This document shows positions 1 through 41,039 of a stretch of 41,039 bases of DNA, piece by piece. This DNA comes from a phage. Location of the stretch: the sequence record NC_093712.1; one strand, 5' to 3'. Positions within the stretch are counted from its first letter, which is position 1. The number at the start of each line of letters is the position of its first letter. A model generated the notes under the pieces. That model saw nothing but the letters and a program-made list of their open reading frames with translations, was not told the DNA's origin and ran no database searches. Both the position numbers and the translations under genes were made by a program.

Positions 1-121
1 CGTCTTCATCTTTAAGCGCGTCGAAGTCGTCGGTGACATCAGTATCATCGCCAATCTCGCCCAGGTAGACGCGCACCGGCACGCCGTCCGGGATACGGTT
101 AACGACAAACTCCATCGGCAT
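1..121 (-). CDS. tail assembly protein, lambda gpI-like (N-terminal 40 codons only; continues past window start)
   Basis: Manual translation of minus strand from ATG at 121..119 gives MPMEFVVNRIPDGVPVRVYLGEIGDDTDVTDDFDALKDED with no stop to position 1; sits directly downstream of K-like gene as in lambda M-L-K-I-J order. Confidence 0.35.
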   Translation of the reverse strand, partial: MPMEFVVNRIPDGVPVRVYLGEIGDDTDVTDDFDALKDED

Positions 122-177
122 CCCGACGTGTTTTGTACGGTCGAAAGCTCCATCAGCGTTTCGCGTGTAGTGCAGGA

Positions 178-543
178 TTATCGCCAAAATTCAATCTCCG
201 TGTACGTGTCTCTGAGGTCCGCCAGCCTGTCAAGCCGTACCTGACGTGAGGCAAGCTCGCAATGGCTGACCATCCCGTCGAAGTAAACTCCTGCGTGCCA
301 CACGATACGACCCCCACGGCGATACCCCATAAGCACCGCACAGAAGTTTTCAGGCTTATCAATTTTCGTAAGCCCTTTTGTGTTGCGGTGGCCTTCGTCA
401 AACGCTTCGTTAATTGCCTTCGGGCTTGTAACGTCGAACGCCGGAGTATCTAGCCCGGCATCCGCGCGGACAATGCGCACGTGATGCCAGCAATTGCGCT
501 TGCGAAAGTCGTAAGGTATGCCCGTGTAGTCGTTAATATTCAT
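178..543 (-). CDS. tail assembly protein K-like (NlpC/P60-type peptidase fold)
   Basis: 121 aa; Cys...His...His spacing (RNCWHH, IVWHAGVYFDGMVSHC) typical of NlpC/P60 domain of lambda gpK; ATGA overlap with upstream gene. Confidence 0.65.
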   Translation of the reverse strand: MNINDYTGIPYDFRKRNCWHHVRIVRADAGLDTPAFDVTSPKAINEAFDEGHRNTKGLTKIDKPENFCAVLMGYRRGGRIVWHAGVYFDGMVSHCELASRQVRLDRLADLRDTYTEIEFWR

Positions 544-1055
544 GTGGTCAACAGGCCGCGTAATAACGGTATCTCTTTAGGTGTCATCAGTATACCAGTG
601 CTTCGTTGGTTCAGCATAGGCGTACCAACATCCGCAGAAAACTCGCCTTTCTCCTGGTTGATGGCCTGTAACTCGTACACGACGGGGCCGTCAGCCGGGT
701 AAGACAGGTCGGTGCTGACGTAACGGCGGAATACGAACTTCGGCAACTCAGTATTGCTCATCGGGATTTTATCCATCTCATCGTCCAGTTGATTGAGAAT
801 ATCCGGTAAAGTAAACGTCGTCGTCTGGTCCATATCACTATTGTTAGCGGCCCCCGACGCCTCCATCGGGGTTGGCTCAAACGTGATAGTTTCGCCTGTC
901 TCCAGTGTTGCCGTAAGTTCCTGTAGCCCGCGCACAAGATAGTACGTCTTTGATAGCAACGGGTGGCTGATTTGCAACGTGATGTAGTCCATCTCGCCGT
1001 CCGGGTTAGACGCCAGTTTACGGCGATAGGATGCTTCTACTGATTCCTGGCTCAT
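540..1055 (-). CDS. minor tail protein (gpL position)
   Basis: ORF in conserved position between M-like and K-like genes; ATG at 1055 forms ATGA overlap with stop of upstream gene (track start 1070 is a TTG). Confidence 0.55.
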   Translation of the reverse strand: MSQESVEASYRRKLASNPDGEMDYITLQISHPLLSKTYYLVRGLQELTATLETGETITFEPTPMEASGAANNSDMDQTTTFTLPDILNQLDDEMDKIPMSNTELPKFVFRRYVSTDLSYPADGPVVYELQAINQEKGEFSADVGTPMLNQRSTGILMTPKEIPLLRGLLTT

Positions 1056-1552
1056 TGCATCGGGTCCCAAATTCGTGGAAACGTTGATTGTGCAGTTCCG
1101 TAGGCTTTAAGGAAACACCCCAGCCCGTCACCATAGCAACCGTACAAATCAGGCAGATTGTTAATCAGGCACTGGTTCTCAAGATCCTGGAACGGTGATT
1201 TCTCAGCGGTTGCCGTGAAGGTAATTGTCCAGTTAATCCCGTCTTCGGTAGACTCGGCGATGGTTGACGTGATTGTTACCTGGTAGTCCTCGATACCCAT
1301 GCCGAAGTCGTGCGCCATCCAGAAACTTGACGCACCGCCGTCTACTTTTTCGAGAAACGACAGAAACGCCTGCCGCCCAAGCGCTGATGTAATCAGGGTT
1401 ACGCTTATCGGGAACACGTCGTAATACGTGTCGCGCCCCTGACGTACACCGCCACCAGCTAAATCAACACTCCAGACGTTGTTACGTCTGGTCATTGAGT
1501 AGCCTTTCGATACCACCGGCTTAAGGCTACGTGGGAAATATAAGTCGCTCAT
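1052..1552 (-). CDS. minor tail protein (gpM / distal tail position)
   Basis: 166-aa ORF immediately downstream of tape measure gene, start overlaps TMP stop. Confidence 0.55.
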   Translation of the reverse strand: MSDLYFPRSLKPVVSKGYSMTRRNNVWSVDLAGGGVRQGRDTYYDVFPISVTLITSALGRQAFLSFLEKVDGGASSFWMAHDFGMGIEDYQVTITSTIAESTEDGINWTITFTATAEKSPFQDLENQCLINNLPDLYGCYGDGLGCFLKAYGTAQSTFPRIWDPMQ

Positions 1553-3864
1553 TATTTGAACCCCGGCGCGTTTCTTGTGGCCTTGCGGGCCTTGCTAATC
1601 TTACTGTTGCTGTTCTGCAAAGAGGCCGCCACTTGCTCTTCAATGATGATACGCAAACGGCCTTCATCATCTTGTTCAGTGGATACGTTGCCAATCTGAG
1701 AACTCGTGTTGTTTACGATGGTAACATTAGACGGTCCGGAAGAAGACCCGTTTTGCCCCATAATTTCTTTCATCTGCTGCGCGGTGCGAACACGCGATGC
1801 CCCCGCGGGCATGATAACCTCAGGTTTACCACGTTCGGCGATGGTGGAAGCCTGCCCCGCGGATAACTGACCGCCCTGTTCACGCGCAGATCTGATAGCG
1901 GAAATCTGCGCCATACCCGCCCCAACGGCAGCGGCGGCGGCTACAGGTGCCAGGAACGGACCGACTACAGGGATAGCTGCCGTGGACTTGTACGCCTCAA
2001 TAGCTGCGGTGTATGTGGCTATAGTGGCCTGTACGATAGCGAATGCCTTATACGCACCAGAAGCCTCGCCCAAAGCCGAACCGATGTTTGAGGCCATGTT
2101 ACCAAAGGCGGTTGCCGTCGCGTCGGCGCGTTTCGTGGCGTACTGCTCGTTGATGGCATTAAGCGCGGCCTGGTACTGCTTCTCGCTAATCAGACCCTGT
2201 TCGCGGTACTTATCTGCGACAGCCAGTTTCTGCTGTTCCTGGATGTCGAGAAGCTCAAGCTCGGCGGCGTTCTGCCCCATAATCTGGGCCATGAAGTCAT
2301 CGCCTTTCTGCTGCTTTTCCTGCTGCTCTTTTCTTTTCTTATCCAGTTCTTCCTGTCTGGCCTGCTCGGCTGTGAGCATAATTTGAGTTTTGGCATCTTC
2401 ATACTGCTGCTGGCTTATCGTCCCAGCGCGGTTGAACTCTTCAAGTTTCGCCAGTTTCTGCTCTTCTGCTGCCGTGATACGAGAAATTTCGTCTCCAGTA
2501 GTGCGGTCGACAGTAGCCAGGAAATCTTCCGCCGCTTTTTTCTGCCGTGCGGCTGCAGTTTCTTCGCGTTTGGCTTGTGCCGCCAGACGTTTCTCGTTAG
2601 ATTTAGCCTCGCGGTCCGCCTTCTCTTTCTCGGTCTTGTCAATGCGGGCGATGTCTTGCTGCGCTTCCGCGTCACGGGCGGCATTATACGCGGCTATCTG
2701 TTCTTTGGTGACAGCTTCACGTTTAGCAAACGCCTGCTTATCAAGTTCAGCTTGCGCCCGGATGCGCTCACGGTCGCTTAAGATGGCGATTTGCTGGTTC
2801 TTAACGATAGCTTCGTTCTGTTCCTGGAATCTCTGCGTGGTTGAGTTGACGTTACGACCAAGATTCTTTTGGGCCTCTGCCGCCGCGTTTGCTGACTTCT
2901 CTGCGTTTTCCAGTGCCGTGGCGTTCTTGTTGGCATTATCGGTGAGGCGGATAAGCTCCGGGTTCAACTGTTTTGTGTTACCCAGCCAGTCGGTAAACAC
3001 ATCGGCGATGCGGCGGGCATTCTCCGCGGTTGGCTCTTTGTTAAACGCGCTCTGCGCCGCTATCATCTCCAGCGCCTGGTCACGGTTAACCCCGAACTTA
3101 CTGCTAAGCTCCGCGATATTCTGCGCCAGCATGTTGACGCCTACGATGTTACCCTCGTAAGTGCCGCCTAGTTTTTCTAACGTGTCGCCTACATCCGCAC
3201 CCTTAGAGACCAGTGCATCGTACTGGCTAATCGCCGACGCCGTGGAGGCTTTCCACGTTTCCCATGATTCTGCGTCCTCACGAACAGCTTTAGCTGTTTG
3301 CTGCGCGATAAGGTCCGCGTTAGCCTTAGCCAGAGCAAGCTGAGTCTCTGCCGCTTCTCGGCTTATTTGGGTAAGCTGGATGAGGCCGTCTGTCAGTTCA
3401 AGAGAGCCGGACGCCGTTTGCTGGAAGGTGTCTTTTAACTGTTTCTGCGCGGCTTCGAGGTCTTTTGAACTCCCTTCCGCCTCTGTTAGCGATTTGTACA
3501 GGACGCCGCCGATTGCGGACGCGAGGGCAATTACCGCTCCCAGTACGGCGCCCCCCGGGCCGAAGGCACCCGCAAGCTGCGAACCTTGCTGACCGATTGC
3601 TACGAATGCGGACGTACCGGACTGCAACTGGACAACCATGTCCTGCACCTGGAAGCCCACCTGCCCGGCGGCGTTACGGAACTTAGCGAAACCGTCAGAG
3701 GCCGCTTTAGAGGTAGCTGTGTTAACCTTATTAACATCCGGGGTCAGCTTGTTTACCGCGGTATCTGCACGGTCTGCGGACGACGCCATAGCGTCAAGCT
3801 GTTTGGCGGCTACGTCAGCGCCTTCTGTTTTTACTCTGGCAATTAGGGAAGCCGTATCAGCCAT
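1552..3864 (-). CDS. tail tape measure protein
   Basis: ~770 aa, Ala/Gln/Glu/Lys-rich coiled-coil-like composition, Gly/Ala-rich hydrophobic segment near C-terminus, located after tail chaperone genes; ATG at 3864 preceded by GAGGG (track start 3879 is TTG). Confidence 0.85.
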   Translation of the reverse strand: MADTASLIARVKTEGADVAAKQLDAMASSADRADTAVNKLTPDVNKVNTATSKAASDGFAKFRNAAGQVGFQVQDMVVQLQSGTSAFVAIGQQGSQLAGAFGPGGAVLGAVIALASAIGGVLYKSLTEAEGSSKDLEAAQKQLKDTFQQTASGSLELTDGLIQLTQISREAAETQLALAKANADLIAQQTAKAVREDAESWETWKASTASAISQYDALVSKGADVGDTLEKLGGTYEGNIVGVNMLAQNIAELSSKFGVNRDQALEMIAAQSAFNKEPTAENARRIADVFTDWLGNTKQLNPELIRLTDNANKNATALENAEKSANAAAEAQKNLGRNVNSTTQRFQEQNEAIVKNQQIAILSDRERIRAQAELDKQAFAKREAVTKEQIAAYNAARDAEAQQDIARIDKTEKEKADREAKSNEKRLAAQAKREETAAARQKKAAEDFLATVDRTTGDEISRITAAEEQKLAKLEEFNRAGTISQQQYEDAKTQIMLTAEQARQEELDKKRKEQQEKQQKGDDFMAQIMGQNAAELELLDIQEQQKLAVADKYREQGLISEKQYQAALNAINEQYATKRADATATAFGNMASNIGSALGEASGAYKAFAIVQATIATYTAAIEAYKSTAAIPVVGPFLAPVAAAAAVGAGMAQISAIRSAREQGGQLSAGQASTIAERGKPEVIMPAGASRVRTAQQMKEIMGQNGSSSGPSNVTIVNNTSSQIGNVSTEQDDEGRLRIIIEEQVAASLQNSNSKISKARKATRNAPGFK

Positions 3865-4237
3865 CTTCTCTGCCCTCAAATATTCCGTCTAAGCCCATGA
3901 TAACCTCGGCTTCGAACAAACTTATGCCGTAACCGGCGACATCACGAAACGCTACCAAATCATGCCATTTGAGCGCATCGCGCGGGATTATAACGATAGT
4001 ATCATCTGTTTCGCGCTGTAGGAATTTAATGGCACGGTATTTCTCGAACACGTCGATAAGAGAAACGGGGCATTCTGGCCCCGTCGTTTCTTTCATCTGC
4101 GGTTCTTTAATCACGCCCATTGCAATCAAAGCCGCCTGGTGCCCCGCCGCGATGTCGTCGAATTGCTTACGCTTGTGACGGTCAACAAAGCACCATTGCG
4201 CAAATTCATACAGCGCTTTTACTTTTCCGAGAGTTTC
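3857..4237 (-). CDS. tail assembly chaperone, -1 frame extension (T part of a G/GT-like pair)
   Basis: Frame -1 relative to 4219..4635 is open from 4237; overlaps end of G-like ORF at GGAAAAGTAA; classic position between major tail and tape measure genes. Confidence 0.45.
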   Translation of the reverse strand, partial: ETLGKVKALYEFAQWCFVDRHKRKQFDDIAAGHQAALIAMGVIKEPQMKETTGPECPVSLIDVFEKYRAIKFLQRETDDTIVIIPRDALKWHDLVAFRDVAGYGISLFEAEVIMGLDGIFEGREDG

Positions 4238-4635
4238 TCACGACTGTCGGTGTGATGCTTAACTACGGCCTCCGCCAGCCCACTGTACTGGTCGAACAGG
4301 TTAGCCAGCGCCTCTTTGCTGAACGGTTCGTCGAATGACCAACCGGTGACGATTTCCACGGCAAGCTGCTTGTTCAGGTCCATCACCCGCCAGCCCTTCT
4401 CATCGTTATAGCGCGCCCAGTTATTCAGTGCCTCACACTCTTTATCTAATGGTGCAAGTTCTTCCGTAAGGCGTCGAATTGCCGTTGTGTAGGCGCGGCC
4501 TGCGCGAACGCCAGCATCACAATCTGGGCCAATGACCTGCAACCATTCACCGGAGTCTTTACCACTCGGCAGAAGGATAGGCATTTTAGTGCCTACAGCA
4601 TGGCGGTCAGCAAAATAAAAATCAGAAAGTTTCAT
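4219..4635 (-). CDS. tail assembly chaperone (gpG-like)
   Basis: 138-aa ORF upstream of tape measure, RBS AAAGGA before ATG; overlapping -1 frame ORF downstream. Confidence 0.6.
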   Translation of the reverse strand: MKLSDFYFADRHAVGTKMPILLPSGKDSGEWLQVIGPDCDAGVRAGRAYTTAIRRLTEELAPLDKECEALNNWARYNDEKGWRVMDLNKQLAVEIVTGWSFDEPFSKEALANLFDQYSGLAEAVVKHHTDSREKLSEK

Positions 4636-4742
4636 TCTTTAGTCCTTTGGTTAAGAGGTTACAGGTTAAGGTTGACGCGCCAGACGGGAACCACCCGCTT
4701 TTCGTGTGCGACACTAGGCGCAAACTTATTCTAGCACACTAC

Positions 4743-4772
4743 TTGCACACCCCAATATAATAGGGTACTATT
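4743..4772 (+). promoter_or_regulatory. sigma70-like promoter (TTGCAC-17-TACTAT) with operator AATAG-N4-CTATT at 4759-4772; drives plus-strand accessory island
   Basis: Motif CTTGCACACCCCAAyATAATAGGrTACTATTCAC also found upstream of genes at 24188..24153 and 22701..22667 (minus strand); followed by RBS GAGGAA and ATG at 4800. Confidence 0.5.
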
Positions 4773-4799
4773 CACCTGTAACTTACTGAGGAAATAATT

Positions 4800-5126
4800 A
4801 TGCGTAAATTAGTGTTAGCTCTTGGTTTTATGTCTTTTGCTACTTTTGGGTCTCCGTGTGAACAGGTGTTTAGTGAATCCGTTCTTATGACTTCTGGTGT
4901 GCTTGATAGAGCCGACCCTACTATTGTAAAGGCATTTAAGGACTCTACCGTTCGCGAGTGTGAGGCAGCCGTAGAGGTTGGTAAATCGGGCCTGCCTCCG
5001 CAAGCCGTAACATACACGGTAATACGTTCTGTAGAGAAAAACGGAGACGCGTTTTACAGCCTACTGACCGCCACCCGCCTGCAAATGGTAATGACTGGGT
5101 GGGCAATAGGCGCAGAAAGTAAATAG
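4800..5126 (+). CDS. small secreted or membrane-anchored protein (N-terminal signal peptide); possible superinfection-exclusion type protein
   Basis: 108 aa, hydrophobic N-terminus MRKLVLALGFMSFATFGSPC; first gene of opposite-strand island; good RBS. Confidence 0.55.
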   Translation: MRKLVLALGFMSFATFGSPCEQVFSESVLMTSGVLDRADPTIVKAFKDSTVRECEAAVEVGKSGLPPQAVTYTVIRSVEKNGDAFYSLLTATRLQMVMTGWAIGAESK

Positions 5127-5191
5127 TCGCCTTTATTTAAAGGAATGCACTGTGGTTAAATAGGACAAATCCTAAACACGAGGAAGTAAGC

Positions 5192-6322
5192 ATGGCCCAG
5201 AAGAAAATAACCGACGAACAGTTACAGGAAGAATTGAACGCCGGGATGAAGAATGTAGACATCGCCCGTAAATACGGCATCTCAGACCGCGTTATTCGTA
5301 TCCGTAAAGCGAAGCTGGCTAAGAAAGGTGTAGGCCACGGGCGCGATGTTAGCCACCTTGTACCGGACGGCTACAAGATTAAAGGAACGTCGTCACTTGT
5401 GGACGAGTTCGGCAACACTAAGTTGCAATGGGTTAAGACTGACACTGATGCCGAACGGCAAGTTGAATTGATGAAAGCCGTGATTGAAGGCATGAAGTCA
5501 GAGATTACGCCAGTTGCGCCTGTTAAAGCGACTCGGGCCAAACGTGACGACAAGCTGCTCAATCTTTACACTGTATCTGATTTCCATCTCGGTATGCTGG
5601 CCTGGGCCGACGAGAGCGGCGACGACTGGGATATGAAGATTGCGGAAGACCTGTTCTCCCGTTGGTTTGATGCCGCGTTTCAGAAAGCGCCTGACGCCGG
5701 AACAGGAGTTATTAACCTGCTGGGCGACCTTGCGCACTTCGATAGTCTGGACGCCGTTACCCCCGCAAGTGGTCATGTTCTTGATGCGGACACGCGCTAT
5801 CAGAAACTGGTACGCTACATGATTCGTATGGTACGTCGTGTTGTCGATATGGCCCTCGCTAAGCATAAAACTGTTCGCTTGCTTATCGTGCAAGGGAACC
5901 ACGACGAAAGCGGAATGATTTGGTTAGCTGAGATGTTCAGCACGCTATATGACAATGAGCCGCGTGTGTTCGTCGATACGTCTCCAGATGTTTACAAGAT
6001 GGTGCAACACGGCAAAACGACATTGTTCTTTCACCACGGGCATAAAGCACGCTTCGACGCTATCGAACCGGTTATGGTTGCCAAGTTCCGCAAAGCGTTC
6101 GGCGAGAGCGTTTATAGCTACGCCCACGTGGGTCACCTGCACCACCAAAAGATTGTAGAAAGCCGTAACATGATTGTTGAGCAACACCGCACTCTCGCGG
6201 CTAAAGATGCATATGCCTCCCGCGGTGGGTGGATGTCGGGCCGCAGTGCAAATGTAATTACTTATAGCGCCGAATATGGTGAGGTCGCACGTTTAACTAT
6301 TTCACCGGAGATGCTGGGATGA
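5192..6322 (+). CDS. calcineurin-like metallophosphoesterase with N-terminal helix-turn-helix
   Basis: Motifs SDFHLG, GDLAHFD, GNHDE, GHLHH in correct order for binuclear metallophosphoesterase; N-terminal NVDIARKYGISDRVIRIRK resembles HTH. Confidence 0.7.
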   Translation: MAQKKITDEQLQEELNAGMKNVDIARKYGISDRVIRIRKAKLAKKGVGHGRDVSHLVPDGYKIKGTSSLVDEFGNTKLQWVKTDTDAERQVELMKAVIEGMKSEITPVAPVKATRAKRDDKLLNLYTVSDFHLGMLAWADESGDDWDMKIAEDLFSRWFDAAFQKAPDAGTGVINLLGDLAHFDSLDAVTPASGHVLDADTRYQKLVRYMIRMVRRVVDMALAKHKTVRLLIVQGNHDESGMIWLAEMFSTLYDNEPRVFVDTSPDVYKMVQHGKTTLFFHHGHKARFDAIEPVMVAKFRKAFGESVYSYAHVGHLHHQKIVESRNMIVEQHRTLAAKDAYASRGGWMSGRSANVITYSAEYGEVARLTISPEMLG

Positions 6323-6807
6323 AAGATATTGTGATTTTCGATTTAGATGGAACACTGGCGGATGGTACTCATCGTTTACATCTGCTGCCGAAAGATAACT
6401 ACGGCGAAACCTGGGCGTGGAAGCCTTTTAACATGGCCTGTAAAGATGATGCGCCGATATATGACAACATTCACTTGTGCAACACACTGTGGCATACCGG
6501 GATGATCGTAATCATCCTTACCGGGCGCAGTGATGATGCTGAGGATGAGACTCGTAAATGGTTGCGAGAAAATAACGTTAAGTTTGACACGCTGATAATG
6601 CGCAGCAAACACGACAACAGAAAAGACATCGTAATTAAAGAAGAGGTGTTGCGTGCTATTGGGCCGGAGAGAATCTTGTGTGCATTCGACGACTCTCCAG
6701 CGGTAATAAAGCATTTCCGCGGACTCGGTATAACCACTCACGCGGTTACTGAATACGACTGTAAAGGGAACTCTACTCACTTAAAACCACACGGGAGCGA
6801 TAAATAA
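6319..6807 (+). CDS. HAD-superfamily phosphatase, T4 Pnkp 3'-phosphatase-domain-like
   Basis: DxDGT motif (VIFDLDGTLADG), ILTGRSDD, TRKWL, RKDIVIKEE and FDDSPAVI align by eye with the T4 polynucleotide kinase-phosphatase C-terminal domain; ATGA coupling to upstream gene. Confidence 0.7.
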   Translation: MKDIVIFDLDGTLADGTHRLHLLPKDNYGETWAWKPFNMACKDDAPIYDNIHLCNTLWHTGMIVIILTGRSDDAEDETRKWLRENNVKFDTLIMRSKHDNRKDIVIKEEVLRAIGPERILCAFDDSPAVIKHFRGLGITTHAVTEYDCKGNSTHLKPHGSDK

Positions 6808-7361
6808 TGGCTAAGGTAATTATTCTTAATGGTCCTGCTGGTTGCGGGAAAGACACTCTTGCTATGGCGTTGGTAGAAATGGGCTTTGCAAAAGGAACTG
6901 CCAGTTTCAAGAATCCGATGTTCAATATTGCTATGGCTGCGTTAGGCCAGGATGCTTACCGCGAGTTTCTCGACGGCTACGACGACCGGGCGCGGAAAGA
7001 AAAGCCAGAGGGTTTCCTTAACGGGTTGTCTCGGCGTCAGTTCATGATTGCCATTTCCGAGCAATTCATTAAACCGGTATTCGGTGATGATTATTTCGGT
7101 AAGTATCTTGCCGGAAACTTGCCCGACGGCGACGAAGTTTTTGTGGTGTCTGATGGCGGGTTCGCCAGCGAAGTAGCCCCTATCGTTGCCGCAGGGCATG
7201 ATGTGAGAATCGTCCGCTTGCACAGAGACGGCCATACGTTTGAAGGGGACAGCCGCGGTTACCTGTACGATATTGATGGTGTAAAAGATTATGACACCCA
7301 CATCATACCGGGTTACGTTAAATCGAACGCTATAGGTATTGCTTTAATATTAGGTTTGTAA
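6807..7361 (+). CDS. P-loop nucleotide kinase, T4 gp1 dNMP kinase-like
   Basis: Walker A GPAGCGKDT; further blocks (AMAALG, RRQFMIAIS, VVSDGGF, DVRIVRLHRDG) resemble T4 deoxynucleoside monophosphate kinase as recalled. Confidence 0.65.
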   Translation: MAKVIILNGPAGCGKDTLAMALVEMGFAKGTASFKNPMFNIAMAALGQDAYREFLDGYDDRARKEKPEGFLNGLSRRQFMIAISEQFIKPVFGDDYFGKYLAGNLPDGDEVFVVSDGGFASEVAPIVAAGHDVRIVRLHRDGHTFEGDSRGYLYDIDGVKDYDTHIIPGYVKSNAIGIALILGL

Positions 7362-7363
7362 GA

Positions 7364-7390
7364 AAAAGGCCCCGAAAGGGGCCTTAGTTT
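7364..7390. terminator. bidirectional rho-independent terminator
   Basis: AGGCCCC-GAAA-GGGGCCT hairpin flanked by A-run upstream and T-rich downstream; lies between convergent kinase and major tail genes. Confidence 0.75.
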
Positions 7391-8556
7391 TATGCGTAGG
7401 TGATGCGCTGAATAACAATAGACGACTGGTACTGGTTACCAGTAGCCTGGCCTTCGATGGACTGAGTGATTGACTCAGGCCCGCCAATCTCAGGTGTAAC
7501 CGCGGTAAGTTCTGCACGTTTCAAGCTGAAAGACATAGCCCCGTTTACCCCCGCCAGAATAGAGTTAATCTCCACCTGCTGCTCGTTGATAAACTTCTGA
7601 ATCATCGCCATGTCGTACAGCTTACCGGAGATGGAGAAGGTGTTAGCTGCTCGGCTACGCTCCACAAACGCTACGTTAGTGTTGCCGAGTTCGAACTGTG
7701 CGGACGCGCTGTTGTCGTTGGTGATGGTCAGGCTGTCGCAACGCAACGGCGTAGAACCGTCGAACACAGAAACATCGACCGAGGAGAATGGCTCGTTACC
7801 AAACGTAACAGAGGAGAAATCAGAACCAGACGGCTGCGTGGTGAGAATCTCCTGACTGCGACCGATGAACGGGAAGCTGCCAGTTACCATAGCGTTAACA
7901 GCCTGTTCGATGGTAAAACCAGAAACTTCCACGCCTTTGGTTAGTGTGTACGCGTCAGTCCCGCCGCACTGGCCTTTGTACCAGGTGAGAATAGAGAACG
8001 TCTTGCACTGGCTTCCCGTTTCCAGTTTATCCCCTGTCTTAGCGGCGGTAGTTACTGTCTCTGTGGTCAGGGTATGCTGGATACCTGCCCCGGTCACTAC
8101 CAGCGCCTCTACTGCAGTTACGATAAACGGTTTTGCGTTGTCACCGGTTAAGTCGGTAAACGCAATCAGGTCGCCCACTTCAACGCCGTCAGAAATAAAG
8201 CTACCTTCGGCACGGGTAAAGGTCTTGCCTGCAGGCGCGACGGTAATTGATAGCCCGGTCAGAGAACTACCGGATCGCCATGTAGAGCCTAAAGCACCCG
8301 CCAGCCAGTCGTCCTGGCTTTTCGAGCTAAGCTCAATAGCGTATTCTCCGCTAACCTGCTTGTTACCGGTGCGGATTGACGTAGTTTCACGGCTGCCGTC
8401 CAGTTCGTTGGAGGTCAGCGTGTCGCGGGTAATGGCAGGAACGCCACCTGTGTTACGCAATGGCGACCAGACCGGGTTAGTCGGTGTTACGCCCGGGGTA
8501 GTTTCTGCCACATAGAATTGCGCAGTATTCGCGCCCTTAAAAGGAGTTGTAGCCAT
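7390..8556 (-). CDS. major tail protein
   Basis: 388 aa, Thr/Ser/Gly-rich beta-type composition, position between tail terminator-like genes and chaperones; RBS AAGAGG before ATG at 8556 (track start 8562 is GTG). Confidence 0.65.
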   Translation of the reverse strand: MATTPFKGANTAQFYVAETTPGVTPTNPVWSPLRNTGGVPAITRDTLTSNELDGSRETTSIRTGNKQVSGEYAIELSSKSQDDWLAGALGSTWRSGSSLTGLSITVAPAGKTFTRAEGSFISDGVEVGDLIAFTDLTGDNAKPFIVTAVEALVVTGAGIQHTLTTETVTTAAKTGDKLETGSQCKTFSILTWYKGQCGGTDAYTLTKGVEVSGFTIEQAVNAMVTGSFPFIGRSQEILTTQPSGSDFSSVTFGNEPFSSVDVSVFDGSTPLRCDSLTITNDNSASAQFELGNTNVAFVERSRAANTFSISGKLYDMAMIQKFINEQQVEINSILAGVNGAMSFSLKRAELTAVTPEIGGPESITQSIEGQATGNQYQSSIVIQRITYA

Positions 8557-8558
8557 AT

Positions 8559-8975
8559 TCACAGCCTCTTGGTGAATGCAATAAAGTTAATTGACAATGG
8601 TCGTTTGGCCCATCCGTTTTCTACAATCAGCGGCCCCAGGCTAACCTCACTCACAACGGCGCAGATGTCGTTACGTGAAAATGACTTACCTGCTTTAAAC
8701 GCCGTGTTAAGTAAGTCTGCCATTTTATTGATCGGCGCGCTACCTTTCACCGATGCGTAGTTAATGTCGACCTGATAAACACCCGCGCGTTGTTCCGTGA
8801 AGAACAAATCTGCTTGCTCCGTATCCGCCAGCAACATGTAACTTGCCAGATACGGCGTATCGGTTGACGTCGGCGCGTCTATGTTTTCAAGCGCGACCTT
8901 AATGCCGTTGGTGGTTCCGAAGGCTACCAGCGGCACATCGAACGCTTTCGTTAAGTCCTCAAAGTAGCCCATCAT
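8559..8975 (-). CDS. tail terminator / tail completion protein (positional call)
   Basis: 138-aa ORF directly upstream of major tail gene, ATGA-coupled. Confidence 0.45.
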   Translation of the reverse strand: MMGYFEDLTKAFDVPLVAFGTTNGIKVALENIDAPTSTDTPYLASYMLLADTEQADLFFTEQRAGVYQVDINYASVKGSAPINKMADLLNTAFKAGKSFSRNDICAVVSEVSLGPLIVENGWAKRPLSINFIAFTKRL

Positions 8976-9367
8976 TTCACCTTGTTGGCTTCTTCGTTAA
9001 TGAGTTGCTGGAAACGCGATATATTAGTTCTTACCATACCTTGTGGCGCCTGTTGCGACCAGCCATACTCCAGCCGTTGTGCATACGGCAGATTATTTGT
9101 CAGCGTGAACTCGCGCCAGTCTGTGGCTTTAAGCACGAAACTTGTAGCGTTTCCGGTTGCCGTGTTTCCTGATTTATCCGTAGCGTCTGTAATTCCGGAA
9201 GCGGGAGTGCCGCCAGACGCCATCCAGTTCATACGAAAGCGACCTGTATCTACCGGACTTGCCTTTATGATAGCGGAAAACAGTTTGATAGACACCTGAC
9301 GCATCACCTTCTCGGGGTTCTTCTTCGCCTTTTCCACGAACTTAGAGACATCAAGCGCGAAACTCAT
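8972..9367 (-). CDS. neck / tail-completion protein, HK97 gp10-like
   Basis: 131 aa with VDTGRFRMNW motif reminiscent of HK97 gp10 family (recalled). Confidence 0.5.
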   Translation of the reverse strand: MSFALDVSKFVEKAKKNPEKVMRQVSIKLFSAIIKASPVDTGRFRMNWMASGGTPASGITDATDKSGNTATGNATSFVLKATDWREFTLTNNLPYAQRLEYGWSQQAPQGMVRTNISRFQQLINEEANKVK

Positions 9368-9723
9368 TTTCTCACCTGAATAAAATACGCCACGACATCA
9401 TCGTTAACCATCTTCTTCTCGATAGCTACGACAGACCATTGCTCGCCGCCGAATTGTACCTTGTCTTCCATTTTTGGCACGACACTGCAATCCGCTTTAA
9501 CAACCATGTCGCCAGCCTGAATCGTCGTACCATTAACCAGTCCCACGTTAACCGGAACCGGAACGGCCTTCAACGGCAGCACTTCATCGTCAGACCATAC
9601 GTACTCACCGAGAACTTCATCCCACACTTTCGATCCAGCACGAACCAGAGATACCGTGCTCCCGAATTTGGTTAGCAGTCGTGTACCAACGCCTTGCATA
9701 CGTTTACTGAAAGCAGTGCTCAT
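9364..9723 (-). CDS. head closure / head-tail joining protein (positional call)
   Basis: ORF in connector region; ATG at 9723 is ATGA-coupled to upstream stop (track start 9777 overlaps upstream gene). Confidence 0.4.
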   Translation of the reverse strand: MSTAFSKRMQGVGTRLLTKFGSTVSLVRAGSKVWDEVLGEYVWSDDEVLPLKAVPVPVNVGLVNGTTIQAGDMVVKADCSVVPKMEDKVQFGGEQWSVVAIEKKMVNDDVVAYFIQVRK

Positions 9724-10337
9724 CTGGCGGCCTCCAGTCTCGAAATAACCAGTAGCGCGGACGGTGCTGTGCCCCATGCGGTTACGGTAGCGACTTGTGG
9801 GTACACGCCGCCGAAGTTAGTTCCGGCGCTATCCCGCATAATCTGTATAGCCAGCGTCTGACCGGCAGCAGGGTTAACAACTACACGCGATTCGATCGGG
9901 ATTGTTACGTCGGCGCTTACCAGTTTAGTTGCCGCGGGAGAACCGTACTGAGCACCATTAAGAAGAATGCGCGATAACAGGATTGACGTTCCGCTAGCGC
10001 CCGTGCGCCCGGCCTGTAACTTGATGCGAACGGCATAGTTTCCGGGGGTGTTGAACGTAACCAGCCCCGCAGCATTAATCATTACCGGGTCGGATGCGCT
10101 ACCCTGAGCAGAGCCGAAAGTTAACTGCAACGCCGTGTCTACTGCGGTAGGCGCTTGGGCTACAGTAGACGCAGCACGGAGAACTTCAACTTCTTTAACG
10201 CCTGGAGTGGCGTAAATAGGAGAGTCCGCCATCTGTGTCATTACTTCGCGTAACTTCGCGGAGGTGATAAGCCCGGTGGTGTTGTCGGGATGATTCGCAC
10301 CGATAAGGGTGAACATCTCTGTTTTAGTTTTCACCAT
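9720..10337 (-). CDS. virion structural protein of head-tail connector region
   Basis: 205-aa ORF, Thr/Ala/Gly-rich, within structural operon. Confidence 0.4.
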   Translation of the reverse strand: MVKTKTEMFTLIGANHPDNTTGLITSAKLREVMTQMADSPIYATPGVKEVEVLRAASTVAQAPTAVDTALQLTFGSAQGSASDPVMINAAGLVTFNTPGNYAVRIKLQAGRTGASGTSILLSRILLNGAQYGSPAATKLVSADVTIPIESRVVVNPAAGQTLAIQIMRDSAGTNFGGVYPQVATVTAWGTAPSALLVISRLEAAR

Positions 10338-10339
10338 TT

Positions 10340-10852
10340 TTAACCCCGGTACACGTTAAACGAGAAGCCATTGTTAAGACCGCCGCACAGTAACGGGCGT
10401 AATGCGTCGTCAGCAGCGGTAATCGCGGTTGTAGCTCCACTGCTGCCGTTGTTGAAGTAGGTTACAGTCACCGCACCCTCGACACGCTCAGTCTGCACGG
10501 AACGACCGTCTGAGTTGGCCCGCACCTCAGTACCTGCACCATATGTAGCGGCAGCGATTACCTGCGCAAGAATCACCTGCTTCGGAATGGTATTGTTAGC
10601 TACCGAGAAGCCATTCAACGTTACCCCAGTGCGGGGGTACGCCAGCGACTGTTCAGCGGATACACGGCTACCGCACATCTGAGGTTCTGCAAGCCCAACA
10701 TAAGTAGCACCGTTGCGCAGGGCCACCTCTGCGGCGGTATCGTCTGCTGGTAACCCAAGACCGTAATTAGCCGCTAACGCGCGGGCGTCGGCCAGACTAA
10801 CGTAACTGTCGGCATCAGGTACTATCGACCCATCTTCCACGATTAGCGGCAT
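10340..10852 (-). CDS. head-tail adaptor (HK97 gp6-like connector protein)
   Basis: 170 aa; N-terminal SYVSLADARALAANYGL resembles head-tail connector family; immediately after capsid gene. Confidence 0.5.
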   Translation of the reverse strand: MPLIVEDGSIVPDADSYVSLADARALAANYGLGLPADDTAAEVALRNGATYVGLAEPQMCGSRVSAEQSLAYPRTGVTLNGFSVANNTIPKQVILAQVIAAATYGAGTEVRANSDGRSVQTERVEGAVTVTYFNNGSSGATTAITAADDALRPLLCGGLNNGFSFNVYRG

Positions 10853-10855
10853 AAA

Positions 10856-11023
10856 TTATTCCTCTGATTTAGCCCGACGCTGGCGGCGCGGTGTCTCTTC
10901 TTTAGCCGATTCTACCACGGTGCCTTCTGGTGCGAAACGAGCATCTACCACACGGAACCCCTGGCGGTTATACTCGCGCTTCTGCTCGATGGTAATCGGC
11001 ATTGGTACATATTTAATTTCCAT
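10856..11023 (-). CDS. small hypothetical protein (55 aa)
   Basis: Manually found ORF MEIKYVPMPITIEQKREYNRQGF..., strong RBS AGGAGA, fills gap between capsid and adaptor genes. Confidence 0.45.
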   Translation of the reverse strand: MEIKYVPMPITIEQKREYNRQGFRVVDARFAPEGTVVESAKEETPRRQRRAKSEE

Positions 11024-11040
11024 TTTAATTTCTCCTAGTA

Positions 11041-11067
11041 AAAAGGGGCCGTAGCCCCTTTGTTTTT
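11041..11067. terminator. bidirectional rho-independent terminator after major capsid gene
   Basis: AAGGGGC-CGTA-GCCCCTT hairpin with TTTGTTTTT on plus and T-run on minus. Confidence 0.7.
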
Positions 11068-11080
11068 ACCACTAACTGTA

Positions 11081-12049
11081 TCACTTGTCCGCGTCGGCGA
11101 TTGCCAGAGTACCGAGGGTGTGTTTGTTCTCGGCAACAGCTTTGTCCCAGTTGGTCGCGGTGAACAGTTCTGCGTCCAGCGGAGATTTACCGCCGTTGGC
11201 GACATCCCAGCTATAGCCTTTCAGTTTCAGGCCGAAGCTGTAATCCGCCTGCCAGGTGGTCTGGATGCGGGTGTTACCGTTGCTGGTATCAATGTTGCTG
11301 ATAATATCAGAAGCATTATCAACGATGATGCCGTTTGCAACTACGGACAGGACCTTAGTCTTGTTCGGAGTACCGGCCTCGTACAGCGCAGGAATGTCAG
11401 AGATTACGTAACGCTTGCCGAGAACATCGACAACCATAACGTTACCGGCAACGAACAGCTGGTTTGCGTTAGTCAGCGCTTTATCTACCAGCGTGTGATA
11501 AGCAGCACCAGTCATGATGTCGGTAATCAGCAGCTGAGACTGGTCGCCGAATTTAGCGTGGCTGTTGTTCAGCACGTTCAGGGACAGACCTACGGTTGTA
11601 GATACGTCGTTAACCAGCGCGGCCTGACCAGATACCGCAGCAACAGCTGCGCCAACAGCGGTGTTGAGCTGGTCCGCTAACAGTGCGTCAGAGAAGCCTT
11701 CGGAAATAGCACGAATCGCGCTTGCCGGGTCTTCGTTAAGCCAAGTCATTTGCGCAGGCTCGAACAGTACCGGTCCGAAGCCGCCAGCGACTTTAACGCC
11801 TACATGCTCGCCCTGAGTCAGCGCGGTAGCTGCCTGAGACTCGATAGCGGCGTAACGGTCAACGCGGCGTTTAGCGGAGGCAATCTGGTTAAAGAAAGAC
11901 TCACGGGAGAAGTCACCGCGCCATGAAGCGGTAGACAGTACAATTGCACCACCGGAGGCTGCGTTAAACTGGTCAGTTTTCTGGCCAAGCAGTTCGATAG
12001 TGGTACCGACGATGTCGTCGTTATAAACCTTCATATCTGACAGAGACAT
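11081..12049 (-). CDS. major capsid protein
   Basis: 322 aa, preceded by scaffold gene and followed by strong terminator; RBS GAGGA. Confidence 0.75.
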   Translation of the reverse strand: MSLSDMKVYNDDIVGTTIELLGQKTDQFNAASGGAIVLSTASWRGDFSRESFFNQIASAKRRVDRYAAIESQAATALTQGEHVGVKVAGGFGPVLFEPAQMTWLNEDPASAIRAISEGFSDALLADQLNTAVGAAVAAVSGQAALVNDVSTTVGLSLNVLNNSHAKFGDQSQLLITDIMTGAAYHTLVDKALTNANQLFVAGNVMVVDVLGKRYVISDIPALYEAGTPNKTKVLSVVANGIIVDNASDIISNIDTSNGNTRIQTTWQADYSFGLKLKGYSWDVANGGKSPLDAELFTATNWDKAVAENKHTLGTLAIADADK

Positions 12050-12055
12050 ATTCTG

Positions 12056-12682
12056 TTATCCTCGTTTGCCGTATTTGGCGTTAAGTTTTTGCTGGATTAC
12101 GTCCGCACCACCGGCCCCGCCAGTAGAATTTTTGTTACCGGAAGCCCCGCCGCCGGTTGCCGCATCTGCTTTAATCAGATGCGAAAATGCTTTGTGCTCA
12201 CGCAGATACTTTTTAAATTGCTCTGCGTCGGTGGTGATGACATTACCGTCTGCACCTGTGAACTTGGTCACAACGTCATCGCCGTCAAATTCGGTCTTGA
12301 CCATCATAGCGATAATATCCGCTGCGCTCTCATCAATCAACATTCCAGACAACTGGCTGATAACTGATTTACGTTCCGCGCCGAGGATACGCTCAGCCAT
12401 TTTGCTAATCTTACCGTCTTTCTCGGCGAGTACTGGCTCATACTGACTGCGCAACGTTTTCTCGAATGCCTCAAGTTCGCCGTTCTGTTTTGCGCGTTCC
12501 TGTTCGGCTTTCAGCTTCGCATCTGCGGCTTCTTTCGCGGCAGCGGCGGCAGCTTTCTTTTCAGACAAGAGTTTCTCGTTGTTAGCTTTAAGACCGGATA
12601 CCAGCGCGTCAACTTCTTCTTTGGTAAACGTGGTCTTAGTCTCTTGTTGTTCGATAGTTTCGTCTTTCACTTCTTCGCTCAT
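12056..12682 (-). CDS. capsid scaffolding protein
   Basis: Highly charged Ala/Lys/Glu-rich helical protein immediately upstream of capsid gene; ATG at 12682 with GGGGA RBS (track start 12733 lacks RBS). Confidence 0.65.
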   Translation of the reverse strand: MSEEVKDETIEQQETKTTFTKEEVDALVSGLKANNEKLLSEKKAAAAAAKEAADAKLKAEQERAKQNGELEAFEKTLRSQYEPVLAEKDGKISKMAERILGAERKSVISQLSGMLIDESAADIIAMMVKTEFDGDDVVTKFTGADGNVITTDAEQFKKYLREHKAFSHLIKADAATGGGASGNKNSTGGAGGADVIQQKLNAKYGKRG

Positions 12683-12761
12683 CAGTATGTCCCCTGGACG
12701 TTGGAATCCGGGCCACCCGGATTTACATGTCAAGAATAAATTATTCCAACATACAAGGCAA

Positions 12762-13025
12762 CTATTCCAGAATATTCCTCACGTAATCCTGCAACATGAA
12801 CACTTTAAGTCTCAGTTGCCGTACACATTCTGCGTTCTGGACGTCAATAGCTAAATCCTCGTCCGCGTCGTTACTTGGCAGTGCCAGTTTGCACGGCGGC
12901 TGCATCATCGTCGTATCCGGGGATGGAATTGGCGTTTGCGACGGCGCGGGACTTGAGCTGCACGCGCTCAGGGTCAAAAGTGCACACGCTGCGGCCAGGC
13001 GTTTTAATGTACTTAACGACTTCAC
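12762..13025 (-). CDS. o-spanin (Rz1-like outer-membrane lipoprotein)
   Basis: 87 aa, signal peptide with lipobox LTLSAC, Pro-rich mature part; starts inside and in a different frame from the i-spanin gene and extends past it (overlapped architecture). Confidence 0.7.
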   Translation of the reverse strand: MKSLSTLKRLAAACALLTLSACSSSPAPSQTPIPSPDTTMMQPPCKLALPSNDADEDLAIDVQNAECVRQLRLKVFMLQDYVRNILE

Positions 13026-13257
13026 GGGTGATCACCTCTGATTTCGTCTTGCCTTCGTTATCGGCGGCTGCGGCCTTTGATTCATCCTGCTGCTGCCGTT
13101 GTGTTTTCTTCGCCAGCTCAGCCTGTGCTTTCTGCTGTTGCCGCGAAACGAGATTAGCGCGACCTTCGTTCCAGCCGCTGCGATACTGATAAATGCCGTG
13201 TGCGTAAGCCAGGATGATGAAACATGTTCCCGCTACGACAGTTGCTTTAAGATTCAT
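12871..13257 (-). CDS. i-spanin (Rz-like inner-membrane spanin)
   Basis: 128 aa, N-terminal TM segment ATVVAGTCFIILAYAHGIY, then coiled-coil QQQKAQAELAKK; embeds the lipoprotein ORF. Confidence 0.7.
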   Translation of the reverse strand: MNLKATVVAGTCFIILAYAHGIYQYRSGWNEGRANLVSRQQQKAQAELAKKTQRQQQDESKAAAADNEGKTKSEVITREVVKYIKTPGRSVCTFDPERVQLKSRAVANANSIPGYDDDAAAVQTGTAK

Positions 13258-13362
13258 GTTTCTCCTTTCTCGATAAGTAAAGCCCCGCCATAAAGCGGGG
13301 CGCTAGTCCTCATCATTTAAACATAGAAACGGCGTAATCTCAGTAAACCAGTTACTTTTTAC

Positions 13363-13522
13363 ACAAGCAATAGAGTATGGCCCTTCCGAACGCGTCAGCG
13401 TAACTACACTCAGGACTTACGTCCCGCTCCGTTACCTGCCCGCGCCGCGGTCGCTTGTTCATACTTCACAAGCTCAGGTGGAGCTTAGCACATTTTCAGT
13501 GAAAAGTCAACTATTCGAATAG
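13363..13522 (-). promoter_or_regulatory. conserved promoter plus structured leader element, copy 1 (TTGACT-17-TGnTAAGCT promoter at 13510..13482, then conserved hairpins)
   Basis: ~145 nt shared with 24338-24482 (blocks TATGGCCCTTCCGAAYGCGTCAGCG, CGGTCGCTTGTTCATACTTCACAAGCTCAGG, GAGCTTA, AAAAGTCAA); no conserved ORF; followed by hairpin GCGCCCCGC/GCGGGGC (13281-13305) before spanin RBS. Confidence 0.5.
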
Positions 13523-13572
13523 TTTATTCCAACATTTACAATTATGTGGAATAACTGGAATAATCACAGGCG

Positions 13573-13606
13573 CTAAAAAGCCCCTTTCGGGGCTTAAGTT
13601 TATTCT
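13573..13606. terminator. rho-independent terminator (bidirectional)
   Basis: AAGCCCC-TTTC-GGGGCTT hairpin with flanking T/A runs; just past stop of gene 13600..14061. Confidence 0.7.
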
Positions 13607-14061
13607 GGCTTCGTAGCCTTCGCAGCTTTACTCACCGCCTCAACTCCAGTGGCATCAGTAACTTTAACGAAGTATTCACCCACCGCGTTAACCGTCAGAG
13701 ACAAAGCCTCTTCCGGGGCGTTTACCACTTCCTTGCCGTCTTTGTACCAGGTCAGAGTATACGGCGCTTTACCTGCCTTAACTTCGACGGTGATGGTGGC
13801 GCTACCGTCGACCAGCTCGGTGTCTTTCGGTTGCACCGAGAAATACACGTCACCTGCATCCGCCAGATACGGAATCTCGTAAAGCATACCCGCCGCGGGC
13901 AACGCAATGCCCGTTTTATCTGCAAACGGCATATCGTCTACAGGGGTACCCAGTACACTTTCGTCCCCAATAGACACCACGTTCTCACCTGAGCCGGACA
14001 CACGAGCAAACTGGACAACACGGCGCGACGGCACATCAGTTACTTTGAAAAAGCCCATCAT
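13600..14061 (-). CDS. Ig-like domain virion protein (possible head decoration or accessory protein)
   Basis: 153 aa; C-terminal TITVEVKAGKAPYTLTWYKDGKEV...YFVKVTDATG resembles bacterial Ig-like (Big) fold; ATGA-coupled to head morphogenesis gene. Confidence 0.5.
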   Translation of the reverse strand: MMGFFKVTDVPSRRVVQFARVSGSGENVVSIGDESVLGTPVDDMPFADKTGIALPAAGMLYEIPYLADAGDVYFSVQPKDTELVDGSATITVEVKAGKAPYTLTWYKDGKEVVNAPEEALSLTVNAVGEYFVKVTDATGVEAVSKAAKATKPE

Positions 14062-15137
14062 TAATCCCCTTTCAGATAATCAGCAACACGTTTATCGAGT
14101 TCCGCCATCTGCTTAAGCGTGAGCGGATTCCCGAAACCATCTACAGATATTACGCGAAACTCTTCCGGCGATATACCGCTGTTACGGAAAATCTTACCGC
14201 GAACAGGGCCGAGGGCCTGGTCCTGGAACCACGCCGGTTGTTGCTTCAGGAACTCGTAGTAAGTGGTGTCTGCGCTTACCTGAGTACCACCATCTGCGCC
14301 TTTAGCCGCTCGTTTTGCGCCCTTATCGAGGAAGTCGAACTCCGAGATAATTACCGGCGCAGTGGTACTTCGGCAATTCGGATGCGCCGGCGGCATCGGC
14401 CCCTTACCGATTTCCCACGTCATCCCGTCCCTGACCCTGCAAATCGTACTGGTACGGCTGTCAAGCGTTGACACCCACTCATATTTCTCGATGATGTCGT
14501 CGTTCTGGCGGTACGTCTCGTTACGGGCTTCGTTGGATACGTGAGACAGCGCAGTGCGGGTTACCGTCGCGGCGTTACGCTCAGAGATGTCCGCCAGCCC
14601 ACCAGCGCCAACAACGTTCTTAACAATCTGCCGTGTTGTCTGACCTTGTACAAAGCCCATCTTAACGCCCGTTACCAGGCGCGCGACCTCCGTTTCACCC
14701 CAGCCAGACATCAGCTTAGTGAAATCAACGGGCTTGTCGCTTAACGATAAGGGCTGAAACTCGGCAGCGGCCCATACCTGTTCCGCGGTAGGTGTAACAA
14801 ATTCTGCGTTAACGTTGGCAGTCAGCGTTTTTACGTTCCACTCAGCCTCATACACGGCCAGTTCCTTAAGGTCTTCTGTCAGCTTTGTTTGCCAGTCACC
14901 AGTAAGTCCCGCCAGTGCTTCTTCAAGGTCCCGTAACAGTTTATTCAGCCGCGCAGTGCTTCGCCCGTCGTCGCCGAATAACAGCACCTGCCGTTTGATT
15001 TCATCCCGCATCTCCTGAATGAACGGTGCGAGGTCTTTCACCTCACCGGATGCGGTGCGTTGCAGCCATATCTGATGGCTGATGAGGGATGTAAGTAAGC
15101 TCATAGTTAAACCCTGTGGTACTAAAGTTAATAGCAT
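14061..15137 (-). CDS. head morphogenesis / minor head protein (SPP1 gp7 / Mu F-like)
   Basis: 358-aa ORF directly after portal gene; start could instead be internal ATG at 15104. Confidence 0.6.
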   Translation of the reverse strand: MLLTLVPQGLTMSLLTSLISHQIWLQRTASGEVKDLAPFIQEMRDEIKRQVLLFGDDGRSTARLNKLLRDLEEALAGLTGDWQTKLTEDLKELAVYEAEWNVKTLTANVNAEFVTPTAEQVWAAAEFQPLSLSDKPVDFTKLMSGWGETEVARLVTGVKMGFVQGQTTRQIVKNVVGAGGLADISERNAATVTRTALSHVSNEARNETYRQNDDIIEKYEWVSTLDSRTSTICRVRDGMTWEIGKGPMPPAHPNCRSTTAPVIISEFDFLDKGAKRAAKGADGGTQVSADTTYYEFLKQQPAWFQDQALGPVRGKIFRNSGISPEEFRVISVDGFGNPLTLKQMAELDKRVADYLKGD

Positions 15138-15145
15138 ACTATAAG

Positions 15146-15163
15146 AAAGCCCCTTTCGGGGCT
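15146..15163 (-). terminator. hairpin terminator between portal and head morphogenesis genes
   Basis: AAAGCCCC-TTTC-GGGGCT followed on minus strand by TTTCTTAT. Confidence 0.5.
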
Positions 15164-15173
15164 ATATGTGAAC

Positions 15174-16667
15174 TTACGGCTGAGTGGTGTCCTGTTGCTG
15201 CGCCGACTGCGGGATATCCCCCGCCACCTGAGTAACAGCACCTAACGGCAGCGGCGCATCCTCGATAGCATTCTGAATGTCCTCGTCTGTCCAGTCAGTT
15301 ACCCCCGCCTTACGCAACGCAGCATAGTAAGCGGTAGCCGGTAACAGGCCCGCGTTAATATCCGCCATCCACTGAGCGCGGTCCTGGGCGGTCATTGGTT
15401 GCAGGAAGAACTCCATGTTCAGTTTGAACTCAATTTCAGTGCCGTCACTAAGCCCAAGCATATCAGCAACCCACTTCAGCGCATCGGTATACGCCATGCT
15501 TACGTTACGTGCAATTGTCGCCATAACGGACGTGTCGGCACCACGTTGCAGGCGTGCCGATTCCGCGGTGATTTGCTGCACCGGGGTAATAAGCTGTGCA
15601 CCAATCTGGATTGCCTGGTTCTCTTTATCCAACATGTTCTGCTTGGCTAGGTTGTTCTCACCGGCCTGGACCAGAAACGCATTGCCGCCGTAACCGATGT
15701 TATGGCCAGAACGTGACCCCATACGCACTCCGTGAGGGTTGGCTTCTTTCCATTGTCCCATGCTCATGTTCTCACCGGGGGCGATGAACAGAGTAGGCTG
15801 GCCTACGACGAAGCTGGACTCCTCATTGTCCGCGCTGTTGCGGAAGTGCCCGATATTAAGTTCAGCCAACGGCAGCAAAGGTGCATCGTCAGGGGTTGAG
15901 TCGTTATTTCCCGCGCCGATGAACGTGAACGGAATCACCCCGACCGGAATATTACCGAGTTTCGGGAATATTTCGATATAGCCACCTTCCATCAGTGCAC
16001 CTTTCTGGTTAAAGCGGTACAGACGCTGGCGATACTGGCCTTCGAAAATATCAAGGACGCGGTATTGCTCGCCGTAGTTGGGGCTGAACTCATCCGCGCC
16101 ATCGGTGTACTCGTATTCCTCACGCAATACAACCATAACCACACGATTAACAGACCCGACGCGCTGGAGACGCCAGTTGATGATGTTCTCTGCGGTGTAG
16201 AAAGCGATTGTTGGGTTTAGTAAACCCTCGTTTTGCTCTGCCATGGTAGCTACTTCTACCGCGGGGGCGTCAACCAGCAAACCACCGCGACCAACAGCAT
16301 CAATCTCATACAGAGTATCCTGTGCGTGCTGCCACAGGCCAACGCCCGACCCGTCACAGTTAGTGGTCAGGTATTCCATCTGAGACGGAATAATCATCTC
16401 GGGGTCTTTGCGCATTACGCTGCCGACCATGCCTGAAAGCGTTCGCTTGGTGAAGTTGTAGCAAATTGCCCCCGCTTCGTATTCAGCCTGACGCTGGCGA
16501 CCGTAAACCGGGTCCGGCTCATTCTTACTGACGTCACGTAGATACGATGTCAGGTCGCCAGAAAGCGCATGTCGCACCTTCTGCCACTTAGGGAAATACT
16601 CTTCGTACTGGCGGTGGCGGGTTTTAACGTTCTGCCCTTGCCCTGCGTTAATGTTTGCGGAAACCAT
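15174..16667 (-). CDS. portal protein
   Basis: 497 aa, position immediately downstream of large terminase; RBS AAGAGGA. Confidence 0.8.
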   Translation of the reverse strand: MVSANINAGQGQNVKTRHRQYEEYFPKWQKVRHALSGDLTSYLRDVSKNEPDPVYGRQRQAEYEAGAICYNFTKRTLSGMVGSVMRKDPEMIIPSQMEYLTTNCDGSGVGLWQHAQDTLYEIDAVGRGGLLVDAPAVEVATMAEQNEGLLNPTIAFYTAENIINWRLQRVGSVNRVVMVVLREEYEYTDGADEFSPNYGEQYRVLDIFEGQYRQRLYRFNQKGALMEGGYIEIFPKLGNIPVGVIPFTFIGAGNNDSTPDDAPLLPLAELNIGHFRNSADNEESSFVVGQPTLFIAPGENMSMGQWKEANPHGVRMGSRSGHNIGYGGNAFLVQAGENNLAKQNMLDKENQAIQIGAQLITPVQQITAESARLQRGADTSVMATIARNVSMAYTDALKWVADMLGLSDGTEIEFKLNMEFFLQPMTAQDRAQWMADINAGLLPATAYYAALRKAGVTDWTDEDIQNAIEDAPLPLGAVTQVAGDIPQSAQQQDTTQP

Positions 16668-16678
16668 TTGTTGTCCTC

Positions 16679-17929
16679 TTAAAGTGCGAAAGTCACCGGG
16701 ATGTTGATTACTGGTTTAACCACCGGCATCTCGTAAACTACAGGATAGCCGAGAGCATCCGCCATATGGTCAATGATGCCGTCTTTAGCTGGCTCTCCGT
16801 TATCGTCGTATGCCTGCTGCTCCAGCGTCTTCGCTATCTCAGGGCATAAGTGGTCGTTAATCCACAGTTTACCTTTTTCCAGTGCGGTATTCACGGCTAA
16901 AACACGGTCTTTAACCGGAGGGTTGGCGGATTTAGCGCGAACATCGAAACCTGCCTGCTGGAGTAACGCAATATCTGAGATTGACGCCGAGTTGGTCTTG
17001 CGGTTCTTGCCGCTGGCGTCCGGGTAAACGACTATGCGGTGGCCCTGCGACCTCCACTTCTCAGTAATTACGCGCACGGTATCCGGTGTATCGAACAGGC
17101 CTTTCAGTTCTGCTACCGCGTGCCAGCCGTCTTTACGTTGCACATACACGGCGCTTGCGTTCTTCGTAACGTTGAAGTCCTGCCCGATGTACAACGTGTC
17201 ACCCGGTTGAATTACCTCTTTGCTGCGGTGCTTACGGCGGTCATATGCGTAATACACGCTGCCGGAGGTAAGGTTGACGAACTCACCATTCAGATACGCG
17301 TTAATCAACTGCGCCGGATAAGTCTCGGTCAGCGAACTAATGTAGTCAGGCGGCAGGAATCGCGCGTTCTCGTGTGTAGAAGCCTGCACCATCGAGTAAC
17401 TCGGCGTCGGGTTCTCTTTGAACTTGGCGTAGACGAACTTGAACCCTTCCGGTGTCGTGGTGACAGAGATGTGGTTAATTACGCCAGGAATAACAAGACG
17501 CATACGGGCCACAATTTTGTTCCACGCCAGTTCAGCTTTCTCGCGGCTCAATACATCCAGCTCATCCACGACTGCCGCAGCGATTTTGAAGCCGACGATA
17601 GAGCCTGGGTTATCCATCGAACGGCAGATAACAGTTCCGAGAACCGTCTTACCGCGAGTAACCACGACTTCTTTGTCGCCAGATTTAACCAGCACATCGA
17701 GGCCGAGCAGGTTAGCGGCTTCCTCAAATGTCGGGTAGAAGATGTCACGGATAGCCGGGTATGTCGGGCCGAAGTAACCCAGGCGCGTACCTGGATGCTT
17801 GAGCATAAACGTAAGCAGGTCAAGGCAGCCAACAAATGTCTTTCCGCTGCCGAAGCCGCCGACATATGCCTTATATTTGTTATCACAATTCAGGAACAGC
17901 GCCTGCGGTGCGGATAGCTGAATACTCAT
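16679..17929 (-). CDS. terminase large subunit
   Basis: 416 aa; Walker A GGFGSGKT near N-terminus, acidic nuclease-type C-terminal half; ATGA-coupled to small subunit. Confidence 0.85.
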   Translation of the reverse strand: MSIQLSAPQALFLNCDNKYKAYVGGFGSGKTFVGCLDLLTFMLKHPGTRLGYFGPTYPAIRDIFYPTFEEAANLLGLDVLVKSGDKEVVVTRGKTVLGTVICRSMDNPGSIVGFKIAAAVVDELDVLSREKAELAWNKIVARMRLVIPGVINHISVTTTPEGFKFVYAKFKENPTPSYSMVQASTHENARFLPPDYISSLTETYPAQLINAYLNGEFVNLTSGSVYYAYDRRKHRSKEVIQPGDTLYIGQDFNVTKNASAVYVQRKDGWHAVAELKGLFDTPDTVRVITEKWRSQGHRIVVYPDASGKNRKTNSASISDIALLQQAGFDVRAKSANPPVKDRVLAVNTALEKGKLWINDHLCPEIAKTLEQQAYDDNGEPAKDGIIDHMADALGYPVVYEMPVVKPVINIPVTFAL

Positions 17930-18471
17930 TCCCCTACCTCACCCATATTCGTTGTTACAATTTTACCTACAGGCTCTGCAACACTAAAAATAATCTCAGT
18001 CGGTGCCGTTTCTTCGGTGGATTCGACTGGTTTCTCTTTACCGAGGCCCAGTTTAGCTGCGGCGAACGTAGCAGAGATGCCCGCGGCCCCTGTCTCAGTG
18101 AAGTACGCCTCTTCCAGTGCCTGTGCTGTCTCGTATGCTTCTGCAAATGCAGGAATCTCGCGCAGCCACAGCTTAATAATCGGGATAGTGACGCCGATGT
18201 GCAGGGCGAAGCGGGCCAGTGACGGAGGTTTATCCTGAATCAGCGGGCGTTCGTCACCCTTAGACGTAGGCACGAGTTCCCACGACGTGCGGTCGAAGAA
18301 CTCGATTAACGCGTCGCAATAGTCCGGGTCCCACAACGCTGCGGAATTACGGGACGATTGATAAAGGCTCTGTTTACCGCGCGGTCGTTTACGGCGGCGG
18401 TTTGCGCTAACAGCTTCTTCATGTGCAGCTTGCACCACCTCTGGCGATGGCTGCTTGAGTTTCAGCTTCAT
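17926..18471 (-). CDS. terminase small subunit
   Basis: ORF immediately upstream of large terminase; ATG at 18471 has AAGGGGA RBS (track start 18510 lacks RBS). Confidence 0.6.
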   Translation of the reverse strand: MKLKLKQPSPEVVQAAHEEAVSANRRRKRPRGKQSLYQSSRNSAALWDPDYCDALIEFFDRTSWELVPTSKGDERPLIQDKPPSLARFALHIGVTIPIIKLWLREIPAFAEAYETAQALEEAYFTETGAAGISATFAAAKLGLGKEKPVESTEETAPTEIIFSVAEPVGKIVTTNMGEVGE

Positions 18472-18562
18472 AGAATCCCCTTGCATATGCGTCTGACCAT
18501 CAGAGCGCACCAGACGCGCCCTACGCGTCTAAAGGGATTATATAAGGTGATTGGGCGGGATG

Positions 18563-18589
18563 TACAGAAAAGCCCTCGGTAGAGGGCTT
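18563..18589 (-). terminator. rho-independent terminator separating early-left operon from packaging genes
   Basis: AAGCCCTC-GGTAG-AGGGCTT hairpin followed on minus strand by TTTTCTGT. Confidence 0.6.
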
Positions 18590-18687
18590 GTATCAGTTGT
18601 ATAGGCCGTGGCGTGGTGCTCTTTTACCGTCGCCGCCGTAATGGTCGTTAGCTACGGGAATGGCCCAGGCGTTAGGGATGATTAGTA

Positions 18688-18849
18688 GTCTCATTTGAAG
18701 AAACCATCCTTGACAAGCTGACGGTATAGTTTAGCTGCGTAACGCTCTGCCTGGCCTTTGCGCCGAAATATTTTCCCATTAACTGAATACTTATTTAACT
18801 CTGGCTCGTACCAAACTTGGTTGTCGATGAACTCCAGAATACTAATCAT
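18688..18849 (-). CDS. hypothetical small protein (53 aa)
   Basis: Manually found; strong RBS GAGGAG, ATGA coupling to upstream gene. Confidence 0.45.
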
Positions 18850-19082
18850 CCCCCACTCTCCTCTTTAGCAATACGTTGCTCAGTTTTAGTGATACCCCGG
18901 CGCGTGAATAACACCGGGCTTGTCTTAACGTGCGTCATCAGACGGTTGTTATAAATTACATGGCGCTCGCAGTTAACGTCTTTGCTGTACTTGGCAATCG
19001 TCATTTCGTTGATGCCGGTTTGTCGGCATGTCTCAGCCATCGCGCCGTATTCTTTAATCAGGTTTGGAATGCTGGTAATCAT
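18846..19082 (-). CDS. hypothetical small protein with possible HTH
   Basis: ATGA-coupled start at 19082 (track ORF extends to 19106); segment TCRQTGINEMTIAKY is HTH-like. Confidence 0.45.
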   Translation of the reverse strand: MITSIPNLIKEYGAMAETCRQTGINEMTIAKYSKDVNCERHVIYNNRLMTHVKTSPVLFTRRGITKTEQRIAKEESGG

Positions 19083-19255
19083 CCTAAGAAATTCCTCGTT
19101 GTCCACATCGCATTCGGATATTTGTTATCGCGGTCCTGCACTACGGCAACCATGTTACCGCGTTGCACCAGGCAAAAGTGCCGTTGTTGCTCGCCGTTGT
19201 AACGACGCCAGATTGCCTCTTCGATTGCTGCGTTGATGTCACTGAACATATTCAT
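19079..19255 (-). CDS. hypothetical small protein (58 aa)
   Basis: Manually found ORF MNMFSDINAAIEEAIWRRYNG..., ATGA-coupled at both ends. Confidence 0.4.
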   Translation of the reverse strand: MNMFSDINAAIEEAIWRRYNGEQQRHFCLVQRGNMVAVVQDRDNKYPNAMWTTRNFLG

Positions 19256-19443
19256 CCCACTATCTCATCACCGAGCCACGCCGTTTCTCGTATATCGTCG
19301 ACCACACAAGCGGCGTGCTCACGGCTAATTGCAAAAATGTAGAAGCTGAACTTCTTCCCGTCGGCGTCGATGTGGTTAACCGAGTATGGTTTCCACAGGA
19401 CGCCATCGATAACTACGGGTTCAGGCGCTTTCATACCCATCAC
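19252..19443 (-). CDS. hypothetical small protein (63 aa)
   Basis: ORF track; member of chain of translationally coupled early genes. Confidence 0.45.
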   Translation of the reverse strand: MMGMKAPEPVVIDGVLWKPYSVNHIDADGKKFSFYIFAISREHAACVVDDIRETAWLGDEIVG

Positions 19444-19618
19444 CCTGGGATTTGTTCAGGTTGAAGCGGTTAATCAGTTCACGGCGTGTCTCATAAAGCG
19501 ACTCCACCATTTGCTCGGCTACCGCGATTTTAGTATTCAGGACGCGCATCACGTGGCTGATGTCTACGCCGCCGTTAACGGCCTCTACCATCATCTTTTC
19601 GTATTCACGGTCGGTCAT
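19421..19618 (-). CDS. hypothetical small protein (65 aa)
   Basis: ATGA-coupled ATG at 19618. Confidence 0.45.
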   Translation of the reverse strand: MTDREYEKMMVEAVNGGVDISHVMRVLNTKIAVAEQMVESLYETRRELINRFNLNKSQGDGYESA

Positions 19619-19770
19619 TTTTTCTCTCCCCACATGCGATTGAGATACTTGTTCTTGTCCAGCCCCGGGAAACTGTTACGTTTCATCAGTTCCTCGCGTG
19701 ACGGGAACGGGACGTGACTTACTTTACGGCCTACTCGTAACGGCTGGCTTACTGGGCCTTGTTCGCTCAT
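19615..19770 (-). CDS. hypothetical small protein (51 aa)
   Basis: Manually found; RBS GGAGAG; ATGA coupling. Confidence 0.4.
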   Translation of the reverse strand: MSEQGPVSQPLRVGRKVSHVPFPSREELMKRNSFPGLDKNKYLNRMWGEKK

Positions 19771-19916
19771 TTCTTCTCTCCTGCATAAGCTGCTTTAAGT
19801 GTCTGCATCGCGGCGAACCAGAACGCGTCCGCTGGAATGCTGTTGCTCAGGTTACTAACGGCGATGCGCGCCATCAGTTGTGCATCTTTGAATGCCTCGG
19901 TATCTGTGATTTTCAT
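19767..19916 (-). CDS. hypothetical small protein (49 aa)
   Basis: Manually found ORF MKITDTEAFKDAQLMARIAV...; first gene after terminator 20001-20033. Confidence 0.35.
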   Translation of the reverse strand: MKITDTEAFKDAQLMARIAVSNLSNSIPADAFWFAAMQTLKAAYAGEKK

Positions 19917-20000
19917 CTTCTCTACTCCGTTCTCGTTGTCGATGGAGTAAATATAATAGGGTCGCAGGTAATAGTCAACTAGTCATTACAGAAAACAGAT

Positions 20001-20033
20001 AAAAAAAAAATCCCGGCTGGGTCAGGGCCGGGA
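20001..20033 (-). terminator. strong rho-independent terminator
   Basis: TCCCGGC-loop-GCCGGGA hairpin followed on minus strand by T10 (A10 at 20001-20010 on plus). Confidence 0.8.
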
Positions 20034-20104
20034 TAAAACTGGAGCGCAGAGGGATGGAACAGGAGGTGATTTAAGTATCGTCGGATTAGTCTCAGGTGTC
20101 AATT

Positions 20105-20137
20105 GGTAAAATAAAACCCGGATTCGCGGTCCGGGTT
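20105..20137 (-). terminator. rho-independent terminator downstream of lysis genes
   Basis: AACCCGGA-TTCGCGG-TCCGGGTT hairpin followed on minus strand by TTATTTTACC. Confidence 0.6.
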
Positions 20138-20265
20138 TCGGCCATAAGCCCCTGAACCCTACGCAGTCTCCACCGCTTGGGCTGCTGCTTCGGGTTTACC
20201 GGGGCTTAGTATGCGGGCACAAGCAGCGTGGGAGTAAGTTTATTAAACTCCTTCGTATTCGTCCA

Positions 20266-20855
20266 TCATTTAACCGCCCTACCGATAGCCTCAGCCTCTT
20301 GCCACGGTTTACCGTCGAACAGCGCCAGACGCCCGGCTGTACGGCGACGCAGGCCAAGTAGTGGTTTGCCGTTCTGGTTGATGAACAGCGCCAGCTTGGC
20401 CCGCAGCGTCGCAGTATCACCGGAACGCAGTGCCTTACCCGTGCCGGTAGTAGCTGCAATCACACCGGCACCAGCGTTATACACCAGGTCGCACATTGCA
20501 CGAACCCCTTCATGAAGGTGGGGGACGGAACGCAGTGCCTACCCGTGCCGGTAGTAGCTGCAATCACACCGGCACCAGCGTTATACACCAGGTCGCACAC
20601 TGCATCGAACTGCGCCTGTGTCAATGAATGGTGTGCTGCCGCATCGACCGCGGCCACGGCCTTAGCCATATCGCGATTCAGTAACAGGAGGCCTTGTCCT
20701 GGGGTGATGGTCTTGCCTGGAGTCACGTCCGGCCCGTAGTGCCCGTACCCAATAGTCAGGTACTTCTCGTTCGGCGTAGCGCGATACGCAGTTCCGCGGA
20801 ATCCCTCGAACGCGGCACAGAAATGCAATCCATTATCTGAAATATTTCGAGACAT
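20266..20855 (-). pseudogene. endolysin (GH24 phage lysozyme) with reading frame interrupted by 105-bp imperfect tandem duplication
   Basis: N-part (20460..20855) has lysozyme motif FEGFRGTAYRATPNEKYLTIGYGHYG; C-part (20266..20496) continues in another frame; both fragments contain CDLVYNAGAGVIAATTGTG encoded by the duplicated DNA. Confidence 0.7.
20421..20599. repeat. imperfect tandem direct repeat (2 copies, period 105 bp) with palindrome CCTTCATGAAGG at junction
   Basis: 20421-20495 and 20526-20599 are identical except a 1-nt indel; similarity extends ~10 nt further; 12-bp perfect palindrome at 20507-20518 between copies. Confidence 0.8.
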
Positions 20856-21105
20856 GCTTATGTCCTCCGTATGACAGCCACGCCTGGCGAATCTGGCGCA
20901 GCGCGACTAATGTGATTAATGTCTCAGGCAGCGTAGGCGACATGCTGCCCTGTAACAGGTGAATACATCCGGCGGCACAGACAATAGCAGTCAGGATATA
21001 GAGCACCCGACCGAACAGCCCGTCGTCCACATGTTCATTATACACGTTGAACAGGGACGAAGCGCCCATTGAAAGCATTGTGACAAACCAGAATAGCTCA
21101 GTCAT
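20833..21105 (-). CDS. small membrane protein of lysis cassette (possible second holin / antiholin)
   Basis: ATG at 21105 with AGGAGGA RBS, 4 nt after holin stop; two hydrophobic segments. Confidence 0.5.
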   Translation of the reverse strand: MTELFWFVTMLSMGASSLFNVYNEHVDDGLFGRVLYILTAIVCAAGCIHLLQGSMSPTLPETLITLVALRQIRQAWLSYGGHKHVSKYFR

Positions 21106-21406
21106 GCGGTCCTCCTGGGCGGGCAATATCGCCGCCCGATACGATGCCGGAAAGGCGGGAATAGATAGGCATCCAGAGAATGGCAATGATGAATCCAAGG
21201 CCAGCTATCTCACGCTCACCGGTAATACCGAACCATTGAGCGGCAAGAGGTGCACCGAAAATAGCACACGCGAAGCCGGTGAGAAGAAATACCAGTCCGT
21301 CAATCGGCCCGGATATAGACTTTTTATGTTGTCTTAGCCCGACCAATCCACCGACCAGTGCGGCAGCGAGAAGCCACCCCGTCACTGTTTCAGTAAATTT
21401 ATCCAA
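21098..21406 (-). CDS. holin
   Basis: 102 aa with three predicted TM segments and charged C-terminus, immediately upstream of endolysin. Confidence 0.6.
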   Translation of the reverse strand: MDKFTETVTGWLLAAALVGGLVGLRQHKKSISGPIDGLVFLLTGFACAIFGAPLAAQWFGITGEREIAGLGFIIAILWMPIYSRLSGIVSGGDIARPGGPHD

Positions 21407-21481
21407 GATGAATCCTCCAGGTGTGTATTAAGTATGCAGTAACTGGAGGATACCACGGGTAGGAATTATCCTAATAACGGT

Positions 21482-21775
21482 TTATTTATGGCGCCAGATG
21501 TATTGTCGTCTCTGTGGTTTCGTCGGAATATCATCGTATCCAAGCGATTTCCAGTAATTAAATAGCCGGTTAGCGATTGCTGCGCGTTCCTGTGTTTTAA
21601 ACTCGCCGAGATTCACGGCCTTCCCGTTCTGGAATCCGCAGGCGCGTACCGCTTTGCGTCTGGCCTGAATCTCGGGGTACAGTGCATTACGGCGGCGCTT
21701 GTGTATACGCGTATTCGCTCTTGGCGACAGCGGCGCAAGGCCGCTTCGTTTCAGGATGTCAGTTGCTAACGACAT
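21482..21775 (-). CDS. hypothetical basic protein (possible nucleic-acid-binding regulator)
   Basis: 97 aa, Arg/Lys-rich, upstream of lysis cassette. Confidence 0.45.
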   Translation of the reverse strand: MSLATDILKRSGLAPLSPRANTRIHKRRRNALYPEIQARRKAVRACGFQNGKAVNLGEFKTQERAAIANRLFNYWKSLGYDDIPTKPQRRQYIWRHK

Positions 21776-21978
21776 TATTTCTCCTGTTTACCAAGTCGCT
21801 TAGGTGAGCAGATAGCGCGTACCTCCGAATCGTTGGGCTTGTCGCCCTGAAACAGGAAGTGCGCGTTCTCTGCGGCGCGTGCCGCTGACTGGCACGCCTC
21901 CATCGAGTAAAACGTTTCTGATGCCGCCAGATGCATCTGACCCGTGGACAGCACCCAGATAAATAAGATGCTGGTCAT
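21775..21978 (-). CDS. small protein with N-terminal hydrophobic segment
   Basis: ATG at 21978 overlaps upstream stop (TGATG); hydrophobic MTSILFIWVLSTG; a competing overlapping ORF 21800..22033 was judged less likely. Confidence 0.4.
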   Translation of the reverse strand: MTSILFIWVLSTGQMHLAASETFYSMEACQSAARAAENAHFLFQGDKPNDSEVRAICSPKRLGKQEK

Positions 21979-22523
21979 CAGAAGTATTCCCCGCACGTTT
22001 TACATACTTTCGTACCGAACGGCGCGGAGCCATCTGTTATTACATAATAGAAACTGTGTTTGCACTCCTGTGTACAGGCTGTAGCCCCATACTCAAGTCC
22101 GTCCCACTCACGCTTGCCGCATTCGCAGCAAAACCGGCTACCGGGCACGTTGTCCTTGCAGCCTTCGGCAATAAACAATCCTGGAGCGATAATCCAATTG
22201 TGGTCATATTCCTGCGTATCTTCTTTTCGGCAACCAGATTGCTCCGAACCGTACGCACCTTTGCGGATAAGTTTGTATGCCTCCACGTCACCAGTAGCCT
22301 TGACCAATGCCAGATGCAACTCCTTAACTTGCCCTGTCAGGTGCGATATGTGCTCAGATTTCTTAATGTTGTCTTCCCGCAACTCCTTAATCTGCGCCGA
22401 CGCATCACGTAACTGATTCTTAAGTGACTGCACCTCATGCGCCAGGTCTTCGCTCCGGCTGTTATTTACCTGCTGCCGTAGCTGGTCGATAAGGTACTCG
22501 AATATTTCGTTTTTAGTGTTCAT
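21978..22523 (-). CDS. coiled-coil protein with C-terminal Cys-rich (zinc-binding-like) domain
   Basis: 181 aa; N-terminal heptad-like region, C-terminal CxxC...CxxC clusters (FCCECGK, VCKTCGEYF). Confidence 0.55.
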   Translation of the reverse strand: MNTKNEIFEYLIDQLRQQVNNSRSEDLAHEVQSLKNQLRDASAQIKELREDNIKKSEHISHLTGQVKELHLALVKATGDVEAYKLIRKGAYGSEQSGCRKEDTQEYDHNWIIAPGLFIAEGCKDNVPGSRFCCECGKREWDGLEYGATACTQECKHSFYYVITDGSAPFGTKVCKTCGEYF

Positions 22524-22641
22524 ATTCTTCGCTCACCCCGTTATAGACGCCGTTGTAGTCCCCGTCGCAGATGAACGGGTAGCGCATATCTTCGTACTCG
22601 TCCTGCAGCTCACCTAAAGTTACTTCGCTATAATCTCTCAT
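22513..22641 (-). CDS. hypothetical small protein (42 aa)
   Basis: Manually found; RBS GAGGAGA; first ORF downstream of promoter at 22701..22667. Confidence 0.3.
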   Translation of the reverse strand: MRDYSEVTLGELQDEYEDMRYPFICDGDYNGVYNGVSEEYEH

Positions 22642-22666
22642 ATTCTGTCTCCTCTCTCGTTCGTGT

Positions 22667-22701
22667 AAATGAATAGTAGCCTATTCTATCTTAGTGTGCA
22701 A
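22667..22701 (-). promoter_or_regulatory. promoter (TTGCAC-17-TACTAT) with operator AATAG-N4-CTATT (22672-22685)
   Basis: Same conserved motif as 4743-4772 and 24153-24188, oriented toward downstream minus-strand genes. Confidence 0.45.
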
Positions 22702-22708
22702 GTAAATT

Positions 22709-22882
22709 TTATTGGTGTGTTATAGAGTCGATGAACGCCAGTAACTCCCTTTCCACTTCTGCTTCTCTTTCTTCAAGCGACCAGGTAGCGAATTCCTCTG
22801 TTGCCGTTGCTAAATCGGTTTTTACGTCAATCATCGTGTCGATTAACGTGATTAGTCGTTCAGCCTGTTCTTTAGTAATCAT
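22709..22882 (-). CDS. hypothetical small acidic protein (57 aa)
   Basis: Manually found ORF MITKEQAERLITLIDTMIDV..., RBS AGGAGA. Confidence 0.4.
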   Translation of the reverse strand: MITKEQAERLITLIDTMIDVKTDLATATEEFATWSLEEREAEVERELLAFIDSITHQ

Positions 22883-23016
22883 TGTTGCATCTCCTGCAAT
22901 AGTCGCTTCGATTGTTGCGTTTGATGAAAGTGTCGCCTTTTGACGACACTAAGTTAAAGCTGTACGCTGCTGTGTAGCAGCGTAAGTCACTCAGTAAAAT
23001 CCCAAACTATTGAACA

Positions 23017-23211
23017 TCACACTTCCGGCGGCTCTGGTAACGGCATCCAGTGCGACGGTTCACATACCCCCTCAACACCATCAATGTAAAAGAATTGAAA
23101 TAGCCCTTTACCTTTATGAAACCCTACCATCTGCTCTTTTGTATCAGAGCAATAAACCAAAACATCTTCATCCTTTGGCATCCGCTCACTGCACTTAATC
23201 CACTCACCCAT
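23017..23211 (-). CDS. DUF551-like small phage protein
   Basis: 64 aa with WIKCSERMP...HWMPLPEPP pattern typical of DUF551 proteins of enterobacterial phages (recalled). Confidence 0.6.
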   Translation of the reverse strand: MGEWIKCSERMPKDEDVLVYCSDTKEQMVGFHKGKGLFQFFYIDGVEGVCEPSHWMPLPEPPEV

Positions 23212-23214
23212 AAA

Positions 23215-23358
23215 TCACCTCTGATTCGCGATAAACAACACACCAGCTTTCCACGCCCGCCACGCGAGACGCGTCTTAACGTTCAGGTACTCTTTCTTCG
23301 AACCCTTGTTAACCGGCAGACCCTCGACTATAGCCCACCGTTCAAATGCTTCTCTCAT
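23215..23358 (-). CDS. hypothetical small protein (47 aa)
   Basis: Manually translated; ATGA-coupled to upstream ORF. Confidence 0.35.
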   Translation of the reverse strand: MREAFERWAIVEGLPVNKGSKKEYLNVKTRLAWRAWKAGVLFIANQR

Positions 23359-23510
23359 ACCAGAACCTCACATTCATCCCGATACACGAACAATAACGAC
23401 CCTTTGTACTCAATCATAAAACCATAATGGTTGCTGCTGAACGCCAGAAAAACATCACCTACCGAGATACCGAAATCTATAAGCCTGCGGTCAGTTATTC
23501 GGATTCTCAT
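23355..23510 (-). CDS. hypothetical small protein (51 aa)
   Basis: Manually translated ORF MRIRITDRRLIDFGISVGDVF...; starts 4 nt after upstream stop. Confidence 0.35.
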   Translation of the reverse strand: MRIRITDRRLIDFGISVGDVFLAFSSNHYGFMIEYKGSLLFVYRDECEVLV

Positions 23511-23513
23511 AGC

Positions 23514-23705
23514 TCAGTCCTCATCATCTTCTAAGTCTGGGTACACTATGAAATCTCCAACCCTCTGCAACTCCGCACCCGCCATAAAATAGCCAAGTGC
23601 TTCGGCTCTTTCGGAATCGGTTTTAAACTCAGACAAAGGATATCTTTCGTAGAACTTGTTAATTAATAACGCCTGGTCAAACTTAGTCGCATCATAATTT
23701 TTCAT
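23514..23705 (-). CDS. hypothetical small acidic protein; G12 homopolymer sits immediately 5' of its ATG (or inside an N-terminal extension to 23798)
   Basis: ATG at 23705 lies 5 nt after the homopolymer, which may serve as SD-like sequence; the longer track ORF (23514..23798) reads through the tract as RGGGVG. Confidence 0.45.
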   Translation of the reverse strand: MKNYDATKFDQALLINKFYERYPLSEFKTDSERAEALGYFMAGAELQRVGDFIVYPDLEDDED

Positions 23706-23710
23706 ACCAA

Positions 23711-23722
23711 CCCCCCCCCCCC
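23711..23722. repeat. homopolymeric tract, C12 on plus strand (G12 in the mRNA sense)
   Basis: Directly visible: ccaa cccccccccccc gcaacgcg. Confidence 0.9.
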
Positions 23723-23754
23723 GCAACGCGCACACCACATGAACGGTTAAAGTA

Positions 23755-23946
23755 TTATTCATGGCAACCTCCCTCGGAGTCGTCGGCGCGAGCATCATGA
23801 TTCGATGCCGTTTGCTCCCGCACTTCTACCATCCTTCCTACCACTGCGGCATAATACACATACCGCTTTATTGCGTAATCTTTATTACTTGTCGTCTCTG
23901 TTATGACCCCGTCGACGTATACGTCGTAAATTAATTCCCCCATCAC
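23755..23946 (-). CDS. hypothetical small protein (63 aa)
   Basis: ORF track; ATGA-type coupling with upstream ORF. Confidence 0.45.
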   Translation of the reverse strand: MMGELIYDVYVDGVITETTSNKDYAIKRYVYYAAVVGRMVEVREQTASNHDARADDSEGGCHE

Positions 23947-24125
23947 TTCGCCCCTTTGAATTTAAAATTGTTGCCGATGAGTTCTAAATTATCGTGACGA
24001 ACATAACCATGTTTCCTCCGTATAAGGCTAAATACGGCGACAACACCATATTCATCCTCGTCTTTGGTAGCTATTACGTGTTGCCGGCTGCGCTTTGTTT
24101 TTGCCAACTGACCATTCTTAAACAT
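23943..24125 (-). CDS. hypothetical small basic protein (60 aa)
   Basis: ATG at 24125 preceded by AGGAG (track start 24134 is GTG); first gene downstream of promoter at 24188..24153. Confidence 0.45.
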   Translation of the reverse strand: MFKNGQLAKTKRSRQHVIATKDEDEYGVVAVFSLIRRKHGYVRHDNLELIGNNFKFKGAK

Positions 24126-24152
24126 AACCCTCACTCCTCTGTCTCGTTTCGA

Positions 24153-24188
24153 TAAGTGAATAGTATCCTATTATGTTGGGGTGTGCAA
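24153..24188 (-). promoter_or_regulatory. early-left promoter (TTGCAC-17-TACTAT) with operator AATAG-N4-CTATT (24159-24172)
   Basis: Conserved motif; -35 at 24188..24183, -10 at 24165..24160; RBS and ATG follow ~30 nt downstream on minus strand. Confidence 0.5.
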
Positions 24189-24337
24189 GAGATTAGTTAC
24201 GTTGCCGTTGTGATTCTTTTGTTTAATGGGGTAGCGAGCGAAACGAACGTGGTGCCGGAGGCACCAAGAGTGAGTGAGTGAGCTTGCGGTTCTGACCTAC
24301 GGCAAATCAATAACTTAGATATTTAGGCGGGGAATTA

Positions 24338-24482
24338 TAATAGACTATGGCCCTTCCGAATGCGTCAGCGAGGCTCACTCCACACGTCGAGACGTGCTCG
24401 TTTCGCCTGCCGCGCACCGCGGTCGCTTGTTCATACTTCACAAGCTCAGGACGAGCTTACCATATTTCTCAGTAAAAGTCAA
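24338..24482 (-). promoter_or_regulatory. conserved promoter plus structured leader element, copy 2 (TTGACT-17-TGnTAAGCT at 24482..24454)
   Basis: Near-identical blocks to 13363-13522; hairpin CACGTC-GA-GACGTG (24373-24386) replaces GGAC-TTAC-GTCC of copy 1 at the same relative position; perfect TATAAT on plus strand at 24336-24341 is an alternative reading. Confidence 0.5.
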
Positions 24483-24589
24483 TACCAGTAGCATCTTTTG
24501 CATCTTAGTAACTTTGTGTGGTGTTTTGGTTGCTTTTACATTCCCGCTATCCTATACTCGGTTCCACCAAACAAACAGGAGATATGAAA

Positions 24590-24772
24590 ATGCCGCATTA
24601 CATGACACAGAATGAAGTAGCTGAACGTATCGGGGTGACACGTCAGACAATTAATAACTGGCTGCGCAGTGGTAAATTCCCGGATTGCTGTATTAAGGTT
24701 ATGGGTCGCCGTTTACCGGGAACATTCGACCGTAATAAAGTTGAAGCATGGATTAAGGAGAACGTGAAATGA
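24590..24772 (+). CDS. small HTH DNA-binding protein (AlpA/excisionase-like HTH)
   Basis: ATG at 24590 with AGGAG RBS (track ORF starts upstream at 24518); MTQNEVAERIGVTRQTINNWLRSGKFP is a typical HTH_17-type motif. Confidence 0.6.
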   Translation: MPHYMTQNEVAERIGVTRQTINNWLRSGKFPDCCIKVMGRRLPGTFDRNKVEAWIKENVK

Positions 24773-24981
24773 TTGGGCGTATGGGTTGTTACTTTGAAAA
24801 CGGTAAAGTTAAATACTGGTTTAAGTTTGCGTCAGAAATTACTGACAGCGGATTCTATGCAGAAATATGTAAGCCTAATCATTTGTCGGAACCGACGCGC
24901 ATTATTAAGATGCCAGTAGATGTGTTAAGTAAATGCCGTTTCTATGATTCCGAGCGCGCGTGGTTTTCTGGTTGTAAATAA
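24769..24981 (+). CDS. hypothetical protein (70 aa)
   Basis: ATGA-coupled to upstream HTH gene. Confidence 0.5.
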   Translation: MIGRMGCYFENGKVKYWFKFASEITDSGFYAEICKPNHLSEPTRIIKMPVDVLSKCRFYDSERAWFSGCK

Positions 24982-25049
24982 AAGAAACCCCAACGCCAGA
25001 ACGTCGGGGTTGAAGCACAAATCATCAAAGTAAGCCCAAGGATTATACA

Positions 25050-25178
25050 ATGACAAAGTTAATAGTTCCACAGCTACGCCGCCAGAAACACGGCGCTGAT
25101 TTCTTCGCACCAGTAAAGATGAACCGCGCAATGCGCCGTATGCAGGAAGCCTTAGAACGTGCGGAGAAAAAGAAATGA
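25050..25178 (+). CDS. hypothetical small basic protein (42 aa)
   Basis: Manually found; stop overlaps primase start (ATGA). Confidence 0.35.
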   Translation: MTKLIVPQLRRQKHGADFFAPVKMNRAMRRMQEALERAEKKK

Positions 25179-27436
25179 ATATTGTTTTTGCGACGCTGCG
25201 TAACACATTCGATAAAAACCCTGTAGCGCGTGAAATGCCACTGGAGCAGTTTGTGGAGTATGTCTGCGATACATCGAAGCGTTTATCCGTGGATCCGTCG
25301 TGGTCTAAGGAAGAGTACGACGCTGCCAAGATTAAGCAGAAAGCTATCGCGCCTGTTGGGGGTCGCCGTAAAAACGCTATCCTTGAAGACAGTGTGGTTA
25401 AGTTCGACTTCGACCATCTCAACCGTACTCAGTACCGCTACCTGACACGCAAATTCAAGAACGCGACGTTCTTCAACATTCTGCACACAACGGCATCGCA
25501 TCAGCATGCGTGTAAAAACGGGGATTACGCATTCCGCGTTCTGGTTCCAGCTCGCACGCCGTTTAACTCTAACGACGCGTGGATGGTGCAACGTGCTATT
25601 TGTGCCGAGTTAGAAATAGATGAATCGCTGCGCGACCACTGCACGGAAGACGGCAACCGCCTCATCTACCTGCCACATAAAGAGTCTAAGATAACGGTTA
25701 CAGAAGGGCGTGTTATCCGTGCGGAGCGGTACATCAAGAAAGCCGAAGAGATGGGGCTGCGTAAACGCGAGGCTAAGACACTTGCCGCCGATGAGCACGG
25801 GCTTAACGCAGATATAGCTCATTTCTGCGAAGCCGAGCTGGGCCTTGACGCTTTATCTTCCGGCCGAGGGTATGAAGTGCCATGCCCTAATGAACATCTG
25901 CATACAGGCAAAGGCTCCACCAGCATCATGCTTGACGGTAAAGAGGTGCGCTTCGTGTGCCAGCACACAAACAACGGCGCTTGTACCGAGCTTAACCGTC
26001 GGCAACATTTGGCCTTGCGTATGTGCGGCCTGCCCGACGAGCTTAACGTAGACAAGCAACCTATCAGTATTAACAGCATTCGTGCGGCTTTGCCTGACTT
26101 ACCGGACGAAGAGATTGAAGAACTGCACCGCACAGAGAACGAGGAGCCTGTAACTTGTACGCTTGAAGACCTCGAAGACGAGCCGGAAGTAGAAAAAGAA
26201 CCTGCTTACCCCGTAGTAGACGGCCTTATGCAGACCAACGAATCGTTCTACATTTGCGCAAAGTCCCACACTGGTAAGTCAACATTTAGTATGGCGATTG
26301 ATGCTGCTATCGCCGCCGAAAAAAGATATGCGTTCGGTGGTGCTGAGGTCGCAGAAGGTTGTGCATTTATCTTCGCGGGCGAAGGTGCGCAGTCGTTCGA
26401 GAGTCATAAAAAATCTTTGCAGATTGCACTTGGCGATAGCCTCGACCGCTTACACATTATCGATTGTGTTGCAGATGGGTGTAACCTCCTCGACGAAGCA
26501 TGGCGTCGCCAGGCGGTGAGAATGATGCGCCGTGTTGCCGGTGAAGAGAAAATTGTAAAGGTTACGTTTGATACTCTACAAACTTGCATACCGGGCTTCG
26601 ACGAGAACGACAACCGGTCTATGAAAGAAGCAGCGCAGGCGCTTAACGAAATAGCATCGACGCTTAACGCCGCGGTAGGTGCAATGGTGCACCCGACTAA
26701 AAACATCGACGAAACCGTACCATCCGAGAACGGCATGATGCCGAAAGGTGGTAGTGATTTTCACAACTCCATCGATAACGGGATGTTTCTGCATAAACCG
26801 GACAACGATAACAACTTAGAGATAAACCTGTACCACATAAAGAACCGAAACGGAGAACGGCAGAAAGCCAGAGGATTCGTAATACAGAAGATTCAGATAG
26901 CGGAACCACCAGAAAAGAAAGAACCAACTCACAACTTCATGGGTCTTCCAGAAGGGTACAGTAGTGACGATGTGCGCGATTTTGACGCGGGAAATCCGCA
27001 TATTGATGTCTTTGTCAACTTCAACGCCTTCTCTGTCTTCGTGAAGAAAGTAGAAGGTATGACCGACGAACAGAAGGAAGCCGTTAAAGAAAAGGTAGGC
27101 CAGTTCGAGAAACTGGATTCCAAAGAGGCTACGGTTATTTACGCATTGGGTAAATTGCAGGAGCAGGGTGACGACAAGCGCGGGTTTTCTATGTCCGCTA
27201 TCGTCAAAGCGGCGAAAGAAGATAGTTACGGCGTACCGATTAACGCTAATAACGACCTTCGAAAGAAACTGGAAGAGATGCATGAGGCCGGGATTATCGT
27301 CTCGGGTCTGGATAACAACAACAGGCCCATACCTAAGCAGTACCGGCTGCCGTGGGGCATAAACGACAACAAGATTCCGAAGACGATATACGAACCGAAT
27401 GAGATGCTGATAGTGACCGAGGAAGATTTGGAATAG
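25175..27436 (+). CDS. replication protein: primase-like N-terminal region with zinc-binding motif fused to P-loop NTPase (helicase-like) domain
   Basis: 753 aa; CPNEHLHTGKG...CQHTNNGAC zinc-finger-like; Walker A AKSHTGKST and Walker B-like hydrophobic-D segment. Confidence 0.6.
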   Translation: MNIVFATLRNTFDKNPVAREMPLEQFVEYVCDTSKRLSVDPSWSKEEYDAAKIKQKAIAPVGGRRKNAILEDSVVKFDFDHLNRTQYRYLTRKFKNATFFNILHTTASHQHACKNGDYAFRVLVPARTPFNSNDAWMVQRAICAELEIDESLRDHCTEDGNRLIYLPHKESKITVTEGRVIRAERYIKKAEEMGLRKREAKTLAADEHGLNADIAHFCEAELGLDALSSGRGYEVPCPNEHLHTGKGSTSIMLDGKEVRFVCQHTNNGACTELNRRQHLALRMCGLPDELNVDKQPISINSIRAALPDLPDEEIEELHRTENEEPVTCTLEDLEDEPEVEKEPAYPVVDGLMQTNESFYICAKSHTGKSTFSMAIDAAIAAEKRYAFGGAEVAEGCAFIFAGEGAQSFESHKKSLQIALGDSLDRLHIIDCVADGCNLLDEAWRRQAVRMMRRVAGEEKIVKVTFDTLQTCIPGFDENDNRSMKEAAQALNEIASTLNAAVGAMVHPTKNIDETVPSENGMMPKGGSDFHNSIDNGMFLHKPDNDNNLEINLYHIKNRNGERQKARGFVIQKIQIAEPPEKKEPTHNFMGLPEGYSSDDVRDFDAGNPHIDVFVNFNAFSVFVKKVEGMTDEQKEAVKEKVGQFEKLDSKEATVIYALGKLQEQGDDKRGFSMSAIVKAAKEDSYGVPINANNDLRKKLEEMHEAGIIVSGLDNNNRPIPKQYRLPWGINDNKIPKTIYEPNEMLIVTEEDLE

Positions 27437-27445
27437 GCAAAAAGA

Positions 27446-27464
27446 AAGGGGCGTTAAGCCCCTT
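27446..27464. terminator. bidirectional hairpin terminator between convergent primase and XRE genes
   Basis: AAGGGGC-GTTAA-GCCCCTT; the XRE stop codon lies in the loop. Confidence 0.6.
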
Positions 27465-27669
27465 CACCTAGCGCCAGCCACTTGGCGTCTACTTCCAGCA
27501 CTTCCGCCAGTTTAAACAGCGTTGCCGGGCGGACGTCCTGAGTTACACCGAGCGCAAGCTGGTTAATCGCGCCCTGGGAAACGCCGGTCAGGACAGCCAG
27601 ACGGCGCTGGGAGATGCCGAGTTCTTTACGGCGTTGTTCTACGCGGATGCCTAGTTCAGATGGTTGCAT
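27454..27669 (-). CDS. XRE/Cro-CI family HTH transcriptional repressor
   Basis: 71 aa; RKELGISQRRLAVLTGVSQGAINQLALG is a canonical XRE-type HTH; divergently placed beside operator-bearing promoters; RBS TAAGGAG. Confidence 0.75.
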   Translation of the reverse strand: MQPSELGIRVEQRRKELGISQRRLAVLTGVSQGAINQLALGVTQDVRPATLFKLAEVLEVDAKWLALGEGA

Positions 27670-27689
27670 GTTAATTACTCCTTAGTCAG

Positions 27690-27762
27690 TTGATATGTGA
27701 ATAGTACCATATTAATTATTTTAGAAAAGCCCATTGACAAGTGAATAGTTCGCTATTATAGT
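27690..27762 (+). promoter_or_regulatory. tandem early-right promoters (TTGATA-17-TAATTA and TTGACA-17-TATAGT), each with operator AATAG-N4-(C/A)TATT in the spacer; overlaps divergent -10 TATAAT for the XRE gene
   Basis: Operators at 27700-27713 and 27744-27757; minus-strand TATAAT at 27760..27755. Confidence 0.55.
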
Positions 27763-27793
27763 TAGCCCATACCAAACGAGAGGAGAGAAACAA

Positions 27794-28258
27794 ATGTTAG
27801 AGAAATTCTTAGTATTACTGGAACGTTTCGTAGTTGCGCATGAACTGATTGCCGCGAACAGTGCGAAACAAGTTGTTCAGGTTGCCGAAACTGCAACAAT
27901 AGAGCCTACTGTTGTGAAAGAAGTAACGAAAGAAATCCCGGTCGAAGGTGAAGACATCGTCGACACTAAACCGGCAGAAGAAGAGAAGCCGAAACGCAAG
28001 CCGCGTAAAGCTAAAGCAGAGGAACCGACGCCAGAGCCGGAAGAAGAGGTAGATTACGGGTCTCTTCGTGATCAGATTCAGGCTATCGACGATGCAATTA
28101 ACGAAGGTCCGAGTGATGCCGCGTGTGACGATTCTGATGAACTGCTGGAAGAGTTCACCGGCAAGAAGATGAAGATTGCCGCGATTAAAGACGAAGACTT
28201 GGCGGAATACCTGGAACGCCTGACGGCAATCAAGAACAAGTATTTCGAAGAAGAATAA
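27794..28258 (+). CDS. highly acidic, low-complexity early protein (function unknown)
   Basis: 154 aa; Glu/Asp/Pro/Lys-rich central region and acidic C-terminus; first gene of early-right operon. Confidence 0.6.
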   Translation: MLEKFLVLLERFVVAHELIAANSAKQVVQVAETATIEPTVVKEVTKEIPVEGEDIVDTKPAEEEKPKRKPRKAKAEEPTPEPEEEVDYGSLRDQIQAIDDAINEGPSDAACDDSDELLEEFTGKKMKIAAIKDEDLAEYLERLTAIKNKYFEEE

Positions 28259-28301
28259 CTATCCTGCGGCCTTCGGGCCGCTTTAACTGAGGGGCGGAAT
28301 T

Positions 28302-28580
28302 ATGATTTACCAACTCTACCGCGCCGTAGACAGGCGGGATAACACAGAGGCGCTATGGCTATTGCGTGCGCCGTCCGGTGCGCACCAGATGGAAGAGATG
28401 GCGTACTTAGGCAAAGTGCCGCGGCCTAAAGATATAGGCCGTCACGTGTCGCAGATTAAACGCACGACTTTCGCCAAGCCTGACTTTTATGTCTTCGAGT
28501 CGATGTACGGCTGGGCCTTACATTGTGACCACAAGACCAGACATTTAATCGACCAGTGGGAGAACAGGGTATGTTTGTGA
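28302..28580 (+). CDS. hypothetical protein (92 aa)
   Basis: ORF track; RBS GAGGGG. Confidence 0.5.
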   Translation: MIYQLYRAVDRRDNTEALWLLRAPSGAHQMEEMAYLGKVPRPKDIGRHVSQIKRTTFAKPDFYVFESMYGWALHCDHKTRHLIDQWENRVCL

Positions 28581-28711
28581 TTATGTATCAAATCGGTGAG
28601 GAAGAGTACGAACACAGTAGATACCTTACATCCGCAGAGGCCGAGAATATGATACACGAACTTGACGCTGACAGTTTCGACTACGCATGGATTGAGGAGA
28701 GTGAGGAGTGA
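28571..28711 (+). CDS. hypothetical small acidic protein (46 aa)
   Basis: Manually found ORF MFVIMYQIGEEEYEHSRYLTSAEAENMIHELDADSFDYAWIEESEE. Confidence 0.3.
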   Translation: MFVIMYQIGEEEYEHSRYLTSAEAENMIHELDADSFDYAWIEESEE

Positions 28712-28862
28712 CGAACCGTAAAGCCCGTTTTCTGTTTGTTAAACGCCATCAGCCTTTTCGCGTAAGCAACTCGACTTGGCTGATTATATTCAACCGTAGC
28801 GGCGACACGTGCACCTACAAACGCAAAACGCGTAAAGTTAAATGGGGTGGGAGTTTAAGAGC

Positions 28863-30146
28863 ATGAAACTAAAAGAACGTGGCGGCAATAACGATGTGCA
28901 CGCCCTGCTGTCGCCGTCTGGGGCTAAAAAGTGGCTAAGTTGCGCCGCATCGCTGGCCTGTGAAAAAGATATTCCTAACACGTCAGGTAAAGCTGCTGTA
29001 TTAGGCACAGCTATGCACACAATAGCTGAGGTCCATCTCAACGCCTATATCCGCGGAACTGCGTTGCCGCTAGAGCGTGAAGTCGGTGCTTACGTGCTGG
29101 ATGAGGGTAAAGGCCAGATTAAGGCGCTAATCAGCCCGATGAAAGGCGCGGTACTGATTACGGCGGACATGATTGAGCAGGTGCAAAAGTATACCGACTA
29201 CTGCAAAGCGATTATTGATGTAGCGACTTACGCCAAGCTGGAAATGCGTATCAATCTTACACAGATTCTACACCCCGGGTACAAAGTACCCGTTGAAGGT
29301 GAAGAAGGTGAAGAAGGCGAGGAAGATGATTTAGAGACGTTCGGAACGGCTGACCTTGTTGCCGTTCAGGAACTGGCTAACACCGACGAGTACATGCTCA
29401 TTATTGGCGACCTTAAAACGGGTCGGCATCGTGTCGAAGCGAAAGAAAACAAGCAGCTTATGCTTTACGCTCTCGGTGTTTATCGCAGACTCAAGAGACG
29501 TTATAACATCACCGTGGTCCGTCTGGTTATCTTCCAGCCGTACGCGGGCGGTGCGTCGGAGTGGGACATCTCGGTTGAGGGACTTGAACTGTTCGCTAAG
29601 TTCGCACAGAAACGGGCGCTGTTGGCCCTTGATGCCTATTTCCGCGGTAAGAAGAACCTGAAAGCGTCGGACTTCAAGCCATCGGCCGATGGTTGCCAGT
29701 GGTGCCGGTTCTCTGAACAATGCGCCGCGCGTACAAAGACGGTTAATTCTGTACTGGCGGAAGAACTTGAAGACGACTTTGCGCTGGAACTGACACCAGA
29801 GCAACTCGTAGCTGAGTATGAGAAGTTGCCGTTGTTGCGCCAGCACATCGACAAGGTTGAAAAAGCTATGGCCGCCGCGCTGCATTCCGGTAAGAAAGTG
29901 CCTGGGTACAAACTGGTCGAGGGACGTCCTGGCAATCGTGCGTGGAAAGACGCGGAGAAAGTAACAGAACTCTACGGCGACAAGCTGACTAAAGAAGTGC
30001 TCATGTCACCTACCGAAGCTGTTAAAGTCATACCGGAAGAAGAACTGAAAGACTTCATTACCCGTAAGCCGGGCGCACCATGTGTCGCAACGGCAGACGA
30101 CAAACGTCCTGAGTGGAATCAGGTAACAGAGGAGGATTTAGAATGA
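28863..30146 (+). CDS. PD-(D/E)XK nuclease, DUF2800 / Cas4-RecB-like exonuclease
   Basis: N-terminal HALLSPSGAKKWLSCAAS, D...IGDLKTG catalytic-type motif, C-terminal Cys cluster CQWCRFSEQC; ATG at 28863 has GGGAG RBS (track start 28842). Confidence 0.65.
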   Translation: MKLKERGGNNDVHALLSPSGAKKWLSCAASLACEKDIPNTSGKAAVLGTAMHTIAEVHLNAYIRGTALPLEREVGAYVLDEGKGQIKALISPMKGAVLITADMIEQVQKYTDYCKAIIDVATYAKLEMRINLTQILHPGYKVPVEGEEGEEGEEDDLETFGTADLVAVQELANTDEYMLIIGDLKTGRHRVEAKENKQLMLYALGVYRRLKRRYNITVVRLVIFQPYAGGASEWDISVEGLELFAKFAQKRALLALDAYFRGKKNLKASDFKPSADGCQWCRFSEQCAARTKTVNSVLAEELEDDFALELTPEQLVAEYEKLPLLRQHIDKVEKAMAAALHSGKKVPGYKLVEGRPGNRAWKDAEKVTELYGDKLTKEVLMSPTEAVKVIPEEELKDFITRKPGAPCVATADDKRPEWNQVTEEDLE

Positions 30147-30298
30147 GTACGATTCAGGAATTACATAAAAGCTACTTACAACAACACCGAAACGGCGCCA
30201 AGCTGGGCAGGAGCAAAACAATATACCGGGTATTCAGGATGGTAATTAGGGATGAGTCGGCTAAAATTATACGTATGACAAAAGAAACGTTTAAATAA
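30143..30298 (+). CDS. hypothetical small basic protein (51 aa)
   Basis: ATGA-coupled ATG at 30143 (track ORF starts at 30113). Confidence 0.4.
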   Translation: MSTIQELHKSYLQQHRNGAKLGRSKTIYRVFRMVIRDESAKIIRMTKETFK

Positions 30299-30301
30299 AG
30301 T

Positions 30302-30330
30302 GTTGACACCTGAATAGTAAGCTATTATAG
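30302..30330 (+). promoter_or_regulatory. promoter TTGACA-17-TATAGT with operator AATAG-N4-CTATT (30312-30325)
   Basis: Perfect -35, operator in spacer; upstream of SSB-like gene. Confidence 0.55.
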
Positions 30331-30386
30331 TTCTAATCACTGGCCGGGCAGCTTCCCCGGAGTAAACTTAAAAGCGAGAAATCACG

Positions 30387-31013
30387 ATGGGTATTAAACT
30401 GAATCTGCGTAAAGTAAACACTGCATGGGTTAACGTATTCGAACGCGAAAAAGACCGTGAAAACGATGACGGCTCGATCACTAAAGGCCAGTACAGCGCG
30501 ACTATCATCTTGCCGTCTGACCATGCTCAAATCGATGCGCTCTACGACACTGTTTACGCTGTAGTTGAAGAAGCGTTAGGCGCAGCCGCCGCAGAGAAGT
30601 GGATGAAGTCCAACTACGGCGAAGGAAAGCACATGGATAAATGCGCGATTAAAGACATTGCCGAGCGTGACAATCCGTTTGAAGACTTCCCGGAGGGCTT
30701 CTACTTCAAAGCGAAGGCACAGAAGCAGCCGCTGATTGTAACCTCTAAAAAAGGTGAGACTCAGGTAGAGCAGGACTTCAACGTAGACGGCGAACAGATT
30801 GAAGGTGAACAAGTTTACAGCGGCTGCGTCGCTAACGTAAGCGTCGAAATCTGGTTCAGCCAGAAATATAAAGTTCTCGGGGTTAACCTGCTGGCGATTA
30901 AATACGTAGGCGAAGGTAAAGCGTTCGGTGGTTCTAAAGTCGCCGCAAGCGTCAACGACCTGGAAGACGACGAAGAAGATGAAGCACCGCGCCGCGAGCG
31001 TCGTCGCCGCTAA
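30387..31013 (+). CDS. ssDNA-binding protein, DUF2815-like
   Basis: 208 aa with acidic C-terminal tail DLEDDEEDE then RRERRRR; adjacent to DUF2800 nuclease as in many phage replication modules. Confidence 0.55.
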   Translation: MGIKLNLRKVNTAWVNVFEREKDRENDDGSITKGQYSATIILPSDHAQIDALYDTVYAVVEEALGAAAAEKWMKSNYGEGKHMDKCAIKDIAERDNPFEDFPEGFYFKAKAQKQPLIVTSKKGETQVEQDFNVDGEQIEGEQVYSGCVANVSVEIWFSQKYKVLGVNLLAIKYVGEGKAFGGSKVAASVNDLEDDEEDEAPRRERRRR

Positions 31014-31032
31014 TATCTGAATCAATTTAACT

Positions 31033-31056
31033 AAGGCCCTTCATTGGGCCTTTTTA
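31033..31056 (+). terminator. rho-independent terminator between SSB and DNA polymerase genes
   Basis: AAGGCCC-TTCATT-GGGCCTT followed by TTTTTACT. Confidence 0.65.
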
Positions 31057-31072
31057 CTAAGGGTCGAAAATA

Positions 31073-33253
31073 ATGAGTTACCTGTTCTTAGACTTTGAAA
31101 CATTCTCCGAAGCCGATTTAAAGAAATTCGGCTCCTATGCTTACGCCGAACACCCGACTACCGAAGTGCTTATCTGTACCTATGCTTTTGACGACGAGCC
31201 TGTACGGGTATGGGATTGCACAGACGGCAGCGACATGCCGGGGGATTTGCACCGCGCACTGCGCCGCCTGGTGAAGCCAAACAGTCGCATTAAGATGGTG
31301 TGGCACAACGGCTCAATGTTCGACAGGCTCATAATGAAGCATTGCTGGGACTTTGATATTCCGGTAAGCAACACCATTGATACGATGATTTGGGCGTTTC
31401 GTCACGCGCTGCCGGGTTCTCTTGATGCGCTGTGTGAAGTGCTTGGCGTGTCCGCAGACAACGCGAAAGACAAACGAGGCAAAGCGCTTATTCAGCGTTT
31501 TTCTAAACCGACACCGAAGAACTACAAAATCCGCCGCTACACTGCTGAAACGCACCCGGATGAGTGGGCGCTGTTCATCAAGTACGCCGTTAGCGACATC
31601 ACCGCGATGCGTGAAGTGTTCCATAAGCTGCCACGTTGGGGCAACTCCGAGTTCGAAGACCGTGTGCTGGAACTGGACCAGTTAATCAACGACCGCGGGT
31701 TTAAGGTTGACGTTGCACTGGCGGAAGCCGCGATTGAAGCCGTGGAGAAACACAAAGCGCAGTTACAGGAAGAAGCCCAACGTAAATACGGCGGCTCGCT
31801 TACCGGAAAGGACTTCCTTCCTATTCTGCGTGAACTCGCACCGGCGCACCGTATTCACAACGCACAGAAGTCAACGCTTAACGACCTGCTCGCTGACGAC
31901 GATTTACCGGACGACGCCAGCGCGATTATCGAGATGCGACTCGGGGCCGCGTCTACCGCGTCAACTAAATATAACCCGCTGTTGTTGGGCCGCTCTTCTG
32001 ACGACCGCCGTCGCGGTTGCATACAATATGGTGGAGCTAAGCGTACGTTACGGTTTGCAGGTAAAGGCTTCCAGCCGCAGAACCTCGCACGCGGGTACTA
32101 TCACGATGATGAACTGGATAAAGGAATTTCTGCGTTACTTAAGGGCCGCGCTCATCGTCGATTTGACGTAGCCAAGCTAACGGCATCTACCGTTCGTAGC
32201 TGCATCATACCGGAAACTGGACATAAGTTTGTCGTTGCCGATTACTCTAACGTCGAAGGCCGCGGGCTTGCGTGGCTGGCGGGGGAAGAAACCGCGCTAG
32301 ATACGTTCCGTGCCGGACTGGATATTTACTGCGTAACCGCGGGTAAGATGTTCGGTATGGAGCCGGATTACATTAAGAAAGAACGTAAAGACTTACGCCA
32401 GATTGGTAAGGCATGCGAACTGGGACTTGGCTACGCGGGTGGTGTCGGCGCATTCGTACAGTTCGCCAAGAACCTCGGCCTTGACCTTGTTGATATGGCA
32501 AGAACAATGGACGGGACTTTCCCCGACCACATCTGGGCCGCTACCGCGCGTGGGTATGAGTGGGCGCGTATTCAGGAAGCCAAGAGACCGCCACGTCCCG
32601 GTGAAAAAGATGACCGACCATCATATATTCTGGACAAGAAAGTGTGGCGTACCTGCGACGCTATCAAGCGTATGTGGCGCGAGTCTCATCCTGAAACAGT
32701 AGCTTTCTGGCGAGATATTGAAGACGCAGCTATGGCGGCTATCCGCAATCCAGGTAAAGAGTTCACTGCAGGTCCGCGCGGCGTTAAGTTTTCGCGTAAC
32801 GTAGAGACAGACAACAACGGCAACAAAGTCGCCGGTTGGTGGTTGCGTATGACGTTGCCGTCTGGTCGAGTTATGTCATACCCTGGCGTCGGGTTAAGCG
32901 TGTCGAAAGAGACAGACGAAGACGGGAAGGTGTCTACCAACGTGCGCATCAAGTACCAGGGCGAAAACCAGTTAACCCGTCAGTGGGGCTTCCAGTACAC
33001 CTACTCTGGTAAACTGGTGGAAAACTGCACTCAGGCGCTGTGCCGTGATTTGTTGGCTAATGCACTGCTGAACGTCGAAGCAAACGGCTACCCGATTGTG
33101 CTTCATGTTCACGATGAGATTATCTGCGAGACACCAGATTTACCAGAATACAATGTCGCAGAACTGGAACGATTGATGTGCGAATTACCAGAGTGGGCCG
33201 AGGGGTTCCCTCTTGTAGCAGAAGGCGCGGAGATGAAGCGTTATGCCAAGTAA
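31073..33253 (+). CDS. family A DNA polymerase with N-terminal 3'-5' exonuclease domain
   Basis: Exo I motif LDFETFS; polymerase motif A VVADYSNVEGRGLAWL, motif B RQIGKACELGLGYAGG, motif C LHVHDEI. Confidence 0.85.
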   Translation: MSYLFLDFETFSEADLKKFGSYAYAEHPTTEVLICTYAFDDEPVRVWDCTDGSDMPGDLHRALRRLVKPNSRIKMVWHNGSMFDRLIMKHCWDFDIPVSNTIDTMIWAFRHALPGSLDALCEVLGVSADNAKDKRGKALIQRFSKPTPKNYKIRRYTAETHPDEWALFIKYAVSDITAMREVFHKLPRWGNSEFEDRVLELDQLINDRGFKVDVALAEAAIEAVEKHKAQLQEEAQRKYGGSLTGKDFLPILRELAPAHRIHNAQKSTLNDLLADDDLPDDASAIIEMRLGAASTASTKYNPLLLGRSSDDRRRGCIQYGGAKRTLRFAGKGFQPQNLARGYYHDDELDKGISALLKGRAHRRFDVAKLTASTVRSCIIPETGHKFVVADYSNVEGRGLAWLAGEETALDTFRAGLDIYCVTAGKMFGMEPDYIKKERKDLRQIGKACELGLGYAGGVGAFVQFAKNLGLDLVDMARTMDGTFPDHIWAATARGYEWARIQEAKRPPRPGEKDDRPSYILDKKVWRTCDAIKRMWRESHPETVAFWRDIEDAAMAAIRNPGKEFTAGPRGVKFSRNVETDNNGNKVAGWWLRMTLPSGRVMSYPGVGLSVSKETDEDGKVSTNVRIKYQGENQLTRQWGFQYTYSGKLVENCTQALCRDLLANALLNVEANGYPIVLHVHDEIICETPDLPEYNVAELERLMCELPEWAEGFPLVAEGAEMKRYAK

Positions 33254-33374
33254 ACTGATTATCGCGGTACTGGCGGGATTTGCTGCCGGTGTCTACTGTC
33301 ACGAGGGTCAATACGGCATGATGGTTGCCATATTGGGCATGTTCATCGCAATTTATCTGTGGGTGCTGGAATGA
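33243..33374 (+). CDS. small membrane protein (43 aa)
   Basis: Manually found; single hydrophobic helix; start overlaps polymerase stop. Confidence 0.35.
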   Translation: MPSKLIIAVLAGFAAGVYCHEGQYGMMVAILGMFIAIYLWVLE

Positions 33375-33484
33375 AAATCTACTGGTTTTATGAAGAAGAC
33401 TGTCGAATCTGTCCGCGCTGCGGTATTGAACATACGAAACGTGAGGGGTGTGTATTACGACAATGTTTGTATTGCGGACGATAG
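33371..33484 (+). CDS. small zinc-ribbon protein (37 aa)
   Basis: Manually found; CRICPRCG...CLYCG two CxxC pairs; ATGA coupling. Confidence 0.35.
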   Translation: MKIYWFYEEDCRICPRCGIEHTKREGCVLRQCLYCGR

Positions 33485-33609
33485 TAACCATGCTAGCGCT
33501 GTTTCTAGGCGCGGGAATAGCTGCGATGTTCTGTTACGGCCTGTTCTTTAAGTTTGTTGGCGTTGCCGTTCTAGGCGGGGCTTTCCTTACTTGGATTCTG
33601 CGCTCATGA
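33463..33609 (+). CDS. small membrane protein (48 aa, two hydrophobic segments)
   Basis: Manually found; overlaps neighbours. Confidence 0.3.
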   Translation: MFVLRTIVTMLALFLGAGIAAMFCYGLFFKFVGVAVLGGAFLTWILRS

Positions 33610-33890
33610 CACCGGAAGGCAAAATACAGAAATACGCAAAAGAGCGATTCGAGGCCATCGGCGGCCTCGTTCGTAAGCTCTCCTACGAGGGGCGCTCCGG
33701 CGCTCCCGACCTGCTGGTAATTCTCCCCGGCGGCATAGTCTGGTTCGTCGAGGTGAAGAAAGACGAAAACACGAAGCCGGACCCGCACCAGATACGTGAG
33801 CACGAGCGGATGCGTAAACGTGGTGCGAATGTTTTTGTCGTTGGTTCGTTTAAACAGGTTGACGACCTAATAGCGAGCTATTATAGTTAA
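33606..33890 (+). CDS. VRR-NUC domain nuclease
   Basis: PD-(D/E)XK-type signature GAPDLLVIL...VWFVEVKK; ATG at 33606 is ATGA-coupled (track start 33591 is TTG). Confidence 0.7.
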   Translation: MTPEGKIQKYAKERFEAIGGLVRKLSYEGRSGAPDLLVILPGGIVWFVEVKKDENTKPDPHQIREHERMRKRGANVFVVGSFKQVDDLIASYYS

Positions 33891-33920
33891 TCACACACCA
33901 ACAATATAAGGAATTGAGAA

Positions 33921-34115
33921 ATGAAACACGAATATGACCGCAAACCAGCACGTGACATCGTACCTGGCGATATGATTTTCAACGTTAAGACCCGCCACCC
34001 TGTTGCCGTTGATACGGTGTTCGTCGAGTCGAACGGTAAACTGGTTATCGAAGATGTAACGGGCAACGTTACCGCGTTCGGGCGTAAAGAGCTGGTACTC
34101 TACGTTAAGGATTGA
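33921..34115 (+). CDS. hypothetical protein (64 aa)
   Basis: ORF track; RBS AAGGAA. Confidence 0.5.
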   Translation: MKHEYDRKPARDIVPGDMIFNVKTRHPVAVDTVFVESNGKLVIEDVTGNVTAFGRKELVLYVKD

Positions 34116-34117
34116 GC

Positions 34118-35542
34118 ATGTCTAAATTTATCCGTCGAGAGTACCAGAAGCTCATGACTTCGTTCATGTTGCAACACCCTCGCTGTAATATCTGGTGCGG
34201 CATGGGAGGGGGTAAAACCTCCTCTACTATGTGGGTGCTCAATCGACTGTTCCGTAATGGGCAACTTAATGACGACGACCGAGTGTTAATTCTGGCCCCT
34301 TTACGTGTTGCGTCCGGTACGTGGCCCGCAGAACAAGAGAAATGGAACTTCCCTTGTCTGCGTGTCGTCGATGCGACCGGTTCAGAGAAGCGCCGCATCG
34401 CGGCGCTGGAGTCAGATGCTAACGTGGTGTGTACCAACTACGAAGTTATCGAGTGGCTGATTGACTACTACGGCAAAGACGACTGGCCTTTTACGGTTAT
34501 CGTTGCAGATGAGAGTACGAAACTGAAGTCATTCCGTAGCCGTTCTGGTGGTAGCAAGCGGGCAAAGGCGCTCAGCAAAGTGGCGTTCGGTAAAGTTAAG
34601 CGTTTCATCAATCTGACGGGCACACCGTCGCCTAACGGCCTCAAAGACCTGTGGGGCCAGAACTGGTTTATCGACGCTGGCGAGCGCCTCGGTTCATCGT
34701 ACACTGCGTTCACCGACCGCTGGTTCAACTCTGTGCAAAAAGGTAAGTCGGTGATGGCGCGGGAGTATCATGCGCGTCCTGGTGCAGATAATGAGATCCA
34801 CCAGAAGATGAAGGACATTAGTCTCACGATTGACGCCGCTGAGTGGTTCGGTTGTGAAGCGCCTATTATAGTGCCGGTTGAAATCGACCTGCCGAAGAAG
34901 GCGCGTCAGGCGTACATCGATATGGAGGAGAAGTTATTCGCGGAACTGGAGAGCGGAGAAGTTGAAGCGGCTAACGCGGCGGCGAAGACGTCAAAGTGTT
35001 TGCAGATTGCCTCCGGTGCCGTATATGTGTCGGGGCCAGACGGTGAGGCAACCAAAGACTGGGAGAAAGTACACGATACGAAACTGGACGCGCTTGAGTC
35101 GATTGTTGAGGAGCTACAGGGCGCACCGTTACTTGTGGCTTATCAGTTCAAGCACGAACTGGAGCGCATCCTTAAGCGATTTCCGCAGGCTCAGGCGTTT
35201 GCCAAAGGAGCTAAGGGCAATAAACAGATGGAAGCGTGGAATAGAGGCGAAATAGAGATTTTGTGCGTGCATCCTGCGTCAGCAGGCCATGGTTTGAATT
35301 TACAGGACGGCGGACATCATCTGGCGTTTATTTCGCAAGGGTGGAACCTTGAGCACTATTTGCAGGTTGTTGAGCGTATAGGGCCTGTACGCCAGAAGCA
35401 GGCAGGCCACGAGCGCCCGGTGTTCCTCTATCACATCGTTGCTAAAGACACGCTGGACGAGGTTGTTGCCTCGCGCACTGACGAGAAGAAATCGGTACAG
35501 GAAGAGTTGCTTAACTACATGAAGAGACGAGGTAAGAAATGA
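34118..35542 (+). CDS. SNF2/DEAD-like superfamily 2 helicase
   Basis: Walker A GMGGGKTS, DEAD-like VIVADEST, C-terminal helicase-type motifs; ATG at 34118. Confidence 0.75.
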   Translation: MSKFIRREYQKLMTSFMLQHPRCNIWCGMGGGKTSSTMWVLNRLFRNGQLNDDDRVLILAPLRVASGTWPAEQEKWNFPCLRVVDATGSEKRRIAALESDANVVCTNYEVIEWLIDYYGKDDWPFTVIVADESTKLKSFRSRSGGSKRAKALSKVAFGKVKRFINLTGTPSPNGLKDLWGQNWFIDAGERLGSSYTAFTDRWFNSVQKGKSVMAREYHARPGADNEIHQKMKDISLTIDAAEWFGCEAPIIVPVEIDLPKKARQAYIDMEEKLFAELESGEVEAANAAAKTSKCLQIASGAVYVSGPDGEATKDWEKVHDTKLDALESIVEELQGAPLLVAYQFKHELERILKRFPQAQAFAKGAKGNKQMEAWNRGEIEILCVHPASAGHGLNLQDGGHHLAFISQGWNLEHYLQVVERIGPVRQKQAGHERPVFLYHIVAKDTLDEVVASRTDEKKSVQEELLNYMKRRGKK

Positions 35543-35676
35543 ACATCCTAGCCCCGATTCCGGCATTGCAAAAACGTATCAAGGAACTCGAAGAGGAGGT
35601 TCTACGACTACGACAACAGAGGGATGCCGCTAATGCACAACTGGCGTTTGTACTGGAGAAGCTATCAGAAGAGTAG
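35539..35676 (+). CDS. hypothetical small coiled-coil protein (45 aa)
   Basis: Manually found; ATGA-coupled to helicase stop. Confidence 0.35.
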   Translation: MNILAPIPALQKRIKELEEEVLRLRQQRDAANAQLAFVLEKLSEE

Positions 35677-35680
35677 AGAA

Positions 35681-35710
35681 AAGGCCCCGTTTGGGGCCTT
35701 AGTTTTATTT
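35681..35710. terminator. bidirectional rho-independent terminator between convergent replication operon and tailspike gene
   Basis: AAGGCCCC-GTTT-GGGGCCTT with T-runs on both strands. Confidence 0.75.
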
Positions 35711-38659
35711 ATCTTCTAGTGCTGCCAGCCTCTTCTCGAACTCGCGCATCTTCTTACGCTGATAGGCAATCTCTATGAAGAACATCTGGTCCGCCCTAAC
35801 CCCCCATCTGCCGCCGGGAGGGGATACTTGTACAGTCTGGCCATCTTCATCAATATCATACGCAGCTTCAATTGAGTCGTAGCACAAGAAAGCATATTTA
35901 CACTCGGTAGAATCTTTCTCCATAAGCCCATGGTTGACCAAGATGTCTCGCACATCTTGGGCTATCACACCGAAGTGTATCCTTGCAGTGTCACCCTTGA
36001 TTGCTAGGCTTTCAAGCCACTTAAAAGATATTACATGTATATCCTCCCATGCGGTAAGGAGTTGTCCCTCAATTTCCTCTTTGTTCGTCTTAAGTGTACC
36101 ATCAGACGTGTTTATCGTACCGGTGGCCGCGTACACCGTAGTCCACCTATTACCTGCCGAACCTAAAGACACTTTCGAGTCTAAGTAAGGAAGAAAATTG
36201 TTGTATGAGTAGAAGCCTCCTGACGCATACATAATAGCCCTGTTAGGCTTTGCATGGTTTGCCCCGTACAGTTGCAGCAACGCACCATCGGAACTGGATG
36301 CACCATCACCACCGCTAACTATCAGTCTTTGACCCGATGGGGTTTTAGTGGGGACTGTTTTTGAAATCAGCCCGTAATCACCATCAAACCGTGCGCGCAC
36401 GGCAGACTGTTGTGTACCATCGTATTCCAGCCCCGTTACATGCAGGGAGTACACGCTTACATCATTGTCAAACGTTAAAGGTGCTTCTACATGGCGTACA
36501 CCATCTACCCCCATGGCGACAGGTATTGTACGGTTAGGAGTTGCTCCGTATTTGAAATCACGTGATACGTACGGGTGGTCTTCAATCTTTATCCGGTAGC
36601 TATATAAGTCAGCCGGATGCCCATCATGTTTGTACCATAACCTCGCACTGTTATCCCCTATGCTCCAGGGAGAGAAGAAGTCTTCCCCACCAAAGATATA
36701 GTACAACCAGCCATCTTTAACACAGACCGAGCCGACGCCGACAGCAGTGTTAACGATATGACCCTGGTATATTTGGTCGGTAATATTAAACCACTGAACA
36801 TCATCTAAAGATGAAGGCCAGGACGACACATTAACTTTGCACATAAAGGTCCTCGGATACGAACCTTCATAGCGGCTGTCCTGCTCGCCACCTTCCCACT
36901 CACCAAAGGCACGTTCTGTACCAAAGATGTATAGATAGTCACCTACTTTAGCGAACGGAAGATTGGAGTGATGTACATTGTCCGGAAATCGCAAGTAGCT
37001 CCAGTTTTGCCCAGAATCGGTGCTCATCGCCAGTGTAGAGCCAGGGGAAGTAGGTAATGTGCCGCGTGTGGTAAGGTATAACACACCACCATAACTTTTC
37101 ACGCACGGCTCAGAAGCGTTGTCAGCGTATGCCTGAGCGACAGTGCGACGAACGAATACGCCAGGATTGTCATACACGTTACTAAAATACAAGACACCGA
37201 GACGCCTAGGGGACACATCGCCGTTGTGATAGCCGACAGCGATAGTGTAGTTAACATCATCTATAACCGCAAAACTATGTGTCTCCGTGACACACAAATC
37301 AGCGTTAGTGGAGTATGCTACCCCAGGCAATTCGGTAATTTCCCACGGGCTGTCCCAGAATCGCGTTGCGAAGTTCCAGGTAACACCCGCATTGTTTATG
37401 GTGGAACTCGCCGGGCTTGAGAGCGTAACAGTGAACGTATTTCGGTTAATTATAGACGAAACCGTCATATTACCCGATACGCCAGTTGCCGATGTATTAG
37501 AGAAGTTAACCGCATCTCCTGCTTTTAGGCCATGATTTTCTATGACAATGGTAGCAGTAGTGGAGCCAGAACTAATAGTTATTCCGCCGGTTGGGTGTCT
37601 AAAATACGGCATTGGGCGTGACCAAAGTTCTGCCTTCTTCATCCGCATATTAGATAAGTAGCGGGTTTCTATAACGGCATATAATCGGTTGCCGCACGTA
37701 CCCATGCTCATGCAGTGGTAGTTAACTCTGTCCGTAGAAACACTAGCATTATAGTCAGCATGGATTGGAGTCAACCATTCAGGCATTGACCAAGTCTGCC
37801 CGTCGTCTCCAGAGCGAACCCAAGCTACATGTAAGTTTTGAACACCATGTCGTTCGCCCGCCATAAACGGGGCGTAAATAACATGGTCGTAGACGAAAGT
37901 TTTATCCTGCGTCCATGCGTTGTAGAACGGGGTATCCGTCACCTTAGTTAGTGAGCCGTTAAAGAAGCCATCAGCTACATAAGTAAGCGGTTGCCCGGCT
38001 ACGCGCTCGTAAACGAATGCAGCATTCTTAAATTTACTAATGTCAGGTAATTGGGAAACTTTATAAGTCAAACCCCTGCCGTCTATAATCCAATTGTTGA
38101 GGGAAGCTGCTAATACATTAAAAATAGATTGAGTATCATCAGTTACGCCGTCGCCCACGGCGCCCCATGCGCGCGGGTCGTATTCGTCCTTCCATCGCGC
38201 CACATGTAAATCTGGGTACAGAATTGCACCGTTTACATCAGATATTTGCTGCCGCAGTATGACCGACCCGACAGGCTGCCACGCCCCATCTGCCACGCCA
38301 CCGGTGGACTGCGGAGAAGATGACGCTGGGATAATTTTTGGTAGAGCACCCAACCAATAGTACCAATCCCCGTCACCGCCAGAGGACGACGGCCACAAAA
38401 CTGCGGTGTTTCGGTCGTTAGCGGATAGTGTACCGCCTGACGTGAAATCAAAATCTGCCAGTTTAAAACCAGCATCACGCAACACGGCAGGTAACGTCTT
38501 CTGGGTCTGTCCAGTAACCTGATTTGTCGCGTAATCAATATCGGCACCACCGGCGACACCGCCGGATTTGCCAGTGATAACCTCGGCCTCGAAAATCTGA
38601 TGTTTCTTGGCGGTTTGTAAATCCGCCAGGCTTAAAACGTCACCGCATCCGCTTGACAT
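35705..38659 (-). CDS. tailspike: sialidase-fold depolymerase (endosialidase-like) with C-terminal intramolecular chaperone domain
   Basis: 984 aa; two Asp-boxes SGDDGQTW and STDSGQNW; C-terminal TINTSDGTLKTNKEEI...FKWLE resembles the self-cleaving chaperone domain of K1-phage endosialidases and T5 L-shaped fibre (recalled). Confidence 0.6.
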   Translation of the reverse strand: MSSGCGDVLSLADLQTAKKHQIFEAEVITGKSGGVAGGADIDYATNQVTGQTQKTLPAVLRDAGFKLADFDFTSGGTLSANDRNTAVLWPSSSGGDGDWYYWLGALPKIIPASSSPQSTGGVADGAWQPVGSVILRQQISDVNGAILYPDLHVARWKDEYDPRAWGAVGDGVTDDTQSIFNVLAASLNNWIIDGRGLTYKVSQLPDISKFKNAAFVYERVAGQPLTYVADGFFNGSLTKVTDTPFYNAWTQDKTFVYDHVIYAPFMAGERHGVQNLHVAWVRSGDDGQTWSMPEWLTPIHADYNASVSTDRVNYHCMSMGTCGNRLYAVIETRYLSNMRMKKAELWSRPMPYFRHPTGGITISSGSTTATIVIENHGLKAGDAVNFSNTSATGVSGNMTVSSIINRNTFTVTLSSPASSTINNAGVTWNFATRFWDSPWEITELPGVAYSTNADLCVTETHSFAVIDDVNYTIAVGYHNGDVSPRRLGVLYFSNVYDNPGVFVRRTVAQAYADNASEPCVKSYGGVLYLTTRGTLPTSPGSTLAMSTDSGQNWSYLRFPDNVHHSNLPFAKVGDYLYIFGTERAFGEWEGGEQDSRYEGSYPRTFMCKVNVSSWPSSLDDVQWFNITDQIYQGHIVNTAVGVGSVCVKDGWLYYIFGGEDFFSPWSIGDNSARLWYKHDGHPADLYSYRIKIEDHPYVSRDFKYGATPNRTIPVAMGVDGVRHVEAPLTFDNDVSVYSLHVTGLEYDGTQQSAVRARFDGDYGLISKTVPTKTPSGQRLIVSGGDGASSSDGALLQLYGANHAKPNRAIMYASGGFYSYNNFLPYLDSKVSLGSAGNRWTTVYAATGTINTSDGTLKTNKEEIEGQLLTAWEDIHVISFKWLESLAIKGDTARIHFGVIAQDVRDILVNHGLMEKDSTECKYAFLCYDSIEAAYDIDEDGQTVQVSPPGGRWGVRADQMFFIEIAYQRKKMREFEKRLAALEDK

Positions 38660-38671
38660 ATAGAGTCCTCT

Positions 38672-41038
38672 TTAATTAAAACCATTGCTGAATCCGTCGG
38701 AGAAACCGCTGCCGTATGGCGCGACGCCGTCGTATTTGTAGAATCCGTCGTCATAGTTGTAGCCCGTAATCTTGACCGTGCGGTCGTCGCCAGGGTCGAT
38801 TGATGAAACAACTATCTTCTGAGCATTATGCCTTGCTTCGTTGCCGAATGAAAACTCAGTTTTTAGTGCGCTATTCCCTGTGTAGATTGCTTCCTCTGGG
38901 GCAGAAAGCATAATCACTTCGCGGTCGTGGCTTCCTTTGATAACAGAGATACTCTGCACAGAGCCGTCGCGCTTCTTAAGAATGATGGAGTGGTCGTCCC
39001 CGGGAGTAAACGTAACAGGCTGTGACAGCGTCAGCGTAAGCCCGTTAACGGCAACAACATAACCATCTTGCGGGGCGATGCGGGAGCCTTTAACTACGCT
39101 GATTACACCGCCGGGTGTAGCGAGAGCGCCTTCTTCTGTAGCTTCGAACTCTACGACAACTTTACTTAACGCATTGCGCTGATAGCGACGCCGCGCCAGC
39201 CAGTACGCCTGCTGATAGTTACGCACGCCTTTCGATTCGTACTCCTCCGTGTTTGCGCCGAGTTCTTCCGGGATATAAATAGCTTCCTGTACGTTAGTAT
39301 CCGGGTCAATGTACGAGAACGACAGGCTATCGTAGGTCGTAGAATCATTAAACGTGCGGGTCCATTTCTCTGTACCAGTAGTTTTGCTGCGGTGAGTGAA
39401 CACCATCTCGGGCCCTGCAACCGGGCGGTCGAAGCGCAACATAATATCCGCGCCTTTACGGTACGCGGTACAGAACACGGCTTCGGCTATAGTCTGAACG
39501 ATGTCCTGCATCGTGGTGTCGTAATCGTCGAACGTGTAGCAGAACTGACCTGCTAATTCGCTGCCAAAATAGGACTCAATTTCTTCTTGCACGGCAAGCA
39601 ACTTATCCATGTTTGCCGTCGTCAGTTCCAGATTACCCACCACCGGGTCGCGAGCCAGTCTGATTAGCGACTGCACCGCTTGAGTGTTCGGTGTCATTAC
39701 GCTATCAAATACGCCGTTACCTAGATATTTGTAGCACATCTCGGTTGCAATCATGCGCAGTTCCGGGTTGTCTATACTGGCTGCACGCGGCGTCTGTTTA
39801 CGGGCGCAATGCACCGTTGTCCTATTGCCGTAGTGAGGGGTGGTGTCAAGTGATTGCCCGTACAGGTTGATGAATGTTATTTCGTCACTTACCGTTCCGC
39901 CGTAATCCTTATCGAAATTCGTTATACGGCGCATACGGGCGCGGAAGCGCGATGCTGTCGGTAACTGCCCGTAAATAGACGTACCGACGTAATCCGTGCT
40001 ATTACCAGTAATCGTAGCCCGTACCGTGTAAATGTCGCTCAACGGGTTACGCTGAGAGTCAATCATCTGGTACTGGAGTTCTACCGTTACGCTGGTGCGA
40101 TTATAGCCGCCGTCATATTTGTAGAGGCCGTTTTGCCCTGCAACGTTAGCAAGCACACGGTCAACTTCCCCGCGCACCATGTAATACCAGTCGGTCAGGG
40201 ATACGTCATAGGTGTTGTTCGGGCCGATAAACGTATCTGAACGCTCTGTTAGCGTGTACGTCTGCCCGCTAGTCAACGCGGCCCAGTTAGACGCCCCGTT
40301 TACGGCTAATCTTACTTCGAAGTCGTCAACGTATAAAACTTCAAACGAGCCGTTCAGGTTAGTGACATCAGCAACGTCAAAGTTGCTCAACACCGCGACA
40401 TCACCGACGCTAAGAAACTCAGAAAAAGCAGAGTCGCCGGACGGGTCATAAATGTAGCCGGTGTTTGAAATACGTTTGGCTGTGCCGTCGGCGCTTGGGT
40501 TAGCCCCGATGTCGTTTGGCGCTTTCAGTACAATACCGTCAACGTCGTCGTTGGAGTATGTCACATAGAGTTTCTGGTCAATGACGTCGCCGATTTGTAG
40601 TTGCGGCGATGCGGTGTTGTTCGGTGACGTGTACGGTGCATATACAGCAACAGAGGAACCGGTGATGTCGCTTATCAGGGTATCGCCTTCCGTGACGCCA
40701 TCAGACTCGATATGCAGATGCCCGCGCCCGGCATCATAGTACGAATACTCCAGCAAAGCACCCGTGGAGTTGAACGCCTTATACGTCTGCATCAGGTCGT
40801 TAGGGATTGTCTGCACAGTCCCGCAGATGTCATAAGAGCGCCCATAGGGGCGCGGCTTGTTGGAGCGGTCTGTGAGACTGTTATTAGGCGATGTTGTCCG
40901 GTTGTTAGTCGCTGTGTAGTTGGCGTTTGCGGACATGTTCAACCCAAACAACTTAGCGATTGGCTTAAGGATAAAACCAAACACCTTACTAACCGCACCG
41001 AGCGCCCCGCTACCCGCACCCTCAATAATGTGGTACAT
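38672..41038 (-). CDS. central tail fibre / host specificity protein, lambda gpJ-like (reading frame reaches window edge; N-terminus may lie outside)
   Basis: 788 aa in window; segment SRFRARMRRITNF resembles conserved FNIRMRRMT region of lambda J; directly upstream of tailspike. Confidence 0.6.
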   Translation of the reverse strand: MYHIIEGAGSGALGAVSKVFGFILKPIAKLFGLNMSANANYTATNNRTTSPNNSLTDRSNKPRPYGRSYDICGTVQTIPNDLMQTYKAFNSTGALLEYSYYDAGRGHLHIESDGVTEGDTLISDITGSSVAVYAPYTSPNNTASPQLQIGDVIDQKLYVTYSNDDVDGIVLKAPNDIGANPSADGTAKRISNTGYIYDPSGDSAFSEFLSVGDVAVLSNFDVADVTNLNGSFEVLYVDDFEVRLAVNGASNWAALTSGQTYTLTERSDTFIGPNNTYDVSLTDWYYMVRGEVDRVLANVAGQNGLYKYDGGYNRTSVTVELQYQMIDSQRNPLSDIYTVRATITGNSTDYVGTSIYGQLPTASRFRARMRRITNFDKDYGGTVSDEITFINLYGQSLDTTPHYGNRTTVHCARKQTPRAASIDNPELRMIATEMCYKYLGNGVFDSVMTPNTQAVQSLIRLARDPVVGNLELTTANMDKLLAVQEEIESYFGSELAGQFCYTFDDYDTTMQDIVQTIAEAVFCTAYRKGADIMLRFDRPVAGPEMVFTHRSKTTGTEKWTRTFNDSTTYDSLSFSYIDPDTNVQEAIYIPEELGANTEEYESKGVRNYQQAYWLARRRYQRNALSKVVVEFEATEEGALATPGGVISVVKGSRIAPQDGYVVAVNGLTLTLSQPVTFTPGDDHSIILKKRDGSVQSISVIKGSHDREVIMLSAPEEAIYTGNSALKTEFSFGNEARHNAQKIVVSSIDPGDDRTVKITGYNYDDGFYKYDGVAPYGSGFSDGFSNGFN

Positions 41039-41039
41039 A

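What the first reader, a model, noticed from the sequence alone, without database searches (positions are those of the whole stretch)
18511..18600. Terminator plus candidate late promoter and hairpin upstream of the terminase genes
On the minus strand a terminator (18563-18589) ends the early-left operon, followed by a perfect TATAAT (18543..18538) with no recognisable -35 and then a 7-bp inverted repeat AGACGCG/CGCGTCT (18512-18530) in the leader of the small terminase gene. A -10 without a -35 is typical of activator-dependent late promoters; the inverted repeat could be an activator site or RNA structure.
Basis: inference. Interest (0 to 1): 0.35.

Follow-up and report, generated by a model that had tools for sequence, protein, structure and literature searches.

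The report
Terminator, promoter and structured terminase leader
This is the conserved control region in front of a phage's DNA-packaging genes: a transcription stop signal, a host-type start signal, and a folded RNA leader that probably prevents the packaging enzyme from being translated from stray upstream transcripts. It is well built but ordinary in kind.

Summary
The window is a Kagunavirus (Guernseyvirinae; 97% identical to Escherichia phage G AB-2017). The terminator hairpin lies at 18589..18570. The 7-bp inverted repeat lies at 18530..18512.

Two points need correcting. First, a -35-like TGTACA (18566..18561) sits 18 nt upstream of the -10. It is invariant in Kagunavirus and Jerseyvirus although the spacer sequence differs, and Cornellvirus and phiEap-2-like phages have TTGCCT at 17 nt instead. 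Second, the inverted repeat is not an activator site. It is the first of two adjacent RNA hairpins that start at the predicted +1 (about 18530). Both hairpins show RNA-type covariation: 99% of cells pair, and there are 55 G·U cells valid only on the sense strand. The element occurs once per genome.

In addition, the -10 and discriminator region (18544..18531) is complementary to the terS Shine-Dalgarno..AUG region (18482..18469). Read-through RNA would therefore mask the ribosome site (about 10 kcal/mol to open), while promoter-initiated RNA would not (about 1-2 kcal/mol). This logic is known from T4 genes e, soc and I-TevI.

No transcription start site has been mapped, so the promoter and the mechanisms are inferred. 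The finding is a new member of known kinds and of moderate interest.

The parts
18593..18694 (-). Unannotated 33-aa ORF (MRLLIIPNAWAIPVANDHYGGDGKRAPRHGLYN). It is the last gene of the upstream small-ORF operon. It is coupled by an ATGA overlap to the 52-aa ORF 18849..18691, and its stop codon lies 4 nt before the terminator stem.
   Evidence: It gives a full-length match to phrog_32259 (E = 1.4e-16). The ORF is annotated in phage XY1.
18564..18589 (-). Intrinsic terminator: stem AAGCCCUC/GAGGGCUU (18589..18582 with 18577..18570), loop UACC, tail UUUUCUGU.
   Evidence: Folds at -13.4 kcal/mol and is present in the MFE and centroid folds. Across 53 distinct sequences 97.6% of cells pair, 17 sequences carry a U-A -> G-C compensatory change, and the loops vary freely. 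ARNold predicted the homologue in fBC-Eco01 as T23 (PMC9825357 Table S2).
18561..18566 (-). -35-like hexamer TGTACA (4 of 6 matches to TTGACA), abutting the terminator U-tract.
   Evidence: It is invariant in every Kagunavirus/Jerseyvirus sequence selected by TerS similarity. TTGCCT occupies the equivalent place in the Cornellvirus/phiEap-2 clades.
18543..18560 (-). Promoter spacer of 18 nt.
   Evidence: Its sequence differs between clades while its length stays 17-18 nt.
18537..18542 (-). -10 hexamer TATAAT (TACAAT in Jerseyvirus).
   Evidence: A2 and T6 are invariant in 53 sequences. The first three bases are conserved even in clades where they have no RNA pairing partner.
18531..18544 (-). 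Anti-TIR strand UAUAUAAUCCCUUU (the -10 plus the discriminator). It is complementary to the terS SD..AUG and is present only in RNA that reads through from upstream.
   Evidence: Duplex energy is -11.3 kcal/mol here and -15.6 in L001-type phages, where it forms 14 consecutive pairs. The helix shows 90.6% paired cells with 2 pairs changed on both sides. The terS TIR ranks 2nd of 47 TIRs in the window, and shuffles give p = 0.003.
18530..18530 (-). Predicted transcription start (A, 7 nt after the -10; +/-1 nt).
   Evidence: Inferred from sigma-70 geometry. It has not been mapped.
18511..18531 (-). Leader hairpin 1: UAGACGCGU-AGG-GCGCGUCUG.
   Evidence: Folds at -12.0 kcal/mol. Its 9 pairs are 98.6-100% paired, 7 of the 9 vary, and G.U intermediates occur.
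18487..18510 (-). Leader hairpin 2: GUGCG-C-UCUGA-UGG-UCAGA-CGCAU.
   Evidence: Folds at -10.3 kcal/mol. There is a compensatory C-G <-> A-U change, with 12 versus 12 sequences. A-U/G.U alternate at the closing pair. The internal loop varies in size between clades.
18469..18482 (-). terS translation initiation region AAGGGGAUUCUAUG (the SD through the AUG at 18471..18469).
   Evidence: The opening cost is 9.8 kcal/mol in read-through RNA and 0.7-2.2 kcal/mol in promoter-initiated RNA.
17926..18471 (-). Small terminase gene (181 aa). Its stop overlaps the terL start (ATGA).
   Evidence: phrog_3064 'terminase', E = 1.8e-73. It is annotated as the small terminase in relatives. The junction is shown.

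Best explanation
The 18469-18589 stretch (minus strand) is one compact, conserved control module for the packaging and morphogenesis operon (terS-terL-portal...). It has four proposed parts.

(1) An intrinsic terminator stops transcription of the upstream small-ORF (nin-like) operon.

(2) A host sigma-70-type promoter follows directly: TGTACA, 18 nt, TATAAT. It has a weak -35 and a perfect -10, and it starts a new transcript at about 18530.

(3) That transcript begins with two adjacent stem-loops (18531..18511 and 18510..18487), followed by a free Shine-Dalgarno sequence. The 5'-terminal hairpin most likely protects the long late mRNA from 5'-end-dependent decay (RppH/RNase E), as the ompA-type 5' stem-loops do.

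(4) RNA that escapes the terminator also carries the -10/discriminator sequence. That sequence pairs with the terS SD..AUG and closes a three-way junction around the two hairpins. terS, and the translationally coupled terL, would then be translated only from promoter-initiated RNA. This is the arrangement known from T4 genes e, soc and I-TevI and from IS10 fold-back inhibition.

What is shown: the sequences, their conservation and covariation, and the predicted energies.

What is inferred: promoter activity, the start site, mRNA stabilisation and translational gating. My own probabilities are: terminator about 0.9; RNA hairpins about 0.85; promoter about 0.75; fold-back gating about 0.4; 5' stabiliser about 0.4.
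For: Identity and context: the window is a Kagunavirus with the gene order lysis cassette - small ORFs - NinH - terS - terL - portal, all on one strand.

Conservation: the terminator-to-ATG stretch is nearly invariant in 40 distinct loci chosen by TerS similarity, while the DNA upstream of it is mosaic.

Promoter footprint: the -35 and -10 hexamers are conserved. The spacer sequence diverges but stays 17-18 nt in four clades. Cornellvirus and phiEap-2-like phages use TTGCCT-17-TATAAT.

Terminator: 97.6% of cells pair and there is a compensatory change.

Hairpins: 19 pairs, with 99.1% of cells paired against 93.1% in shuffles (0 of 500 shuffles reach this). The covariation score is 0.230 against 0.129 (0 of 500). 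Sliding the structure gives only 18-51% pairing. There are 55 G.U cells against 2 A.C cells, so the pairing is specific to the sense strand.

Homology across clades: a covariance model built from Kagunavirus plus Jerseyvirus finds the Cornellvirus/phiEap-2 leaders at 45-53 bits.

The leader is conserved even where TerS is only 30% identical.

Position: hairpin 1 starts 5-7 nt after the -10 in all clades.

Fold-back: the MFE structure of read-through RNA sequesters the SD in all 8 representatives, and RNA starting at +1 does not. Duplexes are up to 14 bp. Two pairs change on both sides, including the third -10 position T->C matched by A->G next to the AUG. The extra TIR opening cost in read-through RNA is 4-14 kcal/mol in Kagunavirus, 6.6-13 in Jerseyvirus and 5-6 in phiEap-2-like phages.

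Precedents: T4 e/soc/I-TevI (PMC3014915) and 5' stem-loop stabilisers (references in PMC3997798).
Against: No transcription start site or promoter assay exists for any member of the group.

In the single sequence, promoter-like sites occur at chance frequency.

The -35 lacks the TTG core.

The outer (anti-TIR) helix is less well kept than the hairpins. Two of its 12 pairs are often mismatched. It is weak in Cornellvirus, with a 1-2 kcal/mol difference. Another gene's TIR (14061) is equally complementary to the anti-TIR strand, and part of the complementarity is generic pyrimidine/SD pairing.

Much of the apparent covariation reflects a few deep splits between four clades rather than many independent events.

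An upstream terminator already limits read-through, which makes a second safeguard look redundant.
Confidence: 0.6

Rival explanations
1. This would be an activator-dependent late promoter with a -10 but no functional -35, and the inverted repeat AGACGCG/CGCGTCT would be the DNA binding site of a phage late activator.
For: The -35-like hexamer is poor (TGTACA, without TTG) and the spacer is 18 nt. A promoter of that kind could need help. The downstream genes are structural and packaging genes. The repeat is a perfect palindromic DNA sequence.
Against: The repeat lies at about +1..+20, not upstream of the promoter. It is unique in the window: there is no copy with fewer than 3 mismatches and no second covariance-model hit, so it does not mark other late operons. 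Changes in its arms are wobble-compatible on the sense strand only, which a symmetric DNA site would not favour. The -35 position is conserved, with fixed spacing, in four clades. No Ogr/C/Q/gp55-like regulator turned up among the 10 neighbouring ORFs scanned.
Confidence: 0.08
2. There is no promoter here. terS would be expressed from RNA that reads through, or is antiterminated at, the terminator. The conserved TATAAT region would be kept only because it forms the 5' strand of a three-way-junction RNA that masks the terS ribosome site. A factor (protein, temperature or ribosome standby) would open that structure late in infection.
For: The -10/discriminator is complementary to the SD..AUG over up to 14 bp, and two positions covary. 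The three-way junction is the MFE structure in all clades. Promoter-like matches are at chance level in a single sequence.
Against: This model does not explain the invariant -35-position hexamers or the fixed 17-18 nt spacer across a divergent spacer sequence. The TAT of TATAAT is conserved in Cornellvirus/phiEap-2 clades, where it has no pairing partner. Without a promoter, an 11-kb essential operon would depend wholly on leakage through a -13 kcal/mol terminator.
Confidence: 0.12
3. The repeats would act as DNA. They would be either part of the pac site recognised by the small terminase for headful packaging, or an operator for a repressor sitting at +1..+45. The motif AGACGC occurs three times: 18530, 18517 (inverted) and 18494.
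For: Guernseyvirinae are predicted headful/pac packagers (PMC6776780 and PMC9409062). pac sites often lie in or next to terS. There are three copies of CAGACGC-like words within 45 bp.
Against: The leader is conserved in Cornellvirus/phiEap-2 phages whose TerS is only 30% identical, with an N-terminal region that cannot be aligned. A TerS-specific site should co-vary with its protein. The third 'copy' changes (CAGAC -> CATAC) together with its pairing partner, which is helix behaviour rather than motif behaviour. G.U-type changes are strand-specific. The heptamer CAGACGC is at chance frequency in the window (9 found against 6.7 expected).
Confidence: 0.07
4. The hairpin-2 region would be coding. 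terS would start at GTG 18510 (ATG in many relatives), with the AGG loop of hairpin 1 acting as its Shine-Dalgarno. That would give a 194-aa TerS or a short upstream ORF coupled to terS.
For: The ORF is open from 18510. A start codon (ATG or GTG) is present at this position in all clades, and the frame is kept in Kagunavirus, Jerseyvirus, Cornellvirus and phiEap-2 itself (39, 39, 45 and 42 nt). Several database records annotate this start.
Against: The distance is 43 nt, which is out of frame, in L133, L137, L140 and two independent metagenome contigs. The paired changes TCT->TAT and CAG->CAT are non-synonymous in that frame but compensatory in the helix. The start codon is buried in a 10-bp stem. 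The downstream ATG 18471 has a strong SD at proper spacing and is the start annotated in close relatives.
Confidence: 0.06

Closest known systems
T4 gene e (lysozyme), soc, gene 49 and I-TevI: a late promoter placed inside an inhibitory TIR hairpin (McPheeters et al. 1986; reviewed in PMC3014915). IS10/IS50 fold-back inhibition of read-through transcripts is also relevant (recalled from my own knowledge).
   Same: The 5' strand of the helix that masks the SD/AUG overlaps the promoter. Transcripts started upstream can therefore form the helix, and transcripts started at the promoter cannot. The predicted effect is large, about 9 kcal/mol here.
   Different: The promoter here is a host sigma-70 type, not the T4 gp55 TATAAATA type. 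The two strands are 50 nt apart and are bridged by two conserved hairpins forming a three-way junction, rather than a simple hairpin. An intrinsic terminator sits directly upstream. Nothing has been tested experimentally.
5'-terminal stem-loop mRNA stabilisers (ompA and papA 5' UTRs; Emory, Bouvet and Belasco 1992; Arnold et al. 1998; cited in PMC3997798).
   Same: The stem-loop is predicted to begin 0-2 nt from the 5' end of a long mRNA. There is a second hairpin, then an accessible ribosome site, as in the ompA leader.
   Different: There is no sequence similarity. The 5' end is predicted, not mapped, and no half-life data exist. The conserved loop sequences (AGG, UGG) are not required by that model and hint at something more.
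Standard terminator-promoter junctions between phage operons, such as those predicted throughout Kagunavirus genomes (PMC9825357 Table S2).
   Same: An intrinsic terminator is followed at once by a sigma-70-type promoter. The homologous terminator was already predicted in fBC-Eco01 as T23.
   Different: That paper called no promoter or leader structure at this junction. Here the -35 abuts the U-tract, and the module is conserved across four clades, more strongly than the terS gene itself.
HK022 put RNAs (cis-acting two-stem-loop antiterminator transcripts; King et al. 1996, recalled from my own knowledge).
   Same: Two adjacent stem-loops are transcribed just downstream of a promoter, ahead of an operon that contains several intrinsic terminators.
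   Different: The covariance model finds no similarity anywhere in the HK022 genome. The stems here are shorter (9 and 10 bp). The function is untested.

Membership tests
Intrinsic (Rho-independent) terminator | Stable GC-rich stem-loop in the RNA | tested here: met
   An 8-bp stem folds at -13.4 kcal/mol. 97.6% of cells pair, there is a compensatory change and the loops vary freely.
Intrinsic (Rho-independent) terminator | U-rich tract directly 3' of the stem | tested here: inconclusive
   The tail is UUUUCUGU, and 2 of the 4 consecutive U already lie in the stem. It fell below the threshold of the simple scan. ARNold accepted the homologue.
Intrinsic (Rho-independent) terminator | Placed after the last stop codon of an operon, on the coding strand | tested here: met
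   The stop of the 33-aa ORF is at 18595..18593 and the stem starts at 18589.
Intrinsic (Rho-independent) terminator | Termination measured in vivo or in vitro | not testable with these tools
   No 3'-end data are available.
Sigma-70 promoter | -10 hexamer close to TATAAT with A2 and T6 | tested here: met
   TATAAT at 18542..18537 matches 6 of 6. It is TACAAT in Jerseyvirus. A2 and T6 are invariant in 53 sequences.
Sigma-70 promoter | -35 hexamer close to TTGACA | tested here: inconclusive
   TGTACA matches 4 of 6 and lacks the TTG core. Sister clades have TTGCCT, also 4 of 6 but with TTG. The hexamer is conserved in its position.
Sigma-70 promoter | Spacer of 17 +/- 1 nt, with length conserved rather than sequence | tested here: met
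   The spacer is 18 nt here and 17-18 nt in all four clades, with unrelated spacer sequences.
Sigma-70 promoter | Mapped transcription start and RNA polymerase dependence | not testable with these tools
   No start-site data were found in the literature.
Activator-dependent phage late promoter (P2 Ogr, Mu C, T4 gp55 types) | Activator site upstream of or overlapping the -35, shared by all late operons | tested here: not met
   The inverted repeat lies downstream of the -10 (about +1..+20) and is single-copy in the genome.
Activator-dependent phage late promoter (P2 Ogr, Mu C, T4 gp55 types) | Phage-encoded late activator or sigma factor | tested here: inconclusive
   None was recognised among the 10 ORFs between 21775 and 17929 in Pfam or PHROGs. 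The rest of the genome was not scanned.
Promoter-inside-stem translational gating (T4 e/soc/I-TevI; IS10 fold-back) | The SD and/or AUG pair with an upstream segment | tested here: met
   The duplex is 13-14 bp at -11.3 to -15.6 kcal/mol. It is the MFE structure in 8 of 8 representatives. This rests on prediction and covariation only.
Promoter-inside-stem translational gating (T4 e/soc/I-TevI; IS10 fold-back) | The transcription start lies between the two strands of the inhibitory helix | tested here: inconclusive
   This is true if the predicted promoter is used, because the 5' strand is the -10 plus discriminator itself. The start site has not been mapped.
Promoter-inside-stem translational gating (T4 e/soc/I-TevI; IS10 fold-back) | Upstream-initiated transcripts exist and are poorly translated | not testable with these tools
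   This needs RNA mapping and reporter or toeprint assays.
5'-terminal stem-loop mRNA stabiliser (ompA type) | Stem-loop within a few nt of the 5' end | tested here: inconclusive
   Hairpin 1 starts 5-7 nt after the -10 in all clades, which is +1 to +2 of the predicted RNA. The 5' end has not been mapped.
5'-terminal stem-loop mRNA stabiliser (ompA type) | Longer half-life that depends on the hairpin | not testable with these tools
   No decay data are available.
HK022 put antiterminator RNA | Sequence/structure similarity to putL/putR | tested here: not met
   Covariance model R1 gives no hit at E <= 10 in the HK022 genome.
HK022 put antiterminator RNA | Cis-acting read-through of downstream terminators | not testable with these tools
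   Downstream intrinsic terminators exist in the operon, but their read-through has not been measured.
pac site of a headful-packaging phage | The site co-varies with the TerS that recognises it | tested here: not met
   The leader is conserved at 45-53 bits in clades whose TerS is only 30% identical.
Any Rfam family | Match to a curated covariance model | tested here: not met
   There is no hit at gathering score in the whole window. The only hit in 18300-18900 is a chance snoRNA match at E = 0.23.

The most novel reading that the evidence does not exclude
The two conserved stem-loops at the very start of the terS transcript, with their invariant AGG and UGG loops, could be a put-like cis-acting RNA. 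It would modify the transcribing host RNA polymerase so that it reads through the five or more intrinsic terminators embedded in the roughly 11-kb packaging and morphogenesis operon (15163..15148, 13595..13578, 13303..13282, 11061..11042, 7385..7366). That would be a factor-independent processive antitermination element in a virulent siphovirus family, unrelated in sequence to the HK022 put sites.
Probability: 0.05. Interest if true: 0.7.

Novelty: new member of a known kind. Interest (0 to 1): 0.35.

Why it matters
Guernseyvirinae (the Jersey/K1G-like phages) are widely isolated for phage therapy and food biocontrol. Several hundred genomes exist, yet their transcriptional programme has only ever been predicted.

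This module is the best-conserved non-coding element I found in the region, and it is conserved more strongly than the terS gene it precedes. It gives a concrete, testable picture of how the packaging and structural operon is insulated from upstream transcription.

It also corrects annotation. terS starts at the ATG with the strong SD (18471 here), not at the upstream GTG/ATG used in several reference records. If the fold-back gating is real, it would extend the T4 'late promoter inside an inhibitory hairpin' principle to a sigma-70-dependent siphovirus. It would also supply a small, portable insulator part (terminator + promoter + gated ribosome site) for phage engineering.

If the promoter and gating are not real, the finding reduces to a terminator and a structured leader. 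That would be ordinary.

Tried and rejected
Rfam: no family matched in the region or in the whole window.

Second copy of the repeat: searched for the inverted repeat and for the TGTACA-N18-TATAAT layout elsewhere in the window. No copy has fewer than 2-3 mismatches. CAGACGC is at chance frequency. A covariance model found no second copy.

Late regulator: Pfam and PHROGs scans of the 10 neighbouring ORFs found only DUF2737, NinH (below the cutoff) and the terminase.

Literature:
- Two Kagunavirus genome papers give only in-silico promoters and terminators. One predicts this terminator but no promoter here.
- One loosely specified literature search was wasted.
- The only temporal RNA-seq of a relative (vB_Eco_K1B4) has no start-site or operon resolution and no expression table.
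- No paper gives the pac position.

Alignment problem: MAFFT misaligned the 3' arm of hairpin 2 in the Cornellvirus/phiEap-2 clades. I appended an artificial constant 3' anchor (CCCCACCCCACCCC), left unpaired, to force the internal gap. The pair counts rest on that alignment.

PHIRE motif: the 20-mer TGAATAGTAcccTATTATAT, published as a 'phage RNAP promoter', is unrelated to this site. It sits in the spacer and -10 of other, near-consensus promoters.

Metagenome scan: a degenerate hairpin pattern returned 43 loci but no new clade.

HK022 put similarity: none.

Upstream GTG/ATG start: the frame is not conserved, so I rejected it.
Full report
**What the window is.** The region around the finding is 97% identical to Escherichia phage G AB-2017. 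It is 93-97% identical to K1G, K1ind1-3 and other Kagunavirus members of the Guernseyvirinae. In those records the local gene order, all on one strand, is: holins, endolysin, about eight small ORFs (including a DUF2737 protein and NinH), small terminase, large terminase, portal. In the window these genes lie on the minus strand. terS runs 18471..17926 (181 aa, phrog_3064) and overlaps the terL start in an ATGA. The ORF lister extends terS to a GTG at 18510. Close relatives annotate the ATG at 18471, which has the Shine-Dalgarno AAGGGGA at proper spacing.

**Checking the observation (minus strand).**
- The stop of an unannotated 33-aa ORF is at 18595..18593.
- The stem-loop AAGCCCTC-tacc-GAGGGCTT occupies 18589..18570, with the tail TTTTCTGT.
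- AGACGCG/CGCGTCT is at 18530..18524 and 18518..18512, as stated.
- Contrary to 'no recognisable -35', the scan pairs TATAAT with TGTACA (18566..18561) at 18 nt, matching 10 of 12 positions.

Taken alone, the sequence is not beyond chance. There are 3 promoter-like sites in 3 kb against 2.6 expected. The terminator was not called by the simple scan because too few U follow the maximal stem. The leader fold has z = -2.2. Everything below rests on comparison with relatives.

**What lies upstream.** The roughly 100 nt between the 52-aa ORF and the terminator is not empty. It holds a 33-aa ORF coupled by ATGA, with a full-length match to phrog_32259, and the ORF is annotated in phage XY1. The terminator therefore follows the last stop codon of an operon. 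That operon starts at 19916 behind its own good promoter, TTGACT-17-TATATT at 19978..19950. It is a nin-like small-ORF operon downstream of the lysis cassette on the same strand, not a leftward early operon.

**Comparative evidence for the terminator and promoter.** I fetched loci in three ways: by TerS similarity (50 loci), by DNA patterns and from GenBank.
- In 40 distinct upstream regions chosen only by TerS similarity, the stretch from the terminator to the ATG is almost invariant within Kagunavirus. The DNA just upstream of the terminator is mosaic.
- Jerseyvirus phages keep TTTTCTGTACA and have TACAAT for TATAAT. Their spacers are unrelated in sequence but 18 nt long (17 in one).
- Two further clades carry the same layout with TTGCCT-17-TATAAT, again with the -35 abutting the terminator U-tract. 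These are Cornellvirus SP-031-like and Enterobacter phiEap-2-like phages.
- Two conserved hexamers separated by a divergent spacer of fixed length is the classic footprint of a sigma-70 promoter.
- In the Cornellvirus/phiEap-2 clades the first half of TATAAT has no RNA pairing partner and is still invariant. This argues that promoter function, not only RNA pairing, constrains it.
- The terminator stem pairs in 97.6% of cells. It carries a U-A to G-C compensatory change in 17 of 53 sequences, has G.U variants and has freely varying loops.
- ARNold predicted the homologous terminator in fBC-Eco01, but no promoter was called there (PMC9825357 Table S2).

**The inverted repeat is RNA.** I counted pairs on an alignment of 24 distinct sequences from the four clades, covering the 19 pairs of the two hairpins. 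An artificial unpaired 3' anchor was needed to make MAFFT place the internal gap.
- 99.1% of cells form standard pairs, against 93.1% in shuffles (0 of 500 shuffles reach this).
- The covariation score is 0.230 against 0.129 (0 of 500).
- Sliding the partners by 1-3 columns gives only 18-51% pairing.
- Ten pairs vary and three change on both sides.
- The clearest cases are C-G to A-U in hairpin 2 (12 versus 12 sequences) and G-C to U.G and U.G to G-C in hairpin 1.
- Fifty-five cells are G.U or U.G, which pair only in the sense-strand RNA. Only two cells are A.C.
- The internal loop of hairpin 2 changes size between clades (0, AC or CA inserted) while both stem halves are kept.

A covariance model built from Kagunavirus plus Jerseyvirus alone recovers the Cornellvirus/phiEap-2 elements full-length at 45-53 bits. 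It finds no second copy in the window. No near-copy of the repeat exists elsewhere either. There is no Rfam match. A caveat applies: the sequences fall into four clades, so the number of independent evolutionary events is perhaps 8-10. The shuffle control does not account for relatedness.

**Position relative to the promoter.** Hairpin 1 begins 5-7 nt after the -10 in every clade. With the usual 7-nt distance the transcript would start at A 18530, so the stem-loop would sit at the extreme 5' end. It fits what is known of 5'-terminal stem-loops that protect E. coli mRNAs from 5'-end-dependent decay (Emory et al. 1992, Bouvet and Belasco 1992 and Arnold et al. 1998, cited in PMC3997798). That function is inferred. 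The invariant loops (AGG, UGG) are not explained by it.

**A further feature: the promoter region is an anti-ribosome-site.** Folding RNA that includes the -10 region gives a three-way junction in all eight representatives of the four clades. In it, the segment just after and including the -10 pairs with the terS SD region. RNA starting at +1 leaves the SD free.
- In the window UAUAUAAUCCCUUU (18544..18531) pairs with AAGGGGAUUCUAUG (18482..18469) with one mismatch, at -11.3 kcal/mol.
- In L001-type phages the duplex is 14 consecutive pairs at -15.6 kcal/mol and includes the AUG.
- Between Kagunavirus and Jerseyvirus two pairs change on both sides. One is the third -10 base T to C, matched by A to G next to the AUG. 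The other is C to U matched by G to A in the SD.
- The computed cost of opening the TIR is 9.8 kcal/mol in read-through RNA against 0.7-2.2 kcal/mol in promoter-initiated RNA.
- The read-through minus promoter-initiated difference is 4-14 kcal/mol in Kagunavirus, 6.6-13 in Jerseyvirus and 5-6 in phiEap-2-like phages, but only 1-2 in Cornellvirus.

The controls temper this. The cognate TIR ranks 2nd of 47 SD-containing TIRs in the window for complementarity to the anti-TIR strand. Shuffles give p = 0.003. Another gene (14061) is equally complementary, and two positions of the helix are often mismatched. The arrangement matches a documented mechanism. In T4, genes e, soc, 49 and I-TevI are transcribed early in an untranslatable form, because a helix masks the TIR. 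Late promoters lying in the 5' strand of that helix give translatable RNA (PMC3014915). IS10 fold-back inhibition works the same way (my own knowledge). I rate this reading at about 0.4.

**Rivals.**
- A 'no promoter, RNA switch only' model explains the complementarity. It does not explain the -35 and spacer footprint, or the conserved TAT without a partner.
- A pac-site or operator (DNA) model is disfavoured. The leader is conserved where TerS is only 30% identical, with an unalignable N-terminus, and the changes are strand-specific. The group is nevertheless predicted to package by headful from a pac site, and the pac position is unknown.
- An N-terminal extension or uORF from GTG/ATG 18510 is open in most clades. 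It is out of frame (43 nt) in three IMG/VR and two metagenome sequences. The paired changes are non-synonymous in that frame.
- A put-like antiterminator is the most novel reading not excluded. The operon downstream does contain several intrinsic terminators with no room for internal promoters, for example at 15163..15148, 10 nt before the next start. However, there is no similarity to HK022 and no positive evidence.

**Literature.** No transcription start mapping exists for this subfamily in the held library. The single temporal RNA-seq study of a Kagunavirus groups NinH, lysis and structural genes together as 'middle' and gives no operon detail. Whether the promoter is 'late' therefore cannot be judged.

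**Verdict.**
A terminator plus promoter is supported. An activator-dependent promoter with a DNA site is not.
- The element is a conserved terminator-promoter-structured-leader module. It plausibly has dual-use promoter/anti-TIR gating and a 5' stabiliser hairpin.
- It is a new, undescribed RNA leader motif of known mechanistic kinds, and of moderate interest.

Noticed in passing
window 13257-13600 (minus strand): The region between the 153-aa ORF and the 128-aa ORF holds four elements in order. First, a terminator (13595..13578). Second, a promoter TTGACT-17-TAAGCT (about 13507..13479). Third, a roughly 200-nt ORF-free leader that is strongly structured (z = -3.3). Fourth, a strong terminator (13303..13275) only about 10 nt before the next ribosome site. 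The layout recalls lambda pR'-6S RNA-tR' (Q antitermination), an attenuator or a small RNA. There is no Rfam hit.
   Followed up: partly
window 4755-4774 (-), 22670-22689, 24157-24176, 27698-27717, 27742-27761, 30311-30330 (+): The near-palindromic 20-mer TGAATAGTAcccTATTATAT occurs six times against 0 expected. It lies in the spacer and -10 of near-consensus promoters (TTGACA-17-TATAGT at 27734 and 30303). It is probably a shared operator. It was published as a 'phage RNA polymerase promoter' for fBC-Eco01, although these phages encode no RNA polymerase.
   Followed up: partly
window 18593-18694 (minus strand): A 33-aa ORF that G AB-2017 and ULINTec2 leave unannotated (full-length match to phrog_32259). 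Its DNA (18609-18696) also matches T1-like phages of about 50 kb (tunzivis, Tuinin, Poky, mar001J1) at 75-88% identity. It is therefore a small gene shared between unrelated phage groups.
   Followed up: partly
window 20421-20604: The endolysin gene carries a roughly 104-nt tandem duplication (copies 20421-20500 and 20526-20604). It is absent from G AB-2017. It splits the gene into a 131-aa ORF and a 76-aa ORF. This is either an assembly artefact or a real disruption.
   Followed up: partly
window 20010-20102 (minus strand): The promoter TTGACA-17-GATACT is followed after about 10 nt by CACCTCCT, a perfect anti-Shine-Dalgarno-like word. Then comes a strong terminator with a 9-10 T run. Together these would make an RNA of about 70 nt, just upstream of the promoter of the small-ORF operon.
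   Followed up: no
window 15148-15163, 13578-13595, 13275-13303, 11042-11061, 7366-7385 (minus strand): Several good intrinsic terminators lie inside the packaging and morphogenesis gene block. At least one (15163..15148) lies only about 10 nt before the next start codon, leaving no room for a promoter. Late transcription must therefore read through them.
   Followed up: no
L129 (NC_021775) 19513; NC_021777 start; window 18510: Several reference records (FSL SP-031, Jersey and others) annotate terS from the upstream ATG/GTG, which lies inside leader hairpin 2. The conserved SD and the variable frame (39, 42, 43 or 45 nt) indicate that the downstream ATG is the real start.
   Followed up: yes
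L073 (SETP3, IMG/VR 641201315): SETP3 combines a Kagunavirus-type promoter spacer and -10 with a Jerseyvirus-type leader and terS. This places a recombination joint between the -10 and hairpin 1.
   Followed up: no

What the first reader, a model, noticed from the sequence alone, without database searches (positions are those of the whole stretch)
20266..20855. Endolysin gene interrupted by a 105-bp imperfect tandem duplication with a palindromic junction
Positions 20421-20495 and 20526-20599 are near-identical direct repeats (one 1-nt indel), separated by novel sequence containing the perfect 12-bp palindrome CCTTCATGAAGG (20507-20518). Both lysozyme fragments encode CDLVYNAGAGVIAATTGTG from the duplicated DNA, and the frame breaks between them. 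A phage without intact endolysin should lyse poorly, so this is either an assembly or sequencing artefact, a defective variant, or the footprint of an insertion or repair event.
Basis: seen in the sequence. Interest (0 to 1): 0.65.

Follow-up and report, generated by a model that had tools for sequence, protein, structure and literature searches.

The report
Genome-finishing artefact splitting a phage endolysin
The "broken" endolysin gene is almost certainly not biology: the duplication sits where the two ends of the assembled contig were joined when the circular genome was closed, and records from the same study carry the same scar at their own midpoints.

Summary
Window 20421-20520 and 20526-20633 are tandem copies, and they split a GH24 lysozyme gene (minus strand) into ORFs of 131 and 76 aa. 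The interpretation as a gene interruption is not supported.

The window is the whole record of Escherichia phage L AB-2017 (KY295896, 41,039 bp), a K1-specific Kagunavirus. Its two ends are contiguous in relatives, and the duplication junction lies exactly at the record midpoint (20519.5).

The source paper (PMC5582158) says each SPAdes contig was circularised by joining its beginning and end with a short string of Ns, which were then replaced with re-mapped read bases.

Every difference between the copies lies within about 25 nt of the junction. The "novel" spacer is a deletion-degraded copy of the sequence that follows copy B.

Deleting 104 nt (20437-20540) restores a 161-aa lysozyme, 157/161 identical to that of sibling phage G. 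None of 159 related phage records or 20 metagenome contigs has the duplication.

Four other records from the same study (P, G, F, B) carry a similar tandem duplication of about 70-100 nt at or near their own midpoints, in unrelated genes or regions.

Verdict: finishing artefact, low biological interest, useful as a database correction.

The parts
20266..20855 (-). GH24 phage lysozyme (endolysin) gene as deposited, 590 nt, split in two. The single-copy version is 486 nt and encodes 161 aa.
   Evidence: PF00959: 94.5 bits for the reconstruction; 76.3 and 24.3 bits for the two fragments.
20460..20855 (-). ORF of 131 aa (deposited as AQN31860.1 'lysozyme'). About the first 105 residues are genuine (tblastn match to residues 1-106 of the phage G lysozyme), followed by about 26 out-of-frame residues (RHCVPSPTFMKGFVQCATWCITLVPV).
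20266..20496 (-). ORF of 76 aa (deposited as AQN31859.1 'putative endolysin'). It is the C-terminal part of the lysozyme. Its ATG exists only because of the C-to-T discrepancy at 20496 in copy A (GTG Val codon in copy B, ATG here).
20421..20520 (.). Copy A, inferred to be the 3' end of the original contig. 20421-20495 matches copy B apart from the 1-nt deletion that B carries after 20540. 20496-20520 is degraded: 1 substitution and 9 deleted bases relative to the sequence at and after copy B.
20521..20525 (.). GGGGA, 5 nt with no counterpart anywhere nearby. Inferred to be residue of the N spacer filled from mis-mapped reads.
20526..20633 (.). Copy B, inferred to be the 5' end of the original contig. 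It carries a 1-nt deletion after 20540 (CCT-ACCC where copy A and relatives have CCTTACCC / CCTTGCC), and this deletion breaks the frame.
20437..20540 (.). The 104 nt whose removal restores one continuous 161-aa ORF. That ORF is 157/161 identical to the phage G AB-2017 lysozyme, and the reconstructed region aligns without gaps to independent contigs.
20507..20518 (.). 12-nt palindrome CCTTCATGAAGG. It is a chance product of the degraded copy (true sequence CCTGTGTCAATGAATGG with bases dropped).
41039..41039 (.). Record end. 41039 to 1 is contiguous in relatives, inside the tail-protein gene, but one base (G) is missing exactly at the wrap. This marks the arbitrary cut antipodal to the join.

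Best explanation
The duplication is a genome-finishing artefact in GenBank record KY295896 (Escherichia phage L AB-2017), not a feature of the phage. Shown: the record is a circularly closed genome cut at an arbitrary point in a tail gene, and the duplication junction is at its exact midpoint. Shown: the authors' stated procedure was to join the beginning and end of the single SPAdes contig with a short string of Ns, re-map the reads (Stampy, Samtools, BCFtools) and replace the Ns with read bases. Inferred: the contig of this circularly permuted, headful-packaging genome already overlapped itself at its ends. It is established that de Bruijn assemblers such as SPAdes leave a k-mer-long terminal repeat on circular molecules. 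The overlap was not trimmed, the ends were placed in the middle of the sequence for re-mapping, and the spacer, which corresponds to no real DNA, was filled with mis-aligned read bases. The result is copy A (old contig end), a degraded filler, and copy B (old contig start), with consensus errors confined to about 25 nt either side of the join. Because the old contig ends happened to lie inside the endolysin gene, the gene appears duplicated and frameshifted. The real phage most likely carries a single intact 161-aa GH24 lysozyme.
For: (1) Identity of the record: the two split ORFs are exactly AQN31860.1 and AQN31859.1 of phage L AB-2017, on a 41,039-bp contig. Table S1 gives accession KY295896.
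(2) Window end to start is contiguous in 80 relatives; the best match is 99.4% over 1,200 nt in one piece.
(3) The junction (20520|20521) coincides with the record midpoint of 20519.5, or 20520 if the missing wrap base is counted. The chance that the midpoint falls in the 20-nt spacer is about 5e-4.
(4) The Methods text describes the N-join and fill.
(5) Records from the same pipeline carry the same scar at or near their own midpoints, at unrelated loci:
- P AB-2017: 41,184 bp, midpoint 20592, copies 20517-20593 and 20597-20674, splitting the spanin gene into P_24 and P_25.
- G AB-2017: midpoint 20759.5, copies 20617-20713 and 20723-20818, period 105-106. This makes the portal 532 aa against 497 aa in L and P.
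- F: midpoint 19650, copies 19565-19664 and 19666-19765.
- B: midpoint 22009, copies 21929-21998 and 22016-22085.

In L, P and G, copy B has a 1-nt deletion 2-15 nt from its start, and copy A has mismatches or deletions at its end.
(6) At each A/B difference, the copy nearer the junction carries the state that disagrees with relatives.
(7) The filler is a deletion-only degraded copy of the true downstream sequence.
(8) Removing 104 nt gives a 161-aa lysozyme, 157/161 identical to phage G's. The reconstructed region aligns without gaps to K1G and to metagenome contigs. That exact 161-aa sequence exists in an independent Logan assembly.
(9) No duplication occurs in 159 phage records or in 20 metagenome, Logan or NCBI contigs with the same lysis cassette, all of which have a 161-167 aa lysozyme.
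(10) Every other gene compared is intact in one frame, apart from the tail gene that is cut by the record ends.
Against: No reads could be examined here, so absence of the duplication in the phage DNA is inferred and not observed. The paper reports that phage L has the longest latent period (35 min) and the smallest burst (3 PFU per cell) of the three siphoviruses, which is what one might expect of a lysis-impaired phage. The exact bookkeeping could not be reconstructed: the periods are 105, 105-106, 101, 87 and 79-80 nt in the five records, and a simple ungapped mosaic of left- and right-anchored reads does not reproduce the filler. In G the junction is 40 nt from the current record midpoint. 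That offset is largely explained by trimming of G's record ends. About 106 nt of the endosialidase gene are missing at its wrap. Its length also dropped by 105 nt from the published 41,624 bp to the current 41,519 bp.
Confidence: 0.95

Rival explanations
1. The tandem duplication is real in the sequenced phage L stock: a slippage or illegitimate-recombination event that later acquired point changes. This would leave a split or defective endolysin and explain the slow, poor lysis.
For: Phage L has a 35-min latent period and a burst size of 3, against 10 min and bursts of 24 and 315 for G and P. A GAAGGGG motif lies 8 nt upstream of the ATG of the 76-aa ORF, so the C-terminal fragment could in principle be translated (my reading of the sequence).
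Against: The junction is at the exact record midpoint (p about 5e-4), and four other records from the same study have analogous duplications at or near their own midpoints in unrelated genes or regions. Phage P's spanin is 'broken' in the same way, yet P has the largest burst. All copy differences cluster at the junction, and a fresh duplication would have identical copies. The phages in the study were grown to 1e10-1e11 PFU/mL, which is hard to reconcile with no endolysin. No relative carries the duplication.
Confidence: 0.03
2. It is an artefact of a different origin: an internal SPAdes misassembly or read-level sequencing error inside the contig, unrelated to the circularisation step.
For: The degraded filler and the 1-nt indels look like consensus or sequencing errors.
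Against: It would not explain why the scar is at the midpoint of a record whose ends are contiguous, or why four other records from the same study have it at or near their midpoints. Coverage was about 244x MiSeq, and the other genes compared are clean.
Confidence: 0.02
3. It is the footprint of a mobile element, intron, intein or repair event inserted in the endolysin.
For: A 12-bp palindrome lies at the junction, and a small insertion with its own ORF occurs at the 5' end of the endolysin in phages Bas73 and Bas74.
Against: All but 5 nt of the extra 104 nt are a copy of adjacent gene sequence, so there is no foreign cargo. There is no Rfam match and no stable fold. Palindromes of this size occur at chance frequency. 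The Bas73/74 insert is at a different site and has an unrelated sequence.
Confidence: 0.005

Closest known systems
Untrimmed terminal overlap of a circular contig from a de Bruijn-graph assembler (e.g. the SPAdes k-mer-length end repeat), carried into a 'circularised' record
   Same: A direct repeat of about 77-100 nt made of the contig's own two ends. It is absent from the real molecule and disappears when one copy is trimmed.
   Different: Here the ends were joined through an N spacer that was then filled from reads, and the join was placed in the middle of the record. The repeat is therefore internal and imperfect next to the junction, and it splits a gene instead of sitting at the record termini.
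Intact Kagunavirus (K1G-like, Guernseyvirinae) endolysin, GH24 / Pfam PF00959 (e.g. phage G AB-2017 G_35, K1G, fEg-Eco19 lysin)
   Same: After removal of 104 nt the gene encodes 161 aa, 157/161 identical to G_35. It has the same position after the class II and class I holins and the same overlap with the holin stop.
   Different: As deposited it is annotated as two CDS of 131 and 76 aa.
Genuine tandem duplications in phage genes from replication slippage or illegitimate recombination
   Same: Head-to-tail arrangement and a frame break.
   Different: Genuine events have no reason to lie at the record midpoint, to recur at the midpoint of sibling records in other genes, or to show errors only beside the junction.

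Membership tests
Assembly-join (circularisation) artefact | The record is a closed circle opened at an arbitrary point, so its two ends are contiguous in relatives. | tested here: met
   end plus start aligns in one piece to 80 relatives, inside the tail-protein gene, with 1 base missing at the wrap.
Assembly-join (circularisation) artefact | The duplication lies where the contig ends were joined. | tested here: met
   The junction at 20520|21 matches the midpoint at 20519.5-20520. The Methods describe joining the ends with Ns. That the join was placed at the midpoint is inferred from L, P, B, F and G.
Assembly-join (circularisation) artefact | Discrepancies between the copies are confined to the junction, and the junction-proximal copy is the aberrant one. 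| tested here: met
Assembly-join (circularisation) artefact | The same scar appears in other genomes processed by the same pipeline, at unrelated loci. | tested here: met
   P (spanin), G (portal), F (helicase-polymerase intergenic region) and B (region with no annotated CDS). R shows none in its revised record, and K is ambiguous.
Assembly-join (circularisation) artefact | Raw reads do not support the junction. | not testable with these tools
   Reads are at ENA under sample ERS1810221; there is no read access here.
GH24 phage lysozyme (Pfam PF00959) | Pfam match above the gathering score. | tested here: met
   94.5 bits (cut-off 22.3) for the reconstruction; the fragments score 76.3 and 24.3 bits.
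GH24 phage lysozyme (Pfam PF00959) | A single continuous ORF of about 160 aa, as in all relatives. | tested here: not met
   Not met in the sequence as deposited. Met after deleting 20437-20540.
Genuine pseudogene or tandem duplication | The structure is present in the phage DNA (reads or PCR). | not testable with these tools
   See the decisive next steps.
Mobile element, intron or intein insertion | Inserted DNA carries foreign sequence (an ORF, ribozyme or terminal repeats). | tested here: not met
   The insert is a copy of flanking gene sequence plus 5 nt. There is no Rfam match.

The most novel reading that the evidence does not exclude
The duplication is real in the historic Smith-and-Huggins phage L stock. 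The phage would then make its lysozyme as two overlapping fragments, or none at all. That would explain its 35-min latent period and burst of 3, and it would mean a siphovirus can still form plaques with a split or absent endolysin.
Probability: 0.03. Interest if true: 0.4.

Novelty: not a real feature. Interest (0 to 1): 0.05.

Why it matters
It matters for database hygiene, not for biology. KY295896 has been taken into RefSeq, and its two bogus endolysin fragments are there as YP_011217222.1 and YP_011217223.1, as well as in UniRef.

The same finishing error affects other records from the study:
- G: the portal protein gains 35 aa, and about 106 nt of the endosialidase gene are lost at the record wrap.
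- P: the spanin gene is split.
- F and B: tandem duplications sit at or near the record midpoints.

Anyone mining these genomes for lysis genes, pseudogenes or duplications would be misled. It would also be tempting, and wrong, to link the split endolysin to phage L's poor burst.

A general lesson for genome scans: a tandem duplication at L/2 of a record whose ends are contiguous is a signature of 'join and rotate' finishing.

Tried and rejected
- Exact-pattern scans of IMG/VR for the junction, for the wrap-around join and for a lineage-specific 38-mer of the endolysin all found nothing, so no independent copy of this phage turned up there.
- No match in complete E. coli genomes, so this is not a prophage allele.
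- Look-ups of contigs encoding the 131-aa ORF, the 76-aa ORF and the 90-aa holin returned nothing.
I therefore could not tell whether it comes from phage L's own reads.
- Look-ups through conserved neighbours returned only other Kagunaviruses at 85-95% identity. These were useful as controls but are not phage L's reads.
- I tested whether the 20-28 nt filler is a position-by-position mosaic of reads anchored on the left and on the right of an N run. It is not. The deletion-only subsequence model fits much better.
- I tried to back-calculate one fixed SPAdes k and N-run length from the periods in the five records. No single value fits, although 77 or 99 plus 2-10 Ns is compatible. I leave this open.
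- Rfam and DNA folding of the junction gave nothing.
- The apparent 'third piece' in hits to M01/AMO_3701M and to Bas73/74 comes from unrelated indels or insertions, not from the same duplication.

Full report
**Observation**

A segment beginning CGGAACGCAGTGCCT occurs at 20421 and again at 20526. The copies are identical for about 75 nt, except that copy B lacks one T (CCT-ACCC against CCTTACCC).

On the minus strand there are two ORFs, 20855-20460 (131 aa) and 20496-20266 (76 aa). Both contain CDLVYNAGAGVIAATTGTG, and both hit Pfam PF00959 Phage_lysozyme.

This is the only tandem repeat of 30 nt or more in the window. The palindrome CCTTCATGAAGG (20507-20518) exists but is unremarkable. There are 7 perfect 12-nt palindromes in the window against about 10 expected, and the junction has no unusual fold.

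**What the window is**

The region matches 159 phage records, all K1G-like siphoviruses or their Salmonella relatives (Kagunavirus / Guernseyvirinae). In every one of them, the 801-nt query that spans the duplication corresponds to about 697 nt.

The two split ORFs are exactly AQN31860.1 and AQN31859.1 of Escherichia phage L AB-2017, on a contig of 41,039 bp, which is the window length. The accession is KY295896 and the reads are under ENA sample ERS1810221. The window is therefore a complete deposited genome.

**The record is a closed circle, and the scar is at its midpoint**

The last 600 nt joined to the first 600 nt align in one piece to 80 relatives, at up to 99.4% identity. The joined sequence lies inside the tail-protein gene. 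Exactly one base (G) is missing at the wrap.

The record was therefore opened at an arbitrary point. The duplication junction (copy A ends at 20520, copy B starts at 20526) lies at the midpoint, L/2 = 19.5 past 20500, that is 20519.5. The chance that the midpoint falls in the 20-nt spacer is about 5e-4.

**Anatomy of the junction**

The sequence 20496-20520 corresponds to the sequence at and after the end of copy B, with one substitution and nine deleted bases. The 15 'novel' bases CCCTTCATGAAGGTG are an ordered subsequence of GCGCCTGTGTCAATGAATGGTG (p about 3e-5 to 3e-4). Only GGGGA (20521-20525) is unaccounted for.

All differences between the copies lie within about 25 nt of the junction. 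At each one, the copy nearer the junction disagrees with relatives, while the other copy agrees.

The ATG that opens the 76-aa ORF is itself one of these discrepancies. It reads GTG (Val) in copy B and in the relatives aligned.

**Restoring the gene**

Deleting 20437-20540 (104 nt) gives one 161-aa ORF, 157/161 identical to the lysozyme of sibling phage G AB-2017. The reconstructed region aligns without a single gap over 700 nt to K1G and to several metagenome contigs.

That exact 161-aa sequence is present in an independent Logan assembly. All 20 independent contigs retrieved through neighbouring genes encode one lysozyme of 161-167 aa.

Every other gene compared with phage G is intact in one frame, apart from the tail gene that is cut by the record ends.

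**How the artefact arose**

The describing paper is Baig et al. 2017, Front Microbiol 8:1652 (PMC5582158). It states that MiSeq 2x250 reads were assembled with SPAdes 3.6.2 into a single contig. [quoted passage not shown]

For a circularly permuted genome nothing is missing between the contig ends. From general knowledge of de Bruijn assemblers, those ends also overlap by a k-mer. Joining them without trimming, and then filling a spacer that has no real counterpart, must create a tandem duplication with a noisy junction.

That the join was placed in the middle of the sequence is my inference from the data.

**The decisive control: other records from the same study**

| Record | Length / midpoint | Copies | Effect |
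|---|---|---|---|
| P AB-2017 (KY295898) | 41,184 bp / 20592 | 20517-20593 and 20597-20674 | Splits the spanin gene into P_24 and P_25 |
| G AB-2017 (KY295895) | 41,519 bp / 20759.5 | 20617-20713 and 20723-20818, period 105-106 | In frame; portal is 532 aa against 497 aa in L and P |
| F (KY295894) | 39,300 bp / 19650 | 19565-19664 and 19666-19765 | Lies between the helicase and polymerase genes |
| B (KY295891) | 44,018 bp / 22009 | 21929-21998 and 22016-22085 | Lies in a stretch with no annotated CDS |

In L, P and G, copy B has a 1-nt deletion 2-15 nt from its start, and copy A has mismatches or deletions at its end.

G's junction is 40 nt off its present midpoint, but the record has been changed. 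It is 105 nt shorter than the size published (41,624 against 41,519 bp), and about 106 nt of the endosialidase gene are missing at its wrap.

Five independent genomes with their only sizeable tandem duplication at or near L/2, each at a different locus, cannot be biology.

**The phenotype caveat**

Table 1 of the paper gives phage L the longest latent period (35 min) and the smallest burst (3), which superficially fits a lysis defect.

I give this little weight. Phage P's spanin is 'broken' by the same artefact, yet P has the largest burst (315). L differs from G and P by about 5-6% genome-wide. The phages in the study were grown to 1e10-1e11 PFU/mL.

Only reads or PCR can close this point.

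**Verdict**

The interpretation as a real gene interruption is not supported.

The feature is a circularisation or finishing scar. The underlying gene is an ordinary Kagunavirus GH24 endolysin downstream of two holins. Biological interest is low. The practical value is in correcting KY295896 (already taken into RefSeq) and the other affected records from the study.

Noticed in passing
window 41039|1 (record wrap), tail-protein gene at about 38675-41039 plus 1-115: One base (G) is missing exactly at the record ends relative to fEg-Eco19 and phage G. The tail-protein gene is cut by the record boundary and would be frameshifted if the record were circularised.
   Followed up: yes
L005 (KY295895, phage G AB-2017) 20617-20818, and the record ends: A 105-nt in-frame tandem duplication in the portal gene G_25 (532 aa against 497 aa in L and P). 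About 106 nt of the endosialidase gene are missing at the record wrap, which matches the 105-nt difference between the published size (41,624) and the record (41,519).
   Followed up: yes
L007 (KY295898, phage P AB-2017) 20517-20674: A tandem duplication with a 79-80-nt period at the record midpoint (20592). It splits the spanin gene into two annotated 'putative spanin' CDS (P_24, P_25).
   Followed up: yes
L020 (KY295894, phage F) record 19565-19765; L021 (KY295891, phage B) record 21929-22085; L019 (KY295897, phage K) record 18827-18887 and 19263-19323: F and B have tandem duplications of 100 nt and 70 nt at or near their record midpoints. In K, a 61-nt repeat has its first copy ending exactly at the midpoint, with the second copy 436 nt later; this may reflect the terminal-repeat region. 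R shows none in its revised record.
   Followed up: partly
window 13369-13510 and 24339-24482: A dispersed repeat of about 140 nt (84-94% identical) in two regions where none of phage G's proteins aligned, about 11 kb apart. It may be a shared promoter or regulatory module. It was not examined.
   Followed up: no
window 7364-7393, 13575-13604, 35679-35708: A recurrent GC-rich hairpin followed by a T-run (AAAAGGCCCCGAAAGGGGCCTTAGTTTTAT), resembling an intrinsic terminator.
   Followed up: no
L002 / L004 (phages Bas73, Bas74), locus 1967-2071: A 110-nt insertion lies between the holin and the endolysin. The original endolysin start (MSRNISDNGL...) now opens a separate 34-aa ORF, and the endolysin has a new N-terminus. 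This differs from the window's duplication and may be a genuine small-gene insertion.
   Followed up: partly
L001 (OR061069, phage M01) locus 1173-1715: The lysin is annotated as two CDS (128 aa and 38 aa) because of single-base insertions relative to relatives. The record also has an insert of about 90 nt just downstream of the lysin. This is probably record-quality error.
   Followed up: partly
window 9768-10278: Relative to phage G's single gene G_16, the window has about 510 nt extra, arranged as two genes. The paper's Table S3 shows the same arrangement in phage P (P_18 and P_19). This is ordinary gene-content variation.
   Followed up: partly
paper PMC5582158, Table 1: Phage L has a 35-min latent period and a burst of 3 PFU per cell, the poorest of the three siphoviruses. 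This coincides with the apparent endolysin break but is probably unrelated to it.
   Followed up: partly

What the first reader, a model, noticed from the sequence alone, without database searches (positions are those of the whole stretch)
23700..23725. Twelve-nucleotide G homopolymer at the start of a small early gene
A C12 run on the plus strand (G12 in the mRNA) lies either inside an ORF (encoding RGGGVG, 23514..23798) or immediately 5' of an ATG at 23705, where it would act as the Shine-Dalgarno region. Homopolymers this long are rare in phage genomes and are classic slipped-strand hypermutable sites, so tract length could switch the N-terminal extension or translation efficiency; they are also common sequencing-error sites.
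Basis: seen in the sequence. Interest (0 to 1): 0.55.

Follow-up and report, generated by a model that had tools for sequence, protein, structure and literature searches.

The report
Expanded G-run at a ribosome-binding site
A run of twelve G's in coliphage L AB-2017 is a strain-specific expansion of the short G-rich ribosome-binding site in front of a conserved 63-codon gene; it probably arose by replication slippage at a spot where length changes do little harm, so it is a minor curiosity, not a new mechanism.

Summary
There is a C12 run at + strand 23711..23722, which reads G12 in the minus-strand mRNA. It is the longest homopolymer in the genome, against about 0.001 G/C runs of this length expected by chance.

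The window is the whole genome of Escherichia phage L AB-2017, a Kagunavirus. The tract sits in a junction that is conserved across Kagunavirus. A 21-24 codon hydrophobic micro-ORF normally ends ...T-GGGGG-TTGGT-ATGA. The G5 (GGAGG in phage XY1) lies where the Shine-Dalgarno of the next gene would sit, and the micro-ORF stop overlaps that gene's ATG.

About 15 independent relatives have G5 at this site. Phage G AB-2017, the closest relative, has G6. Only phage L has G12. At G6 and G12 the degenerate micro-ORF is in frame with the conserved 63-aa gene that starts at ATG 23705. That is why the gene is annotated as 80 aa in G and 82 aa in L. At G5, G8, G11 or G14 the ancestral stop/start overlap returns.

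The core gene keeps its own ATG and a strong G-rich SD at every tract length, so length changes are tolerated.

The most likely reading is a near-neutral slippage expansion of an SD element. A functional phase switch is possible but unsupported. Tract length within a phage population could not be tested here.

Novelty is low: it is a new member of the known class of phage homopolymer repeats. Interest is about 0.22.

The parts
23711..23722 (-). G12 homopolymer in the mRNA (C12 on the + strand). It is an expanded form of the G5/GGAGG Shine-Dalgarno element of the conserved junction. In the annotated ORF it encodes part of R-G-G-G-V.
   Evidence: sequence. (G6 in phage G). (G5 or GGAGG in all other relatives). 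(anti-SD pairing -11.1 kcal/mol).
23706..23710 (-). TTGGT spacer between the G tract and the ATG of the core gene.
   Evidence: The same spacer is found in nearly all relatives that carry the junction.
23514..23705 (-). Conserved core gene of 63 codons plus stop: MKNYDATKFDQALLINKFYERYPLSEF...DLEDDED. Function unknown. Predicted as a small helical domain with an acidic tail.
   Evidence: 63-aa homologues on dozens of contigs. (PHROG of unknown function, no Pfam match). (pLDDT 88-90 over residues 31-60 of the 82-aa model).
23706..23762 (-). Degenerate remnant of the Kagunavirus hydrophobic micro-ORF: 19 codons, MNNTLTVHVVCALRGGGVG. At G12 it is in frame with the core gene. Together they form the annotated 82-aa L_46 (23514..23762).
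   Evidence: homology to VNNYPFILIVSAVYVVHALWGLV*. (L_46 annotation). (residues 1-12 and 14-21 have pLDDT below 50).
23768..23775 (-). GAGGGAGG Shine-Dalgarno for the micro-ORF start at ATG 23762, with a 5-nt spacer. It lies inside the 3' end of the upstream gene.
   Evidence: (-12.1 kcal/mol to the anti-SD). (conserved in relatives).
23755..23943 (-). Upstream small gene (homologue of G_47). Its TAA stop at 23757..23755 overlaps the micro-ORF start in the sequence ATGAATAA.
   Evidence: (phrog_30617, unknown function).
23702..23704 (-). TGA that would end the micro-ORF at tract lengths G5, G8, G11 or G14. It overlaps the core ATG as ATGA, which is the ancestral arrangement.
   Evidence: frame table. 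(relatives end exactly here).
23692..23694 (-). TGA that would end the micro-ORF at tract lengths G4, G7, G10 or G13, 13 nt into the core gene.

Best explanation
The G12 run is a lineage-specific expansion of a short G-rich Shine-Dalgarno element, most likely produced by replication slippage.

In Kagunavirus early-gene clusters, a 21-24 codon hydrophobic micro-ORF ends with ...T-GGGGG-TTGGT-ATGA. The G5 (GGAGG in one phage) is the ribosome-binding site of the next gene. The micro-ORF's TGA overlaps that gene's ATG, which gives stop/start coupling.

In phage L the micro-ORF is already shortened and degenerate, and the G5 has grown to G12 (G6 in sister phage G). At these two lengths the micro-ORF is in frame with the downstream gene. 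Ribosomes starting at ATG 23762 would make an 82-aa protein in which the tract encodes a short Gly run in a disordered N-terminal extension. Ribosomes starting at ATG 23705, recruited by the G run itself, would make the conserved 63-aa protein.

The core gene keeps its own start codon and a strong SD at every tract length, and all three frames of the micro-ORF end harmlessly. Length changes at this site are therefore tolerated, which is why the run could drift to 12.

Shown here: the tract, its position in the conserved junction, the short alleles in relatives, the consequence of each length for the reading frame, and the predicted SD pairing.

Inferred: slippage as the origin, use of both starts, and near-neutrality.
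For: (1) The tract is real in the record, and its length is not explained by base composition.

(2) The closest relative has exactly 6 fewer G, with 2 substitutions in the other 295 aligned columns.

(3) All other relatives with the junction have TGGGGG, or TGGAGG in XY1, followed by TTGGTATGA. They come from GenBank phages, IMG/VR and metagenomes and give 15 distinct micro-ORF sequences.

(4) The conserved protein starts at the equivalent of ATG 23705. The 63-aa forms sit on dozens of contigs. The 80-aa and 82-aa forms exist only in phages G and L, on one contig each, among about 15 billion proteins.

(5) The frame table shows fusion at G6/9/12/15, the ATGA overlap at G5/8/11/14, and a stop 13 nt downstream at G4/7/10/13. 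Predicted SD pairing is -9.3 kcal/mol at G5 and reaches a plateau of -11.1 from G8 onward. The upstream start scores -12.1.

(6) The N-terminal extension has pLDDT below 50, while the core domain is confident.

(7) A 72-aa database member, MWCTRCGVGMKNYD..., is the translation expected from a G4 allele of the same junction. The site therefore varies in nature (inference by back-translation).

(8) The genome was sequenced on an Illumina MiSeq at about 200x and assembled with SPAdes. A 6-nt homopolymer error is unlikely on that platform (the error profile is from my own knowledge).
Against: No reads or plaque sequences were available, so tract heterogeneity and the exact length (+/-1) are unverified. 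If the true length were 11 or 13 there would be no fusion.

The in-frame state in both G (G6) and L (G12) could reflect selection for the fused protein instead of neutrality. By chance alone an in-frame difference has a probability of about 1/3.

Use of the internal ATG in phage L is inferred from homologues and from a thermodynamic SD estimate. It has not been measured.

Only two genomes carry alleles longer than G5, and both come from one historic laboratory collection.
Confidence: 0.62

Rival explanations
1. Functional contingency locus. High-frequency slippage in the G12 tract reversibly toggles the gene between a fused 82-aa isoform (G12, G9, G15) and a separate micro-peptide plus 63-aa protein (G11, G13). 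It could also tune translation of the core gene. Either way the phage population would gain a bet-hedging mix.
For: A 12-nt G run is well above the lengths that behave as hypermutable repeats in other phages: 6 or more in T2/T4, 7-11 G in Fletchervirus (PMC12633550). Length differs between the closest relatives, and a G4 allele is inferred. Each +/-1 step changes the coding outcome.
Against: The long tract is not conserved. About 15 relatives have G5 or GGAGG. No tract length removes the start, the SD or the frame of the core gene, so there is no clear ON/OFF state. The N-terminal extension is a degenerate remnant, predicted disordered, and found in two genomes only. No phenotype is known for the protein.
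Confidence: 0.13
2. Sequencing or assembly artefact. The real tract in phage L is shorter (for example G6 as in phage G) or differs by +/-1 from 12. The 82-aa ORF would then be an artefact of the consensus.
For: Long homopolymers are classic error sites. Nextera XT library PCR can produce stutter. The exact 82-aa protein occurs on only one contig in the whole protein collection, so there is no independent assembly. The second long run in L (A10) is also longer than in G (A8).
Against: The data are MiSeq 2x250 reads at about 200x, assembled with SPAdes and checked by read re-mapping. MiSeq chemistry does not give the dark-cycle poly-G artefact, and consensus errors of 6 nt are very unlikely (own knowledge). 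All other runs in L and G are 6 or shorter and have similar length distributions, so there is no general homopolymer inflation.
Confidence: 0.12
3. Purely coding tract. The real and only product is the 82-aa L_46, starting at ATG 23762. The tract simply encodes a flexible Gly linker between a short N-terminal tag and the core domain, and the internal ATG is not used.
For: There is a strong GGAGG SD 5 nt before ATG 23762, and this start overlaps the upstream stop. Both G6 and G12 keep the frame. The core domain occurs naturally with many different N-terminal extensions, in proteins of 96-142 aa. Phage Ivi also has the micro-ORF remnant fused in frame to its downstream gene.
Against: The homologous ATG is the start of the gene in nearly all relatives, and it has the SD at the same place. 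The G run is itself a strong SD at the correct spacing. The extension is not conserved and is predicted disordered.
Confidence: 0.1
4. Structural nucleic-acid element. The G12 run forms a G-quadruplex or another RNA/DNA structure, or acts as a programmed frameshift or transcriptional-slippage site, and so regulates expression.
For: A run of 12 G can in principle form a two-tetrad quadruplex (own knowledge). A G homopolymer also lets tRNA-Gly re-pair in any frame (own knowledge).
Against: The surrounding mRNA folds no better than shuffled sequence (z = +1.52). There is no Rfam match. No promoter or terminator was found at the site. The long run is not conserved. In E. coli transcriptomes, insertions within homopolymeric runs were seen only in A/T runs, never in G/C runs (PMC5574713).
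Confidence: 0.03

Closest known systems
Hypermutable homopolymer tracts (contingency loci) in phages: Fletchervirus polyG tracts in receptor-binding protein genes (Sorensen et al. 2021, cited in PMC12633550) and homopolymer repeats of 6 nt or more in T2/T4 (PMC12633550)
   Same: It is a mononucleotide G run of comparable or greater length, in or next to a phage ORF. Length differs between close relatives, and +/-1 steps change the coding outcome.
   Different: Those tracts sit inside genes, so a frameshift switches the product off or changes a receptor-binding protein, with a demonstrated phenotype and measured heterogeneity. Here the tract lies at a gene start or SD. No length inactivates the conserved gene. 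The long allele is in a single genome, and no heterogeneity or phenotype is known.
Shine-Dalgarno plus ATGA stop/start overlap (translational coupling between adjacent bacterial or phage genes)
   Same: In relatives the site is exactly this: GGGGG or GGAGG, a 5-nt spacer, then ATGA with the upstream stop overlapping the downstream start. The G run in L retains predicted anti-SD pairing and the same spacing.
   Different: In L the SD is expanded to 12 G, and the stop/start overlap is lost because the frames are fused. It would return at G11 or G14.
Phase-variable poly-G/poly-C tracts of bacterial contingency genes (Neisseria, Haemophilus, Campylobacter)
   Same: Same sequence type and the same presumed slipped-strand mutational mechanism (own knowledge).
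   Different: The bacterial tracts are conserved features of their genes and give ON/OFF expression. This one is strain-specific and buffered by an internal start.
Conserved short boundary sequences at mosaic junctions of phage genomes (the modular-exchange concept in lambdoid phages; own knowledge)
   Same: The micro-ORF with its TGGGGGTTGGTATGA end precedes at least 8 different downstream genes in different Kagunaviruses. A near-copy of the motif (ATGGGGGTGGTATGA) flanks it on the other side in some genomes.
   Different: A role in recombination is inferred from this pattern only. It is context for the tract, not the tract itself.

Membership tests
Phage/bacterial contingency locus (hypermutable homopolymer switch) | Uninterrupted mononucleotide run long enough for frequent slippage (6-7 nt or more) | tested here: met
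   G12 at 23711..23722. Thresholds of 6 or more, and 7-11 G, are those given in PMC12633550.
Phage/bacterial contingency locus (hypermutable homopolymer switch) | A tract-length change switches expression or function of a gene (ON/OFF, or altered product with a phenotype) | tested here: inconclusive
   Length toggles between fusion and a separate micro-ORF. The core ORF, its ATG and its SD persist at every length from G4 to G16. No phenotype could be assessed.
Phage/bacterial contingency locus (hypermutable homopolymer switch) | Length polymorphism among closely related genomes | tested here: met
   G12 in L against G6 in G, with 2 substitutions in the other 295 aligned columns. G5 elsewhere. 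A G4 allele is inferred from a 72-aa variant.
Phage/bacterial contingency locus (hypermutable homopolymer switch) | High-frequency, reversible length heterogeneity within one population | not testable with these tools
Phage/bacterial contingency locus (hypermutable homopolymer switch) | Long tract maintained by selection (conserved across the lineage) | tested here: not met
   All 15 other distinct junction sequences have G5, GGAGG or less. No match to 8 or more G followed by TTGGTATGA in IMG/VR.
Shine-Dalgarno element of the downstream gene | Complementarity to the 16S rRNA 3' end, 5-10 nt upstream of a start codon | tested here: met
   Duplex energy is -11.1 kcal/mol for G8 and longer, with a 5-nt spacer to ATG 23705. 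The figure is -9.1 to -10.0 for the G5 and GGAGG alleles of relatives.
Shine-Dalgarno element of the downstream gene | Position conserved in front of the homologous start codon in relatives | tested here: met
   Examples are GGAG/GGGG/GAGG before the core gene in CR01, Ivi, PK1, fPoEco01, AVIO78A and ORH_001.
Shine-Dalgarno element of the downstream gene | Actual ribosome initiation at ATG 23705 | not testable with these tools
   Needs ribosome profiling, toeprinting or N-terminal proteomics.
ATGA stop/start translational coupling | Upstream ORF stop overlaps the downstream start | tested here: not met
   Met in relatives. In the window at G12 the upstream frame reads through into the core gene.
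Programmed frameshift / transcriptional slippage site | Conserved slippery run with a stimulatory element, and two conserved products | tested here: not met
   The long run is not conserved. There is no stable local structure and no Rfam family. Within homopolymeric runs, transcription insertions were seen only in A/T runs in E. coli (PMC5574713).
G-quadruplex | Four G-tracts able to stack into two or more tetrads, with structure formation shown | not tested
   No quadruplex predictor or assay is available here. A single G12 run could at best give a two-tetrad structure (own knowledge).

The most novel reading that the evidence does not exclude
The G tract is a genuine phage contingency locus of an unusual kind. 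It does not switch a gene off. Instead, slippage toggles a leader micro-ORF between stop/start coupling and in-frame fusion. One early gene would then yield, within a single phage population, a mixture of a free 63-aa protein and an N-terminally tagged 82-aa isoform, and perhaps different expression levels.
Probability: 0.1. Interest if true: 0.5.

Novelty: new member of a known kind. Interest (0 to 1): 0.22.

Why it matters
In practice it matters most for annotation. The 82-aa L_46 and the 80-aa G_46 are probably the conserved 63-aa protein with an accidental in-frame leader, and a one-base difference in tract length would change the gene call.

In biological terms it shows how a homopolymer can grow where selection does not resist it: in a ribosome-binding site between a decaying leader ORF and a gene that has its own start.

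If the tract turned out to be heterogeneous and selectable, it would add a siphophage example to the recently proposed phage contingency loci, and one that acts at a gene start. The evidence here does not support that stronger claim.

Tried and rejected
(1) Exact-flank scans for other alleles of the L/G-type junction in IMG/VR. The pattern GTGTGCGCGTTGC-N-TTGGTATGAAAAATTATG found nothing. G8+TTGGTATGA found nothing. The 16-mer GTGCGCGTTGCGGGGG found 7 contigs, all unrelated chance matches.

(2) A degenerate junction pattern scanned in IMG/VR, metagenomes and GTDB genomes. It gave 7, 7 and 0 loci, and every one carried G5. No further long alleles were found.

(3) Function of the protein. Only PHROG families of unknown function matched, there was no Pfam match, and the PDB sequence search gave only non-significant matches (E about 0.9). 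The AlphaFold model was of moderate quality. Foldseek against PDB found nothing, and BFVD returned only homologues of the protein itself.

(4) RNA-level explanations. The local fold is no better than shuffled sequence. There are no Rfam hits in the whole window, no promoter or terminator at the tract, and no other tandem repeat nearby.

(5) Repetition of the junction motif inside the window. Only the tract site itself matched, plus one weak match at 33360 with 3 mismatches, which is within chance expectation.

(6) PHROG search with the micro-ORF peptide. No family matched.

(7) Retrieving the contig of the 72-aa (G4) variant.

(8) A Markov simulation timed out and was replaced by the analytic expectation.

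Full report
**What is there.** The + strand carries an uninterrupted C12 at 23711..23722. On the minus strand, which is the coding strand for this cluster of small genes, the sequence reads GCGTTGC-GGGGGGGGGGGG-TTGGT-ATG. The ATG is at 23705..23703.

All C8/G8 words in the window fall in this one run. A census of homopolymers finds only one other run longer than 6, an A10 at 20001..20010. A first-order Markov model of the window, fitted with the tract masked, expects 0.0012 G/C runs of 12 or more.

**Identity of the window.** The 82-aa translation of 23514..23762 (-) is identical to 'hypothetical protein L_46 [Escherichia phage L_AB-2017]', found on a single 41039-bp contig. The window is therefore the complete genome of that Kagunavirus (Guernseyvirinae).

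Phage L is one of three siphophages of the historic Smith and Huggins K1 collection. It was sequenced with Nextera XT on an Illumina MiSeq (2x250), assembled with SPAdes at about 200x, and checked by read re-mapping (PMC5582158). That paper does not mention homopolymers.

**Comparison with the closest relative.** Only Escherichia phage G AB-2017 matches the whole locus. Aligning 301 nt around the tract shows two substitutions and one gap. The gap is exactly six G's inside the run, so G has G6 where L has G12. Phage G's gene G_46 is accordingly annotated as 243 nt, or 80 aa. Across most of the genome, L and G are about 94-97% identical.

**Where the conserved gene begins.**
- tblastn against phage genomes, and a search of 5.8 billion protein clusters, show that nearly all homologues align from residue 20 of L_46. 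That residue is the Met encoded at 23705. These homologues are 61-64 aa long: MKNYDATKFDQALLINKFYERYPLSEF...DLEDDED.
- In other phages and prophages the same domain is the C-terminal part of 96-142 aa proteins with unrelated N-termini.
- An exact-sequence look-up found the 80-aa form only in phage G and the 82-aa form only in phage L. The hypothetical 81-, 83- and 84-aa forms are absent. The 63-aa forms sit on dozens of contigs.
- The protein has no known function. It matches PHROG families annotated 'unknown function', has no Pfam match, and the sequence search of the PDB gave only non-significant matches (E about 0.9).
- In an AlphaFold model the core is helical, with pLDDT 88-90 for residues 31-60. 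Residues 1-12 and 14-21, which include the Gly run, are below 50. Foldseek found nothing informative in PDB and only the protein's own homologues in BFVD.

**What the 57 nt upstream of ATG 23705 are.** In many Kagunaviruses, the sequence GAGGGAGGTTGCC-GTG-AAT-AA... follows the same upstream gene. It opens a 21-24 codon ORF that encodes a hydrophobic peptide, for example VNNYPFILIVSAVYVVHALWGLV*.

Among 15 distinct versions, from GenBank phages, IMG/VR and metagenomes, the differences are mostly of three kinds:
- synonymous changes (TTT/TTC, ATT/ATC, TTA/TTG, GCC/GCA, AAT/AAC);
- conservative changes (V/I, I/F);
- in-frame indels.

This pattern suggests a real micro-protein gene.

The micro-ORF almost always ends ...T-GGGGG-TTGGT-ATGA. 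Its TGA overlaps the ATG of the next gene. In phage XY1 the G5 is GGAGG. The G5 is thus the Shine-Dalgarno of the downstream gene, placed 5 nt before the ATG.

That downstream gene differs from phage to phage. At least eight unrelated N-termini follow the same junction. The junction is therefore a mosaic boundary.

In L and G the micro-ORF has lost 18 nt internally, leaving MNN-TLT-VHVVCAL. Phage fBC-Eco01 has a similar short version that still ends C-GGGGG-TTGGTATGA. The likely history is G5, then G6 in phage G, then G12 in phage L.

**Consequences of tract length.**

| Tract length | Outcome for the micro-ORF |
|---|---|
| G5, G8, G11, G14 | Ends at the TGA that overlaps the core ATG (ancestral arrangement) |
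| G6, G9, G12, G15 | Reads in frame into the core gene (80, 81, 82, 83 aa) |
| G4, G7, G10, G13 | Stops 13 nt into the core gene |

At every length the core ORF, its ATG and a G-rich SD remain intact. Predicted pairing with the anti-SD is -9.3 kcal/mol at G5 and reaches a plateau of -11.1 from G8 onward. The GGAGG in front of ATG 23762 gives -12.1. Both starts therefore look competent.

A 72-aa database member begins MWCTRCGVGMKNYD.... That is the translation expected if the XY2-type junction had G4 instead of G5. This points to natural length variation at the site, but I could not fetch the contig, so it remains an inference.

**Other readings tested.**
- The local mRNA does not fold better than shuffled sequence (z = +1.52).
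- There is no Rfam family in the window.
- No promoter or terminator motif lies at the tract.
- Scans of IMG/VR, JGI metagenomes and GTDB genomes with a degenerate junction pattern found only G5 alleles. No contig with 8 or more G followed by TTGGTATGA was found.
- Transcriptional slippage is an unlikely contributor. In E. coli transcriptomes, insertions within homopolymeric runs occurred only in A/T runs (PMC5574713).

**Interpretation.** The best-supported account is that the tract is an expanded Shine-Dalgarno element at a translational-coupling junction. It probably grew by slipped-strand mispairing in a position that is buffered against frame changes.

The annotated 82-aa protein is most likely the conserved 63-aa protein plus an accidental, disordered leader. 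Both products may be made.

The suggestion of hypermutability is plausible and has indirect support: G4 (inferred), G5, G6 and G12 alleles. The idea of a functional switch is weakened in two ways. The long allele is confined to one genome, and no tract length disables the gene.

An artefact cannot be excluded without reads. A 6-nt consensus error is nonetheless unlikely for MiSeq at 200x. An error of +/-1 would change only the fused-versus-separate call.

**Comparison with what is known.** Homopolymer repeats as hypermutable sites in phages are already described:
- polyG tracts of 7-11 nt in Fletchervirus receptor-binding protein genes;
- polyG tracts in BPP-1 and in PB1-like phages;
- homopolymers of 6 nt or more in T2/T4 and in the BASEL collection (PMC12633550).

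This tract meets the sequence criterion and the between-genome polymorphism criterion. It fails the conservation criterion. The switch criterion is inconclusive, and within-population heterogeneity could not be tested.

I file it as a new member of a known kind, with low interest. The conserved micro-ORF junction, which precedes many different genes, is the more interesting by-product and is recorded under things noticed in passing.

Noticed in passing
window 23706..23775 (-). Relatives: L008 549..620, L010 425..510, L013, L024-L037.: A conserved Kagunavirus micro-ORF of 21-24 codons encodes a hydrophobic peptide (VNNYPFILIVSAVYVVHALWGLV*). Its substitution pattern looks coding: synonymous and conservative changes plus in-frame indels. 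It is unannotated, or variably annotated, in the public records, and no PHROG family matches it. Its start overlaps the upstream gene's stop, and its stop overlaps the next gene's ATG. It is degenerate in phages L, G, fBC-Eco01, K1ind1 and Ivi.
   Followed up: partly
Junction TGGGGGTTGGTATGA: window 23702..23716 (-). Loci L008, L010, L013, L014, L024-L037.: The same micro-ORF and junction are followed by at least 8 unrelated downstream genes in different phages. Some of these are homologues of window genes 23355..23510, 23215..23358 and 23017..23211. In L030/L037 a near-copy of the motif (ATGGGGGTGGTATGA) also precedes the micro-ORF. In fPoEco01 (L002) that motif joins directly to the core gene with the micro-ORF absent. 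This pattern suggests recombination between short SD-ATGA boundary repeats as a route to early-gene mosaicism.
   Followed up: partly
window 20001..20010 (+): The second-longest homopolymer is an A10. On the minus strand it is the T10 tail that follows a GC-rich hairpin (TCCCGGCC...GCCGGGA), so it looks like an intrinsic terminator. Phage G AB-2017 has A8 at the homologous site. Both long runs in L are thus longer than in G.
   Followed up: partly
Proteins P0020-P0120. Core domain = window 23514..23705 (-).: The 63-aa core domain (invariant ...KFYxRYP...F...A.GY..AGAELQ..G...) also occurs as the C-terminal module of 96-142 aa proteins. Those proteins have several unrelated N-terminal regions and come from enterobacterial phages and prophages (Klebsiella, Enterobacter, Citrobacter, Edwardsiella 'EaA2'). 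None has a Pfam match.
   Followed up: partly
window 24135..24517: A gap of about 380 nt with no convincing ORF (only overlapping 37-73 aa frames were listed) lies between the minus-strand cluster of small genes and a plus-strand HTH gene (24518..24772, the homologue of G_49). It looks like a divergent early control region. A weak match to another part of phage G (window 24339..24482 against G 17443..17584, 81% identity) was seen in the whole-genome BLAST.
   Followed up: no

What the first reader, a model, noticed from the sequence alone, without database searches (positions are those of the whole stretch)
24338..24482. Duplicated promoter-plus-structured-leader element, copy 2, in the 455-bp gap between divergent early operons
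Second copy of the element described at 13363-13522, lying in an unusually long noncoding gap (24126-24589). On the minus strand it is followed by hairpin GGTGCC-TCCG-GGCACC and then the operator-bearing early-left promoter. On the plus strand a perfect TATAAT (24336-24341) sits just before the conserved block, so plus-strand transcription into the replication operon is an alternative reading. Either way the element is likely a cis-acting RNA or regulatory DNA module controlling a major operon.
Basis: partly seen in the sequence, partly recalled or inferred. Interest (0 to 1): 0.75.

Follow-up and report, generated by a model that had tools for sequence, protein, structure and literature searches.

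The report
Duplicated promoter plus structured leader RNA
This phage carries two copies of a host-type promoter fused to a conserved, two-hairpin leader RNA at the heads of its two big leftward operons; the RNA family is undescribed, is found in roughly 450 related phage genomes, and probably helps RNA polymerase read past terminators.

Summary
The window is a Kagunavirus (Guernseyvirinae) genome with exactly two copies of the element: 13375-13510 and 24345-24482.

It reads on the minus strand. Each copy has a sigma-70 promoter (TTGACT, 17 bp, TGnTAAGCT). Its transcript starts with a short hairpin (H1) followed by a 67-nt irregular hairpin (H2) and the tail AAGGGCC.

- **Structure:** in 36 distinct homologues 95.6% of pair cells are paired and 7 pairs show compensatory changes. 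G.U outnumbers A.C 109 to 8, which fixes the strand.
- **Plus-strand reading:** not supported.
- **Not coding:** the internal ORF is broken by frameshifts.
- **Known families:** no match in Rfam, in 5,426 E. coli genomes, or to HK022 put.
- **Distribution:** the copy upstream of the spanin, scaffold and capsid genes occurs throughout Guernseyvirinae (180 plus 269 records). Its RNA core is 100% identical where the adjacent gene is 74% identical. The early-operon copy was found only in Kagunavirus-type genomes.
- **Downstream:** a GC hairpin follows at +174 to +195, and strong terminators lie inside the operons. No N- or Q-like protein was found.

Best guess, inferred only: a cis-acting, put-like antitermination leader. 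Rivals are a processing or stability leader and a roughly 200-nt small RNA.

The parts
24454..24482 (-). Copy 2 sigma-70 promoter: -35 TTGACT (24482-24477), 17-bp spacer, extended -10 TGG+TAAGCT (24462-24454). Predicted start at about 24447.
   Evidence: Read directly from the sequence. The hexamers and the TG are fixed while the spacer varies in 32 distinct homologous upstream regions. The same site is annotated as a predicted host promoter in the fBC-Eco01 record.
24425..24445 (-). Copy 2 hairpin H1: GCUUGU-GAAGUAUGA-ACAAGC, starting 2 nt from the predicted 5' end.
   Evidence: Found in the minimum-energy fold of every variant. All H1 cells are paired; the only variant is U-A to U.G, which pairs only on the minus strand. 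Type F has an 8-bp stem with a GAUA loop.
24356..24422 (-). Copy 2 hairpin H2: a 67-nt irregular hairpin. Base CCG/CGG, helix GGUGCG/CGCAUU, middle helix, conserved internal loops, variable tip hairpin.
   Evidence: Covariance model match at 88 bits. Compensatory changes occur in the H2 helices; for example pair 32-95 is C-G in 24, U-A in 8 and A-U in 2 sequences, and four pairs of the tip helix change on both sides.
24345..24355 (-). Copy 2 conserved single-stranded tail AAGGGCCAUAG.
   Evidence: UUCGGAAGGGCC is kept in nearly all types, including the distant SETP3 type; type E reads UUUGGGAGGCCC.
24267..24344 (-). Copy 2 spacer, partly similar to the copy 1 spacer. It contains a (CUCA)n C-rich run at 24282-24268.
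   Evidence: Alignments. The repeat number varies between phages (L044).
24250..24266 (-). Copy 2 downstream GC hairpin UGGUGCC-UCC-GGCACCA at +181, followed by the weak U tract CGUUCGUUUC.
   Evidence: Other copy-2 lineages carry a different hairpin, GGGGUGGGC-UAAC-GCCCACCCC, at the same place.
24149..24188 (.). Operator-type palindrome AATAGTATCCTATT inside a plus-oriented member of the D1 promoter family (24149-24178). A minus-strand promoter-like site TTGCAC-17-TACTAT (24188-24160) overlaps it, just upstream of the first leftward gene (ATG at 24125).
   Evidence: Repeat family D1. The site is conserved in all real copy-2 loci aligned. The consensus was reported in PMC9825357.
13482..13510 (-). 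Copy 1 sigma-70 promoter: -35 TTGACT (13510-13505), extended -10 TGC+TAAGCT (13490-13482). Predicted start at about 13475.
13375..13475 (-). Copy 1 leader RNA core: H1, H2 and tail, 101 nt.
   Evidence: Covariance model match at 125 bits. It is 100% identical in Salmonella phage skrot, where the adjacent spanin gene is 74% identical.
13282..13301 (-). Copy 1 terminator-like hairpin GCCCCGC-UUUAUG-GCGGGGC followed by UUUACUUAU, at +174 and 12 nt ahead of the spanin ribosome-binding site.
   Evidence: It is annotated as an ARNold terminator in fBC-Eco01. The compensatory variant GCCCUGC/GCAGGGC occurs in L019.
13576..13598 (.). Terminator hairpin ending the upstream leftward genes, just before the copy 1 promoter.
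   Evidence: (family D4).

Best explanation
**Shown with high confidence (about 0.9).** Each copy is a module made of a sigma-70 promoter and the leader RNA it transcribes. It is read on the minus strand. The promoter is TTGACT, 17 bp, TGnTAAGCT. The transcript starts about 7 nt after the -10 hexamer. It folds at once into hairpin H1, then a GA linker, then the long irregular hairpin H2 with conserved internal loops, then the single-stranded tail AAGGGCC. A GC hairpin follows about 175-195 nt from the start, and then comes the first gene of a long leftward operon. Copy 2 heads the operon of small early genes, lysis genes, terminase and portal. Copy 1 heads the operon of spanin, scaffold, capsid and tail genes.

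**Inferred (about 0.35).** The folded leader acts in cis on the RNA polymerase that made it. It would do this alone, as the put RNAs of phage HK022 do, or with a small unidentified factor. The polymerase would become resistant to pausing and termination, so it reads through the leader hairpin and the strong intrinsic terminators inside these operons. Because the module works on its own, it could be copied from the late operon to the early-left operon in Kagunavirus-type genomes.
For: **Promoter.** The -35, TG and -10 elements are invariant or nearly so, and the spacer and discriminator vary, across 32 distinct upstream sequences.

**RNA structure and strand.**
- 95.6% of pair cells are paired, against 33-40% when partners are slid.
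- 7 pairs and 50 cells change on both sides; 0 of 500 shuffles reach that cell count or the covariation score.
- G.U outnumbers A.C 109 to 8.
- Mean folding energy is -38.1 kcal/mol on the minus strand and -28.1 on the plus strand, with the same two-hairpin fold in almost every variant.

**Not coding.** The internal ORF ranges from 0 to 48 aa because of frameshifts and loss of the start codon.

**Selection.**
- The RNA core is 100% identical between this window and a Salmonella phage whose adjacent spanin gene is 74% identical.
- The type A copy is present in 180 phage records.
- A diverged SETP3 type with the same architecture sits at the same position in 269 more records.

**Need for read-through.**
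- A predicted terminator lies between the copy 1 promoter and its first gene.
- A strong terminator follows the capsid gene, GGGGC-UACG-GCCCC followed by UUUUU.
- Others lie at 15163-15148 and 13598-13576.

**No protein antiterminator found.**
- No N- or Q-like family appears among 20 early proteins or in the annotations of relatives.
- The two copies share the promoter and the RNA but no flanking DNA site, so the common function lies in the promoter and RNA.

**Parallels with put (PMC9378689).** Two copies per genome, RNA starting at the promoter, two stems, terminators downstream.
Against: - No transcript data exist for any of these phages, so the start site is only predicted.
- The RNA has no sequence or model similarity to HK022 putL.
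- The downstream hairpins of copy 2 and of the SETP3 type lack a good U tract, so they may not be terminators.
- Terminators after capsid genes are common in phages that have no dedicated antitermination system.
- Many small early proteins have unknown function, so a protein partner, or a quite different role, cannot be excluded.
- Folding z-scores for single sequences are unremarkable, -1.2 to -2.4.
Confidence: 0.35

Rival explanations
1. The leader controls mRNA processing, stability or translation. H2 would be a site for RNase III or for a protein, and H1 or the downstream GC hairpin would protect RNA ends. The module would then set the half-life or translation of the operon mRNA and would not act on the polymerase.
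For: - H2 is a long, irregular double-stranded hairpin with internal loops, the general shape of phage RNase III sites.
- H1 sits 2 nt from the predicted 5' end, and 5'-terminal hairpins are known to stabilise E. coli mRNAs (established knowledge).
- In copy 1 and the SETP3 type the GC hairpin lies 10-15 nt ahead of the ribosome-binding site and often lacks a U tract.
Against: - Processing sites and stabiliser hairpins rarely need sequence to be kept in loops and tails. Here the internal loops and UUCGGAAGGGCC are kept across types whose stems have changed.
- The 101-nt core is 100% identical across genera.
- This model does not explain how polymerase passes the terminators.
Confidence: 0.25
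2. A stand-alone small RNA of about 190-200 nt. It would be made from its own promoter, end at the GC hairpin, and act in trans on host or phage targets or on a host protein.
For: - Copy 1 has promoter, structured RNA and terminator-like hairpin in the right order, and the lengths are similar: about 195 nt in copy 1 and about 200 nt in copy 2.
- A second promoter-like site lies downstream of the hairpin in copy 2, at 24188-24160, and could drive the operon on its own.
- The conserved single-stranded segments could be seed regions.
Against: - The hairpins of copy 2 and the SETP3 type have poor U tracts.
- In copy 1 no promoter lies between the hairpin and the spanin gene, so the operon would lack a nearby promoter.
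- The module always sits at the head of an operon, in the same orientation as the operon.
- No similarity to host sequence was found.
Confidence: 0.2
3. A protein-dependent antitermination site. It would be nut-like, with a small phage protein binding H1 or H2, or Q/qut-like, with a factor loading at a promoter-proximal pause, as at the lambda late promoter PR'.
For: - The layout of promoter, about 190 nt, hairpin, then lysis and late genes mirrors lambda PR'-tR'.
- In the SETP3 type the -10 hexamer TACGCT is repeated 3 nt downstream. This is the kind of element that causes sigma-dependent pausing.
- H1 of type F carries a GNRA tetraloop.
- The first gene after copy 2 encodes a 60-aa protein with a basic N-terminus.
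Against: - There is no boxA.
- No N or Q family match was found.
- The promoter spacer, where lambda Q binds, is variable.
- The repeat in type A, TGAGCT, lacks the key A at position 2.
- Q-type systems do not need a conserved RNA fold.
Confidence: 0.1
4. A plus-strand transcript, either a leader of the rightward HTH and replication operon or an antisense RNA, or a purely DNA-level element such as an operator, origin or packaging site.
For: - TATAAT is present at 24336-24341.
- A plus-oriented D1-type promoter at 24149-24178 could transcribe across the element.
- The inverted repeat AAGCTC-N5-GAGCTT overlaps the -10 hexamer and the start.
Against: - On the plus strand 10.8% of pair cells become mismatches and only 0.8% are gained.
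- The plus-strand fold is 10 kcal/mol weaker.
- The TATAAT is not conserved and has no -35.
- Copy 1 has no plus-strand gene downstream.
- Compensatory changes that tolerate G.U indicate RNA rather than duplex DNA.
Confidence: 0.05

Closest known systems
HK022 put RNAs (putL, putR): cis-acting antiterminator RNAs that need no protein
   Same: Two related copies per genome. Each is encoded at the start of a major operon, and putL lies directly after its promoter. Both systems have a two-stem RNA, terminators downstream and no dedicated antiterminator protein identified (PMC9378689).
   Different: No sequence or covariance-model similarity. The RNA is about 95-100 nt with a short H1 and a long H2, against about 70 nt with two comparable stems. 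The host phages are virulent siphoviruses, not lambdoid temperate phages. One copy heads the late structural operon. Function is untested.
Lambda late regulatory region (PR', qut, 6S RNA, tR')
   Same: A constitutive-looking sigma-70 promoter, about 190 nt of untranslated RNA, then a terminator-like hairpin directly ahead of lysis and head genes.
   Different: No Q homologue was found. The promoter spacer is variable. A -10-like pause element is clear only in the SETP3 type. Here the RNA fold itself is under selection, which Q systems do not require.
Lambda/P22 nut sites with N protein
   Same: A promoter-proximal RNA hairpin element present in two copies, at the heads of the operons it would serve.
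   Different: No boxA. The H1 loop is 9 nt, not a GNRA-like pentaloop. No N-like protein was detected.
T7-type RNase III processing hairpins
   Same: An irregular hairpin of about 60-70 nt with internal loops in phage mRNA.
   Different: Those sites lie between genes and tolerate sequence change. This element is fused to a promoter and its loops and tail are conserved in sequence.

Membership tests
HK022 put RNA family | Sequence and structure homology to putL or putR | tested here: not met
   The covariance model built from this family finds nothing at HK022 putL (28.2-28.3 kb). Its only HK022 hit has E=0.46, lies at the PR' promoter and covers only H1.
HK022 put RNA family | Two-stem RNA encoded at or just after an operon promoter, two copies per genome | tested here: met
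HK022 put RNA family | Terminators downstream that are read through | tested here: inconclusive
   Terminator-like sites are present. Read-through cannot be measured here, and the copy 2 hairpin has a weak U tract.
HK022 put RNA family | Acts in cis by binding the RNA polymerase beta' zinc-binding domain, without protein factors | not testable with these tools
   Needs in vitro transcription or rpoC mutant hosts.
Lambda nut/N antitermination | boxA consensus (CGCUCUUA) upstream of a boxB hairpin | tested here: not met
   The best match in either leader has 2-3 mismatches in 8 positions, and it is at a different place in each copy.
Lambda nut/N antitermination | N-like arginine-rich protein encoded by the phage | tested here: inconclusive
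   No N family match among 20 early proteins. The 60-aa product of the first leftward gene has a mildly basic N-terminus.
Lambda Q/qut late antitermination | Q protein | tested here: inconclusive
   No Q family match and none in annotated relatives. Q families are diverse, and many early proteins are of unknown function.
Lambda Q/qut late antitermination | -10-like pause element in the initially transcribed region | tested here: inconclusive
   The SETP3 type has an exact repeat of its -10 hexamer, TACGCT-AAC-TACGCT. Types A-F have TGAGCT, which lacks A at position 2.
Any Rfam 15 family | Match to a curated covariance model | tested here: not met
   No hit at gathering score in the whole window. 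No hit at E up to 10 in 24100-24620. Only chance-level hits in related loci.
Trans-acting small RNA gene | Own promoter and Rho-independent terminator delimiting a short transcript | tested here: inconclusive
   The promoter criterion is met. The terminator is convincing for copy 1 and weak for copy 2 and the SETP3 type.
RfaH ops / JUMPStart leader | ops element GGCGGTAGCGTG in the leader | tested here: not met
   The best matches have 5 mismatches in 12 positions.

The most novel reading that the evidence does not exclude
The leader is a second, independently evolved class of RNA antiterminator that needs no protein. It would fold on the nascent transcript, bind host RNA polymerase and make it terminator-resistant. 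Virulent Guernseyvirinae phages would use it to drive late, and in Kagunavirus also early-left, gene expression without any N- or Q-type protein.
Probability: 0.25. Interest if true: 0.8.

Novelty: new variant of a known kind. Interest (0 to 1): 0.6.

Why it matters
**Where it occurs.** Kagunavirus and Jerseyvirus phages are isolated and sequenced by the hundred for therapy against E. coli and Salmonella. Their gene regulation is essentially unstudied. This element is their most conserved non-coding feature, yet it is unannotated, or mis-annotated as a 36-38 aa 'hypothetical protein'.

**If it acts like put.** It would be only the second kind of RNA known to reprogramme bacterial RNA polymerase without a protein partner. 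It would offer a compact, portable promoter-plus-antiterminator cassette for E. coli. It would also explain how these phages express capsid genes past strong terminators.

**If not.** It is still a new structured RNA family with clear covariation and a simple set of experiments to define it.

Tried and rejected
- **Rfam.** Searches of the window, the gap and related loci found nothing.
- **tRNA or tmRNA.** None.
- **Host origin.** No match in 5,426 complete E. coli genomes. A degenerate pattern scan of 100,044 bacterial species found only two true copies, both on small contigs that look like phage contamination.
- **Homology to HK022 put.** Rejected.
- **boxA and ops motifs.** Absent.
- **Protein-coding reading.** The ATG lies in the H1 loop, but the ORF length ranges from 0 to 48 aa.
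- **Pseudoknot between the H1 loop GUAUG and the tail CAUAC.** Supported by wobble changes within type A, but absent in types E, F and S, so not claimed.
- **Alternative small hairpin CCGC-GGC-GCGG in place of the long-range base of H2.** It is compatible with a few variants (L028, L033), but the consensus and the per-sequence folds favour the long hairpin.
- **Literature.** No description of the element and no usable transcript maps.
- **Metagenome scan.** It added few new variants.

Full report
**What the window is.** The 41-kb window is a near-complete genome of a Kagunavirus (subfamily Guernseyvirinae), a siphovirus of E. coli. It is 90-95% identical to phages G AB-2017, fKuEco01 and UTI89UKE1. 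Gene order matches annotated relatives. A long leftward block runs from 24125 down to about 7390. It holds small early genes, holins and endolysin, terminase, portal, head genes, spanins, scaffold, major capsid and tail genes. A rightward block starts at 24584 with an HTH protein, followed by primase-helicase and replication genes.

The alignment shows identical flanks around a diverged middle. A covariance model built later finds two and only two copies: 13475-13375 at 125 bits and 24447-24345 at 88 bits, both on the minus strand. Nothing else in the window exceeds 10 bits.

**A promoter on the minus strand.** The 3' conserved block of the plus strand is, on the minus strand, a sigma-70 promoter: TTGACT, 17 bp, TGn, TAAGCT.
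- Copy 2: -35 at 24482-24477 and -10 at 24459-24454.
- Copy 1: -35 at 13510-13505 and -10 at 13487-13482.

In 32 distinct homologous upstream sequences the two hexamers and the TG are fixed or nearly so. The spacer and the bases between -10 and the start vary. That is the pattern expected of a working promoter. The fBC-Eco01 record annotates the same site as a predicted host promoter. The predicted start is the G at 24447 in copy 2 and at 13475 in copy 1. No experimental mapping exists.

**The RNA fold.** From that start the RNA has four parts:
- H1: a 6-bp stem, GCUUGU/ACAAGC, with a 9-nt loop.
- A GA linker.
- H2: a hairpin of about 66 nt. It has the base CCG/CGG, a bulged C, a 6-bp helix beginning with two G.U pairs, a middle helix, asymmetric internal loops with conserved sequence (GGAGC opposite UGAGUGUAG in copy 1; CGAGC opposite UGGAGUGAG in copy 2), and a variable tip hairpin.
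- The tail AAGGGCCAUA.

This fold is the minimum-energy structure of almost every variant taken singly. The mean energy is -38.1 kcal/mol, against -28.1 for the reverse complement.

**Covariation.** I collected homologues from IMG/VR, metagenomes and GenBank phages and aligned 87 of them, 36 distinct, to the model.
- 95.6% of pair cells form standard pairs, against 33-40% when partners are slid by 1-3 columns.
- Seven pairs and 50 cells change on both sides. None of 500 column shuffles reaches that cell count or the covariation score.
- One pair in the lower helix is C-G in 24 sequences, U-A in 8 and A-U in 2.
- The middle helix reads GUAAC/GUUAC, GAAAC/GUUUC or GGAAC/GUUCC.
- The tip reads GGAC/GUCC, GUGC/GCAC, GGGC/GCCC, CACGU/ACGUG or GUGCC/GGCAC.

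The alignment was fitted to the model and the sequences are related, so these counts lean towards the structure. The independent single-sequence folds agree with it.

**Which strand.** G.U pairs make up 10.8% of cells and A.C only 0.8%, or 109 against 8. The rare H1 variants change U-A to U.G. The plus strand would therefore lose about a tenth of its pairs. The TATAAT at 24336-24341 exists, but it reads TACAAT or AACAAT in most relatives and has no -35. The plus-strand alternative is not supported.

**Not a gene.** Some records annotate a 36-38 aa 'hypothetical protein' across the element. Its ATG lies in the H1 loop. Among homologues the ORF is 0, 3, 9, 17, 19, 22, 32-36, 40-41 or 48 aa long, because of single-base indels and loss of the start codon.

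**Distribution.**
- The copy upstream of the Rz-like spanin, scaffold and capsid genes (copy 1, 'type A') is in 180 phage records: all the E. coli Kagunavirus phages and 65 Salmonella phages. Identity is at least 95% in 175 of them.
- Against Salmonella phage skrot the 101-nt RNA core is 100% identical, the promoter 94%, the spacer 94.5% and the hairpin plus ribosome-binding site 97.7%. The spanin gene next to it is 74% identical and the upstream DNA 80%.
- The remaining Jerseyvirus phages (269 records) carry a diverged version at the same position (SETP3 type; model score 34 bits, E about 1e-6). It has the same promoter design, TAGACT-17-TGnTACGCT, a short H1, the same H2 base ACCGCGGUGCG...CGCAUUCGGAAGGGCC, and different sequences in the middle and tip helices.
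- The second copy, at the head of the early-left operon, is found in Kagunavirus-type genomes. It comes in several sequence types (B, C, E, F). Type F is too diverged in H1 for BLAST but is found by the model and by a degenerate pattern.
- The Jerseyvirus SETP13 has only the late copy, and a different leader in its early-left gap.
- The family is absent from Rfam, from 5,426 complete E. coli genomes and from 100,044 bacterial species, apart from two small contigs that look like phage contamination.

**What lies downstream.** Every copy is followed by a GC-rich hairpin 174-195 nt from the predicted start.
- In copy 1 it is GCCCCGC-UUUAUG-GCGGGGC followed by UUUACUUAU, 12 nt before the spanin ribosome-binding site. 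ARNold predicts it as a terminator in fBC-Eco01. A compensatory variant, GCCCUGC/GCAGGGC, exists.
- In copy 2 it is UGGUGCC-UCC-GGCACCA with a weak U tract. Other lineages carry an unrelated hairpin at the same place.
- Within the operons there are clear minus-strand intrinsic terminators: after the portal gene (15163-15148), before the copy 1 promoter (13598-13576), after the capsid gene (GGGGC-UACG-GCCCC followed by UUUUU) and at the end of the block (7385-7366).
- No N- or Q-type antiterminator family is detected among 20 early proteins or in the annotation of relatives.

**Mechanism (inference).** The two copies share the promoter and the RNA but no flanking DNA site. Upstream of the -35, copy 1 has the palindrome CTATTCGAATAG and copy 2 has two AAGATGC repeats. 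The module has been moved between operons of different content. Across types its single-stranded loops and tail are conserved while its stems covary.

These features point to an autonomous cis-acting RNA recognised by a large partner. All transcripts from the copy 1 promoter must pass a terminator-like hairpin and then a strong terminator to express the most abundant virion proteins. The partner I think most likely is therefore the transcribing polymerase itself. This is the logic of the HK022 put RNAs: two copies, RNA starting at the promoter, two stems, terminators downstream and no protein (PMC9378689). I put this at about 0.35.

It is not a member of the put family, since there is no sequence or model similarity. 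It is not a nut site, since boxA is absent.

The rivals are these.
- A processing or stability leader (0.25). It fits the shape of H2 and the position of the hairpins, but fits the sequence-level conservation less well.
- A stand-alone RNA of about 200 nt (0.2). It fits copy 1's promoter-to-terminator layout and the second promoter-like site downstream of the copy 2 hairpin, but fits the weak U tracts and the constant head-of-operon position less well.
- A protein-dependent nut- or Q-like site (0.1).
- A plus-strand or DNA-level element (0.05).

**Verdict.** The element defines an undescribed structured leader RNA family found throughout Guernseyvirinae. What it is and which strand it is on are settled to the standard possible without wet data. 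What it does remains a hypothesis that a few simple transcription assays could decide.

Noticed in passing
window 24149-24178, 27690-27719, 27734-27763, 30303-30332, 33859-33888 (+): A family of plus-strand promoters, TTGACA-AGTGAATAGTnnnnCTAT-TATAGT, with an operator-like palindrome (AATAG-N4-CTATT) in the spacer. The fBC-Eco01 paper reports the same consensus as a 'phage promoter'. The 24149 member lies inside the copy 2 leader, points towards the element and has a degenerate -35.
   Followed up: partly
window 24160-24188 (-): A minus-strand promoter-like site, TTGCAC-17-TACTAT, overlaps the palindrome just upstream of the first leftward gene. It may be a second, repressible leftward promoter downstream of the leader.
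   Followed up: no
window 24268-24282 (minus strand CUCACUCACUCACUC): A C-rich tetranucleotide repeat between the leader core and the GC hairpin. Its copy number differs between phages (expanded in L044). It resembles a Rho utilisation site.
   Followed up: no
window 13511-13522 and 24488-24509: The two copies have different motifs upstream of the -35. Copy 1 has the perfect palindrome CTATTCGAATAG. Copy 2 has two AAGATGC direct repeats. This suggests different regulators for the same core promoter.
   Followed up: no
window 20436-20500 and 20540-20604: A 65-nt direct repeat, 98% identical and 104 nt apart, lies within the lysis-gene region.
   Followed up: no
L112 (SETP3) 495-520; L116-L125: In the SETP3-type leader the -10 hexamer TACGCT is repeated exactly 3 nt downstream (TACGCT-AAC-TACGCT), and the second copy forms the 5' arm of H1. 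This is a possible sigma-dependent pause element.
   Followed up: partly
L114 (St161) 380-520: Phage St161, close to Cornellvirus FSL SP-031, has a hairpin-rich leader with GUAA loops at the same position upstream of its spanin gene. It is not significantly similar to this family (model E=1.1). It may be a distant relative or an analogue.
   Followed up: partly
window 24300-24320 and 24505-24515; L110 (SETP13) 36030-36220: The motif AAGTTACT recurs in the early intergenic regions of Kagunavirus and Jerseyvirus, on both sides of the copy 2 promoter. It may be a regulator binding site.
   Followed up: no
L001 (fBC-Eco01) 1484-1600; several other records: GenBank records annotate a 36-38 aa 'hypothetical protein' across the leader RNA. 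The ORF is not conserved, so the annotation is probably spurious.
   Followed up: yes
L076 (HK022) 36892-36949: The model's only weak hit in HK022 (E=0.46) falls on the PR' late promoter, where a palindrome surrounds the -10 hexamer. I treated it as chance.
   Followed up: partly

What the first reader, a model, noticed from the sequence alone, without database searches (positions are those of the whole stretch)
27670..27793. Fourteen-bp palindromic operator AATAG-N4-CTATT embedded in at least six early promoters, with adjacent autoregulated XRE repressor gene
The motif tgAATAG-N4-CTATTat recurs at 4759-4772, 22672-22685, 24159-24172, 27700-27713, 27744-27757 and 30312-30325, always inside a sigma70-like promoter (either TTGACA-17-TATAGT with the operator in the spacer, or TTGCAC-17-TACTAT with the operator over the -10). 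In this region two such promoters fire rightward into the replication genes while a perfect TATAAT on the other strand overlaps the second operator and faces the XRE repressor gene (27454..27669). This predicts a phage-wide early regulon shut off by one repressor, which also controls the accessory island at 4800.
Basis: seen in the sequence. Interest (0 to 1): 0.6.

Follow-up and report, generated by a model that had tools for sequence, protein, structure and literature searches.

The report
Cro-like repressor operators in Kagunavirus promoters
A 14-bp palindrome sits inside at least seven host-type promoters of this virulent E. coli phage. It is most likely the binding site of the phage's small 434-Cro-like repressor, which is encoded beside two of the sites. 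This is an ordinary kind of switch, and the repeat was already published but mislabelled as a "phage promoter".

Summary
The window is a Kagunavirus (Guernseyvirinae), 95% identical to Escherichia phage G AB-2017. AATAG-N4-CTATT occurs six times exactly (0.01 expected): 4759, 22672, 24159, 27744, 30313 and 33869. 27700 has one mismatch, and 30312 should read 30313.

Across about 35 related genomes the half-sites are nearly invariant, while the central N4 and the adjoining linkers vary. This points to a protein-binding dyad.

The 71-aa XRE protein is 40% identical to 434 Cro, which also uses a 14-bp operator. In every Guernseyvirinae lineage examined its gene lies in the divergent promoter region of the replication module. 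In at least seven of them (Kagunavirus, Jerseyvirus, phiEap-2 group, Pantoea AH01, PSDA-2 group, L072 group, Hafnia TS33) it is flanked by two dyads; Tsm2, the Klebsiella 37P2 group and the L071 group show only one or a degenerate one. Lineages with divergent XRE proteins use variant dyads (AATAC, WTTAGC). The second HTH protein is absent from a genome that keeps the dyad.

Operator and Cro-like repressor is therefore the best reading. No binding was tested.

"Early regulon" is too narrow. Two papers already listed the repeat as PHIRE "phage promoters". Verdict: a new member of a known kind, of moderate interest.

The parts
27454..27669 (-). Gene for the 71-aa XRE/Cro-like HTH protein, the candidate repressor
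   Evidence: Pfam HTH_3, E = 2e-12. Best solved relatives are 434 Cro and the 434 repressor N-terminal domain. BLASTP gives 40% identity to 434 Cro over 63 aa. AF2 predicts five helices with pLDDT 85, and Foldseek matches 2cro with TM 0.77/0.83.
27700..27713 (-). O1, an imperfect dyad (AATATGGTACTATT on the minus strand) over the proposed XRE promoter. The -10 TACTAT is at 27706-27701 and the extended -10 TG is at 27709-27708.
   Evidence: One mismatch. The mismatch is invariant in 31 distinct Kagunavirus sequences and creates TGnTACTAT. SE2 has the matching TACTAT with a TTGCGT -35.
27734..27762 (+). Class A promoter P_R (TTGACA-17-TATAGT) with the exact dyad O2 (27744-27757) in its spacer. 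It drives 27794.. (154 aa) through the DUF2800 nuclease.
   Evidence: Half-site diversity is 0.000, against 0.195 for N4 and 0.265 for the linker.
30303..30331 (+). Class A promoter (TTGACA-17-TATAGT) with the exact dyad at 30313-30326. It precedes the ssDNA-binding protein and DNA polymerase genes.
33859..33887 (+). It overlaps the 3' end of the VRR-NUC gene and precedes 33921.. and the helicase gene.
24160..24188 (-). Class B promoter (TTGCAC-17-TACTAT) with the exact dyad at 24159-24172 over the -10. It drives the leftward small genes 24125..22709.
22673..22701 (-). Class B promoter (TTGCAC-17-TACTAT) with the exact dyad at 22672-22685. It drives 22641.. leftward, towards the holin and endolysin genes.
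4743..4782 (.). Exact dyad at 4759-4772 shared by a class B promoter (+, TTGCAC 4743-48 / TACTAT 4766-71) for the accessory island 4800-7361. A possible opposing promoter (-, GTTACA 4782-77 / TATATT 4759-54) faces the tail genes.
   Evidence: The island genes are described.
19950..19983 (-). One-mismatch dyad ACTAGTTGACTATT (19970-19983) overlapping the -35 of TTGACT-17-TATATT. It lies after a terminator and before the small genes 19916.. and the terminase genes.
   Evidence: ACTAG and TTGA are invariant in 35 distinct sequences. SE2 has AATAGTTGACTAGT at the same place.
15130..15143 (-). One-mismatch dyad (TATAGTATGCTATT on the minus strand) between a terminator and gene 15104..14064. Its status as an operator is uncertain.
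   Evidence: It is listed as PHIRE motif no. 1 in phage Golestan.
24530..24558 (+). Promoter-like TTGCTT-17-TATACT without a dyad, before the HTH_17 gene (24590..24772) and the helicase/primase operon. It lies outside the regulon.
   Evidence: The HTH_17 assignment is.

Best explanation
The 14-bp dyad AATAG-N4-CTATT is the operator of the phage's own 71-aa Cro-like XRE protein. A dimer would bind with one helix-turn-helix per 5-bp half-site, as 434 Cro does on its 14-bp operators.

Every copy overlaps a core element of a host sigma70 promoter. The dyad centre lies at about -18.5 in class A, -12.5 in class B and -33.5 at the 19970 site. Binding should therefore exclude RNA polymerase and turn these promoters down.

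The gene sits in a divergent control region. The perfect O2 lies in the strong rightward promoter of the replication operon. The imperfect O1 lies over the protein's own weak, extended -10 promoter. This arrangement predicts strong repression of the targets and weaker negative autoregulation.

Shown here: the sites, their promoter contexts, selection on the half-sites, the protein family and fold, and the conserved synteny. Inferred: that XRE is the binder, that it represses, and the timing.
For: 1. Enrichment and placement. There are 6 exact sites against 0.01 expected. Nine of the 11 sites with at most one mismatch lie fully in the 7.2% of the genome that is intergenic, and a tenth covers the last 22 nt of a gene.

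2. Footprint across orthologous regions retrieved by flanking similarity, not by the motif. Half-site diversity is 0-0.02. Diversity is 0.12-0.43 for N4 at the six exact sites (0.016 at the uniformly conserved O1) and 0.10-0.27 for the adjoining spacer linkers. The left half-site lies in promoter spacer DNA that sigma70 does not read.

3. The same dyad occurs in three different registers relative to -35 and -10. It is therefore not just a copied promoter.

4. The protein. HTH_3; 434 Cro and 434 repressor are the best solved relatives over the full length; five-helix model matching 2cro. The 14-bp length is the size of a 434 operator (established knowledge).

5. Synteny. In Kagunavirus, Jerseyvirus, Tsm2, PSDA-2, phiEap-2, AH01, TS33, 37P2 and the L071/L072 groups the XRE gene lies between the divergent replication-module promoters. 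Two dyads flank it in Kagunavirus, Jerseyvirus, the phiEap-2 group, AH01, the PSDA-2 group, the L072 group and TS33. One of the two overlaps the XRE gene's own promoter.

6. Lineage-specific dyads, each enriched in its own genome. AATAG accounts for 70 of 70 half-sites in Kagunavirus. Pantoea phage AH01 uses AATAC-N4-GTATT, with 5 exact sites. The L072 group uses TTAGC-N2-GCTAA. SE2 and PSDA-2 both infect Salmonella yet differ in half-site usage, which argues against a host factor.

7. The only other HTH protein (HTH_17) is confined to Kagunavirus and Jerseyvirus. It is absent from the complete Tsm2 genome, which keeps AATAG-N4-CTATT.

8. Loci whose XRE homologue is a long cI-type protein lack the dyad set.
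Against: - No binding or expression experiment exists for any member.
- Kagunavirus, Jerseyvirus and Tsm2 share the identical dyad although their recognition helices differ (SQGAINQL, SQSLITHL, SQGMLNHL). The co-variation is loose and rests on roughly six to nine lineages.
- Any other conserved phage protein would fit the synteny-independent evidence equally well.
- Tsm2, the 37P2/L063 group and the L071 group show only one or a degenerate site beside XRE.
- In the K1B4 Kagunavirus RNA-seq series the DNA polymerase gene, which lies behind an operator-bearing promoter, is classed as late. The XRE-equivalent gene is classed as middle. That does not look like a clean early shut-off, although the infection was unsynchronised and sampled to 120 min.
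- Class B -35 hexamers (TTGCAC) match the consensus at only 3 of 6 positions. Those promoters are inferred from their repeated architecture.
Confidence: 0.6

Rival explanations
1. The dyad is a real operator but is bound by something other than XRE. Candidates are the HTH_17 protein (24590..24772), an unrecognised small early protein, or a host transcription factor.
For: Nothing here shows XRE-DNA contact. HTH_17 is a DNA-binding protein made from a dyad-free promoter, and its K1B4 equivalent is classed as early. The identical dyad in lineages whose XRE recognition helices differ would be easier to explain with a more conserved binder. HTH_17 is 82-100% identical between Jerseyvirus and Kagunavirus.
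Against: HTH_17 is absent from the complete Tsm2 and PSDA-2 genomes, which keep the dyads. Dyad variants differ between phages of one host genus, SE2 and PSDA-2 on Salmonella, so a host factor is unlikely. The dyads cluster at the XRE gene in most lineages examined.
Confidence: 0.2
2. The repeat is a phage-specific promoter read by a phage RNA polymerase or a phage sigma factor. This is the label it carries in two genome papers that used PHIRE.
For: PMC9825357 reports seven "phage promoters" with consensus tgAATAGTa-ccTATTat-T. PMC7203180 Table S4 lists seven 20-mers of the same motif.
Against: No RNA polymerase gene is annotated in the 95%-identical genome, and none appeared among the large ORFs scanned. 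Each site already lies in a complete sigma70 -35/-10 pair with 17-bp spacing. The motif is a perfect dyad found in three registers and on both strands, which is unlike a directional promoter. HTH_17 hits Sigma70_r4 only below threshold (16.4 bits against a cut-off of 24.1).
Confidence: 0.03
3. There is no binding protein. The similarity reflects duplication of a few ancestral promoters, or a DNA-shape requirement of the promoters themselves.
For: The class A copies resemble each other over 30 nt at 77-87% identity (family D1). Two class B copies are 94% complementary over 34 nt (I1).
Against: Within orthologues the half-sites are frozen, while the bases between and beside them drift. The dyad is kept in three registers. 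Distant lineages keep a dyad of the same geometry with changed bases. Neutral paralogy would not preserve dyad symmetry.
Confidence: 0.05
4. XRE binds the dyads but acts as an activator or a dual regulator, for example a MerR-like spacer binder or an activator at the 19970 site.
For: Some Cro/C1-type proteins activate (lambda CI at PRM, R-M C proteins; established knowledge). The 19970 site overlaps a -35. The coarse RNA-seq series shows no early shut-off of polymerase.
Against: The spacers are already the optimal 17 bp, and the class A hexamers match 10-11 of 12 consensus positions, so no activator is needed. Dyad centres at -12.5, -18.5 and -33.5 lie inside the RNA polymerase footprint, not at -41.5 or -61.5.
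Confidence: 0.07

Closest known systems
Phage 434 Cro (and the 434 repressor N-terminal domain) with the 14-bp operators OR1-3 and OL1-3
   Same: Both proteins are 71 aa. They are 40% identical over 63 aa with the five-helix HTH_3 fold. The operator is a 14-bp dyad whose outer bases are contacted and whose centre is variable. Operators overlap divergent promoters, and the gene is (ancestrally) the first gene of a replication operon.
   Different: There is no partner cI gene, no integrase and no lysogeny module. There are two operators 44 bp apart instead of three adjacent ones. At least seven or eight operator-bearing promoters are spread over the whole genome. The half-site is AATAG rather than ACAA. 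Residue Q29 of 434 is Gly here, and R43 is Ala (alignment).
Lambda Cro turning down PL and PR during lytic growth
   Same: The proposed role is the same: a small repressor made from an early operon that dampens early transcription and its own synthesis.
   Different: Lambda Cro has a different fold (mixed alpha/beta) and 17-bp operators. It controls only two promoter regions.
Dispersed-operator repressors: P1 C1 and the mycobacteriophage L5 gp71 'stoperators'
   Same: One phage repressor has many sites scattered through the genome and controls many transcription units.
   Different: Those sites are asymmetric, belong to temperate phages and maintain lysogeny. The proteins are unrelated to this 71-aa XRE. 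L5 stoperators act within transcription units, not only at promoters. (This comparison is from established knowledge and was not tested here.)
Restriction-modification controller (C) proteins such as C.BclI and C.AhdI with their C-boxes
   Same: They are small HTH_3 dimers and are structural neighbours. They bind palindromic boxes at their own promoter and autoregulate.
   Different: C proteins control a single R-M operon and act as concentration-dependent activator-repressors. No R-M operon lies next to this gene.

Membership tests
XRE / Cro-C1-type HTH (Pfam HTH_3) | Sequence match to HTH_3 above the curated threshold | tested here: met
   47.2 bits against a cut-off of 23, E = 2.3e-12, residues 11-65.
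XRE / Cro-C1-type HTH (Pfam HTH_3) | Five-helix globular fold with helices 2-3 forming the helix-turn-helix | tested here: met
   The AF2 model has pLDDT 85 and helices at 5-17, 21-28, 32-39, 48-57 and 62-66. Foldseek hits include 434 Cro, P22 c2, SinR, HipB and C proteins with TM 0.73-0.81.
434-Cro-type repressor/operator pair | Cognate operator is a 14-bp dyad overlapping promoter elements | tested here: met
   AATAG-N4-CTATT is 14 bp, and all exact copies overlap the spacer/-10 or the -10. Assigning it to this protein is an inference.
434-Cro-type repressor/operator pair | Protein dimer binds the operator specifically | not testable with these tools
   This needs EMSA, footprinting or a protein-DNA structure.
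Lambdoid immunity region (cI - OR - cro) | Divergent cI repressor gene with a C-terminal oligomerisation / S24 peptidase domain | tested here: not met
   The gene divergent from XRE is a 154-aa protein with no Pfam match. No cI or integrase is annotated in the 95%-identical genome. Long cI-type homologues occur only in unrelated contigs.
Lambdoid immunity region (cI - OR - cro) | Three adjacent operators between the divergent promoters | tested here: not met
   There are two sites (27700, 27744) 44 bp apart centre to centre.
Phage-RNA-polymerase promoters (the PHIRE label in the literature) | Phage encodes its own RNA polymerase or sigma factor | tested here: not met
   No such gene appears in the annotation of G AB-2017 or in the Pfam/PHROG scans run here. 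Not every small ORF was scanned.
Toxin-antitoxin antitoxins of the XRE type (HipB, HigA) | Co-transcribed toxin gene directly adjacent | tested here: not met
   The XRE gene is monocistronic here. It is convergent with the helicase/primase gene, with a shared terminator at 27445-27465. In other lineages it is followed by the helicase/primase gene.

The most novel reading that the evidence does not exclude
Almost every recognisable strong promoter of the genome carries the dyad, with three exceptions: the XRE gene's own weak promoter, the HTH_17 promoter, and perhaps a terminase promoter. The XRE protein could therefore silence nearly the whole genome, as P1 C1 or L5 gp71 do in prophages. This would let these "strictly virulent" therapy-candidate phages persist in a repressed, non-integrated carrier state. 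A milder version is that perfect operators at early promoters, together with conserved single-mismatch operators at XRE's own promoter and at late-proximal promoters, form a Cro-only timer that sets the whole temporal programme.
Probability: 0.08. Interest if true: 0.7.

Novelty: new member of a known kind. Interest (0 to 1): 0.4.

Why it matters
Guernseyvirinae (Kagunavirus, Jerseyvirus and relatives) are among the most commonly isolated E. coli and Salmonella phages proposed for therapy and food safety. One Kagunavirus, CM001, is cited as a synthetic-biology chassis (PMC11990801). Their transcriptional control has not been studied.

This analysis replaces a published mislabel ("phage-RNA-polymerase promoters") with a concrete, testable circuit of one 71-aa repressor and about eight mapped operators in mapped host-type promoters. 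It also provides natural specificity variants (AATAG, AATAC, TTAGC) that could serve as orthogonal repressor/operator pairs.

It is not a new principle. It is the Cro/operator logic of lambdoid phages, kept without cI in a virulent lineage.

Tried and rejected
- **Rfam and tRNA scans.** Rfam at gathering thresholds and ARAGORN found nothing in the window. The dyads and the repeated intergenic element are not known RNAs.
- **Palindromes that looked enriched.** TAAGA-N4-TCTTA in L053 and L063 was dismissed as chance: the sites lie in coding sequence or on a ribosome-binding site.
- **A residue-to-base recognition code.** I looked for one between the XRE helix and the half-site. None emerged, because three different helices go with the same AATAG.
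- **Dyad sets in some lineages.** The L063/37P2 and L071 groups gave only one or two convincing sites, and Scapp gave none.
- **Literature.** I searched for any prior operator or repressor interpretation and for TSS or time-course data. Only the PHIRE listings and one coarse RNA-seq paper turned up. Its supplements held only host tables in the part stored. The Serratia phage eta, LPSent1 and BASEL papers say nothing on this.
- **The 13502 site.** This one-mismatch site (AATAG-TTGA-CTTTT) probably owes much of its match to a TTGACT -35 that is also present in the paralogous copy at about 24470, which has no AATAG. I did not count it as an operator.
- **Searches not run.** Large protein-database searches were skipped because the IMG/VR and phage-genome sets answered the question.

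Full report
**What the window is.** A 7-kb query around the finding matches 448 phage records. The best is Escherichia phage G AB-2017 (Guernseyvirinae, Kagunavirus) at 95% identity. Its annotation and a tblastn transfer to the window give the gene map:
- A long leftward arm (24125 down to 178, continuing in 41038..35705) holds small early genes, lysis genes, packaging, head and tail genes.
- A rightward replication arm runs from 24590 to 35676.
- A rightward accessory island (4800-7361) is set inside the tail genes.
- No integrase, cI or RNA polymerase gene is annotated.

**The observation.** AATAG-N4-CTATT occurs six times exactly (0.01 expected): 4759, 22672, 24159, 27744, 30313 and 33869. 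It is the most frequent 5+N+5 palindrome in the window and in G AB-2017.

Site 27700 carries one mismatch (AATAGTACCATATT). Site 30312 is 30313. Site 33869 was missed.

With one mismatch allowed there are 11 sites against 0.97 expected. Only 7.2% of the window is intergenic. Even so, five of the six exact sites and four of the five one-mismatch sites are wholly intergenic. The sixth exact site covers the last 22 nt of a gene, 39 nt before the next start codon.

- Three class A promoters (TTGACA/G-17-TATAGT) have the dyad in the spacer, ending on the first base of the -10.
- Three class B promoters (TTGCAC-17-TACTAT) have the dyad over the -10.
- Seven of the eight proposed -10 hexamers lie 29-35 nt before a start codon.

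**Is it a binding site or just copied promoters?** I retrieved the orthologous regions from 37 Kagunavirus and 11 Jerseyvirus sequences by flanking similarity, not by the motif. I then measured per-column diversity among distinct sequences.
- Half-sites score 0.000-0.023.
- The central four bases score 0.12-0.43 at the six exact sites (0.016 at the uniformly conserved O1).
- The linkers between the -35 and the dyad score 0.10-0.27.

The left half-site lies in spacer DNA that sigma70 does not read, so this conservation needs another reader. The dyad is also kept in three registers. Its centre is at about -18.5 in class A, about -12.5 in class B, and about -33.5 at 19970, where a conserved one-mismatch copy (ACTAGTTGACTATT) overlaps the -35 of TTGACT-17-TATATT. 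All three positions lie inside the RNA polymerase footprint, which points to repression.

**Who binds it?** The 71-aa product of 27454..27669 is an HTH_3 protein. Its best solved relatives are 434 Cro and the 434 repressor N-terminal domain across the full length, with 40% identity to 434 Cro. A single-sequence AF2 model (pLDDT 85, five helices) matches 2cro with TM 0.77/0.83. 434 operators are 14-bp dyads (established knowledge), which is the same size as this one.

I collected XRE homologues and their neighbourhoods from IMG/VR (80 loci) and eight complete genomes.
- In all Guernseyvirinae-like lineages the gene sits at the divergent promoters of the replication module.
- In Kagunavirus, Jerseyvirus, the phiEap-2 group, AH01, the PSDA-2 group, the L072 group and TS33 it is flanked by two dyads.
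- One of these lies in the strong promoter of the p154-nuclease-SSB-polymerase operon, and one lies over its own promoter.
- In Tsm2, the 37P2 group and the L071 group only one or a degenerate site was found there.

The dyad varies by lineage, and each variant is enriched in its own genome:

| Lineage | XRE recognition helix | Dyad |
|---|---|---|
| Kagunavirus | SQGAINQL | AATAG, 70 of 70 half-sites |
| Jerseyvirus, Tsm2 | SQSLITHL, SQGMLNHL | mainly AATAG |
| Pantoea phage AH01 | TQGGIGHI | AATAC-N4-GTATT, 5 exact and 5 near |
| L072 group | SQGYISHL | WTTAGC-N2-GCTAAW |
| PSDA-2, phiEap-2, TS33 | (various) | mixed AWTAS half-sites |

SE2 and PSDA-2 both infect Salmonella but differ in half-site usage, which argues against a host factor.

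The only other HTH protein, HTH_17 at 24590..24772, is confined to Kagunavirus and Jerseyvirus. It is missing from the complete Tsm2 genome, which keeps the exact dyad.

The co-variation is loose. Three different helices go with the same AATAG. I therefore put the XRE assignment at roughly 0.7, and the whole mechanism at 0.6.

**The control region 27670-27793.** O2 (27744-57, perfect) lies in TTGACA-17-TATAGT, which fires rightward.

On the other strand the site reads AATATGGTACTATT. That gives TACTAT 32 nt before the XRE start codon, preceded by TGn. The single "mismatch" (G5 to T) is exactly what creates this extended -10, and it is invariant in 31 distinct sequences. SE2 has TACTAT at the same place with a TTGCGT -35. 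I therefore read O1 as the operator of the XRE promoter, giving weak autoregulation.

It is a by-product of the CTATTATAGT consensus.

**Scope of the regulon.** It is wider than "early".
- The promoter at 22672 leads towards the holin and endolysin genes.
- The 19970 site guards the promoter before the small genes and the terminase.
- The dyad at 4759 may serve two opposing promoters, one for the island and one for the tail genes.
- TTGCTT-17-TATACT (24530-58), before the HTH_17 and helicase/primase genes, has no dyad.

The one Kagunavirus RNA-seq series (PMC12645636) classes the HTH_17 equivalent as early, the XRE and helicase equivalents as middle, and the DNA polymerase as late. The infection was unsynchronised and was sampled to 120 min with a 30-min latent period. 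It neither supports nor excludes shut-off.

**Prior knowledge.** The repeat is already in print.
- PMC9825357 gives the consensus tgAATAGTa-ccTATTat-T for seven "phage-encoded RNA polymerase" promoters of fBC-Eco01.
- PMC7203180 Table S4 lists seven such 20-mers in phage Golestan.

Neither paper notes the dyad symmetry, the sigma70 hexamers around it or the neighbouring XRE gene. I found no paper proposing an operator. The existence of the motif is therefore known. The operator/Cro reading appears new, but it is of a familiar kind.

**Verdict.** It is wrong or too simple in several details. No binding has been shown. I rate it a new member of a known kind, with interest 0.4.

Noticed in passing
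window 13362-13520 and 24332-24492 (minus strand): An element of about 145 bp is repeated in the two longest intergenic regions at 84-94% identity. Each copy has a promoter-like TTGACT-17-TAAGCT, a conserved stretch of about 110 nt and a terminator about 200 nt downstream (13282-13301; 24250-24266). The two copies and their orthologues fold into the same long hairpin, with both-sided changes at 4 of 22 pairs. Fold z-scores are weak (-1.3 to -1.4). There is no Rfam or tRNA match. It may be a pair of phage small RNAs or a leader.
   Followed up: partly
window 20436-20604 (endolysin region 20196-20855): Compared with G AB-2017, the endolysin gene carries a 104-bp insertion made of a 65-nt direct repeat (98% identical) plus about 40 nt of unrelated sequence. 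This splits the gene into two ORFs. It is either a frameshifting duplication or an assembly artefact.
   Followed up: yes
window 12741-12748, 13524-13531, 13547-13563; about 12715-12745: TGGAATAA occurs four times (1.0 expected), all in the two intergenic regions before the spanin and scaffold/capsid genes. A GAATAATTTATTC palindrome abuts a TTGACA there, and PSDA-2 has the same palindrome at the equivalent places. This may be a separate late-gene control motif.
   Followed up: partly
window 4800-7361 (+): The accessory island behind the dyad promoter encodes a 108-aa unknown protein, a metallophosphoesterase (376 aa), a polynucleotide kinase-phosphatase-like HAD protein and a dNMP-kinase-like protein. 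This resembles a nucleic-acid repair or nucleotide-salvage module. Its content differs between lineages (a single gene in PSDA-2, a superinfection-immunity gene in 37P2).
   Followed up: partly
window 25175-27436 compared with L003, L004, L053-L072: In most Guernseyvirinae-like lineages XRE is the first gene of the helicase/primase operon. In Kagunavirus and Jerseyvirus the helicase/primase is only about 29-33% identical to the others. It is inverted to converge on XRE and has acquired its own dyad-free promoter and an HTH_17 gene. This looks like a module replacement that left XRE monocistronic.
   Followed up: partly
window 18537-18566 (-): A promoter-like TGTACA-18-TATAAT without a dyad lies in the 219-bp gap before the small terminase gene. 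It is a candidate operator-free late promoter.
   Followed up: no
window 24270-24285: A short GTGA-type repeat (GTGAGTGAGTGAGTGAG) lies in the 464-bp intergenic region between the leftward and rightward early arms. Its function is unknown (origin or spacer).
   Followed up: no

What the first reader, a model, noticed from the sequence alone, without database searches (positions are those of the whole stretch)
35705..38659. Tailspike with sialidase Asp-boxes and a self-cleaving chaperone-like C-terminus
Two canonical Asp-box motifs (SGDDGQTW, STDSGQNW) indicate a sialidase beta-propeller, and the C-terminal ~110 residues resemble the intramolecular chaperone domain that auto-cleaves in K1-phage endosialidases. 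This predicts a polysialic-acid capsule depolymerase and hence an E. coli K1-type encapsulated host.
Basis: partly seen in the sequence, partly recalled or inferred. Interest (0 to 1): 0.5.

Follow-up and report, generated by a model that had tools for sequence, protein, structure and literature searches.

The report
Known K1-capsule endosialidase tailspike (63D/K1G type)

Summary
The ORF at 35705-38659 (minus strand, 984 aa) exists as described. Both Asp-boxes are there: SGDDGQTW at aa 283-290 and STDSGQNW at aa 546-553. They are the only two strict matches in all six frames.

It is a complete endosialidase tailspike:
- Every endosialidase Pfam domain scores far above cutoff, including the beta-propeller (E 2.7e-222), and Peptidase_S74 follows them.
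- It is 78% identical over 682 aligned residues to the crystallised phi92 endosialidase (4hiz) and 53% to K1F endoNF.
- The endoNF catalytic residues H350, R549, E581, R596 and R647 are all conserved.
- The C-terminal 132 residues align end to end with the endoNF chaperone structure (3gw6). The cleavage serine (Ser852) and lysine (Lys857) are in place.

The protein is 99% identical to the tailspikes of phages K1G and UTI89UKE1. It is 97% identical to the characterised phage 63D endo-N-acetylneuraminidase.

The window is a nearly complete Kagunavirus genome. The gene sits at the end of the tail module. Its first ~85 residues are shared with non-sialidase Kagunavirus tailspikes, which fits a virion anchor.

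The feature is already known and of low interest. Corrections are small: the chaperone is ~132 aa rather than ~110, and the lineage is 63D/K1G/phi92-like rather than K1F-like.

The parts
35705..38659 (-). Complete tailspike endosialidase gene (984 aa plus stop codon)
   Evidence: ORF list. phrog_1171 tail spike protein, E 2.6e-290. 99.3% nucleotide identity to Kagunavirus LF7074P1 and 99.2% to UTI89UKE1 'tailspike'.
38666..38672 (-). Shine-Dalgarno-like AAGAGGA, 6 nt upstream of the ATG. It overlaps the stop codon of the upstream tail-tip gene, leaving a 12-nt intergenic gap, so the two genes are probably co-transcribed.
   Evidence: Upstream sequence read directly. The 63D record annotates an RBS at the equivalent place.
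38405..38659 (-). N-terminal module, aa 1 to ~85: inferred virion-attachment (anchor) domain shared by Kagunavirus tailspikes whatever their enzymatic head
   Evidence: Nearly identical in phage Schulenburg's non-sialidase tailspike, after which similarity collapses. Non-sialidase Kagunaviruses match only nt 1-236 up to nt 1-393 of the gene.
38165..38398 (-). Linker or neck module, aa 88-165, with a Tail_spike_N (TSP1/Gp66-type) motif at aa 97-131
   Evidence: Pfam PF18668, 51.6 bits against a cutoff of 25. PDB 9vvr tail spike aligns to aa 88-166 at E 5.7e-22; weaker matches to 4oj5 and 5w6h of CBA120.
37961..38161 (-). Endosialidase N-terminal extension, aa 167-233
   Evidence: Pfam PF12218, E 6.8e-37. 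This is where the crystallised part of 4hiz and 1v0e begins.
36581..37960 (-). Catalytic beta-propeller, aa 234-693. Catalytic residues are H271 (37847-37849), R485 (37205-37207), E517 (37109-37111), R532 (37064-37066) and R583 (36911-36913).
   Evidence: Pfam PF12217, E 2.7e-222, full length 1-367/367. Residue mapping to endoNF H350/R549/E581/R596/R647, with those residues taken.
37790..37813 (-). Asp-box 1, SGDDGQTW (aa 283-290)
   Evidence: Identical in endoNF and phi92 endoN.
37361..37609 (-). Beta-barrel domain inserted in the propeller, aa 351-433
   Evidence: Pfam PF12195, E 5.6e-41, 1-83/83.
37001..37024 (-). Asp-box 2, STDSGQNW (aa 546-553)
   Evidence: Aligned with SRDIGQTW of endoNF and SADLGENW of phi92.
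36107..36580 (-). Stalk (triple beta-helix tail-spike domain), aa 694-851
   Evidence: Pfam PF12219, E 4.3e-74, 1-160/160. The 4hiz construct ends exactly at aa 851.
36089..36106 (-). Predicted autocleavage site: Ser852 | Asp853, with Lys857 completing the Ser-Lys dyad (sequence S-D-G-T-L-K)
   Evidence: Alignment with 3gw6 puts Ser852 opposite the residue that reads Ala there, which from my own knowledge is the S911A non-cleaving mutant, and Lys857 opposite the Lys five residues on. Role and spacing of the dyad.
35708..36103 (-). C-terminal intramolecular chaperone domain (CIMCD, Peptidase S74), aa 853-984, predicted to be released after trimer folding
   Evidence: Pfam PF13884 on aa 852-912. 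End-to-end alignment with 3gw6 up to the last residue. Weaker matches to the chaperones of phi29 gp12 (3gud) and T5 L-shaped fibre (4uw8).
35681..35700 (.). GC-rich hairpin (AAGGCCCC-GTTT-GGGGCCTT) with T-runs on both strands. Likely a bidirectional terminator between the tailspike gene and the convergent 45-aa ORF and helicase operon.
   Evidence: Terminator scan. Sequence read directly. An equivalent bidirectional terminator is annotated in phage Schulenburg.

Best explanation
The gene encodes the receptor-destroying tailspike of a K1-capsule-dependent Kagunavirus, a lytic E. coli siphophage of the K1G/K1H/63D group. The inferred mechanism is as follows. The 984-aa precursor trimerises under the direction of its C-terminal intramolecular chaperone domain (aa 853-984). 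Once the stalk is folded, the Ser852/Lys857 dyad cuts the chain after Ser852 and the chaperone is released. The mature spike (aa 1-852) attaches to the tail tip through its N-terminal ~85-residue anchor, next to the J-like tip protein encoded immediately upstream. [quoted passage not shown] Shown here: domain architecture, residue conservation, near-identity to characterised proteins and genomic context. Inferred by homology: trimerisation, autocleavage, polySia hydrolysis and K1 dependence.
For: All four endosialidase Pfam domains plus Peptidase_S74 are above cutoff. Identity is 78.4% over 682 aligned residues to the phi92 endosialidase crystal structure 4hiz, and 52.7% to endoNF. All endoNF residues reported as catalytic or intolerant are conserved: H350, R549, E581, R596, R647, and also Q330, D331, H527, S528, K585 and N699. 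Both Asp-boxes are present. The chaperone domain aligns end to end with 3gw6, with the Ser and Lys of the dyad conserved. Amino-acid identity is 99% to the K1G and UTI89UKE1 tailspikes and 97% to the 63D endo-N-acetylneuraminidase. K1G and K1H hosts are recorded as E. coli O18:K1:H7. Literature reports Kagunaviruses with this spike as K1-dependent and reports that K1-dependent phages encode endosialidase tailspikes. The gene follows the tape-measure, minor-tail and J-like genes in the tail module.
Against: There is no contrary sequence evidence. Activity, autocleavage and host range were not measured for this exact protein. It carries seven substitutions not seen in K1G, UTI89UKE1 or 63D (L187, D560, R673, G776, K829, A845, E919), though none falls on a catalytic or dyad residue. 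One older report, cited, described the 63D enzyme as a tetramer, which conflicts with the trimer model. The closest solved relative (phi92) is described as able to handle alpha-2,9 as well as alpha-2,8 linkages, so strict alpha-2,8 specificity is assumed, not shown.
Confidence: 0.95

Rival explanations
1. The spike is an endosialidase with broadened linkage specificity. Like phi92 endoN92, it would cleave alpha-2,9 as well as alpha-2,8 linkages, so the phage could also use K92-type (alternating 2,8/2,9) capsules.
For: The closest solved structure is phi92 endosialidase (78% identity), clearly closer than K1F endoNF at 53%. EndoN92 is described as able to bind both alpha-2,8 and alpha-2,9 linkages.
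Against: Every phage carrying a protein at least 97% identical (K1G, K1H, the Smith-Huggins phages P and G, ULINTec2, JSSK01) was isolated on or described as specific for K1 strains. The residues that determine alpha-2,9 activity could not be examined because the primary paper is not held.
Confidence: 0.15
2. The protein is a generic exo-sialidase or BNR-repeat propeller (GH33-like), or some other glycosidase, and not an endosialidase.
For: Asp-boxes occur in many BNR propellers. There is a weak BNR_2 hit.
Against: BNR_2 scores 14.5 bits, below its cutoff of 31.4. The endosialidase-specific propeller model scores 737.7 bits over its full length. The inserted beta-barrel and the stalk, which are specific to endosialidases, are both present.
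Confidence: 0.01
3. The spike is catalytically dead, or a pseudogene remnant that only binds polySia.
For: None, apart from the fact that activity was not measured.
Against: The 984-codon frame is intact, with an RBS and a terminator. All catalytic and dyad residues are conserved. Identity to tailspikes of plaque-forming K1 phages is 99%.
Confidence: 0.02

Closest known systems
Tailspike '63D sialidase' of Escherichia phages K1G and K1H (Kagunavirus) and of vB_EcoS-UTI89UKE1 and Kagunavirus LF7074P1
   Same: Same length (984 aa). Nucleotide identity is 98.7-99.3% to LF7074P1, UTI89UKE1 and K1G, and 97.4% to K1H. Amino-acid identity is 99% to K1G and UTI89UKE1. Same position after the J-like tail gene and convergent with the helicase operon.
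   Different: Seven private substitutions, none at functional residues. The rest of the genome is only ~93-94% identical to any deposited phage.
Phage 63D endo-N-acetylneuraminidase (AB015437, BAA32990)
   Same: 97% amino-acid identity over the full 984 residues, with the same start and RBS. Reviews list it as a characterised endosialidase of an E. coli siphophage.
   Different: About 3% substitutions. The tetrameric state reported for 63D is not what the trimeric homologues predict.
Phage phi92 endosialidase endoN92 (PDB 4hiz)
   Same: 78.4% identity across aa 166-851, covering propeller, barrel and stalk. Asp-boxes and catalytic residues are aligned.
   Different: phi92 is a myovirus with several spikes, so the N-terminal attachment region differs. 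There is a 4-residue indel (SVST) in a propeller loop. EndoN92 is reported to handle alpha-2,9 linkages as well, which is untested here.
Phage K1F endosialidase endoNF (PDB 1v0e, 3gvl) and its chaperone (PDB 3gw6)
   Same: Same domain order. 52.7% identity in the catalytic part. Identical catalytic residues and the same Ser/Lys cleavage dyad.
   Different: K1F is a T7-like podovirus with a different N-terminal capsid-binding domain. The chaperone here has about 21 fewer residues across two gaps in the alignment.

Membership tests
Bacteriophage endosialidase (endo-N-acetylneuraminidase; CAZy GH58, family number from my own knowledge) | Endosialidase-type six-bladed beta-propeller catalytic domain | tested here: met
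   PF12217, E 2.7e-222, 737.7 bits against a cutoff of 24, full model length. 78% identity to crystal structure 4hiz.
Bacteriophage endosialidase (endo-N-acetylneuraminidase; CAZy GH58, family number from my own knowledge) | Two Asp-box motifs in the propeller | tested here: met
   aa 283-290 and aa 546-553, aligned to those of endoNF and phi92.
Bacteriophage endosialidase (endo-N-acetylneuraminidase; CAZy GH58, family number from my own knowledge) | Active-site residues equivalent to endoNF H350, R549, E581, R596 and R647 | tested here: met
   H271, R485, E517, R532 and R583 are all identical. Residue list.
Bacteriophage endosialidase (endo-N-acetylneuraminidase; CAZy GH58, family number from my own knowledge) | Beta-barrel domain inserted in the propeller, and a C-terminal stalk domain | tested here: met
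   PF12195, E 5.6e-41 (aa 351-433). PF12219, E 4.3e-74 (aa 694-851).
Bacteriophage endosialidase (endo-N-acetylneuraminidase; CAZy GH58, family number from my own knowledge) | Endo-cleavage of alpha-2,8 polysialic acid | not testable with these tools
   Inferred only, from 97% identity to the characterised 63D enzyme and from K1-dependent relatives.
Peptidase S74 / C-terminal intramolecular chaperone domain (CIMCD) | Domain profile match at the extreme C-terminus, following a triple-beta-helix stalk | tested here: met
   PF13884, 48.9 bits against a cutoff of 22, aa 852-912. 3gw6 aligns to the last residue at E 1.5e-58.
Peptidase S74 / C-terminal intramolecular chaperone domain (CIMCD) | Catalytic Ser and Lys five residues apart at the cleavage site | tested here: met
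   Ser852 and Lys857 in TINT-S-DGTL-K, aligned with the corresponding endoNF positions. Dyad role and spacing as described.
Peptidase S74 / C-terminal intramolecular chaperone domain (CIMCD) | Autoproteolytic release of the domain after trimer assembly | not testable with these tools
   Needs expression and SDS-PAGE or mass spectrometry. The 4hiz crystallised construct ends at the residue before Ser852.
Kagunavirus (Guernseyvirinae), K1-dependent subgroup | Genome-wide nucleotide similarity and synteny with K1G and K1H | tested here: met
   Top hits cover 66-97% of each half of the window at 87.5-94.7% identity, including K1H, UTI89UKE1 and the Smith-Huggins phages G and P. Gene order is the same around the spike.
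Kagunavirus (Guernseyvirinae), K1-dependent subgroup | Infection requires the K1 capsule | not testable with these tools
   Predicted from the tailspike type. Reported for relatives.

The most novel reading that the evidence does not exclude
This 63D/K1G-lineage spike is much closer to the dual-linkage phi92 enzyme than to K1F endoNF. It may therefore also cleave alpha-2,9 linkages and act non-processively, which would give K1G-type siphophages a latent host range on K92-type capsules. The seven private substitutions might also tune discrimination between K1 strains.
Probability: 0.12. Interest if true: 0.3.

Novelty: already known. Interest (0 to 1): 0.08.

Why it matters
The practical value is in annotation and host prediction. 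The spike identifies this phage as a K1-capsule-dependent Kagunavirus. That class is reported to outperform K1-independent relatives in models of phage therapy against K1 E. coli, which causes neonatal meningitis, sepsis, urinary tract infection and avian colibacillosis. Its enzyme can be used to strip K1 capsule and as a polysialic-acid reagent. No new biology is revealed. The gene, its fold, its catalytic residues and its self-cleaving chaperone have all been described in near-identical proteins.

Tried and rejected
- A generic BNR/GH33 sialidase was considered and rejected. BNR_2 is below its cutoff while the endosialidase-specific models are overwhelming.
- An inactive or degenerate copy was considered and rejected, because the frame is intact and all catalytic and dyad residues are conserved.
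- tRNA genes and Rfam families were sought across the window and none were found.
- The primary papers on K1G/K1H (Bull et al. 2010, PMC2843586) and on the phi92 endosialidase (Schwarzer et al. 2015) are not held. The determinants of alpha-2,9 activity therefore could not be mapped.
- Structure prediction, fold search and the large protein-database searches were deliberately not run. With 78% identity to a crystal structure across the whole catalytic part and 99% identity to annotated phage proteins, they could not change the conclusion.
- One malformed paper search returned an error.
Full report
**Observation**

The window holds a 984-codon ORF on the minus strand at 35705..38659 with an ATG start. 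An AAGAGGA Shine-Dalgarno-like sequence lies 6 nt upstream, and the gap from the preceding gene's stop codon is only 12 nt.

- SGDDGQTW at aa 283-290 (window 37790-37813)
- STDSGQNW at aa 546-553 (window 37001-37024)

They are the only two strict S-x-D-x-G-x-x-W matches in the six-frame translation of the whole 41 kb, where about 0.17 are expected by chance. From the protein's own composition 0.015 are expected in this ORF, and 2 of 20000 shuffles gave two or more.

**What it is**

A Pfam scan gives a complete endosialidase architecture:

| Domain | Residues | Score |
|---|---|---|
| Tail_spike_N | 97-131 | 51.6 bits |
| End_N_terminal | 167-233 | E 6.8e-37 |
| End_beta_propel | 234-693 | E 2.7e-222, full model length |
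| End_beta_barrel (inserted in the propeller) | 351-433 | E 5.6e-41 |
| End_tail_spike | 694-851 | E 4.3e-74 |
| Peptidase_S74 | 852-912 | 48.9 bits, cutoff 22 |

The generic BNR_2 model scores below its cutoff, so this is the phage endosialidase family specifically and not a generic sialidase.

Against solved structures, the best match is the phi92 endosialidase 4hiz, covering aa 166-851. It is 78.4% identical over 682 aligned residues. K1F endoNF (1v0e, 3gvl) follows at 52.7% identity.

I mapped the endoNF numbering through the alignment. The mapping was checked by requiring H350, E581, R596 and R647 to land on H, E, R and R. The residues reported as catalytic or intolerant to mutation in K1F are H350, R549, E581, R596 and R647. 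They correspond to H271, R485, E517, R532 and R583 here, and all are identical. So are Q330, D331, H527, S528, K585 and N699. Both Asp-boxes align with those of endoNF and phi92.

**C-terminal chaperone**

Residues 758-984 align with PDB 3gw6, the endoNF stalk plus C-terminal intramolecular chaperone, at E 1.5e-58 and up to the last residue. In phage endosialidases a Ser and a Lys five residues apart form the autocleavage dyad.

Here the sequence TINT-S852-DGTL-K857 aligns with the corresponding endoNF segment. In 3gw6 the serine position reads Ala, which from my own knowledge is the S911A non-cleaving mutant. The crystallised phi92 construct ends exactly at residue 851. The predicted cut is therefore after Ser852, releasing aa 853-984. 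Two gaps in the alignment with 3gw6 leave about 21 endoNF chaperone residues unmatched. Weaker matches to the chaperones of phi29 gp12 (3gud) and the T5 L-shaped fibre (4uw8) fit the known spread of this domain.

**N-terminus and modularity**

The first ~85 residues are almost identical in the tailspike of Kagunavirus Schulenburg. That spike has an unrelated central domain and no S74 domain. At the nucleotide level, non-sialidase Kagunaviruses match only nt 1-236 up to nt 1-393 of the gene. This is the pattern expected of a conserved virion anchor onto which different receptor-destroying heads are exchanged.

Residues 88-166 resemble the neck region of other tailspikes, namely 9vvr and the CBA120 TSPs.

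**Context**

- The window is a nearly complete Kagunavirus genome. Its two halves match K1-phage Kagunaviruses (G AB-2017, P AB-2017, K1H, UTI89UKE1, fKuEco01 and others) over 66-97% of their length at 87.5-94.7% identity.
- The spike gene is the last gene of the tail module: tape measure at 1552-3879, then minor tail proteins, then a J-like tip protein, then the spike.
- The J-like gene is split by the window ends. Its first ~40 codons lie at window 1 to ~120 on the minus strand, and the rest at 38672-41039.
- Downstream, a GC-rich hairpin at 35681-35700 with T-runs on both strands separates the spike from a convergent 45-aa ORF and the SNF2-type helicase. Phage Schulenburg has an annotated bidirectional terminator at the same place.

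**Comparison with known proteins**

- The gene is 99.3% identical at the nucleotide level to Kagunavirus LF7074P1, 99.2% to vB_EcoS-UTI89UKE1 ('tailspike'), 98.7% to phage K1G ('tailspike 63D sialidase', host E. coli O18:K1:H7) and 96.3% to the original 63D endo-N-acetylneuraminidase gene AB015437.
- At the protein level it is 99% identical to UTI89UKE1 and to K1G, and 97% identical to 63D.
- Seven substitutions are private to the window (L187, D560, R673, G776, K829, A845, E919). None touches a catalytic or dyad residue.
- The literature lists 63D as a characterised siphophage endosialidase.
- It describes K1G, K1H and JSSK01 as K1-dependent phages whose spikes carry the same four Pfam domains. 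The JSSK01 spike was expressed recombinantly.
- It shows the Kagunavirus ULINTec2, whose spike gene is 97.5% identical to this one, to be K1-specific in host range.
- The historic Smith-Huggins siphophages P and G carry the same gene.

**Mechanism**

Shown here are the architecture, the residue conservation and the genomic context. The following steps are inferred by homology:
1. The precursor trimerises under the direction of the chaperone domain.
2. The Ser852/Lys857 dyad cleaves after Ser852.
3. The mature spike is anchored to the tail tip through its N-terminus.
4. The propeller site endo-cleaves alpha-2,8 polysialic acid so the phage can cross the K1 capsule.

**Residual uncertainty**

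The closest solved relative, endoN92, is described as able to deal with alpha-2,9 as well as alpha-2,8 linkages. The primary paper is not held, so I could not map the determinants. A broadened specificity therefore cannot be excluded, though all near-identical spikes come from phages isolated on K1 hosts. The old report of a tetrameric 63D enzyme is at odds with the trimeric structures of its homologues: 4hiz is deposited with three chains.

**Verdict**

The feature is already known, being near-identical to deposited, annotated and characterised proteins. Interest is low. I did not run structure prediction or the large database searches, because 78% identity to a crystal structure and 99% identity to annotated phage proteins already settle the question.

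Noticed in passing
window 1-120 (-) and 38672-41039 (-): The window is a near-complete, circularly cut Kagunavirus genome. The J-like tail-tip gene upstream of the spike is split by the window ends: its first ~40 codons (MPMEFVV...KDED) lie at the window start and the rest at the window end. Joining the ends does not restore the frame, because a few bases are missing compared with UTI89UKE1, which reads ...KDEDAVYHII. The ATG at 41038 listed as the ORF start is therefore probably not the true start.
   Followed up: partly
window 33891-34115: K1G and UTI89UKE1 carry an 825-nt 'putative C-specific methylase' gene between the helicase and the 63-aa ORF. In the window the 64-aa ORF (33921-34115, phrog_4879) abuts the helicase start at 34112 directly, so this phage lacks the methylase.
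   Followed up: partly
window 35705-38659 versus the rest of the window: The tailspike gene is 99.3% identical to its best database match, yet no deposited phage matches the rest of the genome above ~94-95%. LF7074P1, the best spike match, is not among the best backbone matches. Either the spike module has been exchanged recently or it is under stronger conservation. The phage may fall below the 95% species threshold.
   Followed up: partly
window 22000-25000: This stretch has the lowest G+C in the window (0.445-0.467) and a sharp negative GC skew (-0.34 at 23001-24000). It is packed with small ORFs, with an apparent switch from minus-strand to plus-strand genes around 24.3-24.5 kb. It is probably the early or regulatory region between divergent transcription units.
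   Followed up: no
window 35539-35676 (+): A 45-aa coiled-coil-like ORF (phrog_5915, unknown function) overlaps the helicase stop codon and ends just before the shared terminator hairpin. It is conserved in UTI89UKE1 and Schulenburg.
   Followed up: no
aa 88-189 and aa 819-981 of the spike (window ~38093-38398 and ~35717-36205): PDB 9vvr ('Tail spike protein', 843 aa) matches both the neck region and the C-terminal chaperone of this protein, but not its central catalytic part. This is another example of head-swapping between conserved N- and C-terminal modules.
   Followed up: no
whole window: No tRNA or tmRNA genes were found, and no Rfam family reached its gathering score.
   Followed up: yes
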